DNA of 64,000 bases from an uncultured cyanobacterium (GTDB taxonomy: Bacteria; Cyanobacteriota; Cyanobacteriia; Cyanobacteriales; CAWUOF01), in contig CAVUSO010000001.1 of the NCBI GenBank assembly GCA_963744145.1, positions 1,184,001 to 1,248,000 on the forward strand, written 5' to 3'. The stretch's first letter is position 1. Each line of letters begins with the position of its first letter. The translations under genes and the position numbers were made by a program. The notes under the pieces are model-generated. The model was not told the origin of the DNA. It ran no database searches and was given only the letters and a program-made list of their open reading frames with translations. Shown here piece by piece: positions 1 through 64,000 of this stretch.

Positions 1-159
1 GATAATCGGATTACGGATCATCGGTTAGGCCATAATTTCAGTCTGGCTCCGGCTTTAGAAGGTGATATCGATGTGATGATTCAATCTTGTATATCTCAAG
101 ATCAACAAGAACGTTTAGCCGAATTAGCACAAGCTATATCTAATCCGACTGGGGTTTAA
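1..159 (+). CDS. prfA: Peptide chain release factor 1, 3' end (truncated by window edge)
   Basis: Frame 1 reads [44 protein letters not shown]...*, matching the RF1 C-terminal 'RxTDHR' motif; TAA at 157-159. Confidence 0.9.
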
Positions 160-196
160 TCTAAAAATTTGCTTGATTGATATATAACTTCACCAG

Positions 197-234
197 GAGG
201 TCGCAGTTAATTGTTAATCTCGACCTCTTTTTTT
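197..234 (+). terminator. Probable intrinsic terminator after prfA
   Basis: GAGGTCG (197-203) / CGACCTC (221-227) stem followed by a T7 run. Confidence 0.6.
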
Positions 235-392
235 ACTAATTTAACATAATTTATCTAAATCAGTCTGTGCCATACTGACAAGCGGGGATGTGAGTAATTT
301 TATTCTGATTAGCTTAAAATATACAAGGCTATATTCTTGATTGCCTATCAAGCGCGTGATAATTAAGTAGGAGTGCTGGAGTCAGTTGTCAA

Positions 393-794
393 ATGCCAAT
401 CAAACTAAAATTAATGCTAGTTGATGACGAACCTGATAATCTCGATTTGCTATACAGGACATTTCGACGAGAATTTCAGGTATTTAAAGCTGATAGTCCT
501 CTGAACGCTTTACGAATTTTGGAGCAAGAAGGGGAGATGGCAGTAATTATCTCTGATCAGAGTATGCCAGAAATGACTGGGATCGGACTATTTAGGAAAA
601 TTATCGATAACTTTCCGGATACGATTCGGATCTTGCTGACTGGTTATAGTGAAGAGGCTCTTGATGGCCCAGAAGAAACCATTAATGATGCTGATGTTTT
701 TAAATGTATTACTAAGCCTTTTGATACCAAGCAACTTAAGGATATAGTTTTACAAGGGGCAGAAATGTATCAAGCCAAGAAAGCTAAGAAATAA
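393..794 (+). CDS. Single-domain response regulator (receiver)
   Basis: LVDDEP, IISDQSMP (phospho-Asp), LLTG and KPF receiver motifs. Confidence 0.9.
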   Translation: MPIKLKLMLVDDEPDNLDLLYRTFRREFQVFKADSPLNALRILEQEGEMAVIISDQSMPEMTGIGLFRKIIDNFPDTIRILLTGYSEEALDGPEETINDADVFKCITKPFDTKQLKDIVLQGAEMYQAKKAKK

Positions 795-909
795 TTAAAT
801 ATTTTTTAACTTTATAGCACAGAAAGCTTAAATGATTCAGCAGTCAACTAATATTTTGCCAATTTTTTCCTAAGATTAAAGGATGTTATCTTGGGTCTGG
901 GGGTATAGG

Positions 910-1251
910 ATGGAACCTGTCCACAAGCAAATCAGTGTCCTCAGTCAAAAAGTTGATGTTCTGCATCAGATGATTGAGCAGTTAAATAGTAAAGTATCTG
1001 AAGCATTATCTAAATCCCATCTAGAACCAGAGGTGGGGGGCAATTTTAGTAACTACTCTGAGCTAAAAGCTAATCATCTTGATGTGCTAGGAGAAAATCC
1101 AAATGTGTTAATCGAACAAGAGCTGATTAGTTCCGATCGCTATCATCTCAGCTCAGAAATCCAAATCCAACGACTAACAGCACAATTGACAGCAGCTTAT
1201 AATCGGATTGCGGCTCTAGAAGAACAGTTATTAGCCCAGCGAATTCATTAA
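910..1251 (+). CDS. Conserved cyanobacterial coiled-coil hypothetical protein (start 910 or 883)
   Basis: C-terminal EIQIQRLTAQLTAAYNRIAALEEQLL coiled-coil motif recognised from small cyanobacterial proteins. Confidence 0.7.
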   Translation: MEPVHKQISVLSQKVDVLHQMIEQLNSKVSEALSKSHLEPEVGGNFSNYSELKANHLDVLGENPNVLIEQELISSDRYHLSSEIQIQRLTAQLTAAYNRIAALEEQLLAQRIH

Positions 1252-1343
1252 TTTTATCTTGATCCTATTTTATGCGCCGAAATGCGCCCATCCCCTACGG
1301 TTAACTGAACTGTATTAATTTATATTCCACTCGGCTACTCAAG

Positions 1344-2708
1344 ATGACTGAAGATTTAATCACAAAAATTTACAATTCCTTCCATCCTTTTGAACCACTA
1401 CAACCAGGTAGTCCAGCTTATGTAGATTGTAGTGCAGTCAGGGGAAATGAAAATATTTTTAAAGAGATTGGCACAAAAATAATTCGGTCTAATTCTAAGA
1501 CTTGTCAACTTTATACCGGACATCGCGGTGTTGGTAAATCCACTGAATTATTACGACTCAAAAAATACTTAGAAAAGAATGGCTGTTTTGTTGTTTATTT
1601 TGGGGCAACTGAAGGTGATGTTGATGAACAAGATGTTCAATATACAGATATTATTTTAGCTTGTACTCGCCATATTTTAGAAGATCTCAAAAACTACGCT
1701 AACCCTCAACCTTTATTGACATGGTTAAAATCTAGATGGACATCTTTAAAAGATTTAGCCTTATCTGAAGTAGCTTTTGAGGACGACTTAAAAATTGAAC
1801 AGACAATTGGCTTATTTACCAAGCTTACAGCCAGTGTTCGGCGCGTTCCTAGCAAGAGGGAAGAAATCCGCAAACAAGTCGATCTCTACAGCGTATCTCT
1901 CATCGATGCCTTGAATGTTTTTATTGCCGAAGCGAAGGAAAAACTACCTAGTGATAAATCAAGAATTGTCGTTATTGCCGATAATTTAGATAGAATCGTT
2001 CCCATTGAGAGAACAACGGGAAGAACTAATCATGACGAAATTTTCTTGGATTATAACAATCAATTAACTGCTCTAGATTGTCATGTGATCTATACAGTTC
2101 CTATTTCCTTAGTTTACTCGAACCGCGCTTCAGAATTACGCAATATTTATGACACGCCGCAAATTTTACCGATGATTATGATTAAAACTAAAAATAATCA
2201 AGTTCATCAACCAGGAATTAATGCCCTGAAATCCATACTTGAAAAGCGCCTCGAACCATACGCAAAAGAACTATTAGATATCCAAAAGCAACGTCCAGAT
2301 AATTTATACGATTTAGGGATTTTTGATATAGAACAAACTCGCCTGAAATTGTTTAATATGACGGGTGGTCACGTTCGAGAACTAATGCTATTGATGCAAA
2401 GTTCGATGGACTGGATCGACAATTTACCTATTACGGAAGCGGCTGTTAAGCGAGCAATTAATAAAGCTAGAGAAAGCACTTATCGAGTTGCTATTGATGA
2501 GCCAGAATGGGAGAAGTTAGCCATTGTCAACCACCAGAAAAAGATCGCTAATGAAGAAGGATGCCGTAGTCTTTTATTCCGTCGTTGTCTGTTAGAATAT
2601 CAAGATATTGATGACAATGGAAATATGCAAAAATGGCACGATGTTCATCCTTTAATTGAAGAAATAGAAGAATTCAAAACGGCACTAAACAAGTTGAATC
2701 AATCATGA
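1344..2708 (+). CDS. P-loop ATPase (AAA/STAND-like), partner of downstream TPR protein
   Basis: Walker A GHRGVGKS, Walker B VVIADNLD, 'GGHVREL' helical motif; ATGA overlap with next gene. Confidence 0.85.
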   Translation: MTEDLITKIYNSFHPFEPLQPGSPAYVDCSAVRGNENIFKEIGTKIIRSNSKTCQLYTGHRGVGKSTELLRLKKYLEKNGCFVVYFGATEGDVDEQDVQYTDIILACTRHILEDLKNYANPQPLLTWLKSRWTSLKDLALSEVAFEDDLKIEQTIGLFTKLTASVRRVPSKREEIRKQVDLYSVSLIDALNVFIAEAKEKLPSDKSRIVVIADNLDRIVPIERTTGRTNHDEIFLDYNNQLTALDCHVIYTVPISLVYSNRASELRNIYDTPQILPMIMIKTKNNQVHQPGINALKSILEKRLEPYAKELLDIQKQRPDNLYDLGIFDIEQTRLKLFNMTGGHVRELMLLMQSSMDWIDNLPITEAAVKRAINKARESTYRVAIDEPEWEKLAIVNHQKKIANEEGCRSLLFRRCLLEYQDIDDNGNMQKWHDVHPLIEEIEEFKTALNKLNQS

Positions 2709-5536
2709 ACTTAAGCGCATCTTTCAGTAAGTCAATAATTAAACCGGAGGAAGAAGAAACCTATCGCGCTTTACTTCGCAATCTTAAACGACATAGGGGA
2801 TTTGGCATTCTTTTCCTTCGCTGTACTCCCGAACAGGGGGGTAGAATTATTGAACAAGTAAAAATAGATTTACCCGCCCAAAAAATTACTACCCTCTCCT
2901 TAGAAAAGGAAATTGATAATCTCTATCAACTTATTGAACAAGAACTTCAGCAACAGCCAAGTGATATCTTTTTTATTACTGGAATTGAAAAATCTTTTGT
3001 TAACTACATTCAGCCAGGAATTGGTGGACAGGGAGATTACTATAAATTAGATACAGTTCCTCCTATTCTCGGTCATCTAAATTTACAAAGGGAGAGATTT
3101 AGAGACGATTTTAAAGTGTATCTTGTCTTTCTCCTACCTCTGTTTGGATTAAAGTATTTAGTTCGTCGTTCTCCTGACTTTTATGATTGGCGATCTGGAG
3201 TCTTTGACTTCCCTCTGGATCAGGAAGAGTCATCCCGAATTATTGCAGAAGAAGATTATAATCAATATCTTCAGTTAAGCCAACATGAACGATATCAAAA
3301 AATACTAGAAATTAAAGACTTAATTACAGAAACTCAATTAACAGATGCAAAAAAAGCAGAACTTTGGTGCCAGATTGACAGACTCTATGATTCTAATCAA
3401 GAAGATAATTTTGCTTTAGCTTCATTTGACAAAGCTCTGGAAATTAATCCTGACTTTTACGAAGCTTGGAACAACCGGGGAATGGCGTTATTTAAGTTGG
3501 GAAGATATGAAGAAGCGATCGTATCTTTTGACAAAGCTGTGGAAATTAAACCTGACTTACACAAAGCTTGGAACATCCGGGGAATGATGTTAGCTGCTTT
3601 GGGAAGATATGAAGAAGCGATCGCCTCCTATGACCAAGCTGTGGCAATTAAACCTGACTACCACGAAGCTTGGAACAACCGGGGAATGGCGTTAGCTGCT
3701 TTGGGAAGATATGAAGAAGCGATCACATCCTTTGACAAAGCTGTGGAAATTAAACCTGACTTACACAAAGCTTGGAACATCCGGGGAATGGTGTTAGCTG
3801 CTTTGGGAAGATATGAAGAAGCGATCACATCCTTTGACAAAGCTATTGAAATTAAACCTGATGACCACGAAGCTTGGGACAAACGGGGAATGGCGTTATT
3901 TAAGTTGGGAAGAGATGAAGAAGCGATCACATCCTTTGACAAAGCTATTGAAATTAAACCTGATGACCACGAAGCTTGGGACAAACGGGGAATGGCGTTA
4001 TTTAAGTTGGGAAGAGATGAAGAAGCGATCGCATTAGTTGCTTTGGGAAGATATGAAGAAGCGATCACATCCTTTGACAAAGCTATTGAAATTAAACCTG
4101 ATGACCACGAAGCTTGGGCCAAACGGGGAATGGCGTTATTTAAGTTGGGAAGAGATGAAGAAGCGATCGCATCTTTTGACAAAGCTGTGGAAATTAAATC
4201 TGACGACCACGAAGCTTGGAACATCCGGGGAATGATGTTAGCTGCTTTGGGAAGATATGAAGAAGCGATCGCCTCCTATGACCAAGCTGTGGCAATTAAA
4301 CCTGACAACCACGAAGCTTGGAACAACCGGGGAATGGTGTTAGTTGCTTTGGGAAGATATGAAGAAGCGATCGCATCTTTTGACAAAGCTGTGGAAATTA
4401 AATCTGACGACCACAAAGCTTGGGACAACCGAGGAATGGCGTTAGTTAAGTTGGGAAGAGATGAAGAAGCGATCGCCTCCTTTGACCAAGCTATTGAAAT
4501 TAAACCTGATGACCACGAAGCTTGGGACAACCGGGGAATGATGTTAGTTAAGTTGGGAAGAGATGAAGAAGCGATCGCCTCCTTTGACCAAGCTGTGGCA
4601 ATTAAACCTGACAACCACGAAGCTTGGAACAACCGGGGAATGGCGTTAGCTGCTTTGGGAAGATATGAAGAAGCGATCACATCCTTTGACAAAGCTGTGG
4701 AAATTAAACCTGACTTACACAAAGCTTGGAACATCCGGGGAATGGTGTTAGCTGCTTTGGGAAGATATGAAGAAGCGATCACATCCTTTGACAAAGCTAT
4801 TGAAATTAAACCTGATGACCACGAAGCTTGGGACAAACGGGGAATGGCGTTATTTAAGTTGGGAAGAGATGAAGAAGCGATCGCATTAGTTGCTTTGGGA
4901 AGATATGAAGAAGCGATCGCCTCCTTTGACCAAGCTGTGGCAATTAAATCTGACTTACACCTAGCTTGGTACGTCCGGGGGATTGCGTTACATAGGTTGG
5001 GAAGAGATGAAGAAGCGATCACCTCCTATGACCAAGCTGTGGCAATTCAACCTGATTTCCACGAAGCTTGGTACGTCCGGGGGATTGCGTTACGTAGATT
5101 GGGAAGAGATGAAGAAGCGATCGCCTCCTATGACCAAGCTGTGGCAATTAAACCTGACTACCACGAAGCTTGGTACAACCGGGGGTATGCGTTACGTAGA
5201 TTGGGAAGAGATGAAGAAGCGATCGCCTCCTATGACCAAGCTGTGGCAATTAAACCTGACTACCACGAAGCTTGGTACAACCGGGGGATTGCGTTACGTA
5301 GGTTGGGAAGATATGAAGAAGCGATCGCTTCCTATAACAAAGCGATTGAATTAAATTGTAATTATGCTAATGCTTATTACAATAAAGCTTGCTGTTATGC
5401 CGTACAAAATAACAGCCAATTAGCTATCGAAAACCTACGTCACGCCATAAACCTTGATCCCAAATATCGAGATATGGCAAGAACTGAAACAGACTTTGAT
5501 AACATTCGGGAGGATGTACAGTTTCAGGTATTGTAA
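2705..5536 (+). CDS. Tetratricopeptide-repeat protein (about 19 TPRs) with conserved N-terminal domain
   Basis: 34-aa repeats AWxxRGxxLxxLGRyEEAIxSyDxAxxIKPD; N-terminal LNLQRERF...SPDFYDWRSG. Confidence 0.92.
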   Translation: MNLSASFSKSIIKPEEEETYRALLRNLKRHRGFGILFLRCTPEQGGRIIEQVKIDLPAQKITTLSLEKEIDNLYQLIEQELQQQPSDIFFITGIEKSFVNYIQPGIGGQGDYYKLDTVPPILGHLNLQRERFRDDFKVYLVFLLPLFGLKYLVRRSPDFYDWRSGVFDFPLDQEESSRIIAEEDYNQYLQLSQHERYQKILEIKDLITETQLTDAKKAELWCQIDRLYDSNQEDNFALASFDKALEINPDFYEAWNNRGMALFKLGRYEEAIVSFDKAVEIKPDLHKAWNIRGMMLAALGRYEEAIASYDQAVAIKPDYHEAWNNRGMALAALGRYEEAITSFDKAVEIKPDLHKAWNIRGMVLAALGRYEEAITSFDKAIEIKPDDHEAWDKRGMALFKLGRDEEAITSFDKAIEIKPDDHEAWDKRGMALFKLGRDEEAIALVALGRYEEAITSFDKAIEIKPDDHEAWAKRGMALFKLGRDEEAIASFDKAVEIKSDDHEAWNIRGMMLAALGRYEEAIASYDQAVAIKPDNHEAWNNRGMVLVALGRYEEAIASFDKAVEIKSDDHKAWDNRGMALVKLGRDEEAIASFDQAIEIKPDDHEAWDNRGMMLVKLGRDEEAIASFDQAVAIKPDNHEAWNNRGMALAALGRYEEAITSFDKAVEIKPDLHKAWNIRGMVLAALGRYEEAITSFDKAIEIKPDDHEAWDKRGMALFKLGRDEEAIALVALGRYEEAIASFDQAVAIKSDLHLAWYVRGIALHRLGRDEEAITSYDQAVAIQPDFHEAWYVRGIALRRLGRDEEAIASYDQAVAIKPDYHEAWYNRGYALRRLGRDEEAIASYDQAVAIKPDYHEAWYNRGIALRRLGRYEEAIASYNKAIELNCNYANAYYNKACCYAVQNNSQLAIENLRHAINLDPKYRDMARTETDFDNIREDVQFQVL
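3460..5345 (+). repeat. 102-bp tandem repeat array encoding TPRs
   Basis: Near-identical 102-nt units, each with GCGATCGC or a variant in the EAI(A/T) codons. Confidence 0.9.
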
Positions 5537-5625
5537 AATATTAAAAGTAATTTCATTATGGAAAATCTTCTACAAACTGGTTAAAACAACAAGAAAATCT
5601 TAATCAAATTCCGAGGAAATTTAAA

Positions 5626-6234
5626 ATGGCTTATAGCGATTTCAAACTAAATGAACTGGTCAAACAATTTGACTTAACTCTAAACGAAAACCTAGATTTA
5701 TTTGCTGATATACCCGAAGTAGAACCTAGTGAAAATCTCAAATTTTCATTGAAAGAGAATGCCTCATTAGCCCTAGATATAAACACAGAAAAAGCCCGCT
5801 CCGAGATGATTATTGCTCCAATATTACTGGAAGTAAGACGACAGGTTAATTATCAAATTGGTCTATTCTCTGGTTCCGAATTTAATGTAGCTCCAGAAAA
5901 GGGATTAAATGGAACTTGTGATTTTTTAATCAGTTTGTCACCAGAAAGATTGTTTATCAAAGCACCGATTATTATGCTAGTTGAAGCAAAAAAAGAAGAT
6001 CTTAAAGCTGGACTGGGACAATGCGTAGCCGAAATGTTAGCTGCTCAATTATTTAACGATCGAGAAGAAAATGAAATTAAAACAATTTATGGAGTCGTAA
6101 CATCAGGAACGAATTGGAGATTTTTGAAATTAGAGGGCAAGATTGTTTATATTGATCCGATCGAGTATTATCTGAGAGATGTGGAAAAAATTTTAGGCAT
6201 CTTATTAAGCCCTCTATTTCCAGGGCAAAAATAA
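5626..6234 (+). CDS. PD-(D/E)xK-like / HsdR N-terminal-like hypothetical protein
   Basis: G.CDF...LVEAKK...GQCVAEM...[13 protein letters not shown] motif set of a common cyanobacterial family. Confidence 0.75.
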
Positions 6235-6379
6235 CCATATTCTCTTTATGATCAAGTTGAAAATTTATGAAGAAATCCTCAATCATCCCACAATAATGCA
6301 ACGCTCAATCTGCTAAATTTCGTTGCCGATCGCCAGCAAAATTGTATCGTTTTCATTCCTAATACAAACCTACTGATAT

Positions 6380-7657
6380 ATGCTCAAAAAGCTACGGTTG
6401 GAATACTTTAAAAACTTTAAAAATGCCGAACTCCATCTCGGCTCTTTTACTATTCTAGTTGGAACTAACGCATCTGGAAAAAGTAACATCAGAGATGCTA
6501 TGCGTTTTTTACATGGTATTTGTCGCGGCTATAATCTCGCGGAAATTATGGGAGAAAAATATGTAGAAGGAGGCGTTTTGCAATGGCGAGGAATCCGGGG
6601 AGGAACGCGAGAAGCAGGGTTTCAAAATTCTGAAATATTTAGTTTAGAAATCTCATTCTTTATTGATTACGAAGGCTGTCAACGAGAAACAACCTATCGA
6701 ATCGAAGTTGAACCTGGCACAGGAAGCAGAATTCCGCGAGTTCATGCAGAACGGTTGCTGGTAAAAGACTTTGAAGATGAAGATGTCATCTTTGAGGCAA
6801 AGCATTTTCCTCAAATTGAAGGACAGCCTTTCAGCTTTAAATTTTATAAACAAAACTTTTCGTTGGGAACTATTCCTAGCTACCAACCTGTAATTTATCA
6901 GATTGTATCTAAAGATTTTCAGCAATTTTTTATTCCTTATCAAAAAATATTATCAATAGTTAGAGAAATTGCCCAAAAATCTTTAGATGCTTTCGACGAT
7001 ATACGATTTCTGGATCTTAACCCAGAAGCAATGCGTTTACCGTCCTTTCCTGGACAGACTATTTTAGGCGATCGCGGTGAGAACCTTTCATCTGTGCTTC
7101 TTGATATTTGTCAAGACCCCCAAAAAAAAGAAACCCTGTTGGAGTGGATACAGGAACTCACCCCAATGGACGCCAAAGACTTTGAATTTCCTACTGATTT
7201 CACTGGCAAAACTTTACTAAATTTAGTTGAAAAAAACGGGCAAAAAATATCAGCTTATAGCGCTTCAGATGGAACCCTACGTTTTCTGGCTATAATAGCA
7301 GCTTTACTGGGTTCAGAGCCAGCCAAAATTTACTTTTTTGAAGAACTAGATAACGGCATTCATCCCACCCGTTTACATCTCCTAATACAACTAATTGAAC
7401 GCCAAGTTTCCCAAGGAAAAATCCAAATTATTGCCACTACCCATTCTTCCCAATTACTCAGACTTATCAGCCCCCAAACCTTAGAATTAGTCTCATTAAT
7501 CTATCGGTTAGAAAATCGACCCGATGCCAAAATTATCCGTATTTTAGATATTCCTAATGCTCAGGAAATTCTGGAAAAACAAAGTTTAGCCCACCTCCAT
7601 GAATCAGCCTGGTTAGAAAATGTGATGGAATTTACCAGTGATGATGAGGTGGAATGA
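6380..7657 (+). CDS. ABC-type (AAA_21/AbiEii-like) ATPase, putative defence ATPase
   Basis: GTNASGKS, signature ASDGTLR, Walker B/D-loop FFEELDNGIHP, H-loop TTHS. Confidence 0.85.
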   Translation: MLKKLRLEYFKNFKNAELHLGSFTILVGTNASGKSNIRDAMRFLHGICRGYNLAEIMGEKYVEGGVLQWRGIRGGTREAGFQNSEIFSLEISFFIDYEGCQRETTYRIEVEPGTGSRIPRVHAERLLVKDFEDEDVIFEAKHFPQIEGQPFSFKFYKQNFSLGTIPSYQPVIYQIVSKDFQQFFIPYQKILSIVREIAQKSLDAFDDIRFLDLNPEAMRLPSFPGQTILGDRGENLSSVLLDICQDPQKKETLLEWIQELTPMDAKDFEFPTDFTGKTLLNLVEKNGQKISAYSASDGTLRFLAIIAALLGSEPAKIYFFEELDNGIHPTRLHLLIQLIERQVSQGKIQIIATTHSSQLLRLISPQTLELVSLIYRLENRPDAKIIRILDIPNAQEILEKQSLAHLHESAWLENVMEFTSDDEVE

Positions 7658-7699
7658 TGAGGGTTTTAGTAATTCCAGAAGACTTCCGAAAAGACCAAT

Positions 7700-8850
7700 A
7701 GACATCTCCTAAAACTTATAAGCTAGTTATGGTAAGCATTTTAGCGTTTTTCCTGTTTAAATTTATCATCGCTGAAACGTATATTTTTCGTAGTTTTACT
7801 TCATTGATCCAATTTCAGGTTAAAACTATGACTCACTATGATCTCGATTTCTTTATCTATTTCTGACGGATTAACTACTTTAATAAGTAAAGCATTTATT
7901 CTTAATCTTACTAACCCGCAAATCGTTAAAAATATTGATTTATATTTGATTTTACTTAATCTAAATCTCTCTTGCATTATCCTAAATATTTTGATAATTC
8001 TAATTAAATGTTCGACAAATATTCTCTCTGATGAAATCTCTTTATTTGTTTCTTTTTGTGATTGAGTTAATTCACCCCCTTTCGGTTTTTTGGCTGGTGT
8101 TTTAATTTGTTCTTCTCCTATGTAAGCTTTATCTCCACTAAATTTTTGGGTTTTTGAAAATTTACTTAAAGTTTCTCTACATATTTTTATGTCACTTGTA
8201 GGTCCTGGTTCTCCTGCTACTACATCGACAATATCTTTAGCTTTTGGTAGACTGATCACTTGGTTTTTAAAAGTATGATTTTTCTTTTTACCTGAGTAAT
8301 ATTTTTTCTGCTCCTCATAAGACAAAGCCCTTTCTATTGGCTGTTCTTCGCTGTCTACTATTAGTTCATAATCAGTAAGTTTTTCCAGGATTTCTGATGA
8401 ATTTTCCTCAAACTTTTTTACTTGTTCTAATAGAGAACATGGCAAAGCTTCTCTTAATATTTGTTGCCAATAGTGAAAAATCTTATGAGCAGTTGATTCA
8501 CTTACTTGAAACATCAATCCTAATAATTGAAAATTTAGATGATGTCTAAGATAGACTAAGGTTAAAATGATTTGCTCTTTTTTTTCTAGTTTTGATTCTC
8601 TCCCTCCTCCTGATTTAATTATTCTTACTTTCTGTTCTTCTTGTTCTTGTTCTTTTTGGTCATGCAAAATTAAAGCATATTCTATCAACTGTTCTAATTG
8701 GTTATAATTAATTCCCAATAATCGTTTAGTTTCCTTCTGGTTTTTTTGGATGTATTCCCAAGTATAATTACTCATTTTAGTAATTACTCCATTAATGTTC
8801 TAGATCATTATACCATATTTTTGGTTTTTCATTATATTATGGAGATGTCT
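7700..8850 (-). mobile_element. IS5-family (ISL2-like) insertion sequence
   Basis: Terminal IRs AGACATCTCC / GGAGATGTCT; 3-bp target duplication AAT (7697-7699, 8851-8853). Confidence 0.9.
7801..8775 (-). CDS. DDE transposase (HTH_Tnp_4 + DDE_Tnp_4 type)
   Basis: IVDSEEQPIER, YYSGKKK.HT.K.Q, GDKAYIG, RIFVEH motifs. Confidence 0.9.
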   Translation of the reverse strand: MSNYTWEYIQKNQKETKRLLGINYNQLEQLIEYALILHDQKEQEQEEQKVRIIKSGGGRESKLEKKEQIILTLVYLRHHLNFQLLGLMFQVSESTAHKIFHYWQQILREALPCSLLEQVKKFEENSSEILEKLTDYELIVDSEEQPIERALSYEEQKKYYSGKKKNHTFKNQVISLPKAKDIVDVVAGEPGPTSDIKICRETLSKFSKTQKFSGDKAYIGEEQIKTPAKKPKGGELTQSQKETNKEISSERIFVEHLIRIIKIFRIMQERFRLSKIKYKSIFLTICGLVRLRINALLIKVVNPSEIDKEIEIIVSHSFNLKLDQ

Positions 8851-9596
8851 AATATATGCTTAAACCTATCATTACTGCAATGATGGCAACTCTCGGCAAA
8901 CCTCGCGCTAAAGTAATGATTTGTCAAGACCCTCTTTTGGGAGGAATCAGTGAAGCTTTAAAATGGGAAAATATTGAAAGTATTATCAAGCAGTATCCGA
9001 TGGTTGACCTGTTTCTACTTTGTGTAGACCGTGATGGAAATATGGGTAGAGCAACTGTTCTGAATAATCTAGAAATTAAAGCTGCTACTGTTTTACAAAA
9101 AAATAGCTTATTTTTAGCAGAAAATGCTTGGCAAGAAATTGAAGTTTGGATTTTAGCTGGGCAAGATTTACCAAAAGAGTATAACTGGCAAAAAATTCGC
9201 CAAGAAATTAATCCTAAAGAAACCTACTTTTTGCCATTTTCTCAGCAAAGAAATCTCCTAGATACGCCAGGGGAAGGGCGAAAACCATTAGGTGAAGAAG
9301 CAGGGAAACGGTATGACCGTATTCGCAAACTTTGCCCAGAAGATATCGTTAATTTAGAAACTCGAATTAACAATTGGTTAGCAGAAAGATAAAACTATGA
9401 TCTCCATGATCAGCATTTTGCCCAAAACTTGGTGTTCCAATGCTTATGCTAGATGGATGTGGACTAAATTATAGAGTATAAGAGCGATCGCACTACTCAA
9501 AACCTTGTCCATATCTCGGAAAATGCGATTACTCTCCAAACTCTACCAGTTGTCCAGATATAGAGAGTCGCGATCACAGTTATAACAGATGGTGAT

Positions 9597-10294
9597 CGAT
9601 CGCCTTTCAACCGTCAGATGTGGGAGAAATGGCGACAACTATTATAGAGCGCGATCGCTAATTTTCGCATGATTTCAGAAATTTGGTCAAACCAGCATCA
9701 GATAGTATACTATTGTTATTAGTAAAACTTAGTACCCGAAAGATATCAAAATGACCAGAAAAGTATTAACAATTCTATCTATTCTAGTCTGTGCAGCTAT
9801 TGTATTTTTCACATGGTTAGTCCCCAAAGTAACCGCTCAACTTACATCACCTATGTGTAATAATGCCACATTGCAAGGTCTTTATGCACATCATATCTCT
9901 GGAGTCCGTGGGACCACACCTCCCTATACTCCCTTTACTGCGGTAAGAACTGGTGAGTTTCAAAATGGTAAAGTCAAAGGATATGGAACACTTAGTCTAG
10001 GTGGAGATGTGAAGGACTATAAAATGGAAGGTACTTATAATGTAAAGAGTGATTGTACTGTTATTTTCGAGAATTCTATTGTTTCTAGCGATGGCAAACT
10101 TAGTCAATCTTCCAAGCAATTTGGTGTAATTGTTGAGCATGGTAAGAAAGTTTACCTCATTCAACAAACACCTGGGAGAATTGAATCTGGAATTTATGAA
10201 AAAGTAGGTTCCTAACTTTCAACTTGATTTTGTAGCTAAGATTATCGGTGGCGATCGCATTTCAATCGCCAGATGTGGGAGAAGTAGGGGCAAC
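9597..10294. repeat. 43-bp imperfect direct repeats (9597-9639, 10252-10294) flanking the 154-aa gene
   Basis: CGATCGC(c/a)TTTCAA(c/t)CG(t/c)CAGATGTGGGAGAA..., 36/43 identical by hand alignment. Confidence 0.8.
9751..10215 (+). CDS. Secreted hypothetical protein
   Basis: Hydrophobic signal peptide ending VTA|Q; beta-rich mature part with a Cys pair. Confidence 0.7.
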   Translation: MTRKVLTILSILVCAAIVFFTWLVPKVTAQLTSPMCNNATLQGLYAHHISGVRGTTPPYTPFTAVRTGEFQNGKVKGYGTLSLGGDVKDYKMEGTYNVKSDCTVIFENSIVSSDGKLSQSSKQFGVIVEHGKKVYLIQQTPGRIESGIYEKVGS

Positions 10295-10314
10295 ATGAAA
10301 GCGAAATGATTGGT

Positions 10315-10405
10315 GCGATCGCGATTATTACCTGTGTAATTATTTATCTTGTCCATGCAGTCTAAAATATGCTCGCCCGTAGACTTTATCCCGCTCTAAA
10401 TTCAT
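10315..10405 (-). pseudogene. HEPN (DUF86-type) toxin remnant
   Basis: MNLERDKVY, then a frameshift, then EHILDCMDKINNYT; ATG overlaps the MNT stop; similarity ends at HIP1 10315-10322. Confidence 0.7.
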
Positions 10406-10695
10406 AATACCTTCGCTTCTGCCAATACTCGATCCTTAATAAAACGACTCAATCCTTTCTCAGTAACAATATCCACTTTGCAACCAAGCAAATCCTGTAA
10501 ATCCATTAATAAACCTCCTGGAAACCAAGGCGAAATTTTCTTTAAATCGTAATCAACTAGAAAATCAATATCACTATTCTCTGCTTCTTCACCCCGCGCT
10601 ACTGAGCCAAATACTCGGACATTAAACGCTCCATGTTTAGCTGCTATATCTAGAATATCAGTCCGTTTTTCTGCTAAGAGTTTTTGTAATTTCAT
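10402..10695 (-). CDS. MNT-family minimal nucleotidyltransferase antitoxin
   Basis: VFGSVARGE...SDIDFLVD motif, 97 aa. Confidence 0.9.
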   Translation of the reverse strand: MKLQKLLAEKRTDILDIAAKHGAFNVRVFGSVARGEEAENSDIDFLVDYDLKKISPWFPGGLLMDLQDLLGCKVDIVTEKGLSRFIKDRVLAEAKVL

Positions 10696-11004
10696 AATAC
10701 TAGCTCCACATTATCTAAATTATAGCTCAATCCATCAACAAAATTATCAGAAAATAAATTGCTCTTTCTAGCTGAAACTCTCTCGGCTTCTAACAATCTT
10801 TGCTCGATTAACTCTGCTTTTCTGGTTTGGATCGCAAAATAGGTTTGAGCGAAAGCTATTTCTTGTTTACGAGGATCGCCATTTTGAGCTATGAGATAAC
10901 AAGCATAACGAGTTAACATTATATCGTCTATCTCGCGATGACTTCCTGAACCAAGATCAACGATTTTATTGACGGAGGCAAAATGGTCAACAATTTCCCG
11001 TTTA

Positions 11005-11946
11005 GGTAGTGCCAAAGATGTAGTGAAAAGCTTTTAAACAGATAAAGACATATTATAGTGATGAATAAAATACCAGATCGCACCGATATGGTTTTCCAGT
11101 TTTTTTGAAAAAGAAAGAGTTTCTCTAACTAATCGAGAAATTCTTTGACGCATTGTGTTATTAAAACGTTCAATATGATTAGTTTTTCCGGTTTCTTTAC
11201 CAACAGGTTTATGGCGTTTTTGGGGAAAAATTTTCCCATAAGCTGCCCAAAAATCAGGATAACAAACAGCGCATTGGCGATAAATTGGTGGCAAAGATTC
11301 CCACAATTTTTTCGCGCCTGCCTCACTCCGATCGCCAATATGAACACCAACGATTTCACGAGTATCTTTATCTAATGCCAACCAAATCCACTGTTTATTA
11401 TTTTTATTTTGAACAAAGGACCAAGCCTCATCACATTCAATCGTTAATCTCCCCTTTTTTTTTCCGGAAACCTGTACCTGTTGAGGAATTTTGGCATATT
11501 TGTCATTAACGTATTTTTGTAACCAGGTTTCTGACACACCAACAGCACGAGCAATTCCTGCTAGCGGAATTTTTTCTAATAAAAGTCGATCAATTAATTC
11601 TTTAACTTCGGCAGAAATTACCTTCTTCGTAGGATTTTCAATAAACTGTCTTTTACAGTTCTGACACTGATATTTCTGTTTTTTATTATGAATTCTACCA
11701 TTTTTGACCACATGGCTAGAACCACAATTAGGGCAACTAAGTTTTTCGTTTGACATCCTGTAATAAACCGAGAAATTTGATTAGATTATTTTCAGATTAG
11801 CAGATTTTTCTCCAAATTAGAATGAGGAAATTCTATCTACTTAATCTAAATTAATAATTATTATTAATAGTCAGACTCATAATTAAGTAATAACAAGTAA
11901 ATTTGAACAGGAAAAATTTGCTCATCACTACATTTTTGGCACTACC
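11005..11946 (-). mobile_element. IS1-family insertion sequence
   Basis: IRs GGTAGTGCCAAAgATGTAGTGA / TCACTACATtTTTGGCACTACC; 8-bp duplication CCCGTTTA (10997-11004, 11947-11954). Confidence 0.93.
11034..11756 (-). CDS. IS1 transposase (fused InsA-InsB)
   Basis: Zn ribbon CPNC...CQNC, HTH, ECDEAWSFV, TNHIERFNNT, RETLSFSKK. Confidence 0.93.
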   Translation of the reverse strand: MSNEKLSCPNCGSSHVVKNGRIHNKKQKYQCQNCKRQFIENPTKKVISAEVKELIDRLLLEKIPLAGIARAVGVSETWLQKYVNDKYAKIPQQVQVSGKKKGRLTIECDEAWSFVQNKNNKQWIWLALDKDTREIVGVHIGDRSEAGAKKLWESLPPIYRQCAVCYPDFWAAYGKIFPQKRHKPVGKETGKTNHIERFNNTMRQRISRLVRETLSFSKKLENHIGAIWYFIHHYNMSLSV

Positions 11947-12079
11947 CCCGTTTAGACACTTCACAAGCTGTCGCTATATTTTACAGGTTACACTCAAGAG
12001 AGATTAATCGCTGAAATGATTACTTGGTAAGTATTTTACAGGTTACCTTTGCCGATTAATTCCAGGCTAGCTAATTTGT

Positions 12080-12614
12080 TTGAGAGCGATCGCTATTCTC
12101 CTCCTGATGCTGAATATAAATATGCTCTAAAACCTATCCGACTATTGTTGTGTTTAAATAAATAGTGTAAATTCTAAAAATAATATGAAAGAGAGGGCAA
12201 AGCTCATGAACAACGAAGAAGACACAAAGAGGGCGAAACTCATAGACCTGGGCATACAACTGGGTGATCTGACTGTTGCACTGCTGATAAATATCGTACA
12301 AGAAGAAGAAGGAAGATTACACGTATTGATTCAGTTATATCCGACAGATGGAGAAGACTATTTACCCCCTAATCTGAGAATAACATTATTGTCTAAAGTT
12401 GGTAAAATTCTCCAAGAAGTTACTTCTCGCAGTCAAGATAACTATATTCAACTTAAACCCTTTAAAGGTGAAGTTGGAAGAGTATTTTGTGTCAAAGTCG
12501 AATTAGGAGATATATCCGTACAAGAAGAGTTTGAACTTTGAAAAAAGCCGCGATCGCTACTCTCTTTATAATGGTAATGGTTGAGAGTGATCGCTATTTC
12601 TCTCCTCGTGCCGA
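12080..12614. repeat. 34-bp imperfect direct repeats (12080-12113, 12581-12614) flanking the 118-aa gene
   Basis: TTGAGAG(c/t)GATCGCTATT...CTCCT..TGC.GA, 27/34 identical. Confidence 0.65.
12185..12541 (+). CDS. Stand-alone DUF1822-like C-terminal domain
   Basis: RAKLIDLGIQLG...YLPPNL...QEVTSRSQDNYIQLKPFKGE...EEF matches the C-terminal part of DUF1822 proteins. Confidence 0.7.
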   Translation: MKERAKLMNNEEDTKRAKLIDLGIQLGDLTVALLINIVQEEEGRLHVLIQLYPTDGEDYLPPNLRITLLSKVGKILQEVTSRSQDNYIQLKPFKGEVGRVFCVKVELGDISVQEEFEL

Positions 12615-12688
12615 CTGTCTACTTTGAGCAAGTTTGGAAATATTTCAAACTTTGACGAGAGAATAATAGTTTTGCGTTGATATGGGCG

Positions 12689-13871
12689 ATCGTAATTCTC
12701 AGAAAATTAAGCTCTGCTGCTACTGGGGACGATCACAAATATCTATTAATCTTGTAAGGAAAAAATGTTTGACACTTGAGTATCATTCAAAGCCATATCA
12801 TATACACGAAGATCGCTAAAACTCCCTTTTGGAGCAAACTTATAATAAAAACCAATTAGAGAACGACCTATTTTAAAATCATTACCATTGGCAATATTAG
12901 CAATTCCATTTCCAGTATTACTTCCTGACAATACTCCATCAACATATAGCCTTAAGAATTTATCTTGGCGCACTACTGCTACATGATGCCATTTTCCATC
13001 ATTAAAACCTGCGGTTTTGCTTTCTACATTTATGTAATTAGTTCCATTTTCATCTTGATCTACTTCGGCTGTAATCAGACCATTAGCTCTAGATTCATGT
13101 TTGCCCATCATCCTAATAGATACAAAATTACCATGTGAACCAGCAGTTCTATTACCTACCAAATCAAAAGCTCTATAAGCTTCGAGTGTTTGCACCCAAA
13201 AAGCTATGGTAAAATCATGAATACCAAATTGACCGATTTTTTCACCAAAAGATACATAAGAATCATCTGAGCCATCAATCTGTACTGATGGTTTTCCTCC
13301 ATGTTCTTGGTTATCAACTACAGCATTTGATATTAAACTACTAATTTGTGATTTATTTTTTTTTGATATAGCTGTTCCTTGAGGTGCAATACCTGGAAAA
13401 ATCCCTTTTAATGGCGCTTGATTAGGACAACAACCAAACAGCAGAAAAACTATGATCCCATATATTAGCAAACTACCAGGACTGGAAAACTTGATTACTT
13501 GCATATAAGTCGTTTTTTATTTTTATGCTTTACAATTCTAATTGTTCTGCACCACATTTTACTACATGGCTATAATCTTTTATCTCACTTTCCGCACTTC
13601 TTAATATTTAATTAATAATTATGACTAATGTATCGCTGACAACTTATTCCTGGTATAAATTATAGCTATAATTTTGGATTTTTCTCAATGTGAAAAAAAA
13701 TATTGATGAATTACTTTTAATATCTATTTCTAGAATAGCAATTTTTTGTAAACGCATCTGAGGGAGTTTGACAATATATAAAAATATATGCAGATGTGCG
13801 GAATGGGAGTTTTATTGGTAATGAAGGTAATCGCAATTCTCAGAAAATTAGGCTCTGCTGCTACTGGGGAC
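12689..13871. repeat. 42-bp direct repeats (12689-12730, 13830-13871) flanking the LamG gene
   Basis: ATCG(t/c)AATTCTCAGAAAATTA(a/g)GCTCTGCTGCTACTGGGGAC, 40/42 identical. Confidence 0.9.
12746..13504 (-). CDS. LamG-like jelly-roll (Laminin_G_3) putative lipoprotein
   Basis: DFTIAFWV, DGKWHHVAVVR, LYVDG, FKIGR, SDLRVYD; lipobox-like LLFGC. Confidence 0.8.
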   Translation of the reverse strand: MQVIKFSSPGSLLIYGIIVFLLFGCCPNQAPLKGIFPGIAPQGTAISKKNKSQISSLISNAVVDNQEHGGKPSVQIDGSDDSYVSFGEKIGQFGIHDFTIAFWVQTLEAYRAFDLVGNRTAGSHGNFVSIRMMGKHESRANGLITAEVDQDENGTNYINVESKTAGFNDGKWHHVAVVRQDKFLRLYVDGVLSGSNTGNGIANIANGNDFKIGRSLIGFYYKFAPKGSFSDLRVYDMALNDTQVSNIFSLQD

Positions 13872-13952
13872 TACTGTTAGATTCGGGACTGGTTTAGTGC
13901 GATCGCCACCAATAAGACCAGTTTCGGGATTAAGTGCGATCGCCAATAAACA

Positions 13953-15593
13953 CTATTTGCGAATCGTCCCATCAGGCATAGTTGTACCAATTAGAATAGC
14001 ACCATCTAGCTTTGCATTTGTTAGATTTGCTCCAGTCAAGTTTGATTCTCTTAAGTTAGTTTTTTCTAAATTAGCACCTTGAAGATTTGCACCGATTAAA
14101 TTAGCAGAGGCTAAATTTGTAGTAGTTAAATTTAAGTTACTAAGGTTAGCCCAACATAAATTTGCTTGACTTAAATCTGCTCCTACTAAATTAGCTCCAG
14201 ATAAATTTGCTTGACTTAAATCCGCTCCTACTAAATTAGCTCCAGATAAATTTGCTTGACTTAAATCTGCTCCTACTAAATTTGTTATTGATAAATTAGT
14301 AGAATTTAGATTTGTTTGAACTAATTTTGCTCCTACTAAGTTTGCGAATGTTAAATTAGCACGATAAAGATTGGCTTTATTTAAAATTGCTTCATTTAGA
14401 TTAGCTGCAATAAGGGTTGCCGATATTAGACTTGCCATGCTTAAGTCTGATTTAGTCAAATTAGCCCCAATAAAATTCACATGATTTAATTGCGCTGAAC
14501 TTAAGTCTGATTTGTACAAATCAATTCCTGCTAATACAAGATCGCTTAAATTAAAACCAGCTAAATTTACTTCGGACGCGGCTCCTCTCATTCCAATAAA
14601 TTTAGCACCTACTGATATAGGGTCAAAATTGGCAGGGAATATAGTTTTTGAGTTATATAATATACCACGAAGTTTAGCTTTAGTAAGATTTGTATTTGAT
14701 AAATTAACTCCAAATAAATTTGCATTACTCAAATTAGAATCACTTAAATTTGCATCAGTTAGGTTTGCATTAGTTAAATTAGCTTCACTTAGGTTTGCTT
14801 TTTGTAGATTTGCTTGTTTTAGGATTGTTCCAGATAAGTTAGCTTTACACAAATCTGTTTGATATAAATTTGCTTCAGTTAAATTCGTACTGCTTAAATT
14901 TATCTCTTTTAAAACTGCTTTTCTTAGATTTGCACCATTTAGATAACTTGAAATTAATAGACAATTACTTAGATTAGTATTATTTAGATTAGCATTACTT
15001 AAGTTGGTTTGTATTGAAAAACTTCGTGTACTTAAATTAGCCCCTCCTAAATTAATTCCAGGAAATTGATTTTTTTTCTCGCCAATTTGTTTCAGAAATT
15101 CTTCAACTACGATCGCTGTTACTGGCTCTATCTCCTCATCTAAGTCTTCTTGCTCATCAATTTCTGGTGGCGCTGATGAATCACTTATTTCTGATTCTGA
15201 TATGCTAGAGTTTGATTCTAACTGCTTTTGTAGTTCTACAATTTGTTTTAGACTGCCTCTCCTTCTAGTTCTTCGTTTCAGCAATGATTCAACCGCGATC
15301 GCAACAGAATTTATATTATCTTCTAAGTTTTCTTCCTCATCAAGTCCTGGGATAGTTGTTTCTGATGAATCACTCGTTTCTGATACGCTAGAGTTTGATT
15401 CTAACTGCTGCTGTAGTTCTGTAATCTGTTTTTGAATTTCCTCTATTTGTTGGAGTTCTGGACGATTACTAAATTGTTGGTTCAAGTTATCTAACTGTTG
15501 TTTTAGTCCCACCAGATATTTTTTAAACACACCTTGCTGCTTTTCAATTTGTTCAATCTTGGTCGCTAAGGTGCTTAAGTCCTGATCACTCAT
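13953..15593 (-). CDS. Pentapeptide-repeat protein with N-terminal coiled coil
   Basis: Long A(N/D)LxxA runs, C-terminal TTMPDGT; duplicated ELQxQLESNSS block; three 45-bp tandem units near 14155-14283. Confidence 0.9.
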   Translation of the reverse strand: MSDQDLSTLATKIEQIEKQQGVFKKYLVGLKQQLDNLNQQFSNRPELQQIEEIQKQITELQQQLESNSSVSETSDSSETTIPGLDEEENLEDNINSVAIAVESLLKRRTRRRGSLKQIVELQKQLESNSSISESEISDSSAPPEIDEQEDLDEEIEPVTAIVVEEFLKQIGEKKNQFPGINLGGANLSTRSFSIQTNLSNANLNNTNLSNCLLISSYLNGANLRKAVLKEINLSSTNLTEANLYQTDLCKANLSGTILKQANLQKANLSEANLTNANLTDANLSDSNLSNANLFGVNLSNTNLTKAKLRGILYNSKTIFPANFDPISVGAKFIGMRGAASEVNLAGFNLSDLVLAGIDLYKSDLSSAQLNHVNFIGANLTKSDLSMASLISATLIAANLNEAILNKANLYRANLTFANLVGAKLVQTNLNSTNLSITNLVGADLSQANLSGANLVGADLSQANLSGANLVGADLSQANLCWANLSNLNLTTTNLASANLIGANLQGANLEKTNLRESNLTGANLTNAKLDGAILIGTTMPDGTIRK

Positions 15594-16227
15594 AATTTTG
15601 ATGAATTAGTTTTGATATTATTTTATAACCTTTCAGCTATAGGATGATTGTTTCTCGTTAAATGACCAATAATCAATAATCGGGGGACGTTATAGGAGTG
15701 ATTGGGGCTGAAATTGCTAGTGGGACTGATTGATGACTGGTTGCTGGTTTGATTGTGGGGTTTAGTGCGATCGCTTCTAGTTAAACCCATATTCCACACA
15801 ACAAACATACTACAACCCATTTTCAACCAATAAAGTGGATTACAAGCCTACTTATTGAGAATAGAGTCAATAATGCTTGTAGGATGAAGTTATCTTCAGC
15901 AATCCTTTAACGCTTATGGAATCAAGCTTTTGACAATTCAATCTAAATACTACATTTTAAAGTGCCGAATGTGGGTCATGAAGTTTTGTTACAAATTCAA
16001 TCGATTTTGCATAAAAATCGAGCCTTTCCTCAGATAGATAGTTAGACCTAAGCAAAATGCCAGAAATCAACAACCTGGCTTCCAATTAATATCAATTTCA
16101 TAAATTAGCACTACAGATGAGACAGGTGGATCAGATGTAGTCAAAATTTAAAGAATTGATATAAGTCCTACCCAAAAAAACGCAGAAGTAAAGTAATTAA
16201 CTTAAAAACTACCATTGGAGCTGTACC

Positions 16228-18675
16228 ATGTTAGAACTTTTGAACAAGAACAATAACCAGCTAAATATATCTGGTAATAACAGTACGATCACACCTTTGA
16301 CTAATTTAGGAGCAACTAATCAAATTCCGCAACTAGCTCATAACCTTCCTGTTCCTGGATCTAGCAATCAGGATGCTGATACTCTAAATTTAAAGACAAA
16401 TATTAGTGTTATTTCTGCTAATATTTTGTCTAGCATTTTGTCAACTAATTATCAACAATTAGGAAACTCTCAAATTAGTCTTCCATATTCCAATACTGCG
16501 ACAGCTAATCACCCCGATGTTCTCACTGAAGCCCTGAAAATAGCTGATGATAATATTTATAAATTTTTGCAAGGTGAAGACTACCTTACTGGGATGAAAT
16601 TAGCTTTTGATAAACCTCTAACTGATTCTAGAATCACTGAAATAAAAGATGAGTTACTTGGCAGTTATAAAGGTGGACAATTTACCGATTTACCATCTAT
16701 CAAATTAGAACCTGCTTCTGCAATGCCAAATGCTAATGCAGCTTTTTCGCCAGATAATTACAAAATTTATGTAAACCAAGATTTTGTTAATACAGCAAGT
16801 CAAGAGCAATTAGTTAGTGTTTTGGAAGAAGAAAAAGGTCATGCGATCGATACCTTACTCAGTCCTGCTGCTTCAAAAGGTGAGGGAGGGGAATTATTTG
16901 CTGATATTGTCGATGGTAAGCAATTAAGTCAGGCTTCGATTAATTCAATTAAACAAGAAAGTGACAAGGCTGTTTTGTTCCTAGATGGTAAAAATAGATT
17001 GGTGAGAGAATCTTCTCAAGTGAGTATCATATCTCAAACACCTGATAGTGGTATGGGACAACTCAATACTACTGCTAATTTCCGCTTTAATCCTTACGTT
17101 AACAACAGTACACTGATAGATCAAGAAGCACAAGGCACCACATTCACACTCTTAAATAGTGTCACAACTAACGACCCCGTTTATCAAAATTGGGAACAAG
17201 TTAAACTCAATGATGGTCGTGTCGGTTACTTCTATAAACAGTTTGTCGATCAAATCACTTCTATAACCCCTGATAGCGGGACTGGACAACTCAATACTAC
17301 TGCTAATTTCCGCTCCAACCCTTTCGTTAGTAACAGTACCTTCATAGATCAAGAATCACAGGGTACTACCTTCACGCTTTTAGATACTGTCACCACTAAT
17401 GACCCTGTTTATCAAAATTGGGAAAAGGTTCAACTTAATGATGGTCGCACTGGTTACTTTTATAAACAGTTTATTAATCAGATCGGTCCAAAAATTATCT
17501 CTACAACCCCCGACAATGGTACTGGACAACTCAATACTACTGCTAATTTCCGCTCCAGCCCTTTCGTTAGTAACAGTACCTTCATAGATCAAGAATCACA
17601 GGGTACTACCTTCACGCTTTTAGATACTGTCACCACTAATGATCCCGTTTACAAAACTTGGGAGCAAGTTAAACTCAATGATGGTCGTGTCGGCTACTTC
17701 TATAAACAGTTTGTTGATTCAGTAGGTCCTAAGATTATTTCCACTACTCCTGATAATGGTACTGGACAACTCAATACTACTGCTAATTTCCGCTCCAACC
17801 CTTTCGTTAACAACAGTACCCTGATAGATCAAGAAGCACAAGGTACTACTTTTAAACTTTTAGCAAGTATCACAACTAATGACCCTGTTTATCAAAATTG
17901 GGAAAAAGTTCAACTTAATAATGGTAATGTTGGTTACTTCTACAAACCATTTGTTTCTCCAGTAAGTTCCCCAACCAACCCTGCAAATATTACCATTGGA
18001 TTTGATCGTGCAGCAGCTTTTAGTATAGATGAGGCTAATCAACTCAAGCAAAATTATGGAGCATCTTGGTTAAATGTTTATATTGGCGGGCCTTTTTTCA
18101 GTAAATCCAATACATCATGGACTCCTACTATTGTTAAGCAAATAGGTGATCTAGGGTTTAAATTTTTATCTACCTATGTAGGTCAACAGCAGGGGGGAAA
18201 TTTAACATCTAATCAAGGACAAACAGATGGTACAGACGCTGTAAACTTAATGAATAAGTATGGATGGAAAGCAAACACAGGTAGTATTGTCTGTCTAGAT
18301 GTTGAACAAGCAACATTTGATTCAAATCCTGCGGGAACAATTTCTTACATAAATAGTTGGGTTTCTAAAGTTGAATCACAGGGATATAAGACTGCTGTAT
18401 ATGGTAATCCTAGCACCCTTAATACCCTTTCTTCCCAAAGCACACTTCCTGATTATATTTGGCTTGCCCATTATGGCTCTAATTACAAAATACAGATGCC
18501 TGCCCATTTACCCTCATTAGATCCAAATAACGATACATTTCCAAATCCTACTTTAAAAAGTGGTCCGTGGCAAAACCGTCGTGCTTGGCAGTTTGCAGGC
18601 GATGTCAGCATCAAAGGTTTTAGTGATATTGACATTGACTATGCAAATATGCCAATGAATTCTAAGCCAGCCTAA
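16228..18675 (+). CDS. Multidomain putative cell-wall hydrolase: EExGH..D domain + 4 SH3-like repeats + GH25/DUF1906-like TIM barrel
   Basis: VLEEEKGHAID; four TPD.G.GQLNTTANFR...W..V.L.DGR.GYFYK repeats; CLDVE, TAVYG, IWLAHY, AWQF, DIDIDY. Confidence 0.7.
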   Translation: MLELLNKNNNQLNISGNNSTITPLTNLGATNQIPQLAHNLPVPGSSNQDADTLNLKTNISVISANILSSILSTNYQQLGNSQISLPYSNTATANHPDVLTEALKIADDNIYKFLQGEDYLTGMKLAFDKPLTDSRITEIKDELLGSYKGGQFTDLPSIKLEPASAMPNANAAFSPDNYKIYVNQDFVNTASQEQLVSVLEEEKGHAIDTLLSPAASKGEGGELFADIVDGKQLSQASINSIKQESDKAVLFLDGKNRLVRESSQVSIISQTPDSGMGQLNTTANFRFNPYVNNSTLIDQEAQGTTFTLLNSVTTNDPVYQNWEQVKLNDGRVGYFYKQFVDQITSITPDSGTGQLNTTANFRSNPFVSNSTFIDQESQGTTFTLLDTVTTNDPVYQNWEKVQLNDGRTGYFYKQFINQIGPKIISTTPDNGTGQLNTTANFRSSPFVSNSTFIDQESQGTTFTLLDTVTTNDPVYKTWEQVKLNDGRVGYFYKQFVDSVGPKIISTTPDNGTGQLNTTANFRSNPFVNNSTLIDQEAQGTTFKLLASITTNDPVYQNWEKVQLNNGNVGYFYKPFVSPVSSPTNPANITIGFDRAAAFSIDEANQLKQNYGASWLNVYIGGPFFSKSNTSWTPTIVKQIGDLGFKFLSTYVGQQQGGNLTSNQGQTDGTDAVNLMNKYGWKANTGSIVCLDVEQATFDSNPAGTISYINSWVSKVESQGYKTAVYGNPSTLNTLSSQSTLPDYIWLAHYGSNYKIQMPAHLPSLDPNNDTFPNPTLKSGPWQNRRAWQFAGDVSIKGFSDIDIDYANMPMNSKPA

Positions 18676-18808
18676 CTTTTAGAAATAGCATATCTGACAC
18701 TTCAAAGTTTAGCTACAACTTAAGTTCATATACATGATGAATTAATTACTATTCTGAAGATGGTGTCAGCATAAAAGCTAAACTTCAAAAAGTAAAACAA
18801 AGGTATAA

Positions 18809-18836
18809 TATGATCGCTATAAATACAGCGATCATA
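18809..18836. terminator. Hairpin downstream of the hydrolase gene
   Basis: TATGATCGCT ... AGCGATCATA inverted repeat followed by TTTT. Confidence 0.45.
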
Positions 18837-19037
18837 TTTTGCTATATTCAATTACATTTCGTAGAGATAAAATAATCGCAAATATCTCCATAAAACCACC
18901 AGAGTGAAAGCTTCTAGTGTGCGATCACTTTCCAATTGGCCAATCTCAGAGCCAGTTATTGCGATCGCACTCCCAAAAGATTTAGAGAAATATTTGCCTG
19001 TCCACAAAAGAAAAAATCCTGCACAAGGCGTCCATAT

Positions 19038-19283
19038 TTACCAAACAAGACACCAAGCACAGAACTCTAAAAAATTTCTTAATCTCATTCTACAAGGCTT
19101 GGTTAATTTGGTCAAATCTGGATAGCAGCAGGGCTCAGTAAATCCCCAAAGGTGCCCTATGTCTACCACAACATCAGCAGCACGCACCATGATGGCATTT
19201 TTGATCCAATCTGGTAACTGTTCCAAAATGATTTGTCCAGCATTGGGTAAGAGTTGCTCGTATTCCTTCGTTTCTTGCATCAT
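19038..19283 (-). pseudogene. Fragment of a small conserved cyanobacterial protein fused to unrelated sequence
   Basis: MQETKE...AGQIILEQLPDWIKNAIMVRA resembles the start of a known small family; the sequence then diverges. Confidence 0.35.
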
Positions 19284-19331
19284 TTCTACTCCATCGGAAT
19301 CTGGGCACTTCTGAACAGTTGATTAGTTTTT

Positions 19332-20495
19332 TTATAAATTACCTGATGATTTAATCACAGTTAGCAATTGATCTACTGTATGTTTCCAGGTAAAACGCTC
19401 AGAAACAAACTTAGGACCTGCATGATGAGCATTTTGCCCAAAACTTGGTTGTTCAATTACCTGTAACATTAGAGCAATTAAATGATCGACATTGGGGTTT
19501 AGATAAAATCTGGTTTGATCATCGATGATTGATGATTCTAGTTTACTCTCGATCGCTAAAGCAAACTCTGGATCGGTAAAATCATCAGTGGAACTACCTT
19601 GAGTAGAAATAACTGGTAAACCACAAGCGATCGCTTCTAATACTGGTAAATTAAATCCTGCTCCTAAATGGGGGGAAACATAAGCATCGGCAATTTGATA
19701 TAAACGCGCCATTTCTGAAAATGCGAGATGATTACCAATATATAATATATGAGACATTACCTGATTGAGCTGACGATCAGAAAAAAGGGTTTTACCTACA
19801 GTTAAGAGACATTCTTTATAAGAGTAGAAATTATCTAAGCCTTTAAAAATTAACCTGGCTTGGGGATATTTGTCAACAACTACGGCAAAAGCTTTCAATA
19901 ATGGAGTAATTCCTTTGACAGAAATCATCCCACCAATATTCAAAAAAACAAAATTATTCTCCAAGTTAAATTCTTGACGTAATATCTTTCGTTGATCTTC
20001 AGCTAAAGGTTGATAGATACTGGGATCTACTCCTAACGGAATAACTACCACTCGATCGGCTTGGGCTCCACTCCGAATAAATCCTTGTCGCGACCATTGA
20101 GAAGGAGTAATAATGATGATATCCAAATTATGATGAACTTCTGCTAAAGAAGAAATATTTAATTCTTCCATTCGGAATTTTTCAAAAACTCCCCATTCTG
20201 TTGTACCAAATATATAAGTTCTTTTACTATTAGATGGGGTAAAATTATAAGGCCAAAAAATTCGATAAGTTGCCTCACTGCTACAATTTGGAGGAGGAGC
20301 TTTAATTTGTTTTAAAGTAATTTCTGCTGTTTCTGGAAATAATCCCGTGATGGATTGCCAATGTTCTTTCCAATAGGGTACATCTTGATGATAAAGTTCT
20401 AAATCCGGATGTTTGAGCATTTCTAAAAGCTGGAATTGGTTAACAATTGCATAGGATTGGGAAAGAAAACGCCATCCTTCAATAATAATTTGCAT
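19332..20495 (-). CDS. GT-B (GT4-like) glycosyltransferase
   Basis: TPSQWS, IPLGVD, KG...LLKAF, ADAYVSP...GFNLPVLEAIACGLPVI. Confidence 0.88.
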   Translation of the reverse strand: MQIIIEGWRFLSQSYAIVNQFQLLEMLKHPDLELYHQDVPYWKEHWQSITGLFPETAEITLKQIKAPPPNCSSEATYRIFWPYNFTPSNSKRTYIFGTTEWGVFEKFRMEELNISSLAEVHHNLDIIIITPSQWSRQGFIRSGAQADRVVVIPLGVDPSIYQPLAEDQRKILRQEFNLENNFVFLNIGGMISVKGITPLLKAFAVVVDKYPQARLIFKGLDNFYSYKECLLTVGKTLFSDRQLNQVMSHILYIGNHLAFSEMARLYQIADAYVSPHLGAGFNLPVLEAIACGLPVISTQGSSTDDFTDPEFALAIESKLESSIIDDQTRFYLNPNVDHLIALMLQVIEQPSFGQNAHHAGPKFVSERFTWKHTVDQLLTVIKSSGNL

Positions 20496-20513
20496 ATCAT
20501 TATTTAGATATTA

Positions 20514-21278
20514 TTAATTTCCCAAAGGTTGTTGAGTAGGTATCCCCACAGCACGAGGAAATAGAACTGAGGTGGGGGCAATTTTTCGCAAAAATAAACA
20601 ATGCCTGACACTATTGCTAATTGGTGTAGTAAAATCTTCAATATGTTCGATCGCACCACCTAATTTTTCCACAGCCGATCGCAAAGCAATAGTTTCTGTT
20701 TCCGTCCAATGACCACGATAAAGAATGGCTAAACCACCAACCTTTAATAAAGGTAGCGCATATTCAGCACAAATATTAGCAGGTGCCACAGCTCTAATTA
20801 AAGCTAGATCATAACTTTCCCGGTAAGCTGGATCTTGACCAAACTCCTCAACTCTACCAGTCACTGCGATCGCCCGTTCAATTTCTAAAGTAGTTAATAA
20901 ACTTTGGACAAAGGCAATTTTTTTACGAGTTGAATCAAGGAGAGTCACTGTAGCATCAGGAAAAGCGATCGCTACCGGAATTCCTGGAAAACCACATCCA
21001 GTGCCAATATCAACTATATTAGCAACAGTAAATTTGGGAACAGCTCCGGAAAAAACTCCTCGTAAAGAATCCCATAAATGTTTCTCCCAAAACTCTTCTG
21101 GTGCTGTAATCCGAGTTAAATTTAACTGCTGATTTCCTTGCAAAATTAACTCATAAAGTAATTGAAATTGACATTGTTCAACCTGACTCGGTTGCCAATG
21201 TAAAGTCTCTTGCCAGACTGCAACTAAATCTGGTAAGATCGGCATATTTACTTTCATTGTTGGCATTCTAATTATCAT
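20514..21278 (-). CDS. rsmG: 16S rRNA m7G527 methyltransferase
   Basis: NLTRIT, KHLWDSL, DIGTGCGFPG, LLDSTRKK, RAVA, FPRAVGIP. Confidence 0.95.
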   Translation of the reverse strand: MIIRMPTMKVNMPILPDLVAVWQETLHWQPSQVEQCQFQLLYELILQGNQQLNLTRITAPEEFWEKHLWDSLRGVFSGAVPKFTVANIVDIGTGCGFPGIPVAIAFPDATVTLLDSTRKKIAFVQSLLTTLEIERAIAVTGRVEEFGQDPAYRESYDLALIRAVAPANICAEYALPLLKVGGLAILYRGHWTETETIALRSAVEKLGGAIEHIEDFTTPISNSVRHCLFLRKIAPTSVLFPRAVGIPTQQPLGN

Positions 21279-21286
21279 CCTCCAGG

Positions 21287-21961
21287 TTATAAAACCACAG
21301 CCGAAAGTTGATCATTAATCGCGATTTGATCAGCCGCAACCGATCGCAAGACCCCATGATTAAGAGTCCAACAACAATCAGCAATATTCAACAAATCTCC
21401 AGCATCGTGAGTTACCACTAATAGACTCCAGTGATTTTTTAATTTAGACAGTAAATTTACCAATTGCTTCCGCATTGACCAATCTAAACCTGCGGTTGGC
21501 TCATCTAACAATAATAAATGAGGTTGACGAATTAACTGTACTGCTAAAGCCAAACGACGCTGTTGTCCACCACTCAAAGACAAAGGAGAAGTCTGTAAAG
21601 GTAGATCAGCTAAACCAACTTCTAACAAAGCTTCATGGACTTGATCTGCACCTAACTCCGGATGACCAAGACGTAATTCCTCTAAAATTGTCCCACCGCA
21701 AAAATGACGTTCGGGAAACTGAAAAACTAACCCTCCTAACTGTTGTAAGTGTTCGGGAGTAAGTTCTTGCTCTCTCCAAGAAATTTCACCGTCAGTTTTT
21801 GCCGCCAGTCCAGCTAAAATTTCCAGTAAGGTACTTTTTCCAGAACCACTAGGTCCAATGATTAGACCCATTTGTTGAGATGCAAGTTCTAAGTTAATTC
21901 CTTTTAAAATTGCAGTAGTGACAGCAGGAGGATGATAAACCAAATTTTTCAGATAGAGCAT
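21287..21961 (-). CDS. ABC transporter ATP-binding protein (EcfA/CbiO-like)
   Basis: GPSGSGKS, VFQFPE, LSGGQQRR, LLLDEPTAGLD, VTHD. Confidence 0.92.
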   Translation of the reverse strand: MLYLKNLVYHPPAVTTAILKGINLELASQQMGLIIGPSGSGKSTLLEILAGLAAKTDGEISWREQELTPEHLQQLGGLVFQFPERHFCGGTILEELRLGHPELGADQVHEALLEVGLADLPLQTSPLSLSGGQQRRLALAVQLIRQPHLLLLDEPTAGLDWSMRKQLVNLLSKLKNHWSLLVVTHDAGDLLNIADCCWTLNHGVLRSVAADQIAINDQLSAVVL

Positions 21962-22131
21962 TCGGATTAATTAGGGCTGATCCTGTATGAATTTTGGCAC
22001 AATTAGGCGATCGCTAAAAATCATGCCCGGAACTGACCACAGCCGATCGCGTCAAAAGGCAAGAAAACTATTTCCCACTTTGGCATAATCTGAATTATTC
22101 AGCAAAAAATTAGTTTAACCTTAGTGAACCT

Positions 22132-23187
22132 GTGACCAATTCTCCTCTTACCCTACGGACTACAAAAATGAAACTTGGTCAAATCGCTAGTGTCATCGTC
22201 GCGATCGCTTGCTGGATGAGTCCCGCTTGCGCCCAAGACCCATTCCGTGACACCAACCCGAAACCAATCGGCGATCATACAGAGGCTGCTTTCAAAGCTA
22301 TGTTTGTGGATGGAGACTATCGATCAGCCACAAATCTGGTGCAACAAGCTCAATCTAGTGAACCGAATGAGCCTTTAAATTATGCTTTACAAGCATCATT
22401 AGCTTATATGCAAGGAGACATTAGTTCTTTGGCTCAATATGCTAACCAAACTTTGGCAACTGCGACACAACTCAACGCTAATGATCCCTTACGAAGTAAT
22501 CTTTATATTGCGGTTGGTCATGCTTTAGAAGCTGGCTATCTGATTACTAAAGATGGCACTGTCAAAGGTGTTCCCGAGGCTTTGAGTAAACTCAACGAAG
22601 TCTTTGACTCATTAGACGTTGCATCAGGGATTAATTCTAAAGATCCAGAGCTAAATTTACTCAAAGGTTACATGGATTTACTTTTAGGCATTTATTTACC
22701 TTTTACCAATCCTGGTAAGGGAATACAACAACTACAAACCGATGCCGGTCCCCGCTATTTGGCTAATCGAGGTATTGCTTTAGGATATCGGGATTTGAAA
22801 CAATATGATCAAGCCTTACAATTTGTTAACCAAGCTTTAGTAGATACTCCCAATAATCCGGAAGTGCTATATCTCAAAGCCCAAATTCTGGTTAAACAAG
22901 GTAACCTAGATCAAGCTAAGGATTATTTCCAAACTGCTTTAACTAAATCTGAGCAACTCCCCAAACTTTTAGTAGCACAAATATTCTATGAACAGTGCCG
23001 GAACCAACGCGATTTAGACAAAAAACCTCGGGATTGCCCTAGTTTATTGAATCAAATCAAACAAGGACCTGGTTCATGGGGACAAGTACCCTCCCCCAAT
23101 TATAAAACTAGGTTAGGAACGTTGTCCGGTGACAATATAATATACTCGTTGACCAATATTAGTCGCATGATCGGCCATTCGCTCTAA
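22132..23187 (+). CDS. Sll0314/Alr1548-family periplasmic TPR protein
   Basis: Signal peptide then A.DPFR...IGD.TEAAF, DPELNLLKGYMDL; start may be 22168. Confidence 0.85.
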   Translation: MTNSPLTLRTTKMKLGQIASVIVAIACWMSPACAQDPFRDTNPKPIGDHTEAAFKAMFVDGDYRSATNLVQQAQSSEPNEPLNYALQASLAYMQGDISSLAQYANQTLATATQLNANDPLRSNLYIAVGHALEAGYLITKDGTVKGVPEALSKLNEVFDSLDVASGINSKDPELNLLKGYMDLLLGIYLPFTNPGKGIQQLQTDAGPRYLANRGIALGYRDLKQYDQALQFVNQALVDTPNNPEVLYLKAQILVKQGNLDQAKDYFQTALTKSEQLPKLLVAQIFYEQCRNQRDLDKKPRDCPSLLNQIKQGPGSWGQVPSPNYKTRLGTLSGDNIIYSLTNISRMIGHSL

Positions 23188-23781
23188 GTGACGAATGACT
23201 AAGACCATGAGTAAGATTGGTTCAACCACACCTTGGATATCGCGCTGTTGGGCTAAAGTGCGATAAAGTGTTTCGTAGGCTGTGTCCACCGTATCATCTT
23301 CTCGTTTAATCTGCTGACCTGCTTCCCCATCTAAATCAGCTAGTGATGCTAAACTCATAGCCAGCATCGCTTGAGCTTGATGGGACATATCCTCAACCTG
23401 GTCTATATAAGGCGAAATTGGATAAGGGAACAGTTTAATCGCGATTTCGGCTAAGTCTTTAGCATAATCACCAATTCTTTCTAAATCACGGACTAGCTGC
23501 ATAAAAGCACTTAATTGACGTAAATCTTTTGGTGCTGCGTCTGGGAGTGTCATTAATCCAGCACAGTCTAATTCAATTTGACGATAAAATTTATCAATTT
23601 TTTTATCTAAGGCAGCAATTTGTTGTGCTGCAACTAAGTCACGCTGAAATAGGGATTGATGACCCAAACGAAAGGAATTTTCTACCAATGCACCCATCCG
23701 CAACACATCTCGCGCTAAACGCTTGATTTGTCGCTCAACGTGAGTTGGCTCAGGACTGCTAGTCGAAGAGTAATAATTCAC
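23113..23781 (-). CDS. phoU: Phosphate signalling complex protein PhoU (SphU)
   Basis: DVLRMGALVE, DLERIGDYA, HLERMADHATNI; the GTG start near 23781 is inferred, and the ORF track extends to 23892. Confidence 0.93.
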   Translation of the reverse strand: MNYYSSTSSPEPTHVERQIKRLARDVLRMGALVENSFRLGHQSLFQRDLVAAQQIAALDKKIDKFYRQIELDCAGLMTLPDAAPKDLRQLSAFMQLVRDLERIGDYAKDLAEIAIKLFPYPISPYIDQVEDMSHQAQAMLAMSLASLADLDGEAGQQIKREDDTVDTAYETLYRTLAQQRDIQGVVEPILLMVLVIRHLERMADHATNIGQRVYYIVTGQRS

Positions 23782-23854
23782 CCCAAATATTTCAAAATAA
23801 AAGTTCTCATATACTAATATCGCTTTAATTTTTCTAAATTTTGATAATTTCAGG

Positions 23855-25192
23855 TTAACTTTTTGGTAATTCAATTTGCACCCATGCTCCACCAGTTTCT
23901 GGGTGATTGCGTGCTTTGATCGACCCTCCGTGGGCGCGGACGATTTGTTGGACGATCGCTAAACCTAGACCACTCCCAGAACTAAAATTATTCGGGGTTT
24001 CCTCGGCTAAGGTATTTAATGATAAATGGGAATCTCCAGCAGTCGGATCTCGCGATCGGGATTGATCTCCACGATAAAATCTGTCAAATACCCTTGGTAA
24101 ATCAGTTTCGAGAAAACCAATCCCCGAGTCAATCACATTAATCTGAATGTATTGTCTTCCTCCTTTTGTTTCTGGACTAGACCGTTCTGAGGGAGAAACA
24201 ATACTGACTTTAACCTGGATCTGCTGCTGGGAACTATATTTAATACTATTATCTAATAAATTGAGAAAAACTCGGTACAATCGGGATTCATCCCCTTGGA
24301 CCCACACTGCATCTGGACCAGAATAAATTAAATTTAGTTCTTTTTTATGGGCTAAGGGCTCTAAGGTTTGCCAGACACTATTAATTAGCGATCGCAGTTC
24401 CAGGGACTTAGTATTGAGGGTGTGAACTGGAGTAATTTCAATTTGTCTGAGTTCGAGTAAATCTTGGACTAAATTAATTAACCGATTTACTTCCACCATG
24501 AGACGATTGGCCCAAGTTTGCCAGGGAGGTTCTAAGTGAGTCTGTAAAGCTTCTACTACTAAGCGAATCGAAGTCAGAGGTGTTTTAAATTCGTGGGCTA
24601 AATCAGAAACCCAGCGATCGCGAGCTTGAGCTAATTCAATCATAGCTTGTCGATTTTCTAGAAAAACCCCTACCTCTCCTTGGGGCAATGGCCATCCGTA
24701 ACCTTTTAATGTTAAAGCTGGGGGAGTACCAATCGCTTCGGTACTCGAATAAGCTGGATGAAAGACCCACTCTCGTTCACAGGGTTGTTGTTGCTGACGA
24801 GTATTTTCAATTAATTCATCTAATTCGTAGGATCGGACTAACTCCAACAACAATCGTAATTGTCCCGGTTCCCAGCGTTGGATATTTAATATTTGTCTGG
24901 CCCGTTGATTGCACCAGAGGAGCTGATTTTCTTCATCTAAAATCAAATAACCGATTGGCGCAACTTGGAGGATCGATTGCCAAGTTTGGACTTGCTCCGT
25001 CAATTGTTTTTGTTGCTGATTACTTAAAGTAATCCCACGTCGTAAACGACTCAATAGAGGTAGAGAAACTTCCGTAACTTCAGTATGCCAAGCTCCGAGA
25101 ATTTTCCTTAGTTTCATCCGATACCAATAGTGGCACCCTAGGCAAAATCCGATGCCTAAAGTTAGTCCTAAAAAAAATGGGACTAAGGCCAT
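23855..25192 (-). CDS. sphS: Phosphate sensor histidine kinase PhoR/SphS
   Basis: LELVRSYELD, H-box AHEFKTPL, NLLDNSIKY, GSGLGLAIV; lies between a phoB-like gene and phoU. Confidence 0.88.
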   Translation of the reverse strand: MALVPFFLGLTLGIGFCLGCHYWYRMKLRKILGAWHTEVTEVSLPLLSRLRRGITLSNQQQKQLTEQVQTWQSILQVAPIGYLILDEENQLLWCNQRARQILNIQRWEPGQLRLLLELVRSYELDELIENTRQQQQPCEREWVFHPAYSSTEAIGTPPALTLKGYGWPLPQGEVGVFLENRQAMIELAQARDRWVSDLAHEFKTPLTSIRLVVEALQTHLEPPWQTWANRLMVEVNRLINLVQDLLELRQIEITPVHTLNTKSLELRSLINSVWQTLEPLAHKKELNLIYSGPDAVWVQGDESRLYRVFLNLLDNSIKYSSQQQIQVKVSIVSPSERSSPETKGGRQYIQINVIDSGIGFLETDLPRVFDRFYRGDQSRSRDPTAGDSHLSLNTLAEETPNNFSSGSGLGLAIVQQIVRAHGGSIKARNHPETGGAWVQIELPKS

Positions 25193-25248
25193 TTTTATTC
25201 CTCATCCAGCATTCAGCTTAGTAGTTAAGTCTTAATTCAGATTAACAA

Positions 25249-26019
25249 CTAACCTAACCGATAGCCAAAACCTCGTACTGTAATTATATATTCTGGTTGG
25301 CTGGGATCAATTTCAATTTTCTCGCGCAACCAACGAATATGGACATCGACGGTTTTGCTGTCACCAATAAAATCTGTACCCCAGACTTGATCTAGTAACT
25401 GATCCCGCGACCAGACTCGACGGGGATAAGTCATAAATAGCTCTAGCATCCGAAATTCTTTAGGGGAAAGATGTACTTCTTCCCCACGAGCTAAAACTCG
25501 ACATTCTTGAGGATAAAGAACTAACCCTTTAAATTGTAGTGTTACCTGTTGAGATAAATTGCCCAACCGTTGACGTCGCAATAAGGCTCGACATCTAGCA
25601 ATTAACTCACGCATACTAAAAGGTTTGGTCAGATAGTCATCTGCTCCTACCTCTAAACCCAATACTCGATCAGTCTCTGTTCCTTTGGCACTGAGGATGA
25701 GGATCGGTACAGGATTTCCTTGAAACCGTAACAAACGACACAGATCCAGACCATTAACTTGGGGGATCATTAAATCCAAGATAATTAGATCAAATCCGTT
25801 TTCCATTTGACGTGGATCGCTATTCTGTAGCAAGTTTAAGGCACTACGTCCGTTGTTGGCTGTAGCAACTTCAAAACCCTCTTCCTTCAAAGACATAGAA
25901 ATCATTTCGCGAATAATGTCTTCATCTTCAACTAACAACAGCCGATTGACTTGGGCTACTTCTGGTCCAAAAGGGTTCTCTACAGCATCATAATCCTTCA
26001 TCCCACCATTGATTGGCAT
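25249..26019 (-). CDS. sphR: OmpR/PhoB-family response regulator SphR
   Basis: REC + winged helix (TVDVHIRWLREK, TVRGFGYR); operon context. Confidence 0.88.
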   Translation of the reverse strand: MPINGGMKDYDAVENPFGPEVAQVNRLLLVEDEDIIREMISMSLKEEGFEVATANNGRSALNLLQNSDPRQMENGFDLIILDLMIPQVNGLDLCRLLRFQGNPVPILILSAKGTETDRVLGLEVGADDYLTKPFSMRELIARCRALLRRQRLGNLSQQVTLQFKGLVLYPQECRVLARGEEVHLSPKEFRMLELFMTYPRRVWSRDQLLDQVWGTDFIGDSKTVDVHIRWLREKIEIDPSQPEYIITVRGFGYRLG

Positions 26020-26412
26020 CTGAGATCGGGAAAGATACTGCTCGTTGCATATTCAGTTTGAGCAGATGATTTTATTAATGTCATGCCATAAACCCCTTAA
26101 TTCCATTCTCAATTTAAACCTAAAAACCAAAATATATCCGGACCAGAACTAAAAATTTGCTTTTATGTTTTGGATGGGCATCTAGCAAAATTCATTTGCG
26201 CTCTCTGGTATTATAGTATGCTAGGGTGAAAAACTAATCATAAATACTCATTGCTGTCACCCAGTAAACGAGAAAATCTGCCCCAATCTACCTACTGCTA
26301 ATCGCTTTTTCCCCAGATTTATCTAAATTTTTGTACCAGTACCAATTAAAGCATCTTCAGTGATGGCTGTCAGCAGACGATTGACCTCTCCCCCAGCCCC
26401 TCTCCTAAAAGG

Positions 26413-26825
26413 CTACGGTGTACACACAAGTTGAGATAGAGTCAGGAGGGAAGGGAAGTAAGGAGAAAAAAGTAGTGGAAAATCCAATTTTAATTCATGT
26501 GCAACAATGTCAGGGAACAGCATTCCCAGACCCAAGACGGGGAAAAAGAGGGGCTTCATTGTATACAGCGATGGCACAACATCAATCAGTAAATATTCGG
26601 AAAATCAGTAAAAATCGAGCCGAGCAAGTTGGATATTACCGATTTTTAGGGAATGAGAATGTAAAAACTGGAGAATTAGTCGTAAGTTGAGGAGAACATT
26701 GCACCTTACAGGTAGATGGAAAACACCAGGTCTTAGCGATAGCGTGATAGTAGTGAAATTAACTTACAGTCTCACAAAGGGAGATTAAAATCCGAGGGAA
26801 TTGGAGTAGTAGGAAACAATAAAGG
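26413..26825 (+). mobile_element. Truncated IS4-family (IS50/Tn5-like) element with pseudogenised transposase
   Basis: End CTACGGTGTACACACAAGT; FPDPRRGKRG...SKNRAEQVGYYRFL.NE.V, then a stop and frameshift, then DSSEINLQSHKGRL...GVVGNNK. Confidence 0.75.
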
Positions 26826-27023
26826 ATTAATTATCCTCAATTTATTAACTCACTGTTAACTTCTCTTACTCCCCATTCCCTCTTAGGGAAGGGGGCTGGG
26901 TGGTTAGGTTCTTAAATTTAATCATATTAATCACTTCACACCGATCGCTAAATCTAGGATAAAATTTATAAATAGTGTAGACTATAATTTGAGGAGATTT
27001 GAAGGAAGGAAAGAGGAAATTTT

Positions 27024-27713
27024 ATGCTTTTCCCATTTCCAGGGATGAACCCTTACCTAGAACATCCAGAAATCTGGTCAGGAGTACATCACTGGTTAAT
27101 TGTTGAACTTGCTAGGTTTATTTCTCCCTTACTGCGTCCCAAATACAGAGTCGCTGTTGAAGTGCGGATCTATGAAACTATTGGGGAACAATCGTTGCTA
27201 GTTCCCATCCCAGAAATCGTTAAACAAGGTTATTTAGAAGTGCGAGAAGTCGCTACGAGTGAAGTAATAACAGCCATTGAAATACTTTCTCCTATTAATA
27301 AACGTTCGATCGCAGCCCGTAAGCAATATGAGAGTAAACGAAATAAGGTCTTAGGCAGTTCAACTCATTTAGTGGAAATTGATTTATTGCGTCAGGGGCA
27401 ACCCATGCCAGTTTATCACAGCAATATTCAAACTCATTATCGCATTTTAGTCAGTCAAAAAAATCGTCGTCCTCAAGCTGATTTATATACCTTTAATTTA
27501 CCCGATCCTATTCCCTTATTTCCCTTAACTCTCAAGTCCGGAGATCAAGAACCCTTAATCGATTTACAATTATTATTGAATAATGTCTATGATCAAGCAA
27601 GTTATGATTTAGCCATAGATTACACTCAAGAACCAGTACCACCATTGTCAGAAGCAGATCGGATTTGGATGAATAAATTGTTGATCGAACAACAACTGCG
27701 ATCGCCCTCTTGA
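27024..27713 (+). CDS. DUF4058-family protein, apparently with internal in-frame deletion
   Basis: PFPGMNPYLE, IEILSP.NK, THLVEIDLLR.G, YDLAIDY. Confidence 0.85.
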   Translation: MLFPFPGMNPYLEHPEIWSGVHHWLIVELARFISPLLRPKYRVAVEVRIYETIGEQSLLVPIPEIVKQGYLEVREVATSEVITAIEILSPINKRSIAARKQYESKRNKVLGSSTHLVEIDLLRQGQPMPVYHSNIQTHYRILVSQKNRRPQADLYTFNLPDPIPLFPLTLKSGDQEPLIDLQLLLNNVYDQASYDLAIDYTQEPVPPLSEADRIWMNKLLIEQQLRSPS

Positions 27714-27769
27714 AAATTATCCTATTATCTGTATTAATCGTGATGTTAATCTCTGGATAAATTAGCTCC

Positions 27770-28354
27770 CTACCAAATTAACGAAAGGTCTAAAATAAAT
27801 CCTGGTAAAATATCTTCTCCTGATAATGTTTTTGGATTGTCTAAGATTTCTTTTTCTCTGCCCTGACGATAAATTTCAACTTGGCGGTTTTTGCGGTTGA
27901 TTAACCAACCTAAACGAGTGCCATTGTCCAGATATTCTTGCATTTTTTCCTGTAGAGGTTTTAAAGGATCGCTGGGCGATCGCAATTCAATCACAAAATC
28001 AGGACAAATTGGTGGAAACTTCTCTTGTTGTTCAGAGGTGAGTGATTCCCATTTTGCTAAGGGTATCCACGCTGCATCGGGAGAGCGATCTGCACCATTA
28101 GGGAGTTTAAAACAAGTAGAGGAGTCAAAGACAATACCTAATTGAGTTTGTCTGTTCCACAAACCCAAATCTAGGTTAATATCTGAGTTACGTTTTCCAG
28201 TTCCTCCTCCTGTAGGTGGCATGATAATTAAGTCTCCTTTGGCTGTACGTTCTAATTTTAATTCTCGGTTGGTGATACAAAGTTGATAAAATTGCTCATC
28301 AGTAATAGGGTAAGTTTCTGGGTTGTTTAAAATATATACCGTCATATTTTTCAT
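27770..28354 (-). CDS. Uma2-family endonuclease
   Basis: FDSST.F.LPNGADRSPDAAW, PDFVIELRS, LGWLI. Confidence 0.93.
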   Translation of the reverse strand: MKNMTVYILNNPETYPITDEQFYQLCITNRELKLERTAKGDLIIMPPTGGGTGKRNSDINLDLGLWNRQTQLGIVFDSSTCFKLPNGADRSPDAAWIPLAKWESLTSEQQEKFPPICPDFVIELRSPSDPLKPLQEKMQEYLDNGTRLGWLINRKNRQVEIYRQGREKEILDNPKTLSGEDILPGFILDLSLIW

Positions 28355-28430
28355 CTTCTTTATTATGGCTACAGAGGCAATAAAACATATTTTAGCACAA
28401 GTGATAACTGGATATTAATCAGAGCGATTA

Positions 28431-29066
28431 TCAATTTGGATACAAATCAATAATGCGCTTAATCACTCGCACTACATCATATAGTTCGTTCCGTTGTGGG
28501 TTAACAATGGTAAATTTCTTTGATATCGCATACTGGCGTAATTGCTGATCGAGCTTGACAAATATATAATCTTCACCATTCATGATCATCCCCAATGTAG
28601 GTATCTCAGGGTGTGGATTTGCCATCATATAAGCTAAGGTTTGGGGTAGTGCTTGTAAAACACTAAAGCTATATTGTTTAGCTTCTATTAACACGATCCA
28701 TAATAAGTTTTTGATCACCAATGTATCAATAAATCCTTCTAATATGGTGTCTCCATTTTCAATCTCTATTTTGACAAATTTCTCCCCACGAATTTTAAAT
28801 GGTGGATCGCAAAATCCCAAGAGTTCTAATAGAGGAGATAGGGTAATGATGATGACTGTGGCTTCGAGGATAAAGCCATCGGCGGCATAATAGAGGTAGC
28901 GATTTTTAATGCGATCTAGTGAGGTTTTTTCTGCCTCTGTAAGTTCAGGTAAATCATTCAGCCATTCGGTGAAGAATTGAGGATCGTTTGTTTGAGTGAT
29001 GTTGAATTTTCGTTGAGCTTCATTGAGGTTACTAATGGCTTTGGTGATGGCAATAGTTTGAGACAT
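28431..29066 (-). CDS. Restriction-endonuclease-like (HsdR N-terminal-like) protein
   Basis: G.ID.LV...LIEAK...LPQ.LAYM...NG.DY.FVKL motifs. Confidence 0.75.
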   Translation of the reverse strand: MSQTIAITKAISNLNEAQRKFNITQTNDPQFFTEWLNDLPELTEAEKTSLDRIKNRYLYYAADGFILEATVIIITLSPLLELLGFCDPPFKIRGEKFVKIEIENGDTILEGFIDTLVIKNLLWIVLIEAKQYSFSVLQALPQTLAYMMANPHPEIPTLGMIMNGEDYIFVKLDQQLRQYAISKKFTIVNPQRNELYDVVRVIKRIIDLYPN

Positions 29067-29248
29067 AATTGATCAGGTTTTGTTTTTGAATTTTAGCATC
29101 AAGGTATTTCAGCTATCTATATGTATTTTAACTTTTCGACTCCCCCCTGCCCAACCAACACAGATCAATCACAAGCAACTTTCACCGATCGCTATTCACC
29201 CCAAATCTGACTGTACTTAATCAGGTCATCCGCAGTAATTCATGCGAG

Positions 29249-29316
29249 CGCGAGTAATCAAACCTCTGGGTGAATCTGGACACCGATCGCGAGTAATCAA
29301 ACCTCTGGGTGAATCT
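29249..29316. repeat. 29-bp exact direct repeat (29249-29277, 29288-29316)
   Basis: CGCGAGTAATCAAACCTCTGGGTGAATCT twice with a 10-nt spacer. Confidence 0.9.
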
Positions 29317-29470
29317 TCGCACTATTGTACTTCATCAATCGGTCCTACGCTGTAGAATTTCTTCACATCTTTGTTTTAAAATAATCAGGTAATATTCGGT
29401 CAAAAAAAATCGATCACCGAAGGCAATGGGACTAAATAAAGAGAGAAAAATAAAGAAGCGTAAAGAGCAA

Positions 29471-29489
29471 AAGGGCTATCATAGCCCTT
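29471..29489 (-). promoter_or_regulatory. Perfect hairpin just 3' of the FGE-sulfatase gene (candidate DGR target-recognition hairpin and/or terminator)
   Basis: Minus strand AAGGGCTA-TGA-TAGCCCTT, 2 nt after the TAG stop, followed by a pyrimidine tract. Confidence 0.65.
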
Positions 29490-29491
29490 GG

Positions 29492-32314
29492 CTATGAAGT
29501 CCATCCAATCGAACAGACAACCCGAAAACCGAAGATGTCGAAGCGGAGAGCCGGCCCAAAACCGTTGCGACACCCAGAACGACAATCCCGCGGATTAACG
29601 AACCACGAGCCACCACGCAGCAACCGATGGTCCGCAGTGTTTAAGCCAAGCGGATCATAGTCAAGCGAGCCACCACGCACCGACCGATTAGTTTGATTGT
29701 CCGCAGCGTTGGTTAATAAGTCAATGCTGTTTTGATAATGATTCTTATTCTTATCTTCATCCCAGACTGAACCATCTCTCGGCGCACCCTCATAATTGTC
29801 ATGCCAAGGATCTGCACACCACTCCCAGACATTTCCGTGCATATCGTACAGTCCAAAGGAGTTAGCCACGTTAAAAGTGCCTACTGGTGTAGTTTCACAA
29901 CGGTAAATCCCTTTTGGACCTTGACCGTAGGAACCTGAATCTTTATCATCTGTACCTCGATAATTTGCTAAATCTGTTGTAATAGTCTTGCCAAAGTGAA
30001 ATGGTGTAGTTGTACCAGCCCGACAAGTATATTCCCATTCTGCTTCGCTAGGTAAGCGATATTTTTTCCCTGTCTGTTTCGACAGTCTGGCACAGAATTC
30101 TACCACCTCATACCAGTTAACTTGCTCTACAGGTAGATTTTCTCCTGTAAACTTAGAGCAATCTGGCTCTAGCTTATAGCGAATTTTGGGCAGTTTTGTT
30201 GCCACAGCTTTCCACTGCGCTTGAGTAACAGGGTATTTCCCTATAAAAAAGTGTTCGACACTTACTTCATGTTGGGGTTTTTCATGGTCATAGCTTCCTT
30301 CTTCATTTTTAGCCGCACCCATCCGGAAATTACCACCAGGGATGTAAACCATATCGAGAGCGACACCTTCATCCAAATTTTCCCTAAAATATGATGCTTG
30401 CTTAGTTTTCCGTGCGATTTCTTTACCGCGTTTATCAACTGTTACTGTTTCAAAGGTAAAAGTTGGCAGTTTTCTTTCTTTCGGAACGGTTAAAAGTACC
30501 CCGTCAACCTTAAAATCATCCAGTTGTTTATAAATCTCTTGCGCCCCTTCCTGATAACCTCTTCCCTCACGCGCTAATCCTTGTGCAAACTTTAGCAATG
30601 GCTCAAATCCTTTTTCTACTAAAGGTTCAGCAAAAGTTGTAACCAAAGCAGCAGTTTTAATTTTTTCATCTAAAACCTTACCAACAAGTGCCTGTTGCAG
30701 CTTTTCGGCAATTTTTTTAGCAAGTTGAGTCGGTTCAGTATAACCAAGGGGAATCCAGTCAGGATGTTCACCACCCAAATCAATAGTTTCCTCTAATCCC
30801 TGGTGCAAGTAATAAAGGAAAGCTCCAGATAAATCGCGCAGTTGTTGTTCTCCAAAGCGGATCGTTAACGCTTTCAGCAATAAATGACGAACTGTGCTAT
30901 CCATCTGATATAAATTCCCACCGATCGACTCGCACAATGGAGAGAGCAAAAGACGGGGAACAGCAATCCAAGGTAAATTAGAGATAAAATTCTCTGACAA
31001 AAAATACAGCAAATGGGGAGTAACTGCCAAGGGAAAAGCCGCATAATAAGCTAAATTCAAATATTCAGGGAAATAATCGGCAAATTCAGATAATTTCTCG
31101 ATCGCTTCTTCATAATGGGGTTTTTCCCGATGTTGCTCTAAGACTTCATCTAATTTCTCCCAAGATTTATAATCAATTTCTAGCTCTAATGACGATTCAG
31201 TGAAATTTGTCTCAGTAATTGGTTGTCCTCGGAGCGATCGCAGTAATTCTTGCCATCCCAAAACACTAAAAGGAAACATGGGAACGCGATCGGCAATTTG
31301 GTGAGCAGTTGTGCCTAACCAATCCTCTTGGGGCCAAGGATTGAGCCAAACAATTTGATGAACAAACTTTTCTAATTGGGTGATAAAATTCTCAATTAAT
31401 TCGATTCTAGTCTTATTAATAATCGGAGTAGTAGCCGCAGCATCACTAAATATTAAAACTTGCGTCCGTATTGGGTGTAATTTGGGTAAAATTTCATCAA
31501 GGGAGAGTTTAGTTAATAATTTTGGATCAGTAAATAAAGCATCTCTCGGACTATTACGAAAATAGAATATATTTAATGATTTAAAAATCCCGCTCACCCT
31601 TGCAGTTTCCACCAGATACTCAGCAATTAAGTGAAAAGGAATCATCGAATTACTTTGGTCAATTAACAACAGTAATTCAACTTGATTGACTCGACTGGGA
31701 CGATAGACAATTTCCGCAATATTTTCTTGACAAATCCGCTTAACTGTGCTAGGAATATCTAATTCAATATCGCTTCCTGTGCGTAAATATTTCCTCAGAA
31801 AACACCAACCTCTTAATAATAGTGTTTTAGTTAAGGGTAAATATTCGTGATTGAAGATATATTGATCATGGGAAGGTTTCGGTTCTGATTTAGTCGGTGG
31901 AACAGCAACACCAACACCCACAAGCAGCTCTGAATTGTCTAGATTGGAAACATTCTGCTCAAGATTATTTACCCCATCCTTGCGATCGGGTAAATCTCCT
32001 CCTAACTTCTGATCAGGATTTAAGCGATCAAACCGTTCCTTTTCTCCCAAAACTTCCTGACTTTTTGGGATGAATTTAGGAGTTGATTTGACATCAAAAG
32101 CAGTTGCGATATTTTTTTGTTCTGCTAGAGTTTTTCCCCAAAGCTGCTGACAGAGTTTTTTCAGTTCAGAATAATCTTTAGGACGTAAAGATTCTATCTC
32201 CCACACTTTGTGCAAGAGTGCATAGTTTTCAAACTCTAAGAATAAGCCTAATTTCCTTAAGTTTTCCCTTAAGTCCAGAAAAAATTGCAGTAAAGATGTA
32301 TCATTATGAGTCAT
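29492..32314 (-). CDS. vWA-domain protein with C-terminal FGE-sulfatase (CLec-like) domain; probable DGR target
   Basis: MIDAS LLIDQSNSMIPF, IFSDA, WLNP.P..W; FRMG, YRLPSEAEWEY.CRAGT, GLYDMHGNVWEWC, RGGSW...CRS...GFRVVC. Confidence 0.9.
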   Translation of the reverse strand: MTHNDTSLLQFFLDLRENLRKLGLFLEFENYALLHKVWEIESLRPKDYSELKKLCQQLWGKTLAEQKNIATAFDVKSTPKFIPKSQEVLGEKERFDRLNPDQKLGGDLPDRKDGVNNLEQNVSNLDNSELLVGVGVAVPPTKSEPKPSHDQYIFNHEYLPLTKTLLLRGWCFLRKYLRTGSDIELDIPSTVKRICQENIAEIVYRPSRVNQVELLLLIDQSNSMIPFHLIAEYLVETARVSGIFKSLNIFYFRNSPRDALFTDPKLLTKLSLDEILPKLHPIRTQVLIFSDAAATTPIINKTRIELIENFITQLEKFVHQIVWLNPWPQEDWLGTTAHQIADRVPMFPFSVLGWQELLRSLRGQPITETNFTESSLELEIDYKSWEKLDEVLEQHREKPHYEEAIEKLSEFADYFPEYLNLAYYAAFPLAVTPHLLYFLSENFISNLPWIAVPRLLLSPLCESIGGNLYQMDSTVRHLLLKALTIRFGEQQLRDLSGAFLYYLHQGLEETIDLGGEHPDWIPLGYTEPTQLAKKIAEKLQQALVGKVLDEKIKTAALVTTFAEPLVEKGFEPLLKFAQGLAREGRGYQEGAQEIYKQLDDFKVDGVLLTVPKERKLPTFTFETVTVDKRGKEIARKTKQASYFRENLDEGVALDMVYIPGGNFRMGAAKNEEGSYDHEKPQHEVSVEHFFIGKYPVTQAQWKAVATKLPKIRYKLEPDCSKFTGENLPVEQVNWYEVVEFCARLSKQTGKKYRLPSEAEWEYTCRAGTTTPFHFGKTITTDLANYRGTDDKDSGSYGQGPKGIYRCETTPVGTFNVANSFGLYDMHGNVWEWCADPWHDNYEGAPRDGSVWDEDKNKNHYQNSIDLLTNAADNQTNRSVRGGSLDYDPLGLNTADHRLLRGGSWFVNPRDCRSGCRNGFGPALRFDIFGFRVVCSIGWTS

Positions 32315-33338
32315 TTTTCTTAGACTCCGTAGATTTATGATAGCGCTTTTGTTCTTCGCGAGTCTTTAATAACACTCCCAAATTTTCCTTAATTAATTTA
32401 GGAATATCTTGGATCGGTGTATCAAAAGTAATCACCTTAAAGAAATCTAAAAGTTCGCTTGTACTAGCTTTTTTACTTCCGCTCTTATCAGTTTTACCAC
32501 GCACATCTTGATAAGCAGCAATAATCGGTGAAATATCTATTTCCTGTTCGCCAAAATGGGCTTTAATAATTTTTTCTAATTGGGTTGCATCGGGCGATTC
32601 TAAATAGTAAAATAAACACCGTCTTAAAAAAGCATTAGGCAAAGGTTTTTCATCATTACTGGTAATAATAATCAGCGGAGAAGCAATTTTTTTAACTTCT
32701 TCACCTGTTTCCTCAATAAAAAAACGTTTTTCATCTAATTCTAACAGGAGATCATTAGGAAAATCTAGATCAGCCTTATCAATCTCATCAATCAAAACGA
32801 TCGCCGGAATCGGAGTTTTAAAGGCTTTTCCTAAAGCGCCAAATTTAATATAACCTAACTGGTTTTCATTTTGCAGACGGCTAATAGTTTTTTGGCGAAT
32901 TTCAGGAGATAAATATTCGCTTTGAGCTAGTTGAGTATCCCGCAAACGTCCAACCGCATCATAGGTATAAAGCCCATCTCTAGCACGACTAAGAGATTTT
33001 ATATACCAGGTATAAAAAGGCCACTCTTTATTGTTGATCCATTCTTGTGCCCATTCTTCATGCTCGAGTTTTTCCTTTGCAGTTTCGATAAGCTGTGGAT
33101 ATTTATGAGCAAATTCATAAGCGATCGCACTTGCTAATTGAGTTTTTCCAGTACCCGGTTCACCCATTAATAATAGAGGTCGATCAAGAGCGATCGCGAG
33201 TTTAACCATTCGTTTGAGATCATCACTAGGACAATAGGGAAGATCCTTAGCTCTAGGTGGTGGGTTGATATCACCTGTGTACTCTAGGTTAAAAGGGTTA
33301 ATATTATTATCCATCTGTTTTAAATGTAAGTCTGTCAT
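32304..33338 (-). CDS. MoxR-family AAA+ ATPase
   Basis: RPLLLMGEPGTGKT, LYTYDAVGRL, VLIDEIDKADLDFPNDLL, ITSN.EK.LP.AFLRRC. Confidence 0.93.
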   Translation of the reverse strand: MTDLHLKQMDNNINPFNLEYTGDINPPPRAKDLPYCPSDDLKRMVKLAIALDRPLLLMGEPGTGKTQLASAIAYEFAHKYPQLIETAKEKLEHEEWAQEWINNKEWPFYTWYIKSLSRARDGLYTYDAVGRLRDTQLAQSEYLSPEIRQKTISRLQNENQLGYIKFGALGKAFKTPIPAIVLIDEIDKADLDFPNDLLLELDEKRFFIEETGEEVKKIASPLIIITSNDEKPLPNAFLRRCLFYYLESPDATQLEKIIKAHFGEQEIDISPIIAAYQDVRGKTDKSGSKKASTSELLDFFKVITFDTPIQDIPKLIKENLGVLLKTREEQKRYHKSTESKKNDS

Positions 33339-33360
33339 AGTTCAATATAGTTCATTTAAG

Positions 33361-33473
33361 GGCGTTGCTTAATCAGGGTATGAAAATCCTGTAGGGGCGC
33401 ATGGCCATGCGCCCTGGGCGTATTGCCATACGCCCCTACAAATTATTTATTCATACCGTAAATCAGCAACGCC
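33361..33473. mobile_element. MITE with internal REP-like palindromes
   Basis: IRs GGCGTTGCT / AGCAACGCC; 8-bp duplication CATTTAAG (33353-33360, 33474-33481). Confidence 0.85.
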
Positions 33474-33507
33474 CATTTAAGAATATTTTGGAGATACGGG
33501 CAAATCA

Positions 33508-33595
33508 GGGCGAAGCATTCGGATATAATATTGCTGGTTTGAGCGTTCAATTGTCGCCCGAATGCTTCGCCCCTACACTTAACTGAATCGTATTG
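33508..33595. repeat. REP-like palindromic element (related copies at 53704-53800 and 60936-61006)
   Basis: GGGCGAAGCATTCGG ... CCGAATGCTTCGCCC arms. Confidence 0.8.
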
Positions 33596-33597
33596 TG

Positions 33598-34770
33598 TCA
33601 TAGTTCAAATTCTTTCTCAATATATGACCATCTACAACTAGATTTAGCACAAATTGCCTCAAACACATCTTCCGGAGTGCCATTCTTGCTCTTATTCCAT
33701 ATTTCCTGAAATAAGTTTTCGATTGGGTCATCATCAGGATGGTTTAACAATGTACTATACTGTTCTAACCAATGGCTTAAAACTGGACTCCAAGTAACCG
33801 TACTAGATTCATTATTTGTGCTAAATTTTTTGATAACTGGTAAACTAATAGGTATTTGAGAATGCCAGTTATCTAGATCATTACAAGAAGCCCAGTTAAT
33901 TTTCCATTTAGAAGCTTGAACTTGATTATCAGTTAAAAACATAAAAAGATAATTTTTTACTTTCGGATCAGTTGCAGAATAGGTACTGATTTTTTTGCTC
34001 AGAGGTTTCCAAAAATTTTCAATCAACTTATAAATTACATCCTGGTGGAAAGTATGGATATTAAGAATTTTGATCGCGACAGTTTGTGTTTTCCAGTATT
34101 CAAAAGTTTTATCTACATAATTTTCAGTTTTTCCTTCTGGTACACCCAGTTGTTTTGCTAATCGGTGCCAAACTTCATCAATATTAACCTCTTGTGAATG
34201 ATTAAAATGAACTTTAATCTGCTTAAGTGTAACATAATCCTTTGGAATATTATCCTCTAATAATCGATGTATTAACCAACGTTGACCATGCTTTGGCTCA
34301 CCTTGAATTAGAAAAGCACCTACTCTGGTGATCTGATTCGTGATCAAATTTCTGAAGGGGTCACATTGAGCTTCATAATTAAGTTTTAACAAAGCTTTTG
34401 CTAACCTATTAACATTCTGACTATTTATTGGATTTCTTGAAAAAGATTGTCCATTTGGTAATGTACGGTAATCTTCTCCTTCTTTAAGAGTCATGACATC
34501 TATTTGTAGACGTTGATGATAGGAATTTCCATATAGTTTAATTAATTCTTGGTGTAACTTATAAAATAATTTATCTAAGCTAGAGAAAGTTACAGGGTCT
34601 TTACCTTTTTGAATTTTTGCAAATAATTCTCTATCCAGTCCAGTCAGACTGCTAATCGCAGTATTAGTAACTTTTTCTTTATTAAATATAGGTTTTAACG
34701 CATTCGCAAGCTTTTGCTGTCCCTTTGGTTCTAATAAACATCGATGGTCAGAGCCTTTTTGAGTATACAT
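33598..34770 (-). CDS. HTH + inactive STAND (iSTAND-like) protein of a MoxR-vWA ternary system
   Basis: N-terminal Xre-like HTH (ISSLTGLDRELFAKI...LDKLF); LLKLNYEAQ...AFLIQGEPKHGQRWLIHRL degenerate P-loop; FW.PL; LFMFLTD; directly upstream of MoxR and vWA genes. Confidence 0.75.
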   Translation of the reverse strand: MYTQKGSDHRCLLEPKGQQKLANALKPIFNKEKVTNTAISSLTGLDRELFAKIQKGKDPVTFSSLDKLFYKLHQELIKLYGNSYHQRLQIDVMTLKEGEDYRTLPNGQSFSRNPINSQNVNRLAKALLKLNYEAQCDPFRNLITNQITRVGAFLIQGEPKHGQRWLIHRLLEDNIPKDYVTLKQIKVHFNHSQEVNIDEVWHRLAKQLGVPEGKTENYVDKTFEYWKTQTVAIKILNIHTFHQDVIYKLIENFWKPLSKKISTYSATDPKVKNYLFMFLTDNQVQASKWKINWASCNDLDNWHSQIPISLPVIKKFSTNNESSTVTWSPVLSHWLEQYSTLLNHPDDDPIENLFQEIWNKSKNGTPEDVFEAICAKSSCRWSYIEKEFEL

Positions 34771-35005
34771 TGAAAAAATTTGGATGTATGGGTGGATAGG
34801 ATTTCCTGATTAATTTTACATCATTTAGCTGAAAAGCTTACTGGCACTAGCTTAAAAAATTTTGCGGATGATCCGCAGAGACAGTTTTTCAACGTTTTAT
34901 TGTATTCAACATGGAAGCCACAGAACAAAGACTCCCTCATTATATATAGGAAAAGTCGCTGACGCAGTTTCCATAAAGATCCTTTATCAACGACCGATAC
35001 AAAGT

Positions 35006-35404
35006 ATGACCACTACTATAACTCAAAACGGAAAAAAAGCCCCAGTTTCTAGCTTAGAAACCGAATCTGCTGAAAATGAAACCTGGGATTGTGCGATCGC
35101 GATCCAAGTCCCAATCATCTTTTCCTGGATCTCTTTTATCGTTTCACTCTTTCAAGGGTGGAAGATCATTAAATCATTCAGTCAACTCTTTCGTGGGTCC
35201 TGTGTCTGGCCCGAATTTGGCACTTGGATCAATTCCCAGGGACGATTAGTATGGGATTTGAATATCTGGATTAAATCCTCAACAAATTATGAAAGTTTGC
35301 AATTGAATTATAGCGAGGTAAAACGGATAGCATTAGAAATGAAAAAGAAACTACATCAAGAGGCTGTAGTGATTGAAGTAAATAACGAGATCCACTTGCT
35401 TTAA
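35006..35404 (+). CDS. Hypothetical protein divergent from the ternary system (start 35006 inferred)
   Basis: Open frame ending GTW...GRLV...LHQEAVVIEVNNEIHLL. Confidence 0.55.
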   Translation: MTTTITQNGKKAPVSSLETESAENETWDCAIAIQVPIIFSWISFIVSLFQGWKIIKSFSQLFRGSCVWPEFGTWINSQGRLVWDLNIWIKSSTNYESLQLNYSEVKRIALEMKKKLHQEAVVIEVNNEIHLL

Positions 35405-35443
35405 GTAATTTGCGATCGGAACTTAAATCATCAATCAGACCTA

Positions 35444-35742
35444 ATACCAATTAACTATGAAATTGCACTTAATCTGAGGTTGATCTGTTAGGTCAGGGCA
35501 GGTTTATAATGGTGATCTGTTGGTGGCAAAATTGACTGGTGAACCTGCCCCTACCAATTTTATCCTCAATTTGCGGATTTCTGTAGTAGGGGCGGGTTCG
35601 CCCAGATTTTTGAAATTTACCAATTAATTAGAAAAACCCGCCCGGGTTCACCGAGATGTTTGACATTTACCTACTAATCATCAAAACCCACCCTCACCCA
35701 CAGATCAATATACATCAATGTATCTTCATGGTGAATTGGTAT
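35444..35742. mobile_element. MITE-like element filled with REP-like hairpins
   Basis: IRs ATACCAATTaACtATGAA / TTCATGGTGAATTGGTAT (2 mismatches); internal GGGC(A/G)GGTT...AACC(T/C)GCCC arms. Confidence 0.7.
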
Positions 35743-35805
35743 AACCCCCCAACCCCCTTCCCTACCAGGGAATGGGGAGTAATTAATAATAATTAATAAG
35801 CCAAA

Positions 35806-35943
35806 TTGGCTCTCCCGTACTGATGGTGATCAGTAAAAATTATTGAATTTCCAAATGCTTACTATATAAGCTTTTTCCCTGCTCCCTGTCCTCATCTCCC
35901 TGCCGAAAAACGGGATTTTCCACCACAAATACGGGAGAGCCAA
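35806..35943. mobile_element. Small MITE-like element
   Basis: Perfect 14-bp IRs TTGGCTCTCCCGTA / TACGGGAGAGCCAA; no clear target duplication. Confidence 0.6.
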
Positions 35944-36010
35944 AACGGTTTTTCCGTTGATGATGGGATTATCCCAATATTGGGCTATAATTTTTCCTGA
36001 ACTCCAAAAT

Positions 36011-39000
36011 TTATTTAACATCCAAATCTGTTACCCCATCCCAGTCTAGCGGAACTCCATACTTTAAATGTTGTTGACAGCGTTTCACATATAGCATCGC
36101 TGCCTGATCTTGAGGATTAGTGGCTAATATTCGCGTAAATATAGGTTGCGCCCCCACAAAATCTTGGCGATTATAAGCCATCACCGCGGCTTCAAACCTA
36201 CTCTTAGTTTGCGTCTTTAATTGATGAGATAATCCCTCTTCTGGATCATAGATTTCATAAATTGCCACCGCATTATTTTTCCCTTTCACTCGCACCCGAT
36301 CGAGAAATCTAAAACTATAATGCTGAATTTCTTCAATCCGAACTAAAGTATGTACACTGATTAAAATTCCCGCTCCATATAACTTGGTTAATCCTTCCAA
36401 TCGCGAAGCTAAATTCACCGCATCAGAAATTACTGTTGTCTCCATTCGTTCCGGTTCTCCAATGGTTCCTAACATTAAATTACCTGTATGTAAACCAATC
36501 CCAATCGCGATCGGCACTAATCCTTGTTGTTGTCGCTCTTGATTAAAAAGTGCGACTTTTTGCTGCATCGAAATTGCGGCTTGAACTGCACCATCTGCTG
36601 ACTGGGGAAATAAAGCCATAATCCCATCCCCAATATACTTATCAATAAAACCATCATGTTCTCTAATCACAGGACTAACTTGGCTTAAATAAGCATTAAT
36701 AAAATTAAAAATCTCTTGGGGTGTCATCCCTTCTGACAGATGAGTAAAGGAGAGAATATTAGCAAACATTACCGTCATTTCTTGCTGAATTTGGTTACCA
36801 ATTTGAACATCAATAATGCTGTCTTTTCCTAAAAAATTGAGGAAATCTCGTGGTACAAATCGTCCATAAGCTAAAGTGAGTTTAGCTAAATTCAAATGAG
36901 TTTTTATCCGCGCCAGCATTTCCTGTTTTTGAATCGGTTTAGTCAAATAATCATTGGCACCTAATGTAAATCCCTCTACAATATTTTCGGGTTGATTTTT
37001 GGCTGTTAAAATCACAATGGGCAGTTCATGAGCCGGAAAACGTTCACGAATTTTCTGACAAACTTCATAACCCGTCATCCGGGGCATCATCAGATCCAGT
37101 AAGATCAAATCTGGGATAAAACCATTTTCGATAATCGCTAAAGCTTCTGTGCCATTACAGGCTTCTGTCAGAGTATAATTGGCAAGAGAAAGGATATTGA
37201 TTAACACCTGACGATTAATCGGTTCATCATCAACGATTAAGATTTTAAATTGTTGGCTATCAGCCGCCAAATTAACAGCTTTTTGCCTAGGTGTTAAAGT
37301 AAGTAATTCCACAGTAAGGCTGTCTCGTAGTACCGTAATTGGTGGCGTTGATTTAACTTTTTCGGAGGCAATGGGTAAAGTAAAGGTAAACTTTGAGCCG
37401 ACCCCAATTTGAGACTGGAGCGTAATTGTCCCACCATGGATTTCCACCAGTTTTTTCGTTACAGCTAATCCTAATCCGGTGCCACCATATTCTCTCGCAG
37501 TGGAACCTTCTGCTTGTTCAAAGGATTGAAAAATCTGGTCAAACTTATCTTGGGCAATGCCAATACCTGTGTCAGAAATAGTCACAGATAGTAGCTCTTC
37601 TTGGTCAGAAGATATCACTTGTGCCGAAACTTCAATAGTACCGGACGGAGTGAATTTGATCGCATTACCAATTAAATTATGAAGAATTTGTTGTAAGCGA
37701 TTTTCATCAGCCAGAGCATTGGGTAAGTCTTCCGGAATTGCATTGATGAACTGGAGGTTTTTCTGTTGAGCTAAAGGTTGGCTGAGAGTGAGGACAATCT
37801 GGGTAATCGCTCTTAAATCGACGGGTGTTAATTTGAGTTCAAGATGGTGGTGTCTGAGTTTAGAAAAATCAAGAATATCGTTAATTAAACTGGCGAGACG
37901 GCGACCACTAGAGACAATTAATTGCAAGTTGGTTTGAGTGGTGGTTGGGAGTTCTCCTGTCGCACCATCAATTAATGATTCAGCAATACCAATAATCCCA
38001 TTCAGAGGAGTGCGGAGTTCGTGGGAAGTATTGGCGAGAAATTCATCTTTGAGTTGGTCGAGATGATATAGTTCTTGGTTTTTAGTCTCCAGTTTTTCAA
38101 ACGAATTCTTCAATTGTCCTCCCATGTGATTGAACGAATTTACTAGGGTATCCAGTTCCATAATGGGACTGGGTGGAATATCCTGATCCAGGTGACCTTG
38201 AGCCAGTTCATCAGATGCTTGGGAGACACGCAAAATGGGACTAATCACCCAACGAGCAGTGTAAATACCGATCGCGATCGCTAAACTCAGTACCCCTAAA
38301 CAGAGCCAAACTATGTTGGGAGTGTTAGCATAAATTTGGTCCATGAAGTCAGATTCAGGAATAATAATGACAATGAGCCAGTCTAGATTCAAGTTCTTAA
38401 AGGGTACGACTTGGATATATTGCTTCTGGTTATGTAAATTAAAGTCAATTTGTTGGACGGATTGAATCTGGTTGAGGTTGTGAAAGCGATCGCTCAAAAA
38501 CTGAGCCGTAGCTTTAATCGTAGGATTAGGACTATCAACTGCTGCCAGACGGGTAGTATTTTCTCCCGTACCCTTGAGGATAGATTCGGGTCCAGAAGTG
38601 GAAATCAGTTGTCCGGAGCGTTCCATAATAAACACCGTACCTGTGATCCCAATATTCAAACTTTGGAGAAACTTCGACATTTCTTGGGGCAAAAAGAACT
38701 CGCTCCCACAAACCCCAATCAAAGATTGATCGGTTAGGCTATAGACCGGTACACTGGAAGCGATCGAGGGCAATAAAGTCGAAAAATCAAGATATTCGCT
38801 CCAGACACTTTGCCCTGTTTCCTTTGCAGCTTTGTACCAAGGGCGAATGCGGGGATTGTAAGGCTTATAAGATAAAGTATCTACCTGCTGAGTCGGATTA
38901 CCTTGAGTATCTAAAGCAAAATATTGGTTGATCGATTTGGTGGATGGATTGCTAAATACGAGGGTCAATTTTGAGCGATCTTCTTTGGAAAACCTAGCAA

Positions 39001-39373
39001 CACCAAGGAATCCAGTATTTTCATCGCCACAGAAAGTATAGCTAATGAAAGGATAGGTCTGCATTTGCTCCCAGATTTGCGCTGCACCTTTCACTTCGCT
39101 CACATCAATGACACCCCTAGCCAAGGAGGAAGCATTGAGACGACTAATAGAGTAAGGAATTTCTGTATAGGATTTTAGTTTTTCTTCAATCCGCTTTGAT
39201 AATTCTAAACGTAATTGACTGGCCACATCATTAACTGCTTGCTGCCCATCGCGGAAAGAGAGATAGCTCACCAAACAAACCGTTGCCATGATTTGTAACA
39301 CAAAAGGCACCACCAGGGTGGTGCGGAGCCGAAATTTTAGGGATGATTTGTTAACTGCATTAAAATCATTCAT
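36011..39373 (-). CDS. Hybrid kinase-adenylate cyclase paralogue A (dCache-HAMP-HisKA-HATPase-REC-class III cyclase-TPR); first metal-binding Asp replaced by Asn
   Basis: 2 TMs, PRIRPWY Cache motif, [45 protein letters not shown]. Confidence 0.92.
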   Translation of the reverse strand: MNDFNAVNKSSLKFRLRTTLVVPFVLQIMATVCLVSYLSFRDGQQAVNDVASQLRLELSKRIEEKLKSYTEIPYSISRLNASSLARGVIDVSEVKGAAQIWEQMQTYPFISYTFCGDENTGFLGVARFSKEDRSKLTLVFSNPSTKSINQYFALDTQGNPTQQVDTLSYKPYNPRIRPWYKAAKETGQSVWSEYLDFSTLLPSIASSVPVYSLTDQSLIGVCGSEFFLPQEMSKFLQSLNIGITGTVFIMERSGQLISTSGPESILKGTGENTTRLAAVDSPNPTIKATAQFLSDRFHNLNQIQSVQQIDFNLHNQKQYIQVVPFKNLNLDWLIVIIIPESDFMDQIYANTPNIVWLCLGVLSLAIAIGIYTARWVISPILRVSQASDELAQGHLDQDIPPSPIMELDTLVNSFNHMGGQLKNSFEKLETKNQELYHLDQLKDEFLANTSHELRTPLNGIIGIAESLIDGATGELPTTTQTNLQLIVSSGRRLASLINDILDFSKLRHHHLELKLTPVDLRAITQIVLTLSQPLAQQKNLQFINAIPEDLPNALADENRLQQILHNLIGNAIKFTPSGTIEVSAQVISSDQEELLSVTISDTGIGIAQDKFDQIFQSFEQAEGSTAREYGGTGLGLAVTKKLVEIHGGTITLQSQIGVGSKFTFTLPIASEKVKSTPPITVLRDSLTVELLTLTPRQKAVNLAADSQQFKILIVDDEPINRQVLINILSLANYTLTEACNGTEALAIIENGFIPDLILLDLMMPRMTGYEVCQKIRERFPAHELPIVILTAKNQPENIVEGFTLGANDYLTKPIQKQEMLARIKTHLNLAKLTLAYGRFVPRDFLNFLGKDSIIDVQIGNQIQQEMTVMFANILSFTHLSEGMTPQEIFNFINAYLSQVSPVIREHDGFIDKYIGDGIMALFPQSADGAVQAAISMQQKVALFNQERQQQGLVPIAIGIGLHTGNLMLGTIGEPERMETTVISDAVNLASRLEGLTKLYGAGILISVHTLVRIEEIQHYSFRFLDRVRVKGKNNAVAIYEIYDPEEGLSHQLKTQTKSRFEAAVMAYNRQDFVGAQPIFTRILATNPQDQAAMLYVKRCQQHLKYGVPLDWDGVTDLDVK

Positions 39374-39421
39374 ACCATCTCCATATTAAACCATATTTCG
39401 GGCAATTTTGAAAATAAAATT

Positions 39422-39545
39422 AGACAAGAAAGCAAAAGTCCTTATTGATCTATTTATTGACAGGCAAGATGCCTGTCCCACCAGAAAAAATCACTTTTGT
39501 GGGACAGGCATCTTGCCTGTCCTATTTATTTTTGCTTTCTTGTCT
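39422..39545. mobile_element. MITE with IS5/ISL2-like ends upstream of paralogue A
   Basis: IRs AGACAAGAAAGCAAAA / TTTTGCTTTCTTGTCT; ATT duplication; empty site preserved upstream of paralogue B (about 42993-43032). Confidence 0.9.
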
Positions 39546-39594
39546 ATTGAATCAATTCTATAAATGCACTCAGGAAAAAATAGATTTTTGATAA

Positions 39595-42500
39595 TTAGTT
39601 AAAATCCAAATCAGTCACACCATCCCATCCAACCGGAACTCCATACAGTCGATATTTTTGACAGCGTTTCACATAGAGCATTGCTGCCTGATCTTGAGGA
39701 TTAGTAGCTAATATTTCCTCAAATACAGGTTGCGCCCCCACAAAATCCTGGCGATTATAAGCCATCACCGCTGCTTCAAACATACTCTTAGTCTGCGTCT
39801 TTAATTGATGAGATAATCCCGCTTCTAGATCATATATTTCATAAATAGCCACCGCATCATTTTTCTCGTTCACCCGTACCCGATCCAAAAATCTGAAACT
39901 ATAATGCTGAATCTCTTCAATCCGAATCAAGGTATGGATACTAATTATGATACCAACTCCATATAACTTAGTTAAACCTTCCAAATGTGAGGCTAAATTC
40001 ACCGCATCAGAAATTACTGTTGTCTCCATCCGTTCTGGTTCTCCAATGGTTCCTAACATTAAATTCCCCGTATGTAAACCAATTCCAATCGCGATCGGCA
40101 CTAATCCCTGTTGTTGTCGCTCTTGATTAAAAAGTGCGACTTTTTGCTGCATCGAAATTGCGGCTTGAACTGCACCATCTGCTGACTGGGGAAATAAAGC
40201 CATAATTGCATCCCCAATATACTTATCAATAAAACCATCATGTTCTCTAATCGCCGGACTAACTTGAATTAAATAAGCATTAAGAAAATTAAAAGCATCT
40301 TGGGGTGTCATCCCTTCTGACAGATGAGTAAAGGAGCGAATATCGGCAAACATCACTGTCATTTCTTGTTGACTTTGATTGCCAATTTGAACATCAATAA
40401 TGCTGTCTTTCCCTAAAAAATTGAGGAAATCTCGTGGTACAAATCGCCCGTAAGCTAAAGTAAGTTTAGCTAAATTCAAATGAGTTCTCATTCGCGCCAG
40501 CATTTCCTGTTTTTGAATCGGTTTAGTCAAATAATCATTGGCACCTAATGTAAATCCCTCTACAATATTTTCGGTTTGATTTTTGGCTGTTAAAATCACA
40601 ATGGGCAGTTCATGAGCCGGAAAACGTTCACGAATTTTCTGACAAACTTCATAACCCGTCATCCGGGGCATCATCAGATCCAGTAAGATCAAATCTGGGA
40701 TAAAACCATTTTCGATAATCGCTAAAGCTTCTGTGCCATTACAGGCTTCTGTCAGAGTATAATTGGCAAGAGAAAGGATATTGATTAACACTTGACGATT
40801 AATCGGTTCATCGTCAACGATTAAGATTTTAAATTGTTGGCTATCAGCCGCAAAATTAACAGCTTTTTGCCTAGGTGTTAAAGTAAGTAATTCCACAGTA
40901 AGGCTGTCTCGTAGTACCGTAATTGGTGGCGCTGATTTAACTTTTTCAGAGGCAATGGGTAAAGTAAAGGTAAACTTTGAACCGACACCAACTTGAGACT
41001 GGAGCGTAATTGTCCCACCATGGATTTCCACCAGTTTTTTCGTCACAGCTAATCCTAATCCGGTGCCACCATATTCTCTGGCTGTCGAACCTTCTGCTTG
41101 TTCAAAGGATTGAAAAATCTGGTCAAACTTATCTGGGGCAATGCCAATACCTGTGTCAGAAATAGTCACAGCTAATAGCTCTTCTTGGTCAGAAGATATC
41201 ACTTGTGCCGAAACTTCAATAGTACCTGACGGAGTGAATTTAATCGCATTACCAATTAGATTATGGAGGATTTGTTGTAAGCGATTTTCGTCAGCCAGAG
41301 CATTGGGTAAGTCTTCCGGAATCGCGTTGATGAATTGGAGATTTTTTTGTTGGGCTAAAGGTTGGCTGAGGGTGAGGACAATCTGGGTAATCGCTCTTAA
41401 ATCGACGGGTGTTAATTTGAGTTCAAGATGGTGGTGTCTAAGTTTAGAAAAGTCAAGAATATCATTAATTAAACTGGCGAGACGGCGACCACTAGAGACA
41501 ATTAATTGCAAGTTGGTTTGAGTGGTGGTTGGGAGTTCTCCTGTCGCCCCATCGATCAATGATTCAGCAATACCAATAATCCCATTTAGAGGAGTGCGGA
41601 GTTCGTGGGAAGTATTGGCGAGAAATTCATCTTTGAGTTGGTCGAGATGATATAGTTCTTGGTTTTTAGTCTCCAGTTTTTCAAACGAATTCTTCAATTG
41701 CCCTGCCATGTGATTAAACGAATCCGCCAGGGTATCCATTTCCATAATAGAACTAGGCCCAATATGCTGATCCAGATGACCTTGAGCCATTTCATTAGAT
41801 GCTTGGGAGACACGTAGGATGGGATGAGTCACCCAACGAGCAGTGTAAATACCGATCACGATCGCTAAACTCATTGCCCCCAAACAGAGCCAAACTGTGT
41901 TGAGAGTGCTGGCATAAATTTGTCCCATGAAGTCAGATTCAGGAATGATAATCACAATCAGCCAGTCTAGATTCAAGTTCTTAAAGGGTACGACTTGGAT
42001 ATATTGTTTCTGGTCATGTAAATTAAAGTCAATTTGTTGGACAGATTGAATCTGGTTGAGGTTGTGGAAGCGATCGCCTAAAAACTGAGCCGTAGCTTTA
42101 ATCGTAGGATTAGGACTATCAACTGCTGCTAGACGGATGGTATTTTTTCCTGTGCCCTTGAGCATCGGTTCGGGGGTAGAAGTGGCAATCAGTTGCCCAG
42201 AGCGTTCTACAATAAATACTGTACCAGTTTTACCAATACTCAAACCTTGGAGAAAATTCGACATTTCTTGAGGTAAATAGAAGTCAGTAGAACAAACCCC
42301 AATCAAAGATTTATCTGTTAGGCTATAGACAGGCATATTCGCGGTTGCCGAGGGATAAAAAGTAGCAAAATCAAGAAAAATTTCGCTCCAGACACTTTGC
42401 CCTGCTGCTTTTGCCGCTTTGTACCAAGGGCGAAGTCGGGGATCGTAGGGCGTATCAAACGAACCTGCGGGCTGAGTGCGATTACCTTGGGCATCGAAGT

Positions 42501-42975
42501 TAAAGTATTGGCGCATCAACTTGGTTGATGGATTGCTAAATGCGAAGATAAATTTTGAGCGATCTTGGTCTGAAAGTCTACCAACACCTAAAAAACCAGC
42601 TTTTTCATCGCCACAAAAAATATAGCTAATGGTAGGATAGGTCTGCATTTGCTGCCACATTTGCGCTTCACCTTTTACTCCGCTCACATCAATTACACCC
42701 CTAGCGAAAGCAGAAGCATTGATTCGGTTGATGGAGTAAGAAATTTCTGTATAGGATTGTAGTTTTTCCTCAATGCGATTCGATAATTCTGAGCGCAATT
42801 GACTCGCCACATGATTGACTGCTCGCTGTCCATTGCAGAAGGAAATATAGCCCACCAAACAAACCGCAGCCACGATTTGTAATACGAAGGGCACTAGCAG
42901 AGCGGTGCGGAGCCGAAATTTTAGGGATGTTTGGTTAACCTTAAAATCATTCAGACTATCTCTTGATTTAACCAT
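39595..42975 (-). CDS. Hybrid kinase-adenylate cyclase paralogue B; catalytic Arg replaced by His, VKGK replaced by VNEK
   Basis: Same architecture; [27 protein letters not shown]. Confidence 0.92.
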   Translation of the reverse strand: MVKSRDSLNDFKVNQTSLKFRLRTALLVPFVLQIVAAVCLVGYISFCNGQRAVNHVASQLRSELSNRIEEKLQSYTEISYSINRINASAFARGVIDVSGVKGEAQMWQQMQTYPTISYIFCGDEKAGFLGVGRLSDQDRSKFIFAFSNPSTKLMRQYFNFDAQGNRTQPAGSFDTPYDPRLRPWYKAAKAAGQSVWSEIFLDFATFYPSATANMPVYSLTDKSLIGVCSTDFYLPQEMSNFLQGLSIGKTGTVFIVERSGQLIATSTPEPMLKGTGKNTIRLAAVDSPNPTIKATAQFLGDRFHNLNQIQSVQQIDFNLHDQKQYIQVVPFKNLNLDWLIVIIIPESDFMGQIYASTLNTVWLCLGAMSLAIVIGIYTARWVTHPILRVSQASNEMAQGHLDQHIGPSSIMEMDTLADSFNHMAGQLKNSFEKLETKNQELYHLDQLKDEFLANTSHELRTPLNGIIGIAESLIDGATGELPTTTQTNLQLIVSSGRRLASLINDILDFSKLRHHHLELKLTPVDLRAITQIVLTLSQPLAQQKNLQFINAIPEDLPNALADENRLQQILHNLIGNAIKFTPSGTIEVSAQVISSDQEELLAVTISDTGIGIAPDKFDQIFQSFEQAEGSTAREYGGTGLGLAVTKKLVEIHGGTITLQSQVGVGSKFTFTLPIASEKVKSAPPITVLRDSLTVELLTLTPRQKAVNFAADSQQFKILIVDDEPINRQVLINILSLANYTLTEACNGTEALAIIENGFIPDLILLDLMMPRMTGYEVCQKIRERFPAHELPIVILTAKNQTENIVEGFTLGANDYLTKPIQKQEMLARMRTHLNLAKLTLAYGRFVPRDFLNFLGKDSIIDVQIGNQSQQEMTVMFADIRSFTHLSEGMTPQDAFNFLNAYLIQVSPAIREHDGFIDKYIGDAIMALFPQSADGAVQAAISMQQKVALFNQERQQQGLVPIAIGIGLHTGNLMLGTIGEPERMETTVISDAVNLASHLEGLTKLYGVGIIISIHTLIRIEEIQHYSFRFLDRVRVNEKNDAVAIYEIYDLEAGLSHQLKTQTKSMFEAAVMAYNRQDFVGAQPVFEEILATNPQDQAAMLYVKRCQKYRLYGVPVGWDGVTDLDFN

Positions 42976-43187
42976 GTCTCGGGTAGTTGTTGAAAATAAA
43001 ATTAAGTCAATTCTATCAATGTACTCAGAAAAACTTTAGCGCTCTTATTGCAACTACATACCTAAAAATCAGATATTTTCTTCTCTAACTGAACTGGATT
43101 GACTCATAAGTTACTTTCTGCAAATAAATCAAAAAATTACTAAACAGCGATCGCGCATCAAGTTTGCCAATCCTGAATTTTTGATAC

Positions 43188-46100
43188 TTACTTAAAATCT
43201 AAATCTGTTACACCATCCCAACCGACCGGAACTCCATACTGTCGATATTGGTGACAGCGTTTCACATACAGCACCGCTGCCTGATCTTCAGGATTAGTGG
43301 CTAATATTTCCTCAAATACGGGTTGCGCTCCGACAAAATCTTGGCGATTATAGGCCATCACTGCTGCTTCAAAAATACTCTTTGTTTGCGTCTTTAATTG
43401 ATTAGAAAATCCCCCATCTGTCTCATAGATTTCATAAATTGCCACTGCATCATTTTTGCCTTTCACCCGCACCCGATCGAGAAATCTAAAACTATAATGT
43501 TGAATTTGTTCAATCCGAACTAAAGTATGTACACTGATTAAGATCCCGACTCCATATAACTTGGTTAATCCTTCCAACCGTGAGGCTAAATTTACTGCAT
43601 CAGCAATTACTGTTGTCTCCATCCGTTCCGGTTCTCCAATGGTTCCTAACATTAAATTACCTGTATGTAAACCAATCCCAATCGCGATCGGCACTAATCC
43701 CTGTTGTTGTCGCTCTTGATTAAAAAGTGCGACTTTTTGCTGCATCGAAATTGCCGCTTGAACTGCCCCATCTGCGGATTGGGGAAATAGCGCCATAATC
43801 GCATCTCCAATATACTTATCAATAAAACCATCATGTTCTCTAATCGCCGGACTAACTTGACTTAAATAGGCATTAATAAAATTAAAATTCTCTTGAGGTG
43901 TCATCCCTTCTGATAGAGTAGTAAAGGAGCGAATATCGGCAAACATTACGGTCATTTCCTGCTGAATTTGGTTACCAATTTGGACATCAATAATGCTGTC
44001 TTTCCCTAAGAAGTTGAGAAAATCTCGCGGCACAAATCGCCCGTAAGCTAAAGTCAGTTTGGCTAAATTCAAATGAGTTTTCATCCGCGCCAGCATTTCC
44101 TGTTTTTGAATGGGTTTAGTCAAATAATCATTAGCACCTGATGTAAATCCATCCACAATATTTTCGGTTTGATTTTTCGCCGTCAGGATCACAATTGGCA
44201 ATTCATGAGCTGGAAAACGTTCGCGAATTTTCTGACAAACTTCATAACCAGTCATCCGGGGCATCATCAAATCTAGGAGGATCAAATCGGGGATAAAACC
44301 ATTTTCAATTGTGGCTAAAGCTTCTTCTCCATTACTGGCTTCAGTCAGGGTGTAATTATAAAGGGAAAGATTGTTAATTAAGACCTGACGATTAATCGGT
44401 TCGTCATCAACAATTAAGATTTTGAATTGTTGGTTGTCAGTGGCAATATTTACAGTTTTTTGAATGGAAGATAAAGCGATCGATTCAGGAACAAATTTGT
44501 TGCCAAGTGTGGCAATTGGTGACACTAATTTAGCTTTTTCTTGGGCAATAGGTAAGGTAAAAGTAAATTGTGAGCCTACTCCGACTTGTGATTCGATAGT
44601 AATTTCACCACCATGTAATTCGACGAGTTGTTTGGTAACAGCTAATCCCAATCCGGTGCCACCATATTCTCTCGCTGTCGAACCTTCCGCTTGTTCAAAG
44701 GATTGAAAGATCCGCTCGAAATTATCTTGGGCAATCCCAATTCCTGTATCCGAAATAGTGACAGCTAATACATCCTCTTGATTAGGAGATATCACTTTTG
44801 CCGAGACTTCGACAGTTCCAGATGGGGTGAATTTAATGGCATTGCCAATCAGGTTATAGAGAATTTGTTGTAAGCGATTTTCGTCGGCTTCCGCATGAGG
44901 TAAATCTTCAGGAATAGCGTTGATTAACTGTAAATTTTTCTGCTGGGCTAAAGGTTGACTGAGGGTGATAATAATATTAGTAATGGCTCTTAAATCAACA
45001 GGTGCTAATCGTAGTTCTAGGTTATTGTGTTTGAGTTTCGAGAAGTCAAGAATATCGTTAATTAAGCTGGCCAGACGGCGACCACTGGAGACTATTAATT
45101 GCAGGTTGCTTTGGGTAGTAGAAGGGAGTTCCCCCGTTGCGCCATCAATGAGTGATTCGGCAATACCAATAATCCCATTGAGAGGGGTGCGGAGTTCGTG
45201 GGATGTATTCGCTAAAAATTCGTCTTTAAGTTGGTCGAGATGATGTAGTTCTTCATTTTGATTAGCTAGAGTTTCTTTTTGAACTTCGAGGGTAGTAAAA
45301 GATTGCTTGAGTTGTACCGCCATGCTATTGAAGGACTGTTCTAGGGTTTCAATTTCTTCAATTTCAATTGCATCACTTATTTCTAGCTGTTGATCCAGAT
45401 TTCCTTTGGCAAGTTCTTGAGAGGCTTGAGTTAATTTGAGAATGGGTTTAGTAATTAAACGTGCTGTGAAGATGCCAATTAAAATTGCTACTCCCAATGC
45501 TGCCAAGGTTAACCAAATTGTGTTACGGGTATTAGTATTGATTTGCTCCATAAAATCTGACTCTGGTACAATCACCACAATCAGCCAGTTTAATCCTTCG
45601 TTATCTTGATAGGGGACTACTTGTAAAAATCGCTGCTGCCCTGCTATTTCAACATTAAGATTTTGCAACTTTTGAATTTGCTTAAAGCTGTCAAATTGCT
45701 TGATTAGATATATGGCTGTTTCTTGAGTAACAGAGTCGCTACTTTCTATAGCTTTGAAAAGTTCTCCTTTATTATTGTTGAATCGAACTAGATTTTCAGA
45801 GGTAGAAGTTGCAACTAATACTCCTTCCTGGGTGATCACAAATGTCTGCCCTGATTTACCCACTTTTAAACTCTGCAAAAATTGTGAGATGCTATCTAGG
45901 CGTAAAGTTACGTTCAAGACTCCTTCTAACTGACCATTTTGCGTGTAGACGGGTTGTACCGCACTGATTTGCATTTTGGGTTCAGTAAATGAAATCTCAA
46001 CTTGACTCCAAGATTTTTTCCCAGCTTTAACCCCATCTTGATACCAAAGTCTTTTTCGCCCATCAAAGTTTTTTATTACCCTAGAAACTTTAGTTGTATC

Positions 46101-46574
46101 GCCTTTTTCAGTAGCATTCCAAGCATAAAAATTAAAATTGGTAGATTCGTTACATAGGTTGAAAAGCAAAGTTTCATCTGCCAGTCTTTGTCCTGATATT
46201 ACATTTCCTTTGTTATTAACAAATGCAATAAAATCCAAGTTGGGGTATGACATCAGTTCTGGCCAAAAATATCTTTTTAAATTCATTAATTCCCGTAAGT
46301 TCAACCCCATATTTACAGCATTTAGGTTAATTTGATTGATTTGATGGGGAATCGCCAGGTAAGCTTTTATGTTTTGTTGAATGCGATCGGTAATTTCGTT
46401 TTGTACTTGACTAGCAACTTCATAAACAGCTCTTTGTCCGTTTTTAAAGGAGAGATATCCTACCAACCCCACAGCCCCAACAATTTGCAAAATAAACGGG
46501 ATAATCAGAACTGTTCGCAAGGGAAGTTTCCCTAAAACAGTTCCCACTTGGCGATTTATAATGTTGATAGACAT
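43188..46574 (-). CDS. Hybrid kinase-adenylate cyclase paralogue C (different dCache sensor); ATG 46574 inferred
   Basis: All kinase, REC and cyclase motifs intact. Confidence 0.92.
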   Translation of the reverse strand: MSINIINRQVGTVLGKLPLRTVLIIPFILQIVGAVGLVGYLSFKNGQRAVYEVASQVQNEITDRIQQNIKAYLAIPHQINQINLNAVNMGLNLRELMNLKRYFWPELMSYPNLDFIAFVNNKGNVISGQRLADETLLFNLCNESTNFNFYAWNATEKGDTTKVSRVIKNFDGRKRLWYQDGVKAGKKSWSQVEISFTEPKMQISAVQPVYTQNGQLEGVLNVTLRLDSISQFLQSLKVGKSGQTFVITQEGVLVATSTSENLVRFNNNKGELFKAIESSDSVTQETAIYLIKQFDSFKQIQKLQNLNVEIAGQQRFLQVVPYQDNEGLNWLIVVIVPESDFMEQINTNTRNTIWLTLAALGVAILIGIFTARLITKPILKLTQASQELAKGNLDQQLEISDAIEIEEIETLEQSFNSMAVQLKQSFTTLEVQKETLANQNEELHHLDQLKDEFLANTSHELRTPLNGIIGIAESLIDGATGELPSTTQSNLQLIVSSGRRLASLINDILDFSKLKHNNLELRLAPVDLRAITNIIITLSQPLAQQKNLQLINAIPEDLPHAEADENRLQQILYNLIGNAIKFTPSGTVEVSAKVISPNQEDVLAVTISDTGIGIAQDNFERIFQSFEQAEGSTAREYGGTGLGLAVTKQLVELHGGEITIESQVGVGSQFTFTLPIAQEKAKLVSPIATLGNKFVPESIALSSIQKTVNIATDNQQFKILIVDDEPINRQVLINNLSLYNYTLTEASNGEEALATIENGFIPDLILLDLMMPRMTGYEVCQKIRERFPAHELPIVILTAKNQTENIVDGFTSGANDYLTKPIQKQEMLARMKTHLNLAKLTLAYGRFVPRDFLNFLGKDSIIDVQIGNQIQQEMTVMFADIRSFTTLSEGMTPQENFNFINAYLSQVSPAIREHDGFIDKYIGDAIMALFPQSADGAVQAAISMQQKVALFNQERQQQGLVPIAIGIGLHTGNLMLGTIGEPERMETTVIADAVNLASRLEGLTKLYGVGILISVHTLVRIEQIQHYSFRFLDRVRVKGKNDAVAIYEIYETDGGFSNQLKTQTKSIFEAAVMAYNRQDFVGAQPVFEEILATNPEDQAAVLYVKRCHQYRQYGVPVGWDGVTDLDFK

Positions 46575-46707
46575 AATAGAATTTCCCTCAATTGAATACT
46601 TTTTTTTGGCTACTAAGGAAAGAGAAATAGTCAACTCAGCTAATACTTGACAATAATTCAAGGGAATATTTATAGTTAAGCTGAAACAATCAATATTGTC
46701 TTGCCCA

Positions 46708-49700
46708 TTACTTAAAATCCAAATCCGTCACACCATCCCAACCGACCGGAACTCCATACTCTAAATATTGTTGACAGCGTTTCACATACAGCATCGCTGC
46801 CTGATCTTGAGGATTAGTGGCTAATATTCCCGTAAATACAGGTTGTGCCCCCACAAAATCCTGGCGATTATAAGCCATCACCGCGGCTTCAAACCTACTC
46901 TTAGTTTGCGTCTTTAATTGATGAGATAATCCCTCTTCTGGATCATAGATTTCATAAATAGCCACCGCATCATTTTTCCCTTTCACTCGGACTCGATCGA
47001 GAAATCTAAAACTATAATGCTGAATCTCTTCAATCCGAACTAAAGTATGTACACTGATTAAGATCCCGACTCCATATAACTTGGTTAATCCTTCCAACCG
47101 CGAAGCTAAATTCACTGCATCTGAAATTACGGTAGTTTCCATTCGTTCCGGTTCTCCAATCGTTCCTAACATTAAATTACCTGTATGTAAACCAATCCCA
47201 ATCGCGATCGGCACTAATCCCTGTTGTTGTCGCGCTTGATTAAAAAGTGCGACTTTTTGCTGCATCGAAATTGCCGCTTGAACTGCTCCATCTGCGGACT
47301 GGGGAAATAAAGCCATAATGGCATCCCCAATATACTTATCAATAAACCCATCATGTTCTCTAATCGCCGGACTAACTTGACTTAAATAGGCATTAATAAA
47401 ATTAAAATTCTCTTGAGGTGTCATCCCTTCTGATAGAGTAGTAAAGGAGCGAATATCGGCAAACATTACGGTCATTTCTTGCTGAATTTGGTTACCAATT
47501 TGGACATCAATAATGCTGTCTTTCCCTAAGAAGTTGAGAAAATCTCGCGGCACAAATCGTCCATAAGCTAACGTTAGTTTGGCTAAGTTCAAATGAGTTT
47601 TCATTCGCGCTAGCATTTCCTGTTTTTGAATCGGTTTAGCCAAATAGTCATTGGCACCGGATGTAAATCCCTCTACTATATTTTCAGTTTGATTTTTGGC
47701 TGTTAAAATGACAATGGGCAGTTCATGAGCTGGAAAACGTTCGCGAATTTTCTGACAAACTTCATAACCAGTCATCCGGGGCATCATCAAATCTAGGAGG
47801 ATCAAATCGGGGATCAACCCATTTTCGATAGTGGCTAAAGCTTCCGCTCCATTACTGGCTTCAGTTATGGTATAATTGTAAAGAGAAAGAATATTAATTA
47901 AGACCTGACGATTAATCGGTTCGTCATCCACGATTAAGATTTTAAATTGTTGGTTACCAGTAGCAAAATTAACGGCTTTTTGAATGGGTGCTAAGGTGGG
48001 TAATTCAGAAATAATGCTGTCACGGAGTACAGCAATTGGTGGAACTGATTTAACTTTTTCTGAGGAAATGGGTAAAGTAAAGGTAAATTGCGAGCCAATT
48101 CCGATTTGTGACTGAACAGTAATTTTACCACCATGTATTTCCACAAGTTGTTTGGTCACAGCTAATCCCAATCCAGTACCGCCATATTCCCTAGCTGTGG
48201 AACCTTCCGCTTGTTCAAAGGATTGAAAAATCTGCTCAAACTTATCTTGAGCAATGCCAATACCTGTATCGGAAATAGTCACAGCTAATACCTCCTCTTG
48301 GTCAGTAGATATCACTTGTGCAGAAACTTCAATAGTCCCTGATGGAGTAAATTTAATGGCATTACCAATCAGGTTATGCAGAATTTGTTGTAAGCGATTT
48401 TCGTCGGCATTAGCATTGGGTAAGTCTTCGGGAATAGCGTTGATTAGTTGTAAATTTTTCTGGTAGGCTAAAGGTTGACTAAGAGTAAGAATAATCTGAG
48501 TAATCGCTCTTAAATCGACGGGCGCTAATCGAAGTTTGATGTTCTGGTGTCGGAGTTTGGAAAAGTCAAGAATATCGTTAATTAAGCTGGTCAGACGACG
48601 ACCACTAGAAACAATTAGTTGCAAGTTGGTTTGGGTGGTAGAAGGGAGTTCTCCTGTGGCACCATCAATGAGTGATTCCGCAATACCAATAATCCCATTT
48701 AGAGGAGTACGGAGTTCATGGGAGGTATTTGCTAAAAATTCGTCTTTGAGTTGGTCAAGATGATGTAGTTCTTCATTTTGATGGGCGAGGGTTTCTTTTT
48801 GAATTTCCAGGGTAGTAAAGGATTGCTTGAGTTGGGTCGCCATGCTATTAAAGGACTGTTCTAGAGTTTCAATTTCTTCAATTTCAATCAAGTCCTTGAT
48901 ATCGACTTGTTGATCGAGGTTACCATCCGCAAGTTCTTGAGAAGCTTTGGTTAGTCTCAGAATCGGATTGGTAATAGTTCGGGTAGTAAGGATGCCAACA
49001 GCGATCGCGACTAGCATAGCGAGAAAGCATAACAGTGCAGTTCTCTGAGCGTGTTGGTTAATTTGAGCGAGAAAATCTGATTTAGGAATGGTGATCACAA
49101 TGGTCAATGACAAACCGAGTTCGTCTTGGAAGGGAATCGCTGTCAGAAAGTATGGTTCTCCCTTAACTTTAAAGGTCAATTTTTTGGAGCCTTTCAGCTT
49201 ACTTAAATCACCCATTTGTTGGCGCAATTCTTCACCTGCTGCTCGCAGAATAGGAGAGGGTGTATCAAACATTGTCAGCCGTTGTAAATCGGTGCTATTG
49301 GCGCTATTACTATCTTTGAAAACGGATTCTCTAGTTGAATTAGTCACCAGCGATCCATTAGGTTCAACAATATAAATTTTGGCTCCAGGAGATATTTTTA
49401 TGGTTTCTAAAAACTGGGTAAATCTGAGACTGATCAGGCTACCTAATACTGCCTGAAGTTCTCCGGTAGTATGATCATAGAGGGGCAACACGGCAGCTAT
49501 CAATAAATCTTTAGCCACAATCGATGGATAAATAGAAGTCCAAGTTGCTTTTTTAGCAGCTACTGCTGTTTTATAGGGAAGACGTTCTTTTGGCAGTACA
49601 TTTTTAAAAGATTCTACTAACTGGGCTCGATTACCTGCGGAGTCCACCTTGTAGATCCGATAGAGTGATTGATCGCTACCGTCAGCAATCAGTAAACCCC

Positions 49701-50100
49701 AGTAGAGAGGATCAGATGTACCGAATAATCCCGAACTGACAAAATCTCCCTGTGCATTAATCACCTGGAGACCATATACTTCTGGAAATTGCTGGTTTTG
49801 CAGGGTAAGATAGCGTTCTAACTTCGATAAATCATTGATATTTATCTGTCCCAATTCTACCGCATTGGCATTGAGACGATTAATTTTCGGCGGAATTTTC
49901 AGGTAATTTTCGAGATATAAGGAAACCCGATCGCCTGCTGCACTCATTAATCGATTGGCTAGTTCTTCTACTGCTTGTTGTCCATTTCTGTAGGAGAGAT
50001 AACCTACCAGCCCAACAGCAGCAACAATTTGGATTACAAAGGGTACGACGATCGCGGTATGGAGACGGAATTTTTGACGGATAGGTTTGGTAAAGCTCAT
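46708..50100 (-). CDS. Hybrid kinase-adenylate cyclase paralogue D (different dCache sensor)
   Basis: All kinase, REC and cyclase motifs intact. Confidence 0.92.
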
Positions 50101-50175
50101 AATTTAATTTCTTCAAATAAATTAAAAAATTGTTAAGCTGCGATCGCGCATCAAGTTTGCCAATCCTGATGATGT

Positions 50176-53100
50176 TTATTTAAAATCTAAATCTGTTACC
50201 CCATCCCAGTCTAGCGGAACTCCATACTGTAAATATTGTTGACATCGCTTTACATATAACATCGCTGCCTGATCTTCCGGATTAGTAGCTAATATTGAGG
50301 TAAATACAGGTTGCGCCCCCAGGAAATCCTGGCGATTATAAGCCATTACTGCTGCTTCAAACCTACTTTTAGTTTCTGTCTTTAATTGATGGGATAATCC
50401 CTCTTCTGGATCATAGATTTCATAAATTGCCACCGCATCATTTTTCCCTTTCACTCGGACTCGATCGAGAAATCTAAAACTATAATGCTGAATCTCTTCA
50501 ATCCGAACTAAGGTATGGACACTGATTAAGATTCCAGCTCCATATAACTTGGTTAATCCTTCCAACCGCGAAGCTAAATTCACTGCATCTGAAATTACGG
50601 TAGTTTCCATTCGTTCCGGTTCTCCAATAGTTCCTAACATTAAATTCCCCGTATGTAAACCAATCCCAATTGCGATCGGCACTAATCCCTGTTGTTGTCG
50701 CGCTTGATTAAAAAGTGCGACTTTTTGCTGCATCGAAATTGCGGCTTGAACTGCCCCATCTGCGGACTGGGGAAATAAAGCCATAATCGCATCCCCAATA
50801 TACTTATCAATAAACCCATCATGTTCTCTAATCGCCGGACTAACTTGACTTAAATAGGCATTAATAAAATTAAAATTCTCTTGGGGTGTCATCCCTTCTG
50901 ACAGGTTAGTAAAGGAGCGAATATCGGCAAACATTACGGTCATTTCTTGCTGAGTTTGATTGCCAATTTGGACATCAATAATGCTTTCTTTCCCTAGAAA
51001 ATTGAGAAAATCTCGCGGTACAAATCGCCCGTAAGCTAAAGTAAGTTTAGCTAAGTTCAAATGAGTTTTCATTCGCGCTAGCATTTCCTGTTTTTGAATC
51101 GGTTTAGCCAAATAATCATTGGCACCGGATGTAAATCCCTCTACTATATTTTCAGTTTGATTTTTGGCCGTCAGCATCACAATTGGCAATTCATGGGCCG
51201 GAAAACGTTCGCGAATTTTCTGACAAACTTCATAACCAGTCATCCGGGGCATCATCAAATCTAGGAGGATTAAATCCGGAATAAAACCATTTTCAATTGT
51301 GGCTAAAGCTTCTTCTCCATTACTGGCTTCAGTTATGGTATAATTATAAAGAGAAAGGTTGTTGATTAGGACTTGACGATTAATCGGTTCGTCATCCACG
51401 ATTAAAATTTTGAATAGTTGATCGTCAGTAGCAAGATTAACGGCTTTTTGGATAGGAGCTAAAGTGATTAATTCAGAACTAATCCGATTGTGGAGTGCCA
51501 TAATTGGTGAAACTGACTTAACTTTTTCTGTGGCAATGGGTAAAGTAAAGGTGAATTGTGAACCAACTCCGATTTGCGACTGGAGCGTAATTTTACCACC
51601 ATGTATTTCCACAAGTTGTTTGGTCACAGCTAGTCCCAATCCGGTGCCACCATATTCTCTAGCAGTCGAACCTTCCGCTTGTTCAAAGGATTGAAAGATG
51701 CGCTCAAACTTATCTTCAGCAATGCCAATTCCTGTATCCGAAATGGTGATAGCTAATACACTCTCTTGGTGAGAAGATATCACTTGTGCAGAAACTTTAA
51801 CAGTGCCCGATGGGGTAAATTTAATGGCATTACCAATTAGGTTGTGGAGAATTTGTTGTAAACGATTTTCGTCAGCCTCCGCATTAGGTAAGTCTTCCGG
51901 AATAGCGTTAATTAGTTGCAAATTTTTCTGGTAGGCTAAAGGTTGGCTGAGGGTGAGAACAATCTGAGTAATGGCTCTTAAATCGACAGGTGTTAATCGG
52001 AGTTCAAGGTTCTTCTGTTTGAGTTTAGAGAAGTCAAGAATATCGTTAATTAAGCTGGCCAGACGGCGACCACTGGAAACAATTAATTGTAGGTTAGTTT
52101 GGGTAGTGGAAGGGAGTTCTCCTGTTGCACCATCAATGAGTGATTCCGCAATGCCAATAATCCCATTTAAAGGAGTGCGGAGTTCATGGGAGGTATTCGC
52201 TAAAAATTCATCTTTAAGTTGGTCAAGATGATGCAGTTCTTCATTTTTATGAGCGAGGGTTTCTTTTTGAGATTCAAGGGTATTAAAGGATTGTTTAAGT
52301 TGTGCAGCCATGCTATTAAATGACTGCTCTAGGGTCTCAATTTCTTCAATTTCGAGGACATCGATCGTTTCTACCTGTTGATCAAGATTACCTTCGGCTA
52401 GTTCCTTAGAAGCTTGGGTTAATTTGAGAATGGGGTGAGTAATCAAACTTGCTGTAAAAATACCGATCGCGATCGCTACTCCTAAAGCTATCAAAGTTAA
52501 CCAAATTGTGTTGCGAGTATTGGCGTCAATTTGGGCCATGAAATCTGCTTCTGGTATAACTACCACAATTAACCAATCGATTCCTTTACCGTCATTCAAC
52601 GGCAATACTTGTACATACTGTCGTTCATTCTGTAACTGATAGTCCAATTGTTGCGATCGCTCAATTTTCTCAAAGCTACCAAATTGTTTTTGCAAATATC
52701 GTGCAGTTTCACGCACACGGGATTCGACGCTTTCTGTAGCTAAAATGAGTTTAGCATCTTTACCCTGACCGACGGTCAATGCTTCGTTTGTTGAACTGGA
52801 AAGCAGAGTACCTGTACGATCAATGATAAAAGCTCGTCCTGTCTTTCCAATCGAAAGGTTTGCCAAAAACTTCCTTAAATCGTCCAGTAATACTACATCA
52901 GTGGCACAAACACCCAAAATATTTTGCCCTGATTCATCATATATTGGTTCACTAGCAGTAATTGTGGGGAGACCACTAGCAAAATCTAAATATACCTCAC
53001 TCCAAGTTGATCGCTTGGCAGTGAGAGCAGCAATATACCAGGGACGTTTACGGGGGTCATAGGGTTTGAGTTTTTCCAAGAGTTGTTGTTTATTGCCCCG

Positions 53101-53559
53101 ACGATCCATTGCATAAAAATAAAAGTTGTAATCAGTTTCTTGATTACTTACAGACATGGCAATGGTTGGCAAATTATGATAAAGAAAGCGATAAGCACCT
53201 AAGTATTGCCCTTGGGAATCACCGCAGTAAGATGAATAAATAAAAGGAGAAATCTGCACTTGAGTGAGAAATTGTTTACCATTGCTGGCATTTGTCATAT
53301 CAAATTCACCCTCAGCAAATGTCGCTGCATTGAGCTGATTGAAAGTATGAGGACTCTCAAGATATTTCCTCAGTTCTCCATCAATCCGAGCTGTAAGTTC
53401 GTTCCGCAATTGGGTTGCTAAGTCATTGACAGCTTTTTGGCTAGTGCGGAAAGAGAGATAGCCCACTAAACCAGCAGCAGCCACAATTTGCAGAACAAAT
53501 GGCACTACCAGGGTAGTACGAAGACGGAATTTTCGGGGGATAGGTTTGTTAATGCTCAT
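50176..53559 (-). CDS. Hybrid kinase-adenylate cyclase paralogue E (different dCache sensor)
   Basis: YDPRKRPWY Cache motif; all catalytic motifs intact. Confidence 0.92.
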
Positions 53560-53897
53560 AACTCGGTTTTTTTTGTTACTATTAACGGGTTAGCCTTTTT
53601 GATGTATTCCTTCAAGACCTCAAGATCAAACTCCGGTAACTATTCGCTTTTTTAAGCAATATCCCGATTAAAATCCCAACAGCTAATTTCCCAGAAGAAG
53701 TGTGAAGCATTCGGATCTAATGTTACTCTTATAATCGCTCAATTTTCGCCCGAATGCTATGCCTCCGGCACGCTACGCAAACACCCCTACACTTAATTGA
53801 ACTATTTTGCACTAAAAAAGAAGTGATTAGCTAGTTGCATAAAATTCTTCTTTTGATAGGAGTTAATTTTAATATTCTGGTGCTTGATTTTTGCTAC

Positions 53898-56687
53898 TCA
53901 TTTAAAATCCAAATCCGTTACACCATCCCAGTCTACCGGAACTCCATACTGTAAATATTGTTGACATCGCTTTACATATAACATCGCTGCCTGATCTTCA
54001 GGATTAGTAGCTAATATTGAGGTAAATATAGGTTGCGCTCCCACAAAATCCTGGCGATTATAAGCCATCACTGCTGCTTCAAATACACTTTTAGTTTGTG
54101 TTTTTAATTGATGAGATAATCCCTCTTCTGGATCGTATATTTCATAAATGGCCACTGCATCATTTTTACCTTTCACTCGCACCCGATCGAGAAATCTAAA
54201 ACTATAATGCTGAATTTCTTCAATCCGAACTAAAGTATGTACACTGATTAAAATTCCCGCTCCATATAACTTGGTTAATCCTTCTAAACGCGAAGCTAAA
54301 TTCACTGCATCAGAAATTACAGTAGTTTCCATTCGTTCCGGTTCTCCAATGGTGCCTAACATTAAATTCCCCGTATGTAAACCAATCCCAATCGCGATCG
54401 GCACTAATCCCTGTTGTTGTCGCTCTTGATTAAAAAGTGCGACTTTTTGCTGCATCGAAATTGCGGCTTGAACTGCTCCATCTGCTGACTGGGGAAATAA
54501 AGCCATAATCCCATCCCCAATATACTTATCAATAAATCCATTATGTTCTCTAATCGCAGGACTAACTTGACTTAAATAGGCATTAATAAAATTAAAAGTC
54601 TCTTGAGGTGTCATCCCTTCTGACAGGTTAGTAAAGGAGCGAATATCGACAAACATTACCGTCATTTCTTGCTGAATTTGGTTACCAATTTGGACATCAA
54701 TAATGCTGTCTTTCCCTAAAAAGTTGAGAAAATCTCGTGGCACAAATCGTCCGTAAGCTAAAGTCAGTTTAGCTAAATTCAAATGAGTTTTCATCCGGGC
54801 AAGCATTTCTTGTTTTTGAATCGGTTTAGTCAAATAATCATTGGCACCTGATGTAAATCCCTCCACAATATTTTCAGTTTGATTTTTTGCCGTCAGGATG
54901 ACGATCGGCAATTCATGAGCTGGAAAACGTTCACGAAGGATCTGACAAACTTCATAACCAGTCATTCGGGGCATCATCAAATCCAGGAGGATCAAATCAG
55001 GAATAAAACCATTTTCAATCGTGGCTAAAGCTTCTTCTCCATTACTCGCTTCACTCAGGGTATAGTTATAAAGAGAAAGGTTATTAATTAAGACCTGACG
55101 ATTAATTGGTTCGTCGTCAACAATTAAAATTTTAAAAGGTTGATCGTCATTAGCAAAATTAACGGCATTTTGCATGGATGATAAAGGGATTAATTCAGAC
55201 CTATTATTGTCGCGAGCTGCAATTGGTTGAACTGATTTAACTTTTTCTTGGGCGATCGGTAAAGTAAAGGTAAATTGTGAACCGACTCCAACTTGTGACT
55301 TAACACTAATTTTACCACCATGTAATTCTACTAGTTGTTTAGTTACAGCCAATCCTAATCCGGTGCCACCATATTCTCTAGCAGTGGAACCTTCTGCTTG
55401 TTCAAAGGATTCAAAGATCCGCTCAAAATTATCTTCAGCAATGCCAATTCCTGTATCAAACACGGTAATAGCTAATATCTCTTTATCCGACCGTGATATC
55501 ACTTGTGCAGAGGTTTCGATCGTACCAGATGGAGTAAATTTAATGGCATTGCCAATTAGATTGTGGAGAATTTGTTGTAAGCGATTTTCGTCAGCTTCCG
55601 CATTGGGTAAGTCTTCCGGAATAGCGTTAATTAGTTGTAAATTTTTCTGGTGAGCTAAAGGTTGGCTGAGAGTAAGAACAATCTCAGTAATAGCTCTTAA
55701 ATCGACAGGTGTTAATTTGAGTTCGAGGGTCTGGTGTCTGAGTTTAGAAAAGTCAAGAATATCGTTAATTAAACTAGCGAGACGGCGACCACTAGAGACA
55801 ATCAATTGCAAGTTGCTTTGGGTGGTAGTAGGGAGTTCTCCAGTTGCACCATCAATCAGTGATTCAGCAATCCCAATAATACCATTTAGAGGAGTACGGA
55901 GTTCGTGGGAAGTATTGGCAAGAAATTCATCTTTGAGTTGATCGAGATGGTGTAGTTCTTGGTTTTTTGTCTCCAAGCGTTTCTTGGCTTCTGCTAGTTC
56001 TTGCTCGCGAATTTTTACGGTTTGAACCATCCCCTGAAATACTCGTGCTAGTCGTCCTAATTCATCGGTTCTAATAGCAATATCATGCAAATCTTCTGCC
56101 TGAAATGTATCATTTTCCACGGCGATCGCAGCATCAGTCATGATTTCAACTTGTTGAATATATTGCTGCATTTGCTGATTCTGTGCTATGATGGCGCTAT
56201 GATGGTTTTCGATCGTCAACATTGCCATCTGATAGGTATTAGTCTGGGCAACCAGAAGCTCTTGCAATGCTAGTAACTGATAAGTTTCTTGACCAAGATC
56301 TACAACGATCGGTTCATACAGATATTCAGATGGACGTTGCAAACATACTCTTACTGCTTCAAAAATTGGTAGATCGGCAGAGAGAATGGTAAGATTTTGG
56401 CGAATAAATGGACAGATAGTATAGAGTTTGCGTAGCGATCGCTGTAAAAATAACTCTCGACCAAAAGGTTTACTGAGAATTTCTAGAAACTTAGCACGAG
56501 AAATAAAACCGTTGAATATACCTTGTTGTGTAAGAATGACACCAGGTAGTAAAATATTGTTCTGAAAAGCTTGCAATAATTCCTCTCCATAGCAGAGATC
56601 ATCCATTTGAAATGTAATCATCTGTAAATCTCGCAGTTTCGAGTCGAGTTGCAGATTATGCGCTAGCACTTTTTCGGAGTTAGTCAT
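53898..56687 (-). CDS. Hybrid kinase-adenylate cyclase paralogue F, soluble, CBS-like N-terminus; ATG 56687 inferred
   Basis: No TMs; LPGVIL...[26 protein letters not shown]-like [12 protein letters not shown]; catalytic motifs intact. Confidence 0.9.
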
Positions 56688-57133
56688 GTCTAATTTTTTC
56701 TGAGAATTTTCAAAAATCTTTCCCTGCAAAGCTTTGAGGAAATTAAAGCTTTATATATCATCACAAACTGTGATTGAATCGGTCATCCTATTCAGTTAGA
56801 TTGCACACACTCGGGATAAATATGATAACAATTTTTGATCATATTAGCCGATCGCGACCGCATGACCATCCGATGATCGGGACATCAGTCTTACCACCAA
56901 AAAACCTTGTGGGACAGAGGTCTGATCTGTCCTAATTATTTTTGTCAGAGGTCTATTGTGAAGATGCGTTTACCCGGAAAAGTTCACCCATCCTGATTTT
57001 TGATGTGGGTTGACGATGATTGGGAATCCTTGGTAAGTTAAAAATCTTCAGCTACTGATAAATTGAAAATGCTGAGATATTAATTGCTCAACTCACCTAT
57101 TATTTAGATATGTTGTATCACCAGTGAAGCAAG

Positions 57134-58186
57134 ATGAAAGCACAGGTATTTAGAGGTGTCAATCAACTCAGTTATGAAGAAGTACCCCTCCCAAAAGTAG
57201 AACCATCGGAAGTTCTAGTCCAGGTCAGGGTGGTCGGATTATGTCAATCTGATATTAAAAAGATTTGCTATCCTCTCTACCAACCACCACGGATTTTTGG
57301 TCACGAAACTGCTGGTGTAATTACAGCGATCGGATCAGCAGTAACAGGTTGGTCAGTAGGACAACGAGTGGTCGTGATGCACCATATTCCTTGTATGGGT
57401 TGTCCCTATTGTCTAAATGACAATTTCTCTATGTGTCAAACCTATAAAGATATTACCACAACTGCTGGATTTATACCTAGTGGTGGTGGGTTTGCTGAAT
57501 ATGTCAAAGTTCCTGGTCATATTGTCCAACATGGAGGTTTGATCCCAATTCCCGAAGGAGTGAGTTTTGAACAAGCTAGTTTTGTTGAACCCACTAATTG
57601 TTGTCTCAAAGCGGTGAAAAAAGCCCAAATTTCTCCAGGTCAAACTGTGTTAGTAACTGGTGCTGGACCAATTGGGTTGATGTTTGTGATGTTAATTAAG
57701 TTCTTTGGAGCAAAAGCGATCGCTACAGATTTAATTTCGACGCGGGTTGACAAAGCTTTACAACTAGGTGCTACAGCTGCTTTTGATGCTCGTGACCCTG
57801 AATTGGTCAGAAAAATTCAAGCACTGACAGGAGGAATGGGAGTTGATACCACATTATTAGCAGTTCCTAGTGATAAAGCTTTTTTTCAAGCGTTAGATTG
57901 TACCCGTAAAGGTGGTAAGATTCTCTTTTTTGCGGAATTTCCAGATGAGTTAGAAATTCCCATTAATCCCAATATTCTCTATCGTCGCGAAATTGATTTG
58001 ATGGGTAGTTATAGTTCTTCTTATCGACTCCAAACCCTAGCTGCTGATATTGTCTTTAATCAGGATATTGATGTCAATGCTTTAATTAGCGATCGCTATC
58101 CTTTAGCTGAATTAGCCACAGCAGTCAAACAAGCAATCTCCCCAACTCCAGAGACTTACAAAATTCTAATCTATCCTGAAAAATGA
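57134..58186 (+). CDS. Zinc-dependent alcohol/sorbitol dehydrogenase (MDR family)
   Basis: GLCQSD, GHE.AG, CxxCxxC...C, GAGPIG. Confidence 0.93.
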   Translation: MKAQVFRGVNQLSYEEVPLPKVEPSEVLVQVRVVGLCQSDIKKICYPLYQPPRIFGHETAGVITAIGSAVTGWSVGQRVVVMHHIPCMGCPYCLNDNFSMCQTYKDITTTAGFIPSGGGFAEYVKVPGHIVQHGGLIPIPEGVSFEQASFVEPTNCCLKAVKKAQISPGQTVLVTGAGPIGLMFVMLIKFFGAKAIATDLISTRVDKALQLGATAAFDARDPELVRKIQALTGGMGVDTTLLAVPSDKAFFQALDCTRKGGKILFFAEFPDELEIPINPNILYRREIDLMGSYSSSYRLQTLAADIVFNQDIDVNALISDRYPLAELATAVKQAISPTPETYKILIYPEK

Positions 58187-58902
58187 GTTTTTCCTATCCT
58201 CAGCGTCAACATGAACTGAAAAAATTAATCCAAAAATTGGGATTAGCCCCAACCGCACCAATCGATTGGAATTTATTAGACTTAGCTTTAATTCATCGGA
58301 GTTTTTCTGCGGCTAAAAATTACGAACAGTTAGAATTTGTGGGAGATGCAGTAGTGCGATTAGCTGCGGCTGAATTTTTGTTAGAAAATTATCCAGATGC
58401 AACAGTAGGTGAATATGGATCGATTCGGTCTGTCTTAGTCAGCGATCGCATTTTAGCAAGACTAGCTAGAAGTTATGGATTCGAGCGTTATCTATTAGTT
58501 TCAGCTAGTGCTGCTGGGGACAAAGCTGGGGAAGACTCCCGACTAGCAGATACTTTTGAAGCTGTCTTAGGTGCACTTTATTTAAGTACCCATAATCTCG
58601 ATTTAATCCGTCCTTGGTTAGATGGTCATTTTCAGGAATTATCAGTAGAAATTCGTCGCGATCCTGCCCATTTTAATTATAAAGAAGCGTTGCAAGAATT
58701 AACCCAAAGTCTTTATAAGGCTTTACCTGAATATCGAGTCCAGGAAGTCAAGAAAATTCATGGGGATGAGGAACGATTTCGGGCTGAAGTTTGGTTTCAA
58801 GGAGAACAATTAGGAGAAGGAAATGGGATTTCTAAAAAAGCTGCTCAACAAGCTGCTGCTCAAATAGCATTTCGATTGCTTCAGCAAAAATTAGAACACT
58901 AA
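58183..58902 (+). CDS. rnc: Ribonuclease III
   Basis: NYEQLEFVGDAV signature, LADTFEAVLGALYL, C-terminal dsRBD. Confidence 0.95.
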   Translation: MSFSYPQRQHELKKLIQKLGLAPTAPIDWNLLDLALIHRSFSAAKNYEQLEFVGDAVVRLAAAEFLLENYPDATVGEYGSIRSVLVSDRILARLARSYGFERYLLVSASAAGDKAGEDSRLADTFEAVLGALYLSTHNLDLIRPWLDGHFQELSVEIRRDPAHFNYKEALQELTQSLYKALPEYRVQEVKKIHGDEERFRAEVWFQGEQLGEGNGISKKAAQQAAAQIAFRLLQQKLEH

Positions 58903-58931
58903 TGCTAAATTAAGGATATAACATCTCAAAT

Positions 58932-60917
58932 ATGACGAGTAAGATGACTAAATCTGCGGCAAATCACATTTCTTGGCAAAAACGTCTTCAGTATCAATTT
59001 GACAATTTCATGTCTAAAGGCGGTTTCGCTGTTTTTCTGGCATTATTGTCATTATTTTTGATCACTTTTGTGCTGATGACTGCATCACGCTACTTAGTAG
59101 AATGGTGGTTTCCAAATCAGGGTGAACAAAATTATACTAATTTTACCTGGGACGTATTTGTCCAACTAATTGGGCTCAGAGATACAGGAGAAGATGCTAA
59201 TTTTGCTACCAAATTTGTGGGTGTAGTCACAATTTTTTCAGGGTTAATCTTGTTTTCTAGTCTGGTCGCTTTTATTACCCAGGAATTTGAATCAAAATTG
59301 CAATCACTCCGCAAAGGTAAAAGTTTAGTAGTAGAAGAAAATCATACATTAATTTTAGGAATTAGCGATCGAATTATCGACATTATTAATGAATTAATTA
59401 TTGCTAATGAATCGGAAAAAGATGCAGTAATTGTGATTCTTTCTGACCAAGATAAGGAGGAGATAGATGAATATTTACGCAATAATTTAGGTGATCTAAA
59501 AAGCACAAGAATAGTAACTCGTAATGGTTCTATTACCAATTTAAGTGACTTAGATATGGTCGCGATCAAACTTGCTAAAACAGTGATTATTTTAAATAAT
59601 GCAAAATCTGCCGATTTAGATGAAACTAAAGCTTTAGCAGATGCTCGTGCGGTGAAAGCGGTTCTCGCAGTTACAGCGGCTAATGAAGAAAAGAAATTAC
59701 CACCCATTGTAGTAGAATTACACTCAGAACAATATCGTCGTCTGGCTAAAAATATTGCTCCTGGAAAAGTTACGACTCTGAATGAATCAGATATTTTAGC
59801 CCGAATTTTAGTCCAAACATCTCGGAGTCTAGGACTAGCAGGAGTCTATTTAAACTTAGTCGGGTTTGAAGGAAATGAATTTTATTTCTATCGTCCGGAA
59901 GATGGTTGGCAAAATATTACTTTTAGAAAATTACCGCTTTGTTTTTCCCATGGTACTCCTTTAGGAATTCGTCATGTAGATGGTAGTTTAGTCATCAATC
60001 CTCCTTTAGATTATAAACTCGCTGGTGGTGATGAGGCAATTATTTTAGCCCAAGATGATTCAAAAATTAGTTTTGCTCCCCAATCTATGGTCGATTTAAA
60101 AAATAACAACTATGTTAATCGAGGAAAAACTCTTGAACAAAAATTAGAAAAATATTTGATTATTGGCTGGAATACCAAAACCAAAATTATTCTCCAAGAA
60201 TATGCCAAATACTTGATAGCTGATTCCCAAGTGAACCTAGTAGTTGAGCAATTAACTGACGATATTAACACTACATTCAATCAAATTTCTGAAACATATC
60301 CTCATCTAAAAATGTCAGTTTTGCAGGTAGATTTGAATTCAATTGAAGAAATTACCGCTCTCAATCCTCACGATTTCGATACCATCTCAATCTTATCGAG
60401 TCAAGGAGATAGTTCTGAACAAGTTGATGCAAAAACTCTAACTATATTGTTAGAAATACGCCAAATATTAAACACCTATACTGCTAAAACTGGTCAGAAA
60501 GTAACCACAGAATTGATTGCAGAAATTATGAATTCAGACGATACTGACTTAGTTATTAAAGCTGGGGTCAAAGATTTTCTACTCACTGATAAATTTGTTT
60601 CTAAGATTTTAGCCCAGGTATCACAAGAACCTGATATAATGTCCATCTATAATGATTTGTTCTCTGCGGAAGGAAGTGAACTATATATCAAACCTTTATG
60701 GCTTTACTTTGCACCAGAAGAAATCTATAATGCAACTTTTGTTGATTGTATCATTGCTGCTCAACAACGACAGGAATTATGTATTGGTGTAAAAATTAAT
60801 TCCCAAGCACAGAATAAAGATCATAACTTTGGGATTTATTTAGTCCCAAATTGGGATGAGCAGCTAAATCTTAAATTTGAAGATAGTTTAATTACTTTAG
60901 CTGAAAATGAAACCTGA
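58932..60917 (+). CDS. CASTOR/POLLUX-like ion channel (2 TM + tandem RCK)
   Basis: Y.FDNFMSKG, LRKGKS.VVEENHTLILG, LVQTSRS.GL, F.G.E.Y, L.SAEGSE.YIKP. Confidence 0.8.
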   Translation: MTSKMTKSAANHISWQKRLQYQFDNFMSKGGFAVFLALLSLFLITFVLMTASRYLVEWWFPNQGEQNYTNFTWDVFVQLIGLRDTGEDANFATKFVGVVTIFSGLILFSSLVAFITQEFESKLQSLRKGKSLVVEENHTLILGISDRIIDIINELIIANESEKDAVIVILSDQDKEEIDEYLRNNLGDLKSTRIVTRNGSITNLSDLDMVAIKLAKTVIILNNAKSADLDETKALADARAVKAVLAVTAANEEKKLPPIVVELHSEQYRRLAKNIAPGKVTTLNESDILARILVQTSRSLGLAGVYLNLVGFEGNEFYFYRPEDGWQNITFRKLPLCFSHGTPLGIRHVDGSLVINPPLDYKLAGGDEAIILAQDDSKISFAPQSMVDLKNNNYVNRGKTLEQKLEKYLIIGWNTKTKIILQEYAKYLIADSQVNLVVEQLTDDINTTFNQISETYPHLKMSVLQVDLNSIEEITALNPHDFDTISILSSQGDSSEQVDAKTLTILLEIRQILNTYTAKTGQKVTTELIAEIMNSDDTDLVIKAGVKDFLLTDKFVSKILAQVSQEPDIMSIYNDLFSAEGSELYIKPLWLYFAPEEIYNATFVDCIIAAQQRQELCIGVKINSQAQNKDHNFGIYLVPNWDEQLNLKFEDSLITLAENET

Positions 60918-60935
60918 TCGGTCATAGGACATAGT

Positions 60936-61029
60936 GTAGGGGCGAAGCATTCGGGCGATCATTTATTGTTAAAATCTGTTAATTTTAGATCCGAATACTT
61001 CACCCTTCGACTCCGCTCAGGGTAAACCC
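60936..61029. repeat. REP-like palindrome plus small dispersed repeat between convergent genes
   Basis: GTAGGGGCGAAGCATTCGG...CCGAATACTTCACCC followed by CTTCGACTCCGCTCAGGGTAAAC. Confidence 0.65.
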
Positions 61030-61061
61030 TTCTTCGTCGAGAGCTTTCAGAAAACTTCAAA

Positions 61062-62162
61062 TTACTCTTGAACATTTTTCTCGATCGCCTGATCGAGATT
61101 TACTGGCTGATAATCTGGACGTTTTTCTAACCGATCTTTGACAGTATAATGGATTTTAGCATTAGAATTAAAAGGTCGCACTTGCACTCCTCCTAAAGCA
61201 TAAATACCTGTCACCTGATTATTAAAATCAGTTGTTGGTTGAGGTTCAACCCCAAATTCTGTGATTTTCCCTTCTGAATCAAAATTACGCTCAATTTTGT
61301 TGGGATCACATTTTAATCCCACTTTACCCGCTTGTTGGATCATCCAATCTAAAGCACAATCGGCTAAACCTCGAGTCTCTTTAGTTCCACCACCGATACA
61401 ACCATGTTCACCCACAAACAAAACTTCTTCTACCAATTGGTTGGGATTTGATTCATTCTTTTTCATGGGAGTGGAAGGAAAACTTCTGCGTTTTTCATCG
61501 ATCGCAACTGCGTGAAAAGCATTTTGGACAATTGGACTGATGGTAGGATCGTAGAACCTATACTTTTGATTAATTATTTTATCAATAGGTAACTGAGGAA
61601 TGAGATTTGGTACACCCAAAGCTCCAACTGTATCCCAGCAACCCAACATGGTGATTGGGACTCGGTAGTCCAGATAGGATTTTTGCTCAGAATTATCTAC
61701 AGCATAACCATTTTTTTGGCGAAAAAGTTGCGCTTCTTGACTATTGGGGTGAATTTTGCGATCGCGGTACATTTGATAAGCTAGGGGAGTTTTCCGAATA
61801 TGCTCACGGCTTAATAAACCCGAATTGTAAATCATCCCTGCTAAACAACGAACAATATAGGCACCGCGACTAAAGCCAAACAGATAAATTTCATCTTGAT
61901 GGGTAATATTGTAATTAATTGATAAAAACCGATAGCCATCTTGAATTAATTTATCAATGCCCCAGCCAAATGCCCCACCTCCTAAATGTTCGACAATACT
62001 CGTAGTATCACTGCCAACTCCCTCTTGATAAAATACAATTTGTGGAGTTCCATCATCGGCAATATATTTTACTGATTGGGCCATTTTAACCACATTGGTC
62101 GGGTAAGAACTTTTCAGTTCATTCCATGTTCCGTCGCAGCACACAACTAGGCGTTTTTTCAT
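61062..62162 (-). CDS. DUF2235 (Tle1-like alpha/beta hydrolase) protein
   Basis: CCDGTWN, PTNV, FGFSRGAY, GCWDTVG, HAVAIDE.R, F.G.H..IGGG. Confidence 0.9.
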   Translation of the reverse strand: MKKRLVVCCDGTWNELKSSYPTNVVKMAQSVKYIADDGTPQIVFYQEGVGSDTTSIVEHLGGGAFGWGIDKLIQDGYRFLSINYNITHQDEIYLFGFSRGAYIVRCLAGMIYNSGLLSREHIRKTPLAYQMYRDRKIHPNSQEAQLFRQKNGYAVDNSEQKSYLDYRVPITMLGCWDTVGALGVPNLIPQLPIDKIINQKYRFYDPTISPIVQNAFHAVAIDEKRRSFPSTPMKKNESNPNQLVEEVLFVGEHGCIGGGTKETRGLADCALDWMIQQAGKVGLKCDPNKIERNFDSEGKITEFGVEPQPTTDFNNQVTGIYALGGVQVRPFNSNAKIHYTVKDRLEKRPDYQPVNLDQAIEKNVQE

Positions 62163-62270
62163 AACTGATTCTCGATTGATTGGACTTATGTTGAGCTATC
62201 CCTGAGCTTCGTCTTGATTATACCCCTGAGTGTTACCTGAGCCTAAAGATAGTTACGGTTGTTTGACAAA

Positions 62271-64000
62271 TTACTTTTCAGTTTTGACTTGTTCAAGGAT
62301 ATTAACATCGGTCGAAGGATGAGAAATCTGACTAATGGGTAAACTTATTTTCAGAGTACAGCCTTTATTTTTTCCAGCACTATATAAAGAAATCCTCCCT
62401 CCCATTAACTCAATTAAATTACGGGAAATAGCTAACCCTAATCCAGCTCCTCCATGTAAACGAGTTGTTGTACCATCAACCATCACAAAAGGTTGGAATA
62501 GTTTGTGCTGTTGAGCAGGATCGATGCCAATTCCTGTATCTTGAATCGTCACTATTGCTCTCAAATTAATAGCAGGATTACCCAGGTTTTCCAAGGAATT
62601 AGAAATATTTTTACCTAAATCAACCGAACTATTTTGCGCTCCTCCATCATCACTAGCTTGAGCAGAATCGTAATTTTCAACAGATGTTTCAATTACCTTT
62701 TCCAGCGAATTAGATATAGTAATAGTTCCGCTATCAGTAAATTTAACTGCATTATTAAGTACATTCAGTAAAACTTGTTTAAGTTTTGCTGGGTCTGATT
62801 GCACAATAATCACTTCTTCAAGTTTTTCCCAATTTAATTCTAATCCTTTTTTCTGAATCGCAAATAATTGTAAATCAACTACTTCCTTGATCAGCTTAGT
62901 GAGATCAACTGATTCAATCTTTACTCCTAGAGTTCCTGATTCAATTTTGGCAATATCCAGCACATCATTAATAATACTTAACAAATGAATAGCTGCATCA
63001 TCAGCTTTTTGAAGAAAATCCATTTCTTCTTCGCGATCGTCACAACAACTATCCCGAACTAGACGAATACAGCCAATAATAGCATTCAAAGGAGTTCTCA
63101 ATTCATGAGAAGTTGTCGCTAAAAACTCATTTTTTAACTGATTAGCCACCTTAGCTTCTTGCCAAGCAGTTTCTAATTCTTTCGCCCAAGCTTTCAGCCG
63201 ATCGATCATCCCATCAAGAGCTTGAACTAACTGATGAAGTTCTTCGATTTTGAACTTATAGGGAATTCGGTCAGGAGTTTGTCGGCACTGGACACTTAAA
63301 GCATACTCACCGAGTCGCTCAATCGGACGTGATAGTTGACGAGCTACCAAAAGTGTAACGATCAGATTAGCTGCTAATAATCCCAACACCAAATTCAACA
63401 TAACTTTTTGAATTTCTTCAAGACCAGCTAGGGCATAATCTAAACGAGTGACAGCTAAAATAATCCAACTTTTGTCTTTTTCTAAAGTAACTGGACTGGG
63501 GATTGCTGTATATCCAACTAACAAATCTACATCTTTTTGGTCAAAACCCGATAGCTGGACACAAGTCTGTTCACCATTGAGAGCACCACGGATCAGCTCT
63601 GCTAAAGATTGGGCATCTTTTTGCTCATTAATATTATGTCCCATCCAGCCGGGATCGCGATGGAGTAAAATTTTCCCATTTTGAGCAATAATCGCTGTAT
63701 ATCCCGTCAGGGATTGACGTTTAAACCCATTAATAGATTTAGGTTGATCTTTTTCTTGATTTTGCCAACTTGATTGAATTCTCAAGCTATAACGTAGTTG
63801 ACTATTGCTGTCATAAACGGGCGCACTAAAAACTAAACTGAGGGAATTTGGAACATTATTCTTACTCGTGAGACCTGACCGAATTTCAGTGACATCAATC
63901 AAGTCTGTGGTGACCAGATTAGGTTTGAACGGTGGGAACTTAGGTAAAGGTGCATTAATACTTTGACTACCACAGGTACTAGCTATGGCTTTACCAGTTT
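62271..64000 (-). CDS. Membrane sensor histidine kinase (Cache-HAMP-HisKA-HATPase), 5' end beyond window
   Basis: Frame stays open to the window edge; [31 protein letters not shown]. Confidence 0.9.
   Translation of the reverse strand, partial: TGKAIASTCGSQSINAPLPKFPPFKPNLVTTDLIDVTEIRSGLTSKNNVPNSLSLVFSAPVYDSNSQLRYSLRIQSSWQNQEKDQPKSINGFKRQSLTGYTAIIAQNGKILLHRDPGWMGHNINEQKDAQSLAELIRGALNGEQTCVQLSGFDQKDVDLLVGYTAIPSPVTLEKDKSWIILAVTRLDYALAGLEEIQKVMLNLVLGLLAANLIVTLLVARQLSRPIERLGEYALSVQCRQTPDRIPYKFKIEELHQLVQALDGMIDRLKAWAKELETAWQEAKVANQLKNEFLATTSHELRTPLNAIIGCIRLVRDSCCDDREEEMDFLQKADDAAIHLLSIINDVLDIAKIESGTLGVKIESVDLTKLIKEVVDLQLFAIQKKGLELNWEKLEEVIIVQSDPAKLKQVLLNVLNNAVKFTDSGTITISNSLEKVIETSVENYDSAQASDDGGAQNSSVDLGKNISNSLENLGNPAINLRAIVTIQDTGIGIDPAQQHKLFQPFVMVDGTTTRLHGGAGLGLAISRNLIELMGGRISLYSAGKNKGCTLKISLPISQISHPSTDVNILEQVKTEK

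Follow-up and report, generated by a model that had tools for sequence, protein, structure and literature searches.

Two adjacent adenylate cyclase genes of an uncultured cyanobacterium have complementary active-site substitutions and may encode a heterodimer

Can two neighboring genes, each altered in its own active site, together encode one working adenylate cyclase? The question is raised by a window of 64,000 nucleotides (the whole stretch of DNA that was analyzed) from an uncultured cyanobacterium, which contains an array of six tandem genes on the minus strand, A to F (Table 1). Class III cyclases form each active site at the boundary between the two chains of a dimer: one chain provides the metal-binding side, and the other chain provides the side that binds the base, the ribose, and the phosphate. 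An earlier note on this DNA described this division of residues correctly. It also stated that A and B are intact and adjacent, which the ORF list and the translations bear out, and it proposed that each homodimer should be dead while an A:B heterodimer would form one active site, like the C1/C2 halves of eukaryotic enzymes.

Table 1. Positions in the window of the genes, substitutions, and other features discussed in the text
Feature	Position	Strand	Evidence or remarks
Gene A, 1120 aa	36011..39373	-	Pfam Guanylate_cyc 862-1035, E 2.5e-18; residue pattern N L K D T N R K G
Gene B, 1126 aa	39595..42975	-	Architecture as A; residue pattern D R K D T N H N E
Paralogs C, D, E, F	43188..56729	-	All cyclase residues canonical (ORFs, translations, alignment)
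B-A intergenic spacer, 221 bp	39374..39594	-	Two copies of a hairpin with a 9-10 bp stem, one followed by a T-run
A HAMP-to-DHp region, aa ~402-441	38050..38170 (approximate)	-	3- and 7-residue deletions relative to C, D, and E, as in B (alignment columns 440-480)
A N872 (AAT, 36758-36760), I873, L874 (CTC, 36752-36754)	36752..36760	-	First metal-binding Asp and co-varying Arg(+2) replaced
B H997 (CAT)	39985..39987	-	Transition-state Arg replaced, NLASHLE; codon check
B N1036 (AAC, 39868-39870), E1037 (GAG, 39865-39867)	39865..39870	-	Lys-Gly of VKGK, beta7-beta8 turn, replaced

According to Pfam, A to E share the architecture dCache-HAMP-HisKA-HATPase-REC-class III cyclase, with the HisKA-HATPase-REC module directly upstream of the cyclase domain. 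F has no membrane sensor, and its N-terminus does not match any Pfam family. A and B each have their own diverged periplasmic dCache sensor. All six proteins are class III nucleotide cyclases (PF00211 scores of 60-69 bits vs. a cut-off of 21.9). The closest solved structures are class III homodimers (2w01, 3r5g, OaPAC, bPAC, and CyaC); for example, D's cyclase domain matches a solved CyaC catalytic domain (1wc0, E 2.4e-19). Linder and Schultz reportedly set out in 2003 that class IIIb enzymes have a substrate-specifying Lys and Thr, with Asp in class IIIa, and the class IIIb pair (K912 and T980 in A numbering) is present in all six paralogs by alignment and codon table. The phospho-acceptor sites are also kept: in the alignment, the H-box SHELRTP and the DD/D/K columns of the receiver are invariant in all six. 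A and B are CyaC-type class IIIb sensor histidine-kinase/receiver/adenylate-cyclase proteins, and their Lys/Thr specificity predicts ATP as the substrate. CyaC itself is a homodimer with two equivalent sites. Its output module (HisKA-HATPase-REC-cyclase) is like that of A and B, but it has an N-terminal receiver and GAF domains where A to E have dCache_1 and HAMP. In CyaC, which is known from Spirulina and Anabaena, phosphorylation of the proximal receiver by the protein's own kinase switches the cyclase on (excerpts of PMC3009899).

Five active-site residues deviate in A and B: D872N and R874L in A, and R997H, K1036N, and G1037E in B. Each differs by a single base from the codon that the other paralogs have, and the AAT codon of A and the altered codons of B lie exactly where the earlier note had placed them. 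A has FANILSFT in place of FADIRSFT and keeps IGD (with the second metal Asp), NLASRLE, and VKGK, so that its substrate and transition-state side (K, T, N, R, K2, and G) is intact. In B, FADIRSFT and IGD are kept, with both metal Asp and R(+2), and the altered motifs are NLASHLE and VNEK. B's losses are partial: R, K2, and G are replaced, while K, T, and N remain. Neither cyclase domain has a frameshift, stop, or indel in its ~260 codons. C to F have the canonical residue at all nine positions (D, R(+2), K, D, T, N, R, K, and G), in agreement with the earlier note; F's motif is FVDIRSFT, in which the change adjoins the Asp and leaves the Asp itself unchanged. C to F are our comparison set within the array, and they are also possible alternative partners of A and B.

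These substitutions are rare, and they are not just a matter of chance. Among 119 homologs of the cyclase domain from outside the array, none has A's or B's residue at the five columns. The first metal Asp and the transition-state Arg are each conserved in 119/119 and Arg(+2) in 115/119; within VKGK, the Lys is conserved in 110/119 and the next Gly in 119/119. The remaining 9 of the 119 are otherwise canonical and have Q, R, or H in place of this Lys, so K1036N is less diagnostic. More broadly, 111 of 126 family sequences have the canonical pattern DRKDTNRKG, and no other family member has lost core residues (0/119 proteins and 0/35 cyclase domains in 35 other loci). Because core loss is confined to two adjacent sisters, it seems unlikely that the losses in A and B arose independently of each other.

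To assign residues to sides, we used 67 natural two-domain bacterial cyclases from a Riflebacteria-like family. Domain 1 keeps D1, R+2, and D2 in 67/67 proteins each and retains few of the residues of the other side (N in 5/67, R in 4/67, K2 in 6/67, and G in 3/67). In domain 2, D1 and R+2 are lost in 65/67 (2/67 retain each), and K (67/67), T (66/67), N (66/67), R (66/67), K2 (63/67), and G (65/67) are kept; D2 is kept in 36/67. A's two losses are of the domain 2 type and B's three are of the domain 1 type, so 5/5 deviating positions fit. The earlier note's claim that A lost metal-side positions only and B positions of the substrate and transition-state side only is thus borne out, and R874L and G1037E also fall on the predicted sides. 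This comparison partly supports a C2-like role for A and a C1-like role for B, in which case the A:B dimer would hold one complete site. Two natural proteins even resemble A and B in the residue itself: the C2-like protein P0303 has N at D1, as in A, and the C1-like gene L036:4557-7529 has R replaced by H, as in R997H of B, and is missing the Lys-Gly turn.

Tentatively, and at somewhat below an even chance, we favor the reading that A and B form a complementary heterodimeric cyclase with one canonical site and that the homodimers are crippled. Because A has lost the metal side and B the other side, A:A and B:B would each be crippled at both sites. The A:B dimer would have one canonical site, with the metals bound by B and with the Lys, Thr, Asn, Arg, and Lys from A; the second site would be a doubly defective pseudo-site, as in the animal C1/C2 cyclases. 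Production of cAMP would then need both A and B, along with kinase-to-receiver phosphotransfer as in CyaC.

Natural precedents are found in Candidatus Riflebacteria, whose cyclases are also bacterial and keep or lose the same columns on complementary sides. These are HAMP-cyclase proteins encoded either by overlapping neighboring genes or as fusions of ~2000 aa. For example, L036 has two split pairs (18370-21075/15308-18373 and 1627-4560/4557-7529), which are translationally coupled neighbors with 4-nt overlaps. In the C1-like family, 30/30 members keep D1 and GD, and 30/30 lack K, R, and KGK. Both the fused and the split forms in nature place the C1-like part before the C2-like part, and the gene order of B (C1-like) upstream of A (C2-like) is identical. 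Unlike A and B, this family is old and conserved (46-100% identity within one family; 67 fused representatives), its degeneration is far more complete, its genes are coupled or fused, and it has no kinase or receiver module; it is only ~32% identical to A, and its activity is a prediction, as it is for A and B. A literature search found no paper on the split or fused two-domain cyclases of Riflebacteria. A and B are neither fused nor overlapping: with 221 bp and hairpins between them, A is probably translationally uncoupled from B. (The hairpin scan that listed these hairpins found, as a whole, no excess over shuffles.)

In animal adenylyl cyclases, C1 and C2 are in one chain; these ancient enzymes belong to class IIIa (Lys/Asp), and their C2 lacks both Asp. 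B is like C1 and A is like C2, and the N-to-C order matches the upstream-to-downstream order. On the other hand, A and B are separate genes, are class IIIb (Lys/Thr), and have this pattern in one genome only; also, A loses just one Asp, and B loses only Arg and Lys-Gly. In the membrane enzyme (VC1:IIC2), one half gives the metal-binding Asp, and there is one real site and one pseudo-site (excerpts of PMC4174876).

An engineered precedent is Rv1625c of Mycobacterium tuberculosis: D300A and R376A are each inactive, and co-expression restores activity (excerpts of PMC4821796). As proposed for A and B, two polypeptides each supply the side that the other lacks, and R997H of B is at the position homologous to R376. 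D872N of A affects the other metal Asp, which is homologous to D256 of Rv1625c and not to D300, and the mutants are engineered Ala changes in one gene, whereas A and B are natural paralogs with different sensors. In that study, pairs that complemented each other but had unlike membrane receptors made cAMP without responding to the ligand any longer, so we are cautious about the idea that A and B form an AND gate. Obligate heterodimers of paralogous class III subunits are also described in the abstracts of PMC3591389 and PMC8815786 (soluble guanylate cyclase alpha/beta and chytrid rhodopsin-cyclase/NeoR), but these are guanylate cyclases of eukaryotes, and their regulatory domains are different.

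How do the two sisters evolve? A and B are 87.5% identical overall, the highest of 15 pairs (67-73% for the other pairs), and they are also the closest pair from sensor to receiver; in the stretch that starts at the H-box and runs through the receiver, their DNA is 93-100% identical. The earlier note's statement that they are the most similar pair holds to this extent but fails for the cyclase domain, where F and D come closest to A, and where B has diverged more than any other of the six. Residues 962-1061 of A are 94-97% identical to F or D, and this low divergence may stem from a recent gene conversion and not from selection acting on A.

The generally relaxed selection that the earlier note had named as an objection was not seen. 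Between A and B, dN/dS in the cyclase domain is 0.14, and B's most diverged segment (aa 953-1012) has a dS of 0.51 and a dN/dS of 0.08. The private branches of the two cyclase domains together carry 13 synonymous and 15 nonsynonymous changes (3 and 4 in A, 10 and 11 in B). Compared to a neutral fraction of 0.77, nonsynonymous changes are depleted (p = 0.011 for B and p = 0.005 combined). These codon changes show purifying selection still acting on both cyclase domains. The ratio of nonsynonymous to synonymous singletons is higher in A and B (15/13) than in C to F (4/11), although the excess is not significant (Fisher p = 0.12); as a rough estimate, it points to about a threefold relaxation (private-branch omega of ~0.3 vs. 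~0.1).

The best-surviving alternative, though an unlikely one, is that A and B need no cyclase output and act as hybrid histidine kinases, so that the complementarity is coincidental and the cyclase domains are drifting into pseudo-domains. The closest foreign relatives of the A and B sensors include P0007 (937 aa) and P0008 (925 aa), which are dCache-HAMP-kinase-receiver proteins that lack a cyclase, and both A and B show perfect conservation of their kinase and receiver. The singleton ratios just given lean the same way. Also, the five substitutions are private to one genome in the collections that we searched, so they may be strain-private, which the earlier note had listed among the points that would tell against its C1/C2-like reading; the residue sides, the gene order, the linker deletions (see below), and the Rv1625c mutants are in favor of that reading. 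We found no ortholog of A or B in these collections: their 90% clusters have one member on one contig each, the best foreign sensor match is 67%, and the best genome locus is 68% identical (37 loci, in a genome collection without the source genome). The changes in A and B may be recent. Given the hits, the probability of complementarity by chance is about 0.025 if the five changes are independent and about 0.17 if neighboring changes are one event (arithmetic on the two-domain marker set), so complementarity on its own is weak evidence. What speaks against drift is the depletion of nonsynonymous private changes, the uninterrupted reading frames, and the placement of all five marker changes on complementary sides. 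Furthermore, B has 13 unique residues, 9 of which can be found in one or more other members of the family; the three marker changes and S903I make up the remaining four. Judged by these residues, B's pattern is that of targeted loss rather than general decay.

A less likely alternative, which we consider rather improbable, is that A and B each pair with a canonical partner (C to F or a seventh copy), giving one active site per dimer and damping or re-wiring the array's output. The partition of roles in excerpts of PMC4174876 implies that any canonical partner would complement A or B. The cyclase domains, receivers, and H-box helices are 90-100% identical across all six proteins, so the catalytic interface should be compatible, and a seventh paralog (P0185) lies on the same 7.63-Mb contig as the array. 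The linker between HAMP and kinase tells against this. From the SFN.M motif to the H-box there are 38 residues in A and B vs. 45 in C, D, and E, and linkers of 91 homologs fall into classes of 38, 45, and 56 residues. The 7- and 3-residue deletions put A and B in a different class from C to E, which argues that they pair with each other; from coiled-coil geometry, we infer that, in a full-length dimer of A or B with C, D, or E, the two chains would be shifted against each other by a heptad. With the shared shorter linker and nearly identical kinase dimerization helices, A:B dimers should form readily, and mixed dimers with C to E should not. F lacks the membrane sensor, and pairing with canonical copies would leave unexplained why the sole two degenerate copies are complementary sisters.

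It is just as improbable, in our view, that A:A and B:B still make cAMP autonomously, only more slowly or with altered metal or pH dependence. In favor of this, the second metal Asp is still present in A, as are Lys, Thr, and Asn in B; natural C2-like domains often have Glu for the second Asp (27/67 and 39/83), which shows that some chemistry is tolerated at the site; and the complementation in excerpts of PMC4821796 was of Ala mutants rather than Asn or His. Against it, D1 and the transition-state Arg are substituted in none of the 119 homologs, and natural pseudo-heterodimers give up exactly these positions in the half-site that does not contribute. Because Asn and His are milder than Ala, some residual activity of the homodimers is possible.

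The complementary heterodimer also has a more ambitious version, which is possible but which we rather doubt: A and B would be a newly born obligate heterodimeric adenylate cyclase, whose sisters were locked together by complementary single-base degenerative mutations, and which computes the coincidence of two periplasmic signals. If so, then selection stops the A-B gene-conversion tract, which homogenizes the two genes from sensor to receiver, from entering the cyclase domain. It would also mean that natural heterodimeric class III cyclases exist in bacteria. A and B would represent the first step of a route that led to the split and then the fused pseudo-heterodimers of Riflebacteria, and the same route, taken independently, would have given rise to the C1/C2 enzymes of eukaryotes.

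The most likely reading of A and B, which we hold tentatively, is that their sequences describe a complementary pair that would form a complete catalytic site only in the mixed dimer. The earlier note had proposed this from the substitutions in their cyclase domains, and a codon check found all of its residues and coordinates to be correct. A has FANILSFT where the other paralogues have FADIRSFT or FVDIRSFT, B has NLASHLE and VNEK where the others have NLASRLE and VKGK, and both have IGD. Of all 15 pairs, A and B are also, as had been claimed, the closest overall (87.5% identity versus 67–73%). Two further changes, which had not been stressed, seem relevant: R874L in A, besides D872N, and G1037E in B, besides R997H and K1036N. 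Each of the five substitutions is one base away from the codon in the sister gene. Sequencing error was rejected as an explanation: the contig is 7.63 Mb long, and the changes are five distinct single-base substitutions spread over two genes without any indel.

The array consists of six genes, A–F, in tandem on the minus strand. By Pfam, A–E are dCache_1-HAMP-HisKA-HATPase_c-Response_reg-Guanylate_cyc proteins of 1120–1157 amino acids. F shares their kinase-receiver-cyclase module, and its N-terminus does not match any Pfam family. Counted from the H-box to the C-terminus, the module has 684 residues in A–E and 683 in F, and hundreds of its columns are invariant. The sensors differ from one another. 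The substrate-specifying pair in the array is Lys/Thr, the class IIIb signature. Among solved structures, the cyclase domain is best matched by Cya2 (2w01), CyaB (3r5g), the photoactivated cyclases, and CyaC (1wc0), all of them homodimeric class III enzymes. In Spirulina CyaC, phosphorylation of the proximal receiver by the intrinsic kinase is described as activating the cyclase (part of PMC3009899), and by analogy we assume the same kinase-to-receiver-to-cyclase logic as the default for the array.

The array and its surroundings have some other features (see the table below). F lacks a transmembrane sensor, dCache, or HAMP, with no Pfam match in its first ~260 residues, and would be a soluble member; a 929-amino-acid form of it is on record (P0124). 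The TTG start listed for C adds 28 residues that are absent from the other paralogues. An ATG at its residue 29 (MSINIINRQ...) lines up with where D and E begin and is more likely to be the true start. In all six proteins, the cyclase domain is followed by a conserved tail of ~80 residues with a WDGV motif at its end. A seventh paralogue (P0185, 1135 amino acids), of the same architecture, lies elsewhere on the same 7.63-Mb contig, outside the window; it is 69% identical to D across the output module and its catalytic residues are canonical. The genes that flank the array are unrelated to it. Those downstream of A resemble a ternary NTPase system. The hairpins between B and A may terminate transcription of B or represent a dispersed repeat. 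There is no cyclic-nucleotide effector within the 64-kb window. The scan for promoters and terminators found no excess over shuffled sequences (29 versus 30.3 and 12 versus 9.9) and is uninformative about co-transcription.

Coordinates of the array, of neighboring features, and of the cyclase locus L036 on contig CAYYUI010000006.1
Sequence	Feature	Coordinates	Strand	Remarks
Window	Gene A	36011-39373	-	ORF
Window	Gene B	39595-42975	-	ORF
Window	Gene C	43188-46661	-	ORF
Window	Gene D	46708-50100	-	ORF
Window	Gene E	50176-53559	-	ORF
Window	Gene F	53898-56729	-	ORF
Window	Tail of A	36011-36250		Equivalent 3' ends in B–F
Window	Extension of C	46575-46661		From TTG start
Window	N-terminal part of F	55950-56729
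Window	Hairpins in B-A spacer	39455-39530		Hairpin in two copies, opposite orientations; GC-rich stem of 9-10 bp; T-run after one
Window	Genes downstream of A	29492-34770		iSTAND-domain protein, AAA/MoxR-like ATPase, VWA/FGE-sulfatase-domain protein
Window	Gene beyond F	61062-62162		Tle1-like phospholipase-domain protein
Window	Transposase genes (left part)	7801-8775 and 11034-11756		DDE_Tnp_4 and IS1-type
L036	HAMP-cyclase family	2-7529	+
L036	HAMP-cyclase family	15308-21075	-
L036	Cyclase gene	2-1627	+	Metal side intact; Thr, Asn, Lys turn gone
L036	Cyclase gene	1627-4560	+	His at first Asp; remainder intact
L036	Cyclase gene	4557-7529	+	Metal side intact; His at Arg; Lys-Gly turn absent
L036	Cyclase gene	18370-21075	-	Metal side intact; Lys, Arg, turn gone
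L036	Cyclase gene	15308-18373	-	Both Asp gone; remainder intact
L036	Tail in canonical dCache-HAMP-cyclase gene	11560-11800		WDGV tail, as in the array

How unusual are these losses? A cyclase domain could be aligned in 126 sequences from two protein searches; 119 of them are from outside the array, and none of the 119 has the residue of A or B at any of the five columns. The six core residues are also canonical throughout another 35 cyclase domains, taken from 35 genome loci. Together these imply that core residues are lost in less than about 1% of lineages in this family, and despite this rarity, the loss is seen in two adjacent sisters. No orthologue of either gene turned up in searches with the sensor region and with the output module, or in a scan of genome contigs (from which the source genome is absent).

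We assigned residues to sides of the active site by motif correspondence and from natural two-domain proteins, in place of the mammalian numbering of the earlier note (D396, D440, K938, and others). In the animal enzyme, the metal-binding Asp residues come from the C1 domain (part of PMC4174876). The D300A and R376A mutants of Rv1625c are each reported to be inactive, and co-expression brings activity back (part of PMC4821796, citing earlier work).

Our template, an independent assignment that uses data alone, comes from a locus (L036) found by searching genome contigs. By eye, five of its six cyclase genes are degenerate in a complementary manner; adjacent cyclase genes overlap by 4 nt, and relatives of the proteins bear the names Candidatus Riflebacteria or Rifleibacterium. 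The 18370-21075 protein belongs to a family of 30 members (46–100% identity), every one of which has both Asp and lacks the Lys, the Arg, and the turn. A full HMMER search with the 15308-18373 protein, which is C2-like (i.e., only its substrate and transition-state side is kept), yielded 150 best representatives. Of these, 83 are single-domain proteins (~250–1130 amino acids, mostly ~1000), and just 4 of these keep the first Asp. The remaining 67 have two domains and 1315–2422 amino acids (mostly ~2000). In all 67, the first half matches the C1-like protein of the locus, with the metal side kept, and in 65 the second half matches the C2-like one.

Conservation of marker residues in homologues from outside the array (n = 119) and in the 67 two-domain proteins among the best 150 representatives
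Marker	Change	Homologues	Domain 1	Domain 2
D1 (first metal Asp)	A D872N	D in 119/119	67/67	2/67
R+2 (Arg two residues after D1)	A R874L	R in 115/119	67/67	2/67
D2 (second metal Asp)			67/67	D in 36, E in 27
K			K in 21, R in 45	67/67
T			T in 27	66/67
N			5/67	66/67
R (transition-state Arg)	B R997H	R in 119/119	4/67	66/67
K2 (Lys of VKGK)	B K1036N	K in 110/119; Q, R, or H in 9	6/67	63/67
G (Gly after K2)	B G1037E	G in 119/119	3/67	65/67

From this pattern, R+2 goes with the metal Asp residues, and the Lys-Gly turn goes with the Asn and the Arg. So the proposed partition stands: both of the losses in A are of residues that domain 2 lacks, and all three in B are of residues that domain 1 lacks. 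Because the losses are on opposite sides, an A:B dimer would hold a single complete site, and its other site would be doubly defective. The resemblance to the Riflebacteria cyclases extends to the order: the C1-like B is upstream of the C2-like A, as in the natural two-domain and split forms, and the same columns are lost on complementary sides. With D1, R+2, and D2 as the C1 markers and K, T, N, R, K2, and G as the C2 markers, and given the numbers of hits, we calculate a chance of ~0.025 that A and B would be hit on opposite sides if all five events were independent, or ~0.17 if neighboring pairs are single events. By itself, this statistic points toward complementarity but does not decide the matter.

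None of the paralogues is a recent copy (dS of 0.47–1.0 in the kinase and 0.14–0.42 in the cyclase domain). Among the paralogues in the window, dN/dS is 0.03–0.13 over the kinase and cyclase domains (0.03–0.07 for the cyclase domain among C–F). The nearest paralogue shifts along A: it is B until about amino acid 860 and then F or D. The cyclase domain of A is 94–97% identical to F or D across amino acids 962–1061, while that of B is the most divergent of the six (82–87% across 962–1036). These patterns suggest gene conversion that halted between A and B where the cyclase domain begins, and it looks as if conversion keeps the output module homogeneous as the sensors grow apart. The similarity of A to F and D may be due to conversion rather than to selection on A. 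We rejected the idea that the divergent segment of B was imported from another paralogue, as at the protein level the segment is still nearest to D, F, and E (0.91–0.92).

A different explanation is joint decay, in which cyclase function is fading in a sub-family that acts as hybrid kinases. Sensor relatives without a cyclase domain do exist (P0007 and P0008). On the private branches, the cyclase domain has 3 synonymous and 4 non-synonymous changes in A, 10 and 11 in B, and 11 and 4 in C–F pooled. With 0.77 as the fraction of changes expected to be non-synonymous under neutrality, p is 0.20 for A, 0.011 for B, and 0.005 for the two combined; A and B do not differ significantly from C–F (Fisher p = 0.12). 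Around R997H, B has a dS of 0.51 and a dN/dS of 0.08. Also, 9 of its 13 unique residues are found in at least one other family member, and the four that are absent elsewhere are its three marker changes and S903I. Given the depletion on the private branches and these unique residues, the two domains appear to be somewhat relaxed but clearly not free-running pseudo-domains. We consider joint decay to be unlikely, if a serious competitor.

Are A and B likely to form a dimer? Their DNA is 93–100% identical between the H-box and the end of the receiver, with a dS of 0.05–0.17 in most 60-codon windows, and their dimerization helices are effectively the same. Compared with C, D, and E, both proteins are shorter by 3 residues in the HAMP connector and by 7 in the stretch that leads from HAMP to the kinase helix. 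The spacing from the HAMP motif to the H-box (about amino acids 400–450) is 38 residues in A and B and 45 in C, D, and E, a step of one heptad. In 91 homologues with recognizable landmarks, the spacing was 38 (72 proteins), 45 (15), or 56 (4). From coiled-coil geometry, full-length A or B would be out of register by a heptad in dimers with C–E, so the likely assemblies would be A:A, A:B, and B:B. This bears on another idea, promiscuous pairing of A and B with the canonical paralogues, which we think is improbable. It seems just as improbable that A and B are attenuated yet autonomous homodimers.

If A and B are instead a complementary pair, then AND-gate behavior, which had also been proposed, is speculative. 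Engineered halves of Rv1625c with unlike receptors were active on complementation but unregulated (part of PMC4821796).

Reviews of the field describe bacterial class III cyclases as homodimers with two equivalent sites. One account (PMC9552081) has both monomers contribute equally and places the duplication and fusion probably in an early eukaryote. In the literature we searched, which was largely outside of subscription journals, no paper turned up that describes natural class III cyclases from bacteria as heterodimeric or as having two complementary domains, or that deals with the Riflebacteria cyclases. The latter are a large family (P0235–P0263 and P0279–P0428) in which every named member is Candidatus Riflebacteria/Ozemobacteraceae. 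The proteins are encoded by overlapping neighbor genes or as two-domain fusions of ~2000 amino acids, with the metal side alone kept in the first domain and the substrate and transition-state side alone in the second. Judging from these residues, they are natural bacterial pseudo-heterodimers, which suggests that the same end-state evolved at large scale in bacteria and bears on the origin of the C1/C2 design. Should A:B work as proposed, it would represent a very young natural case of paralogues that became mutually dependent by complementary loss, and it would show how a tandem array of sensors with a common output module can yield coincidence detection.
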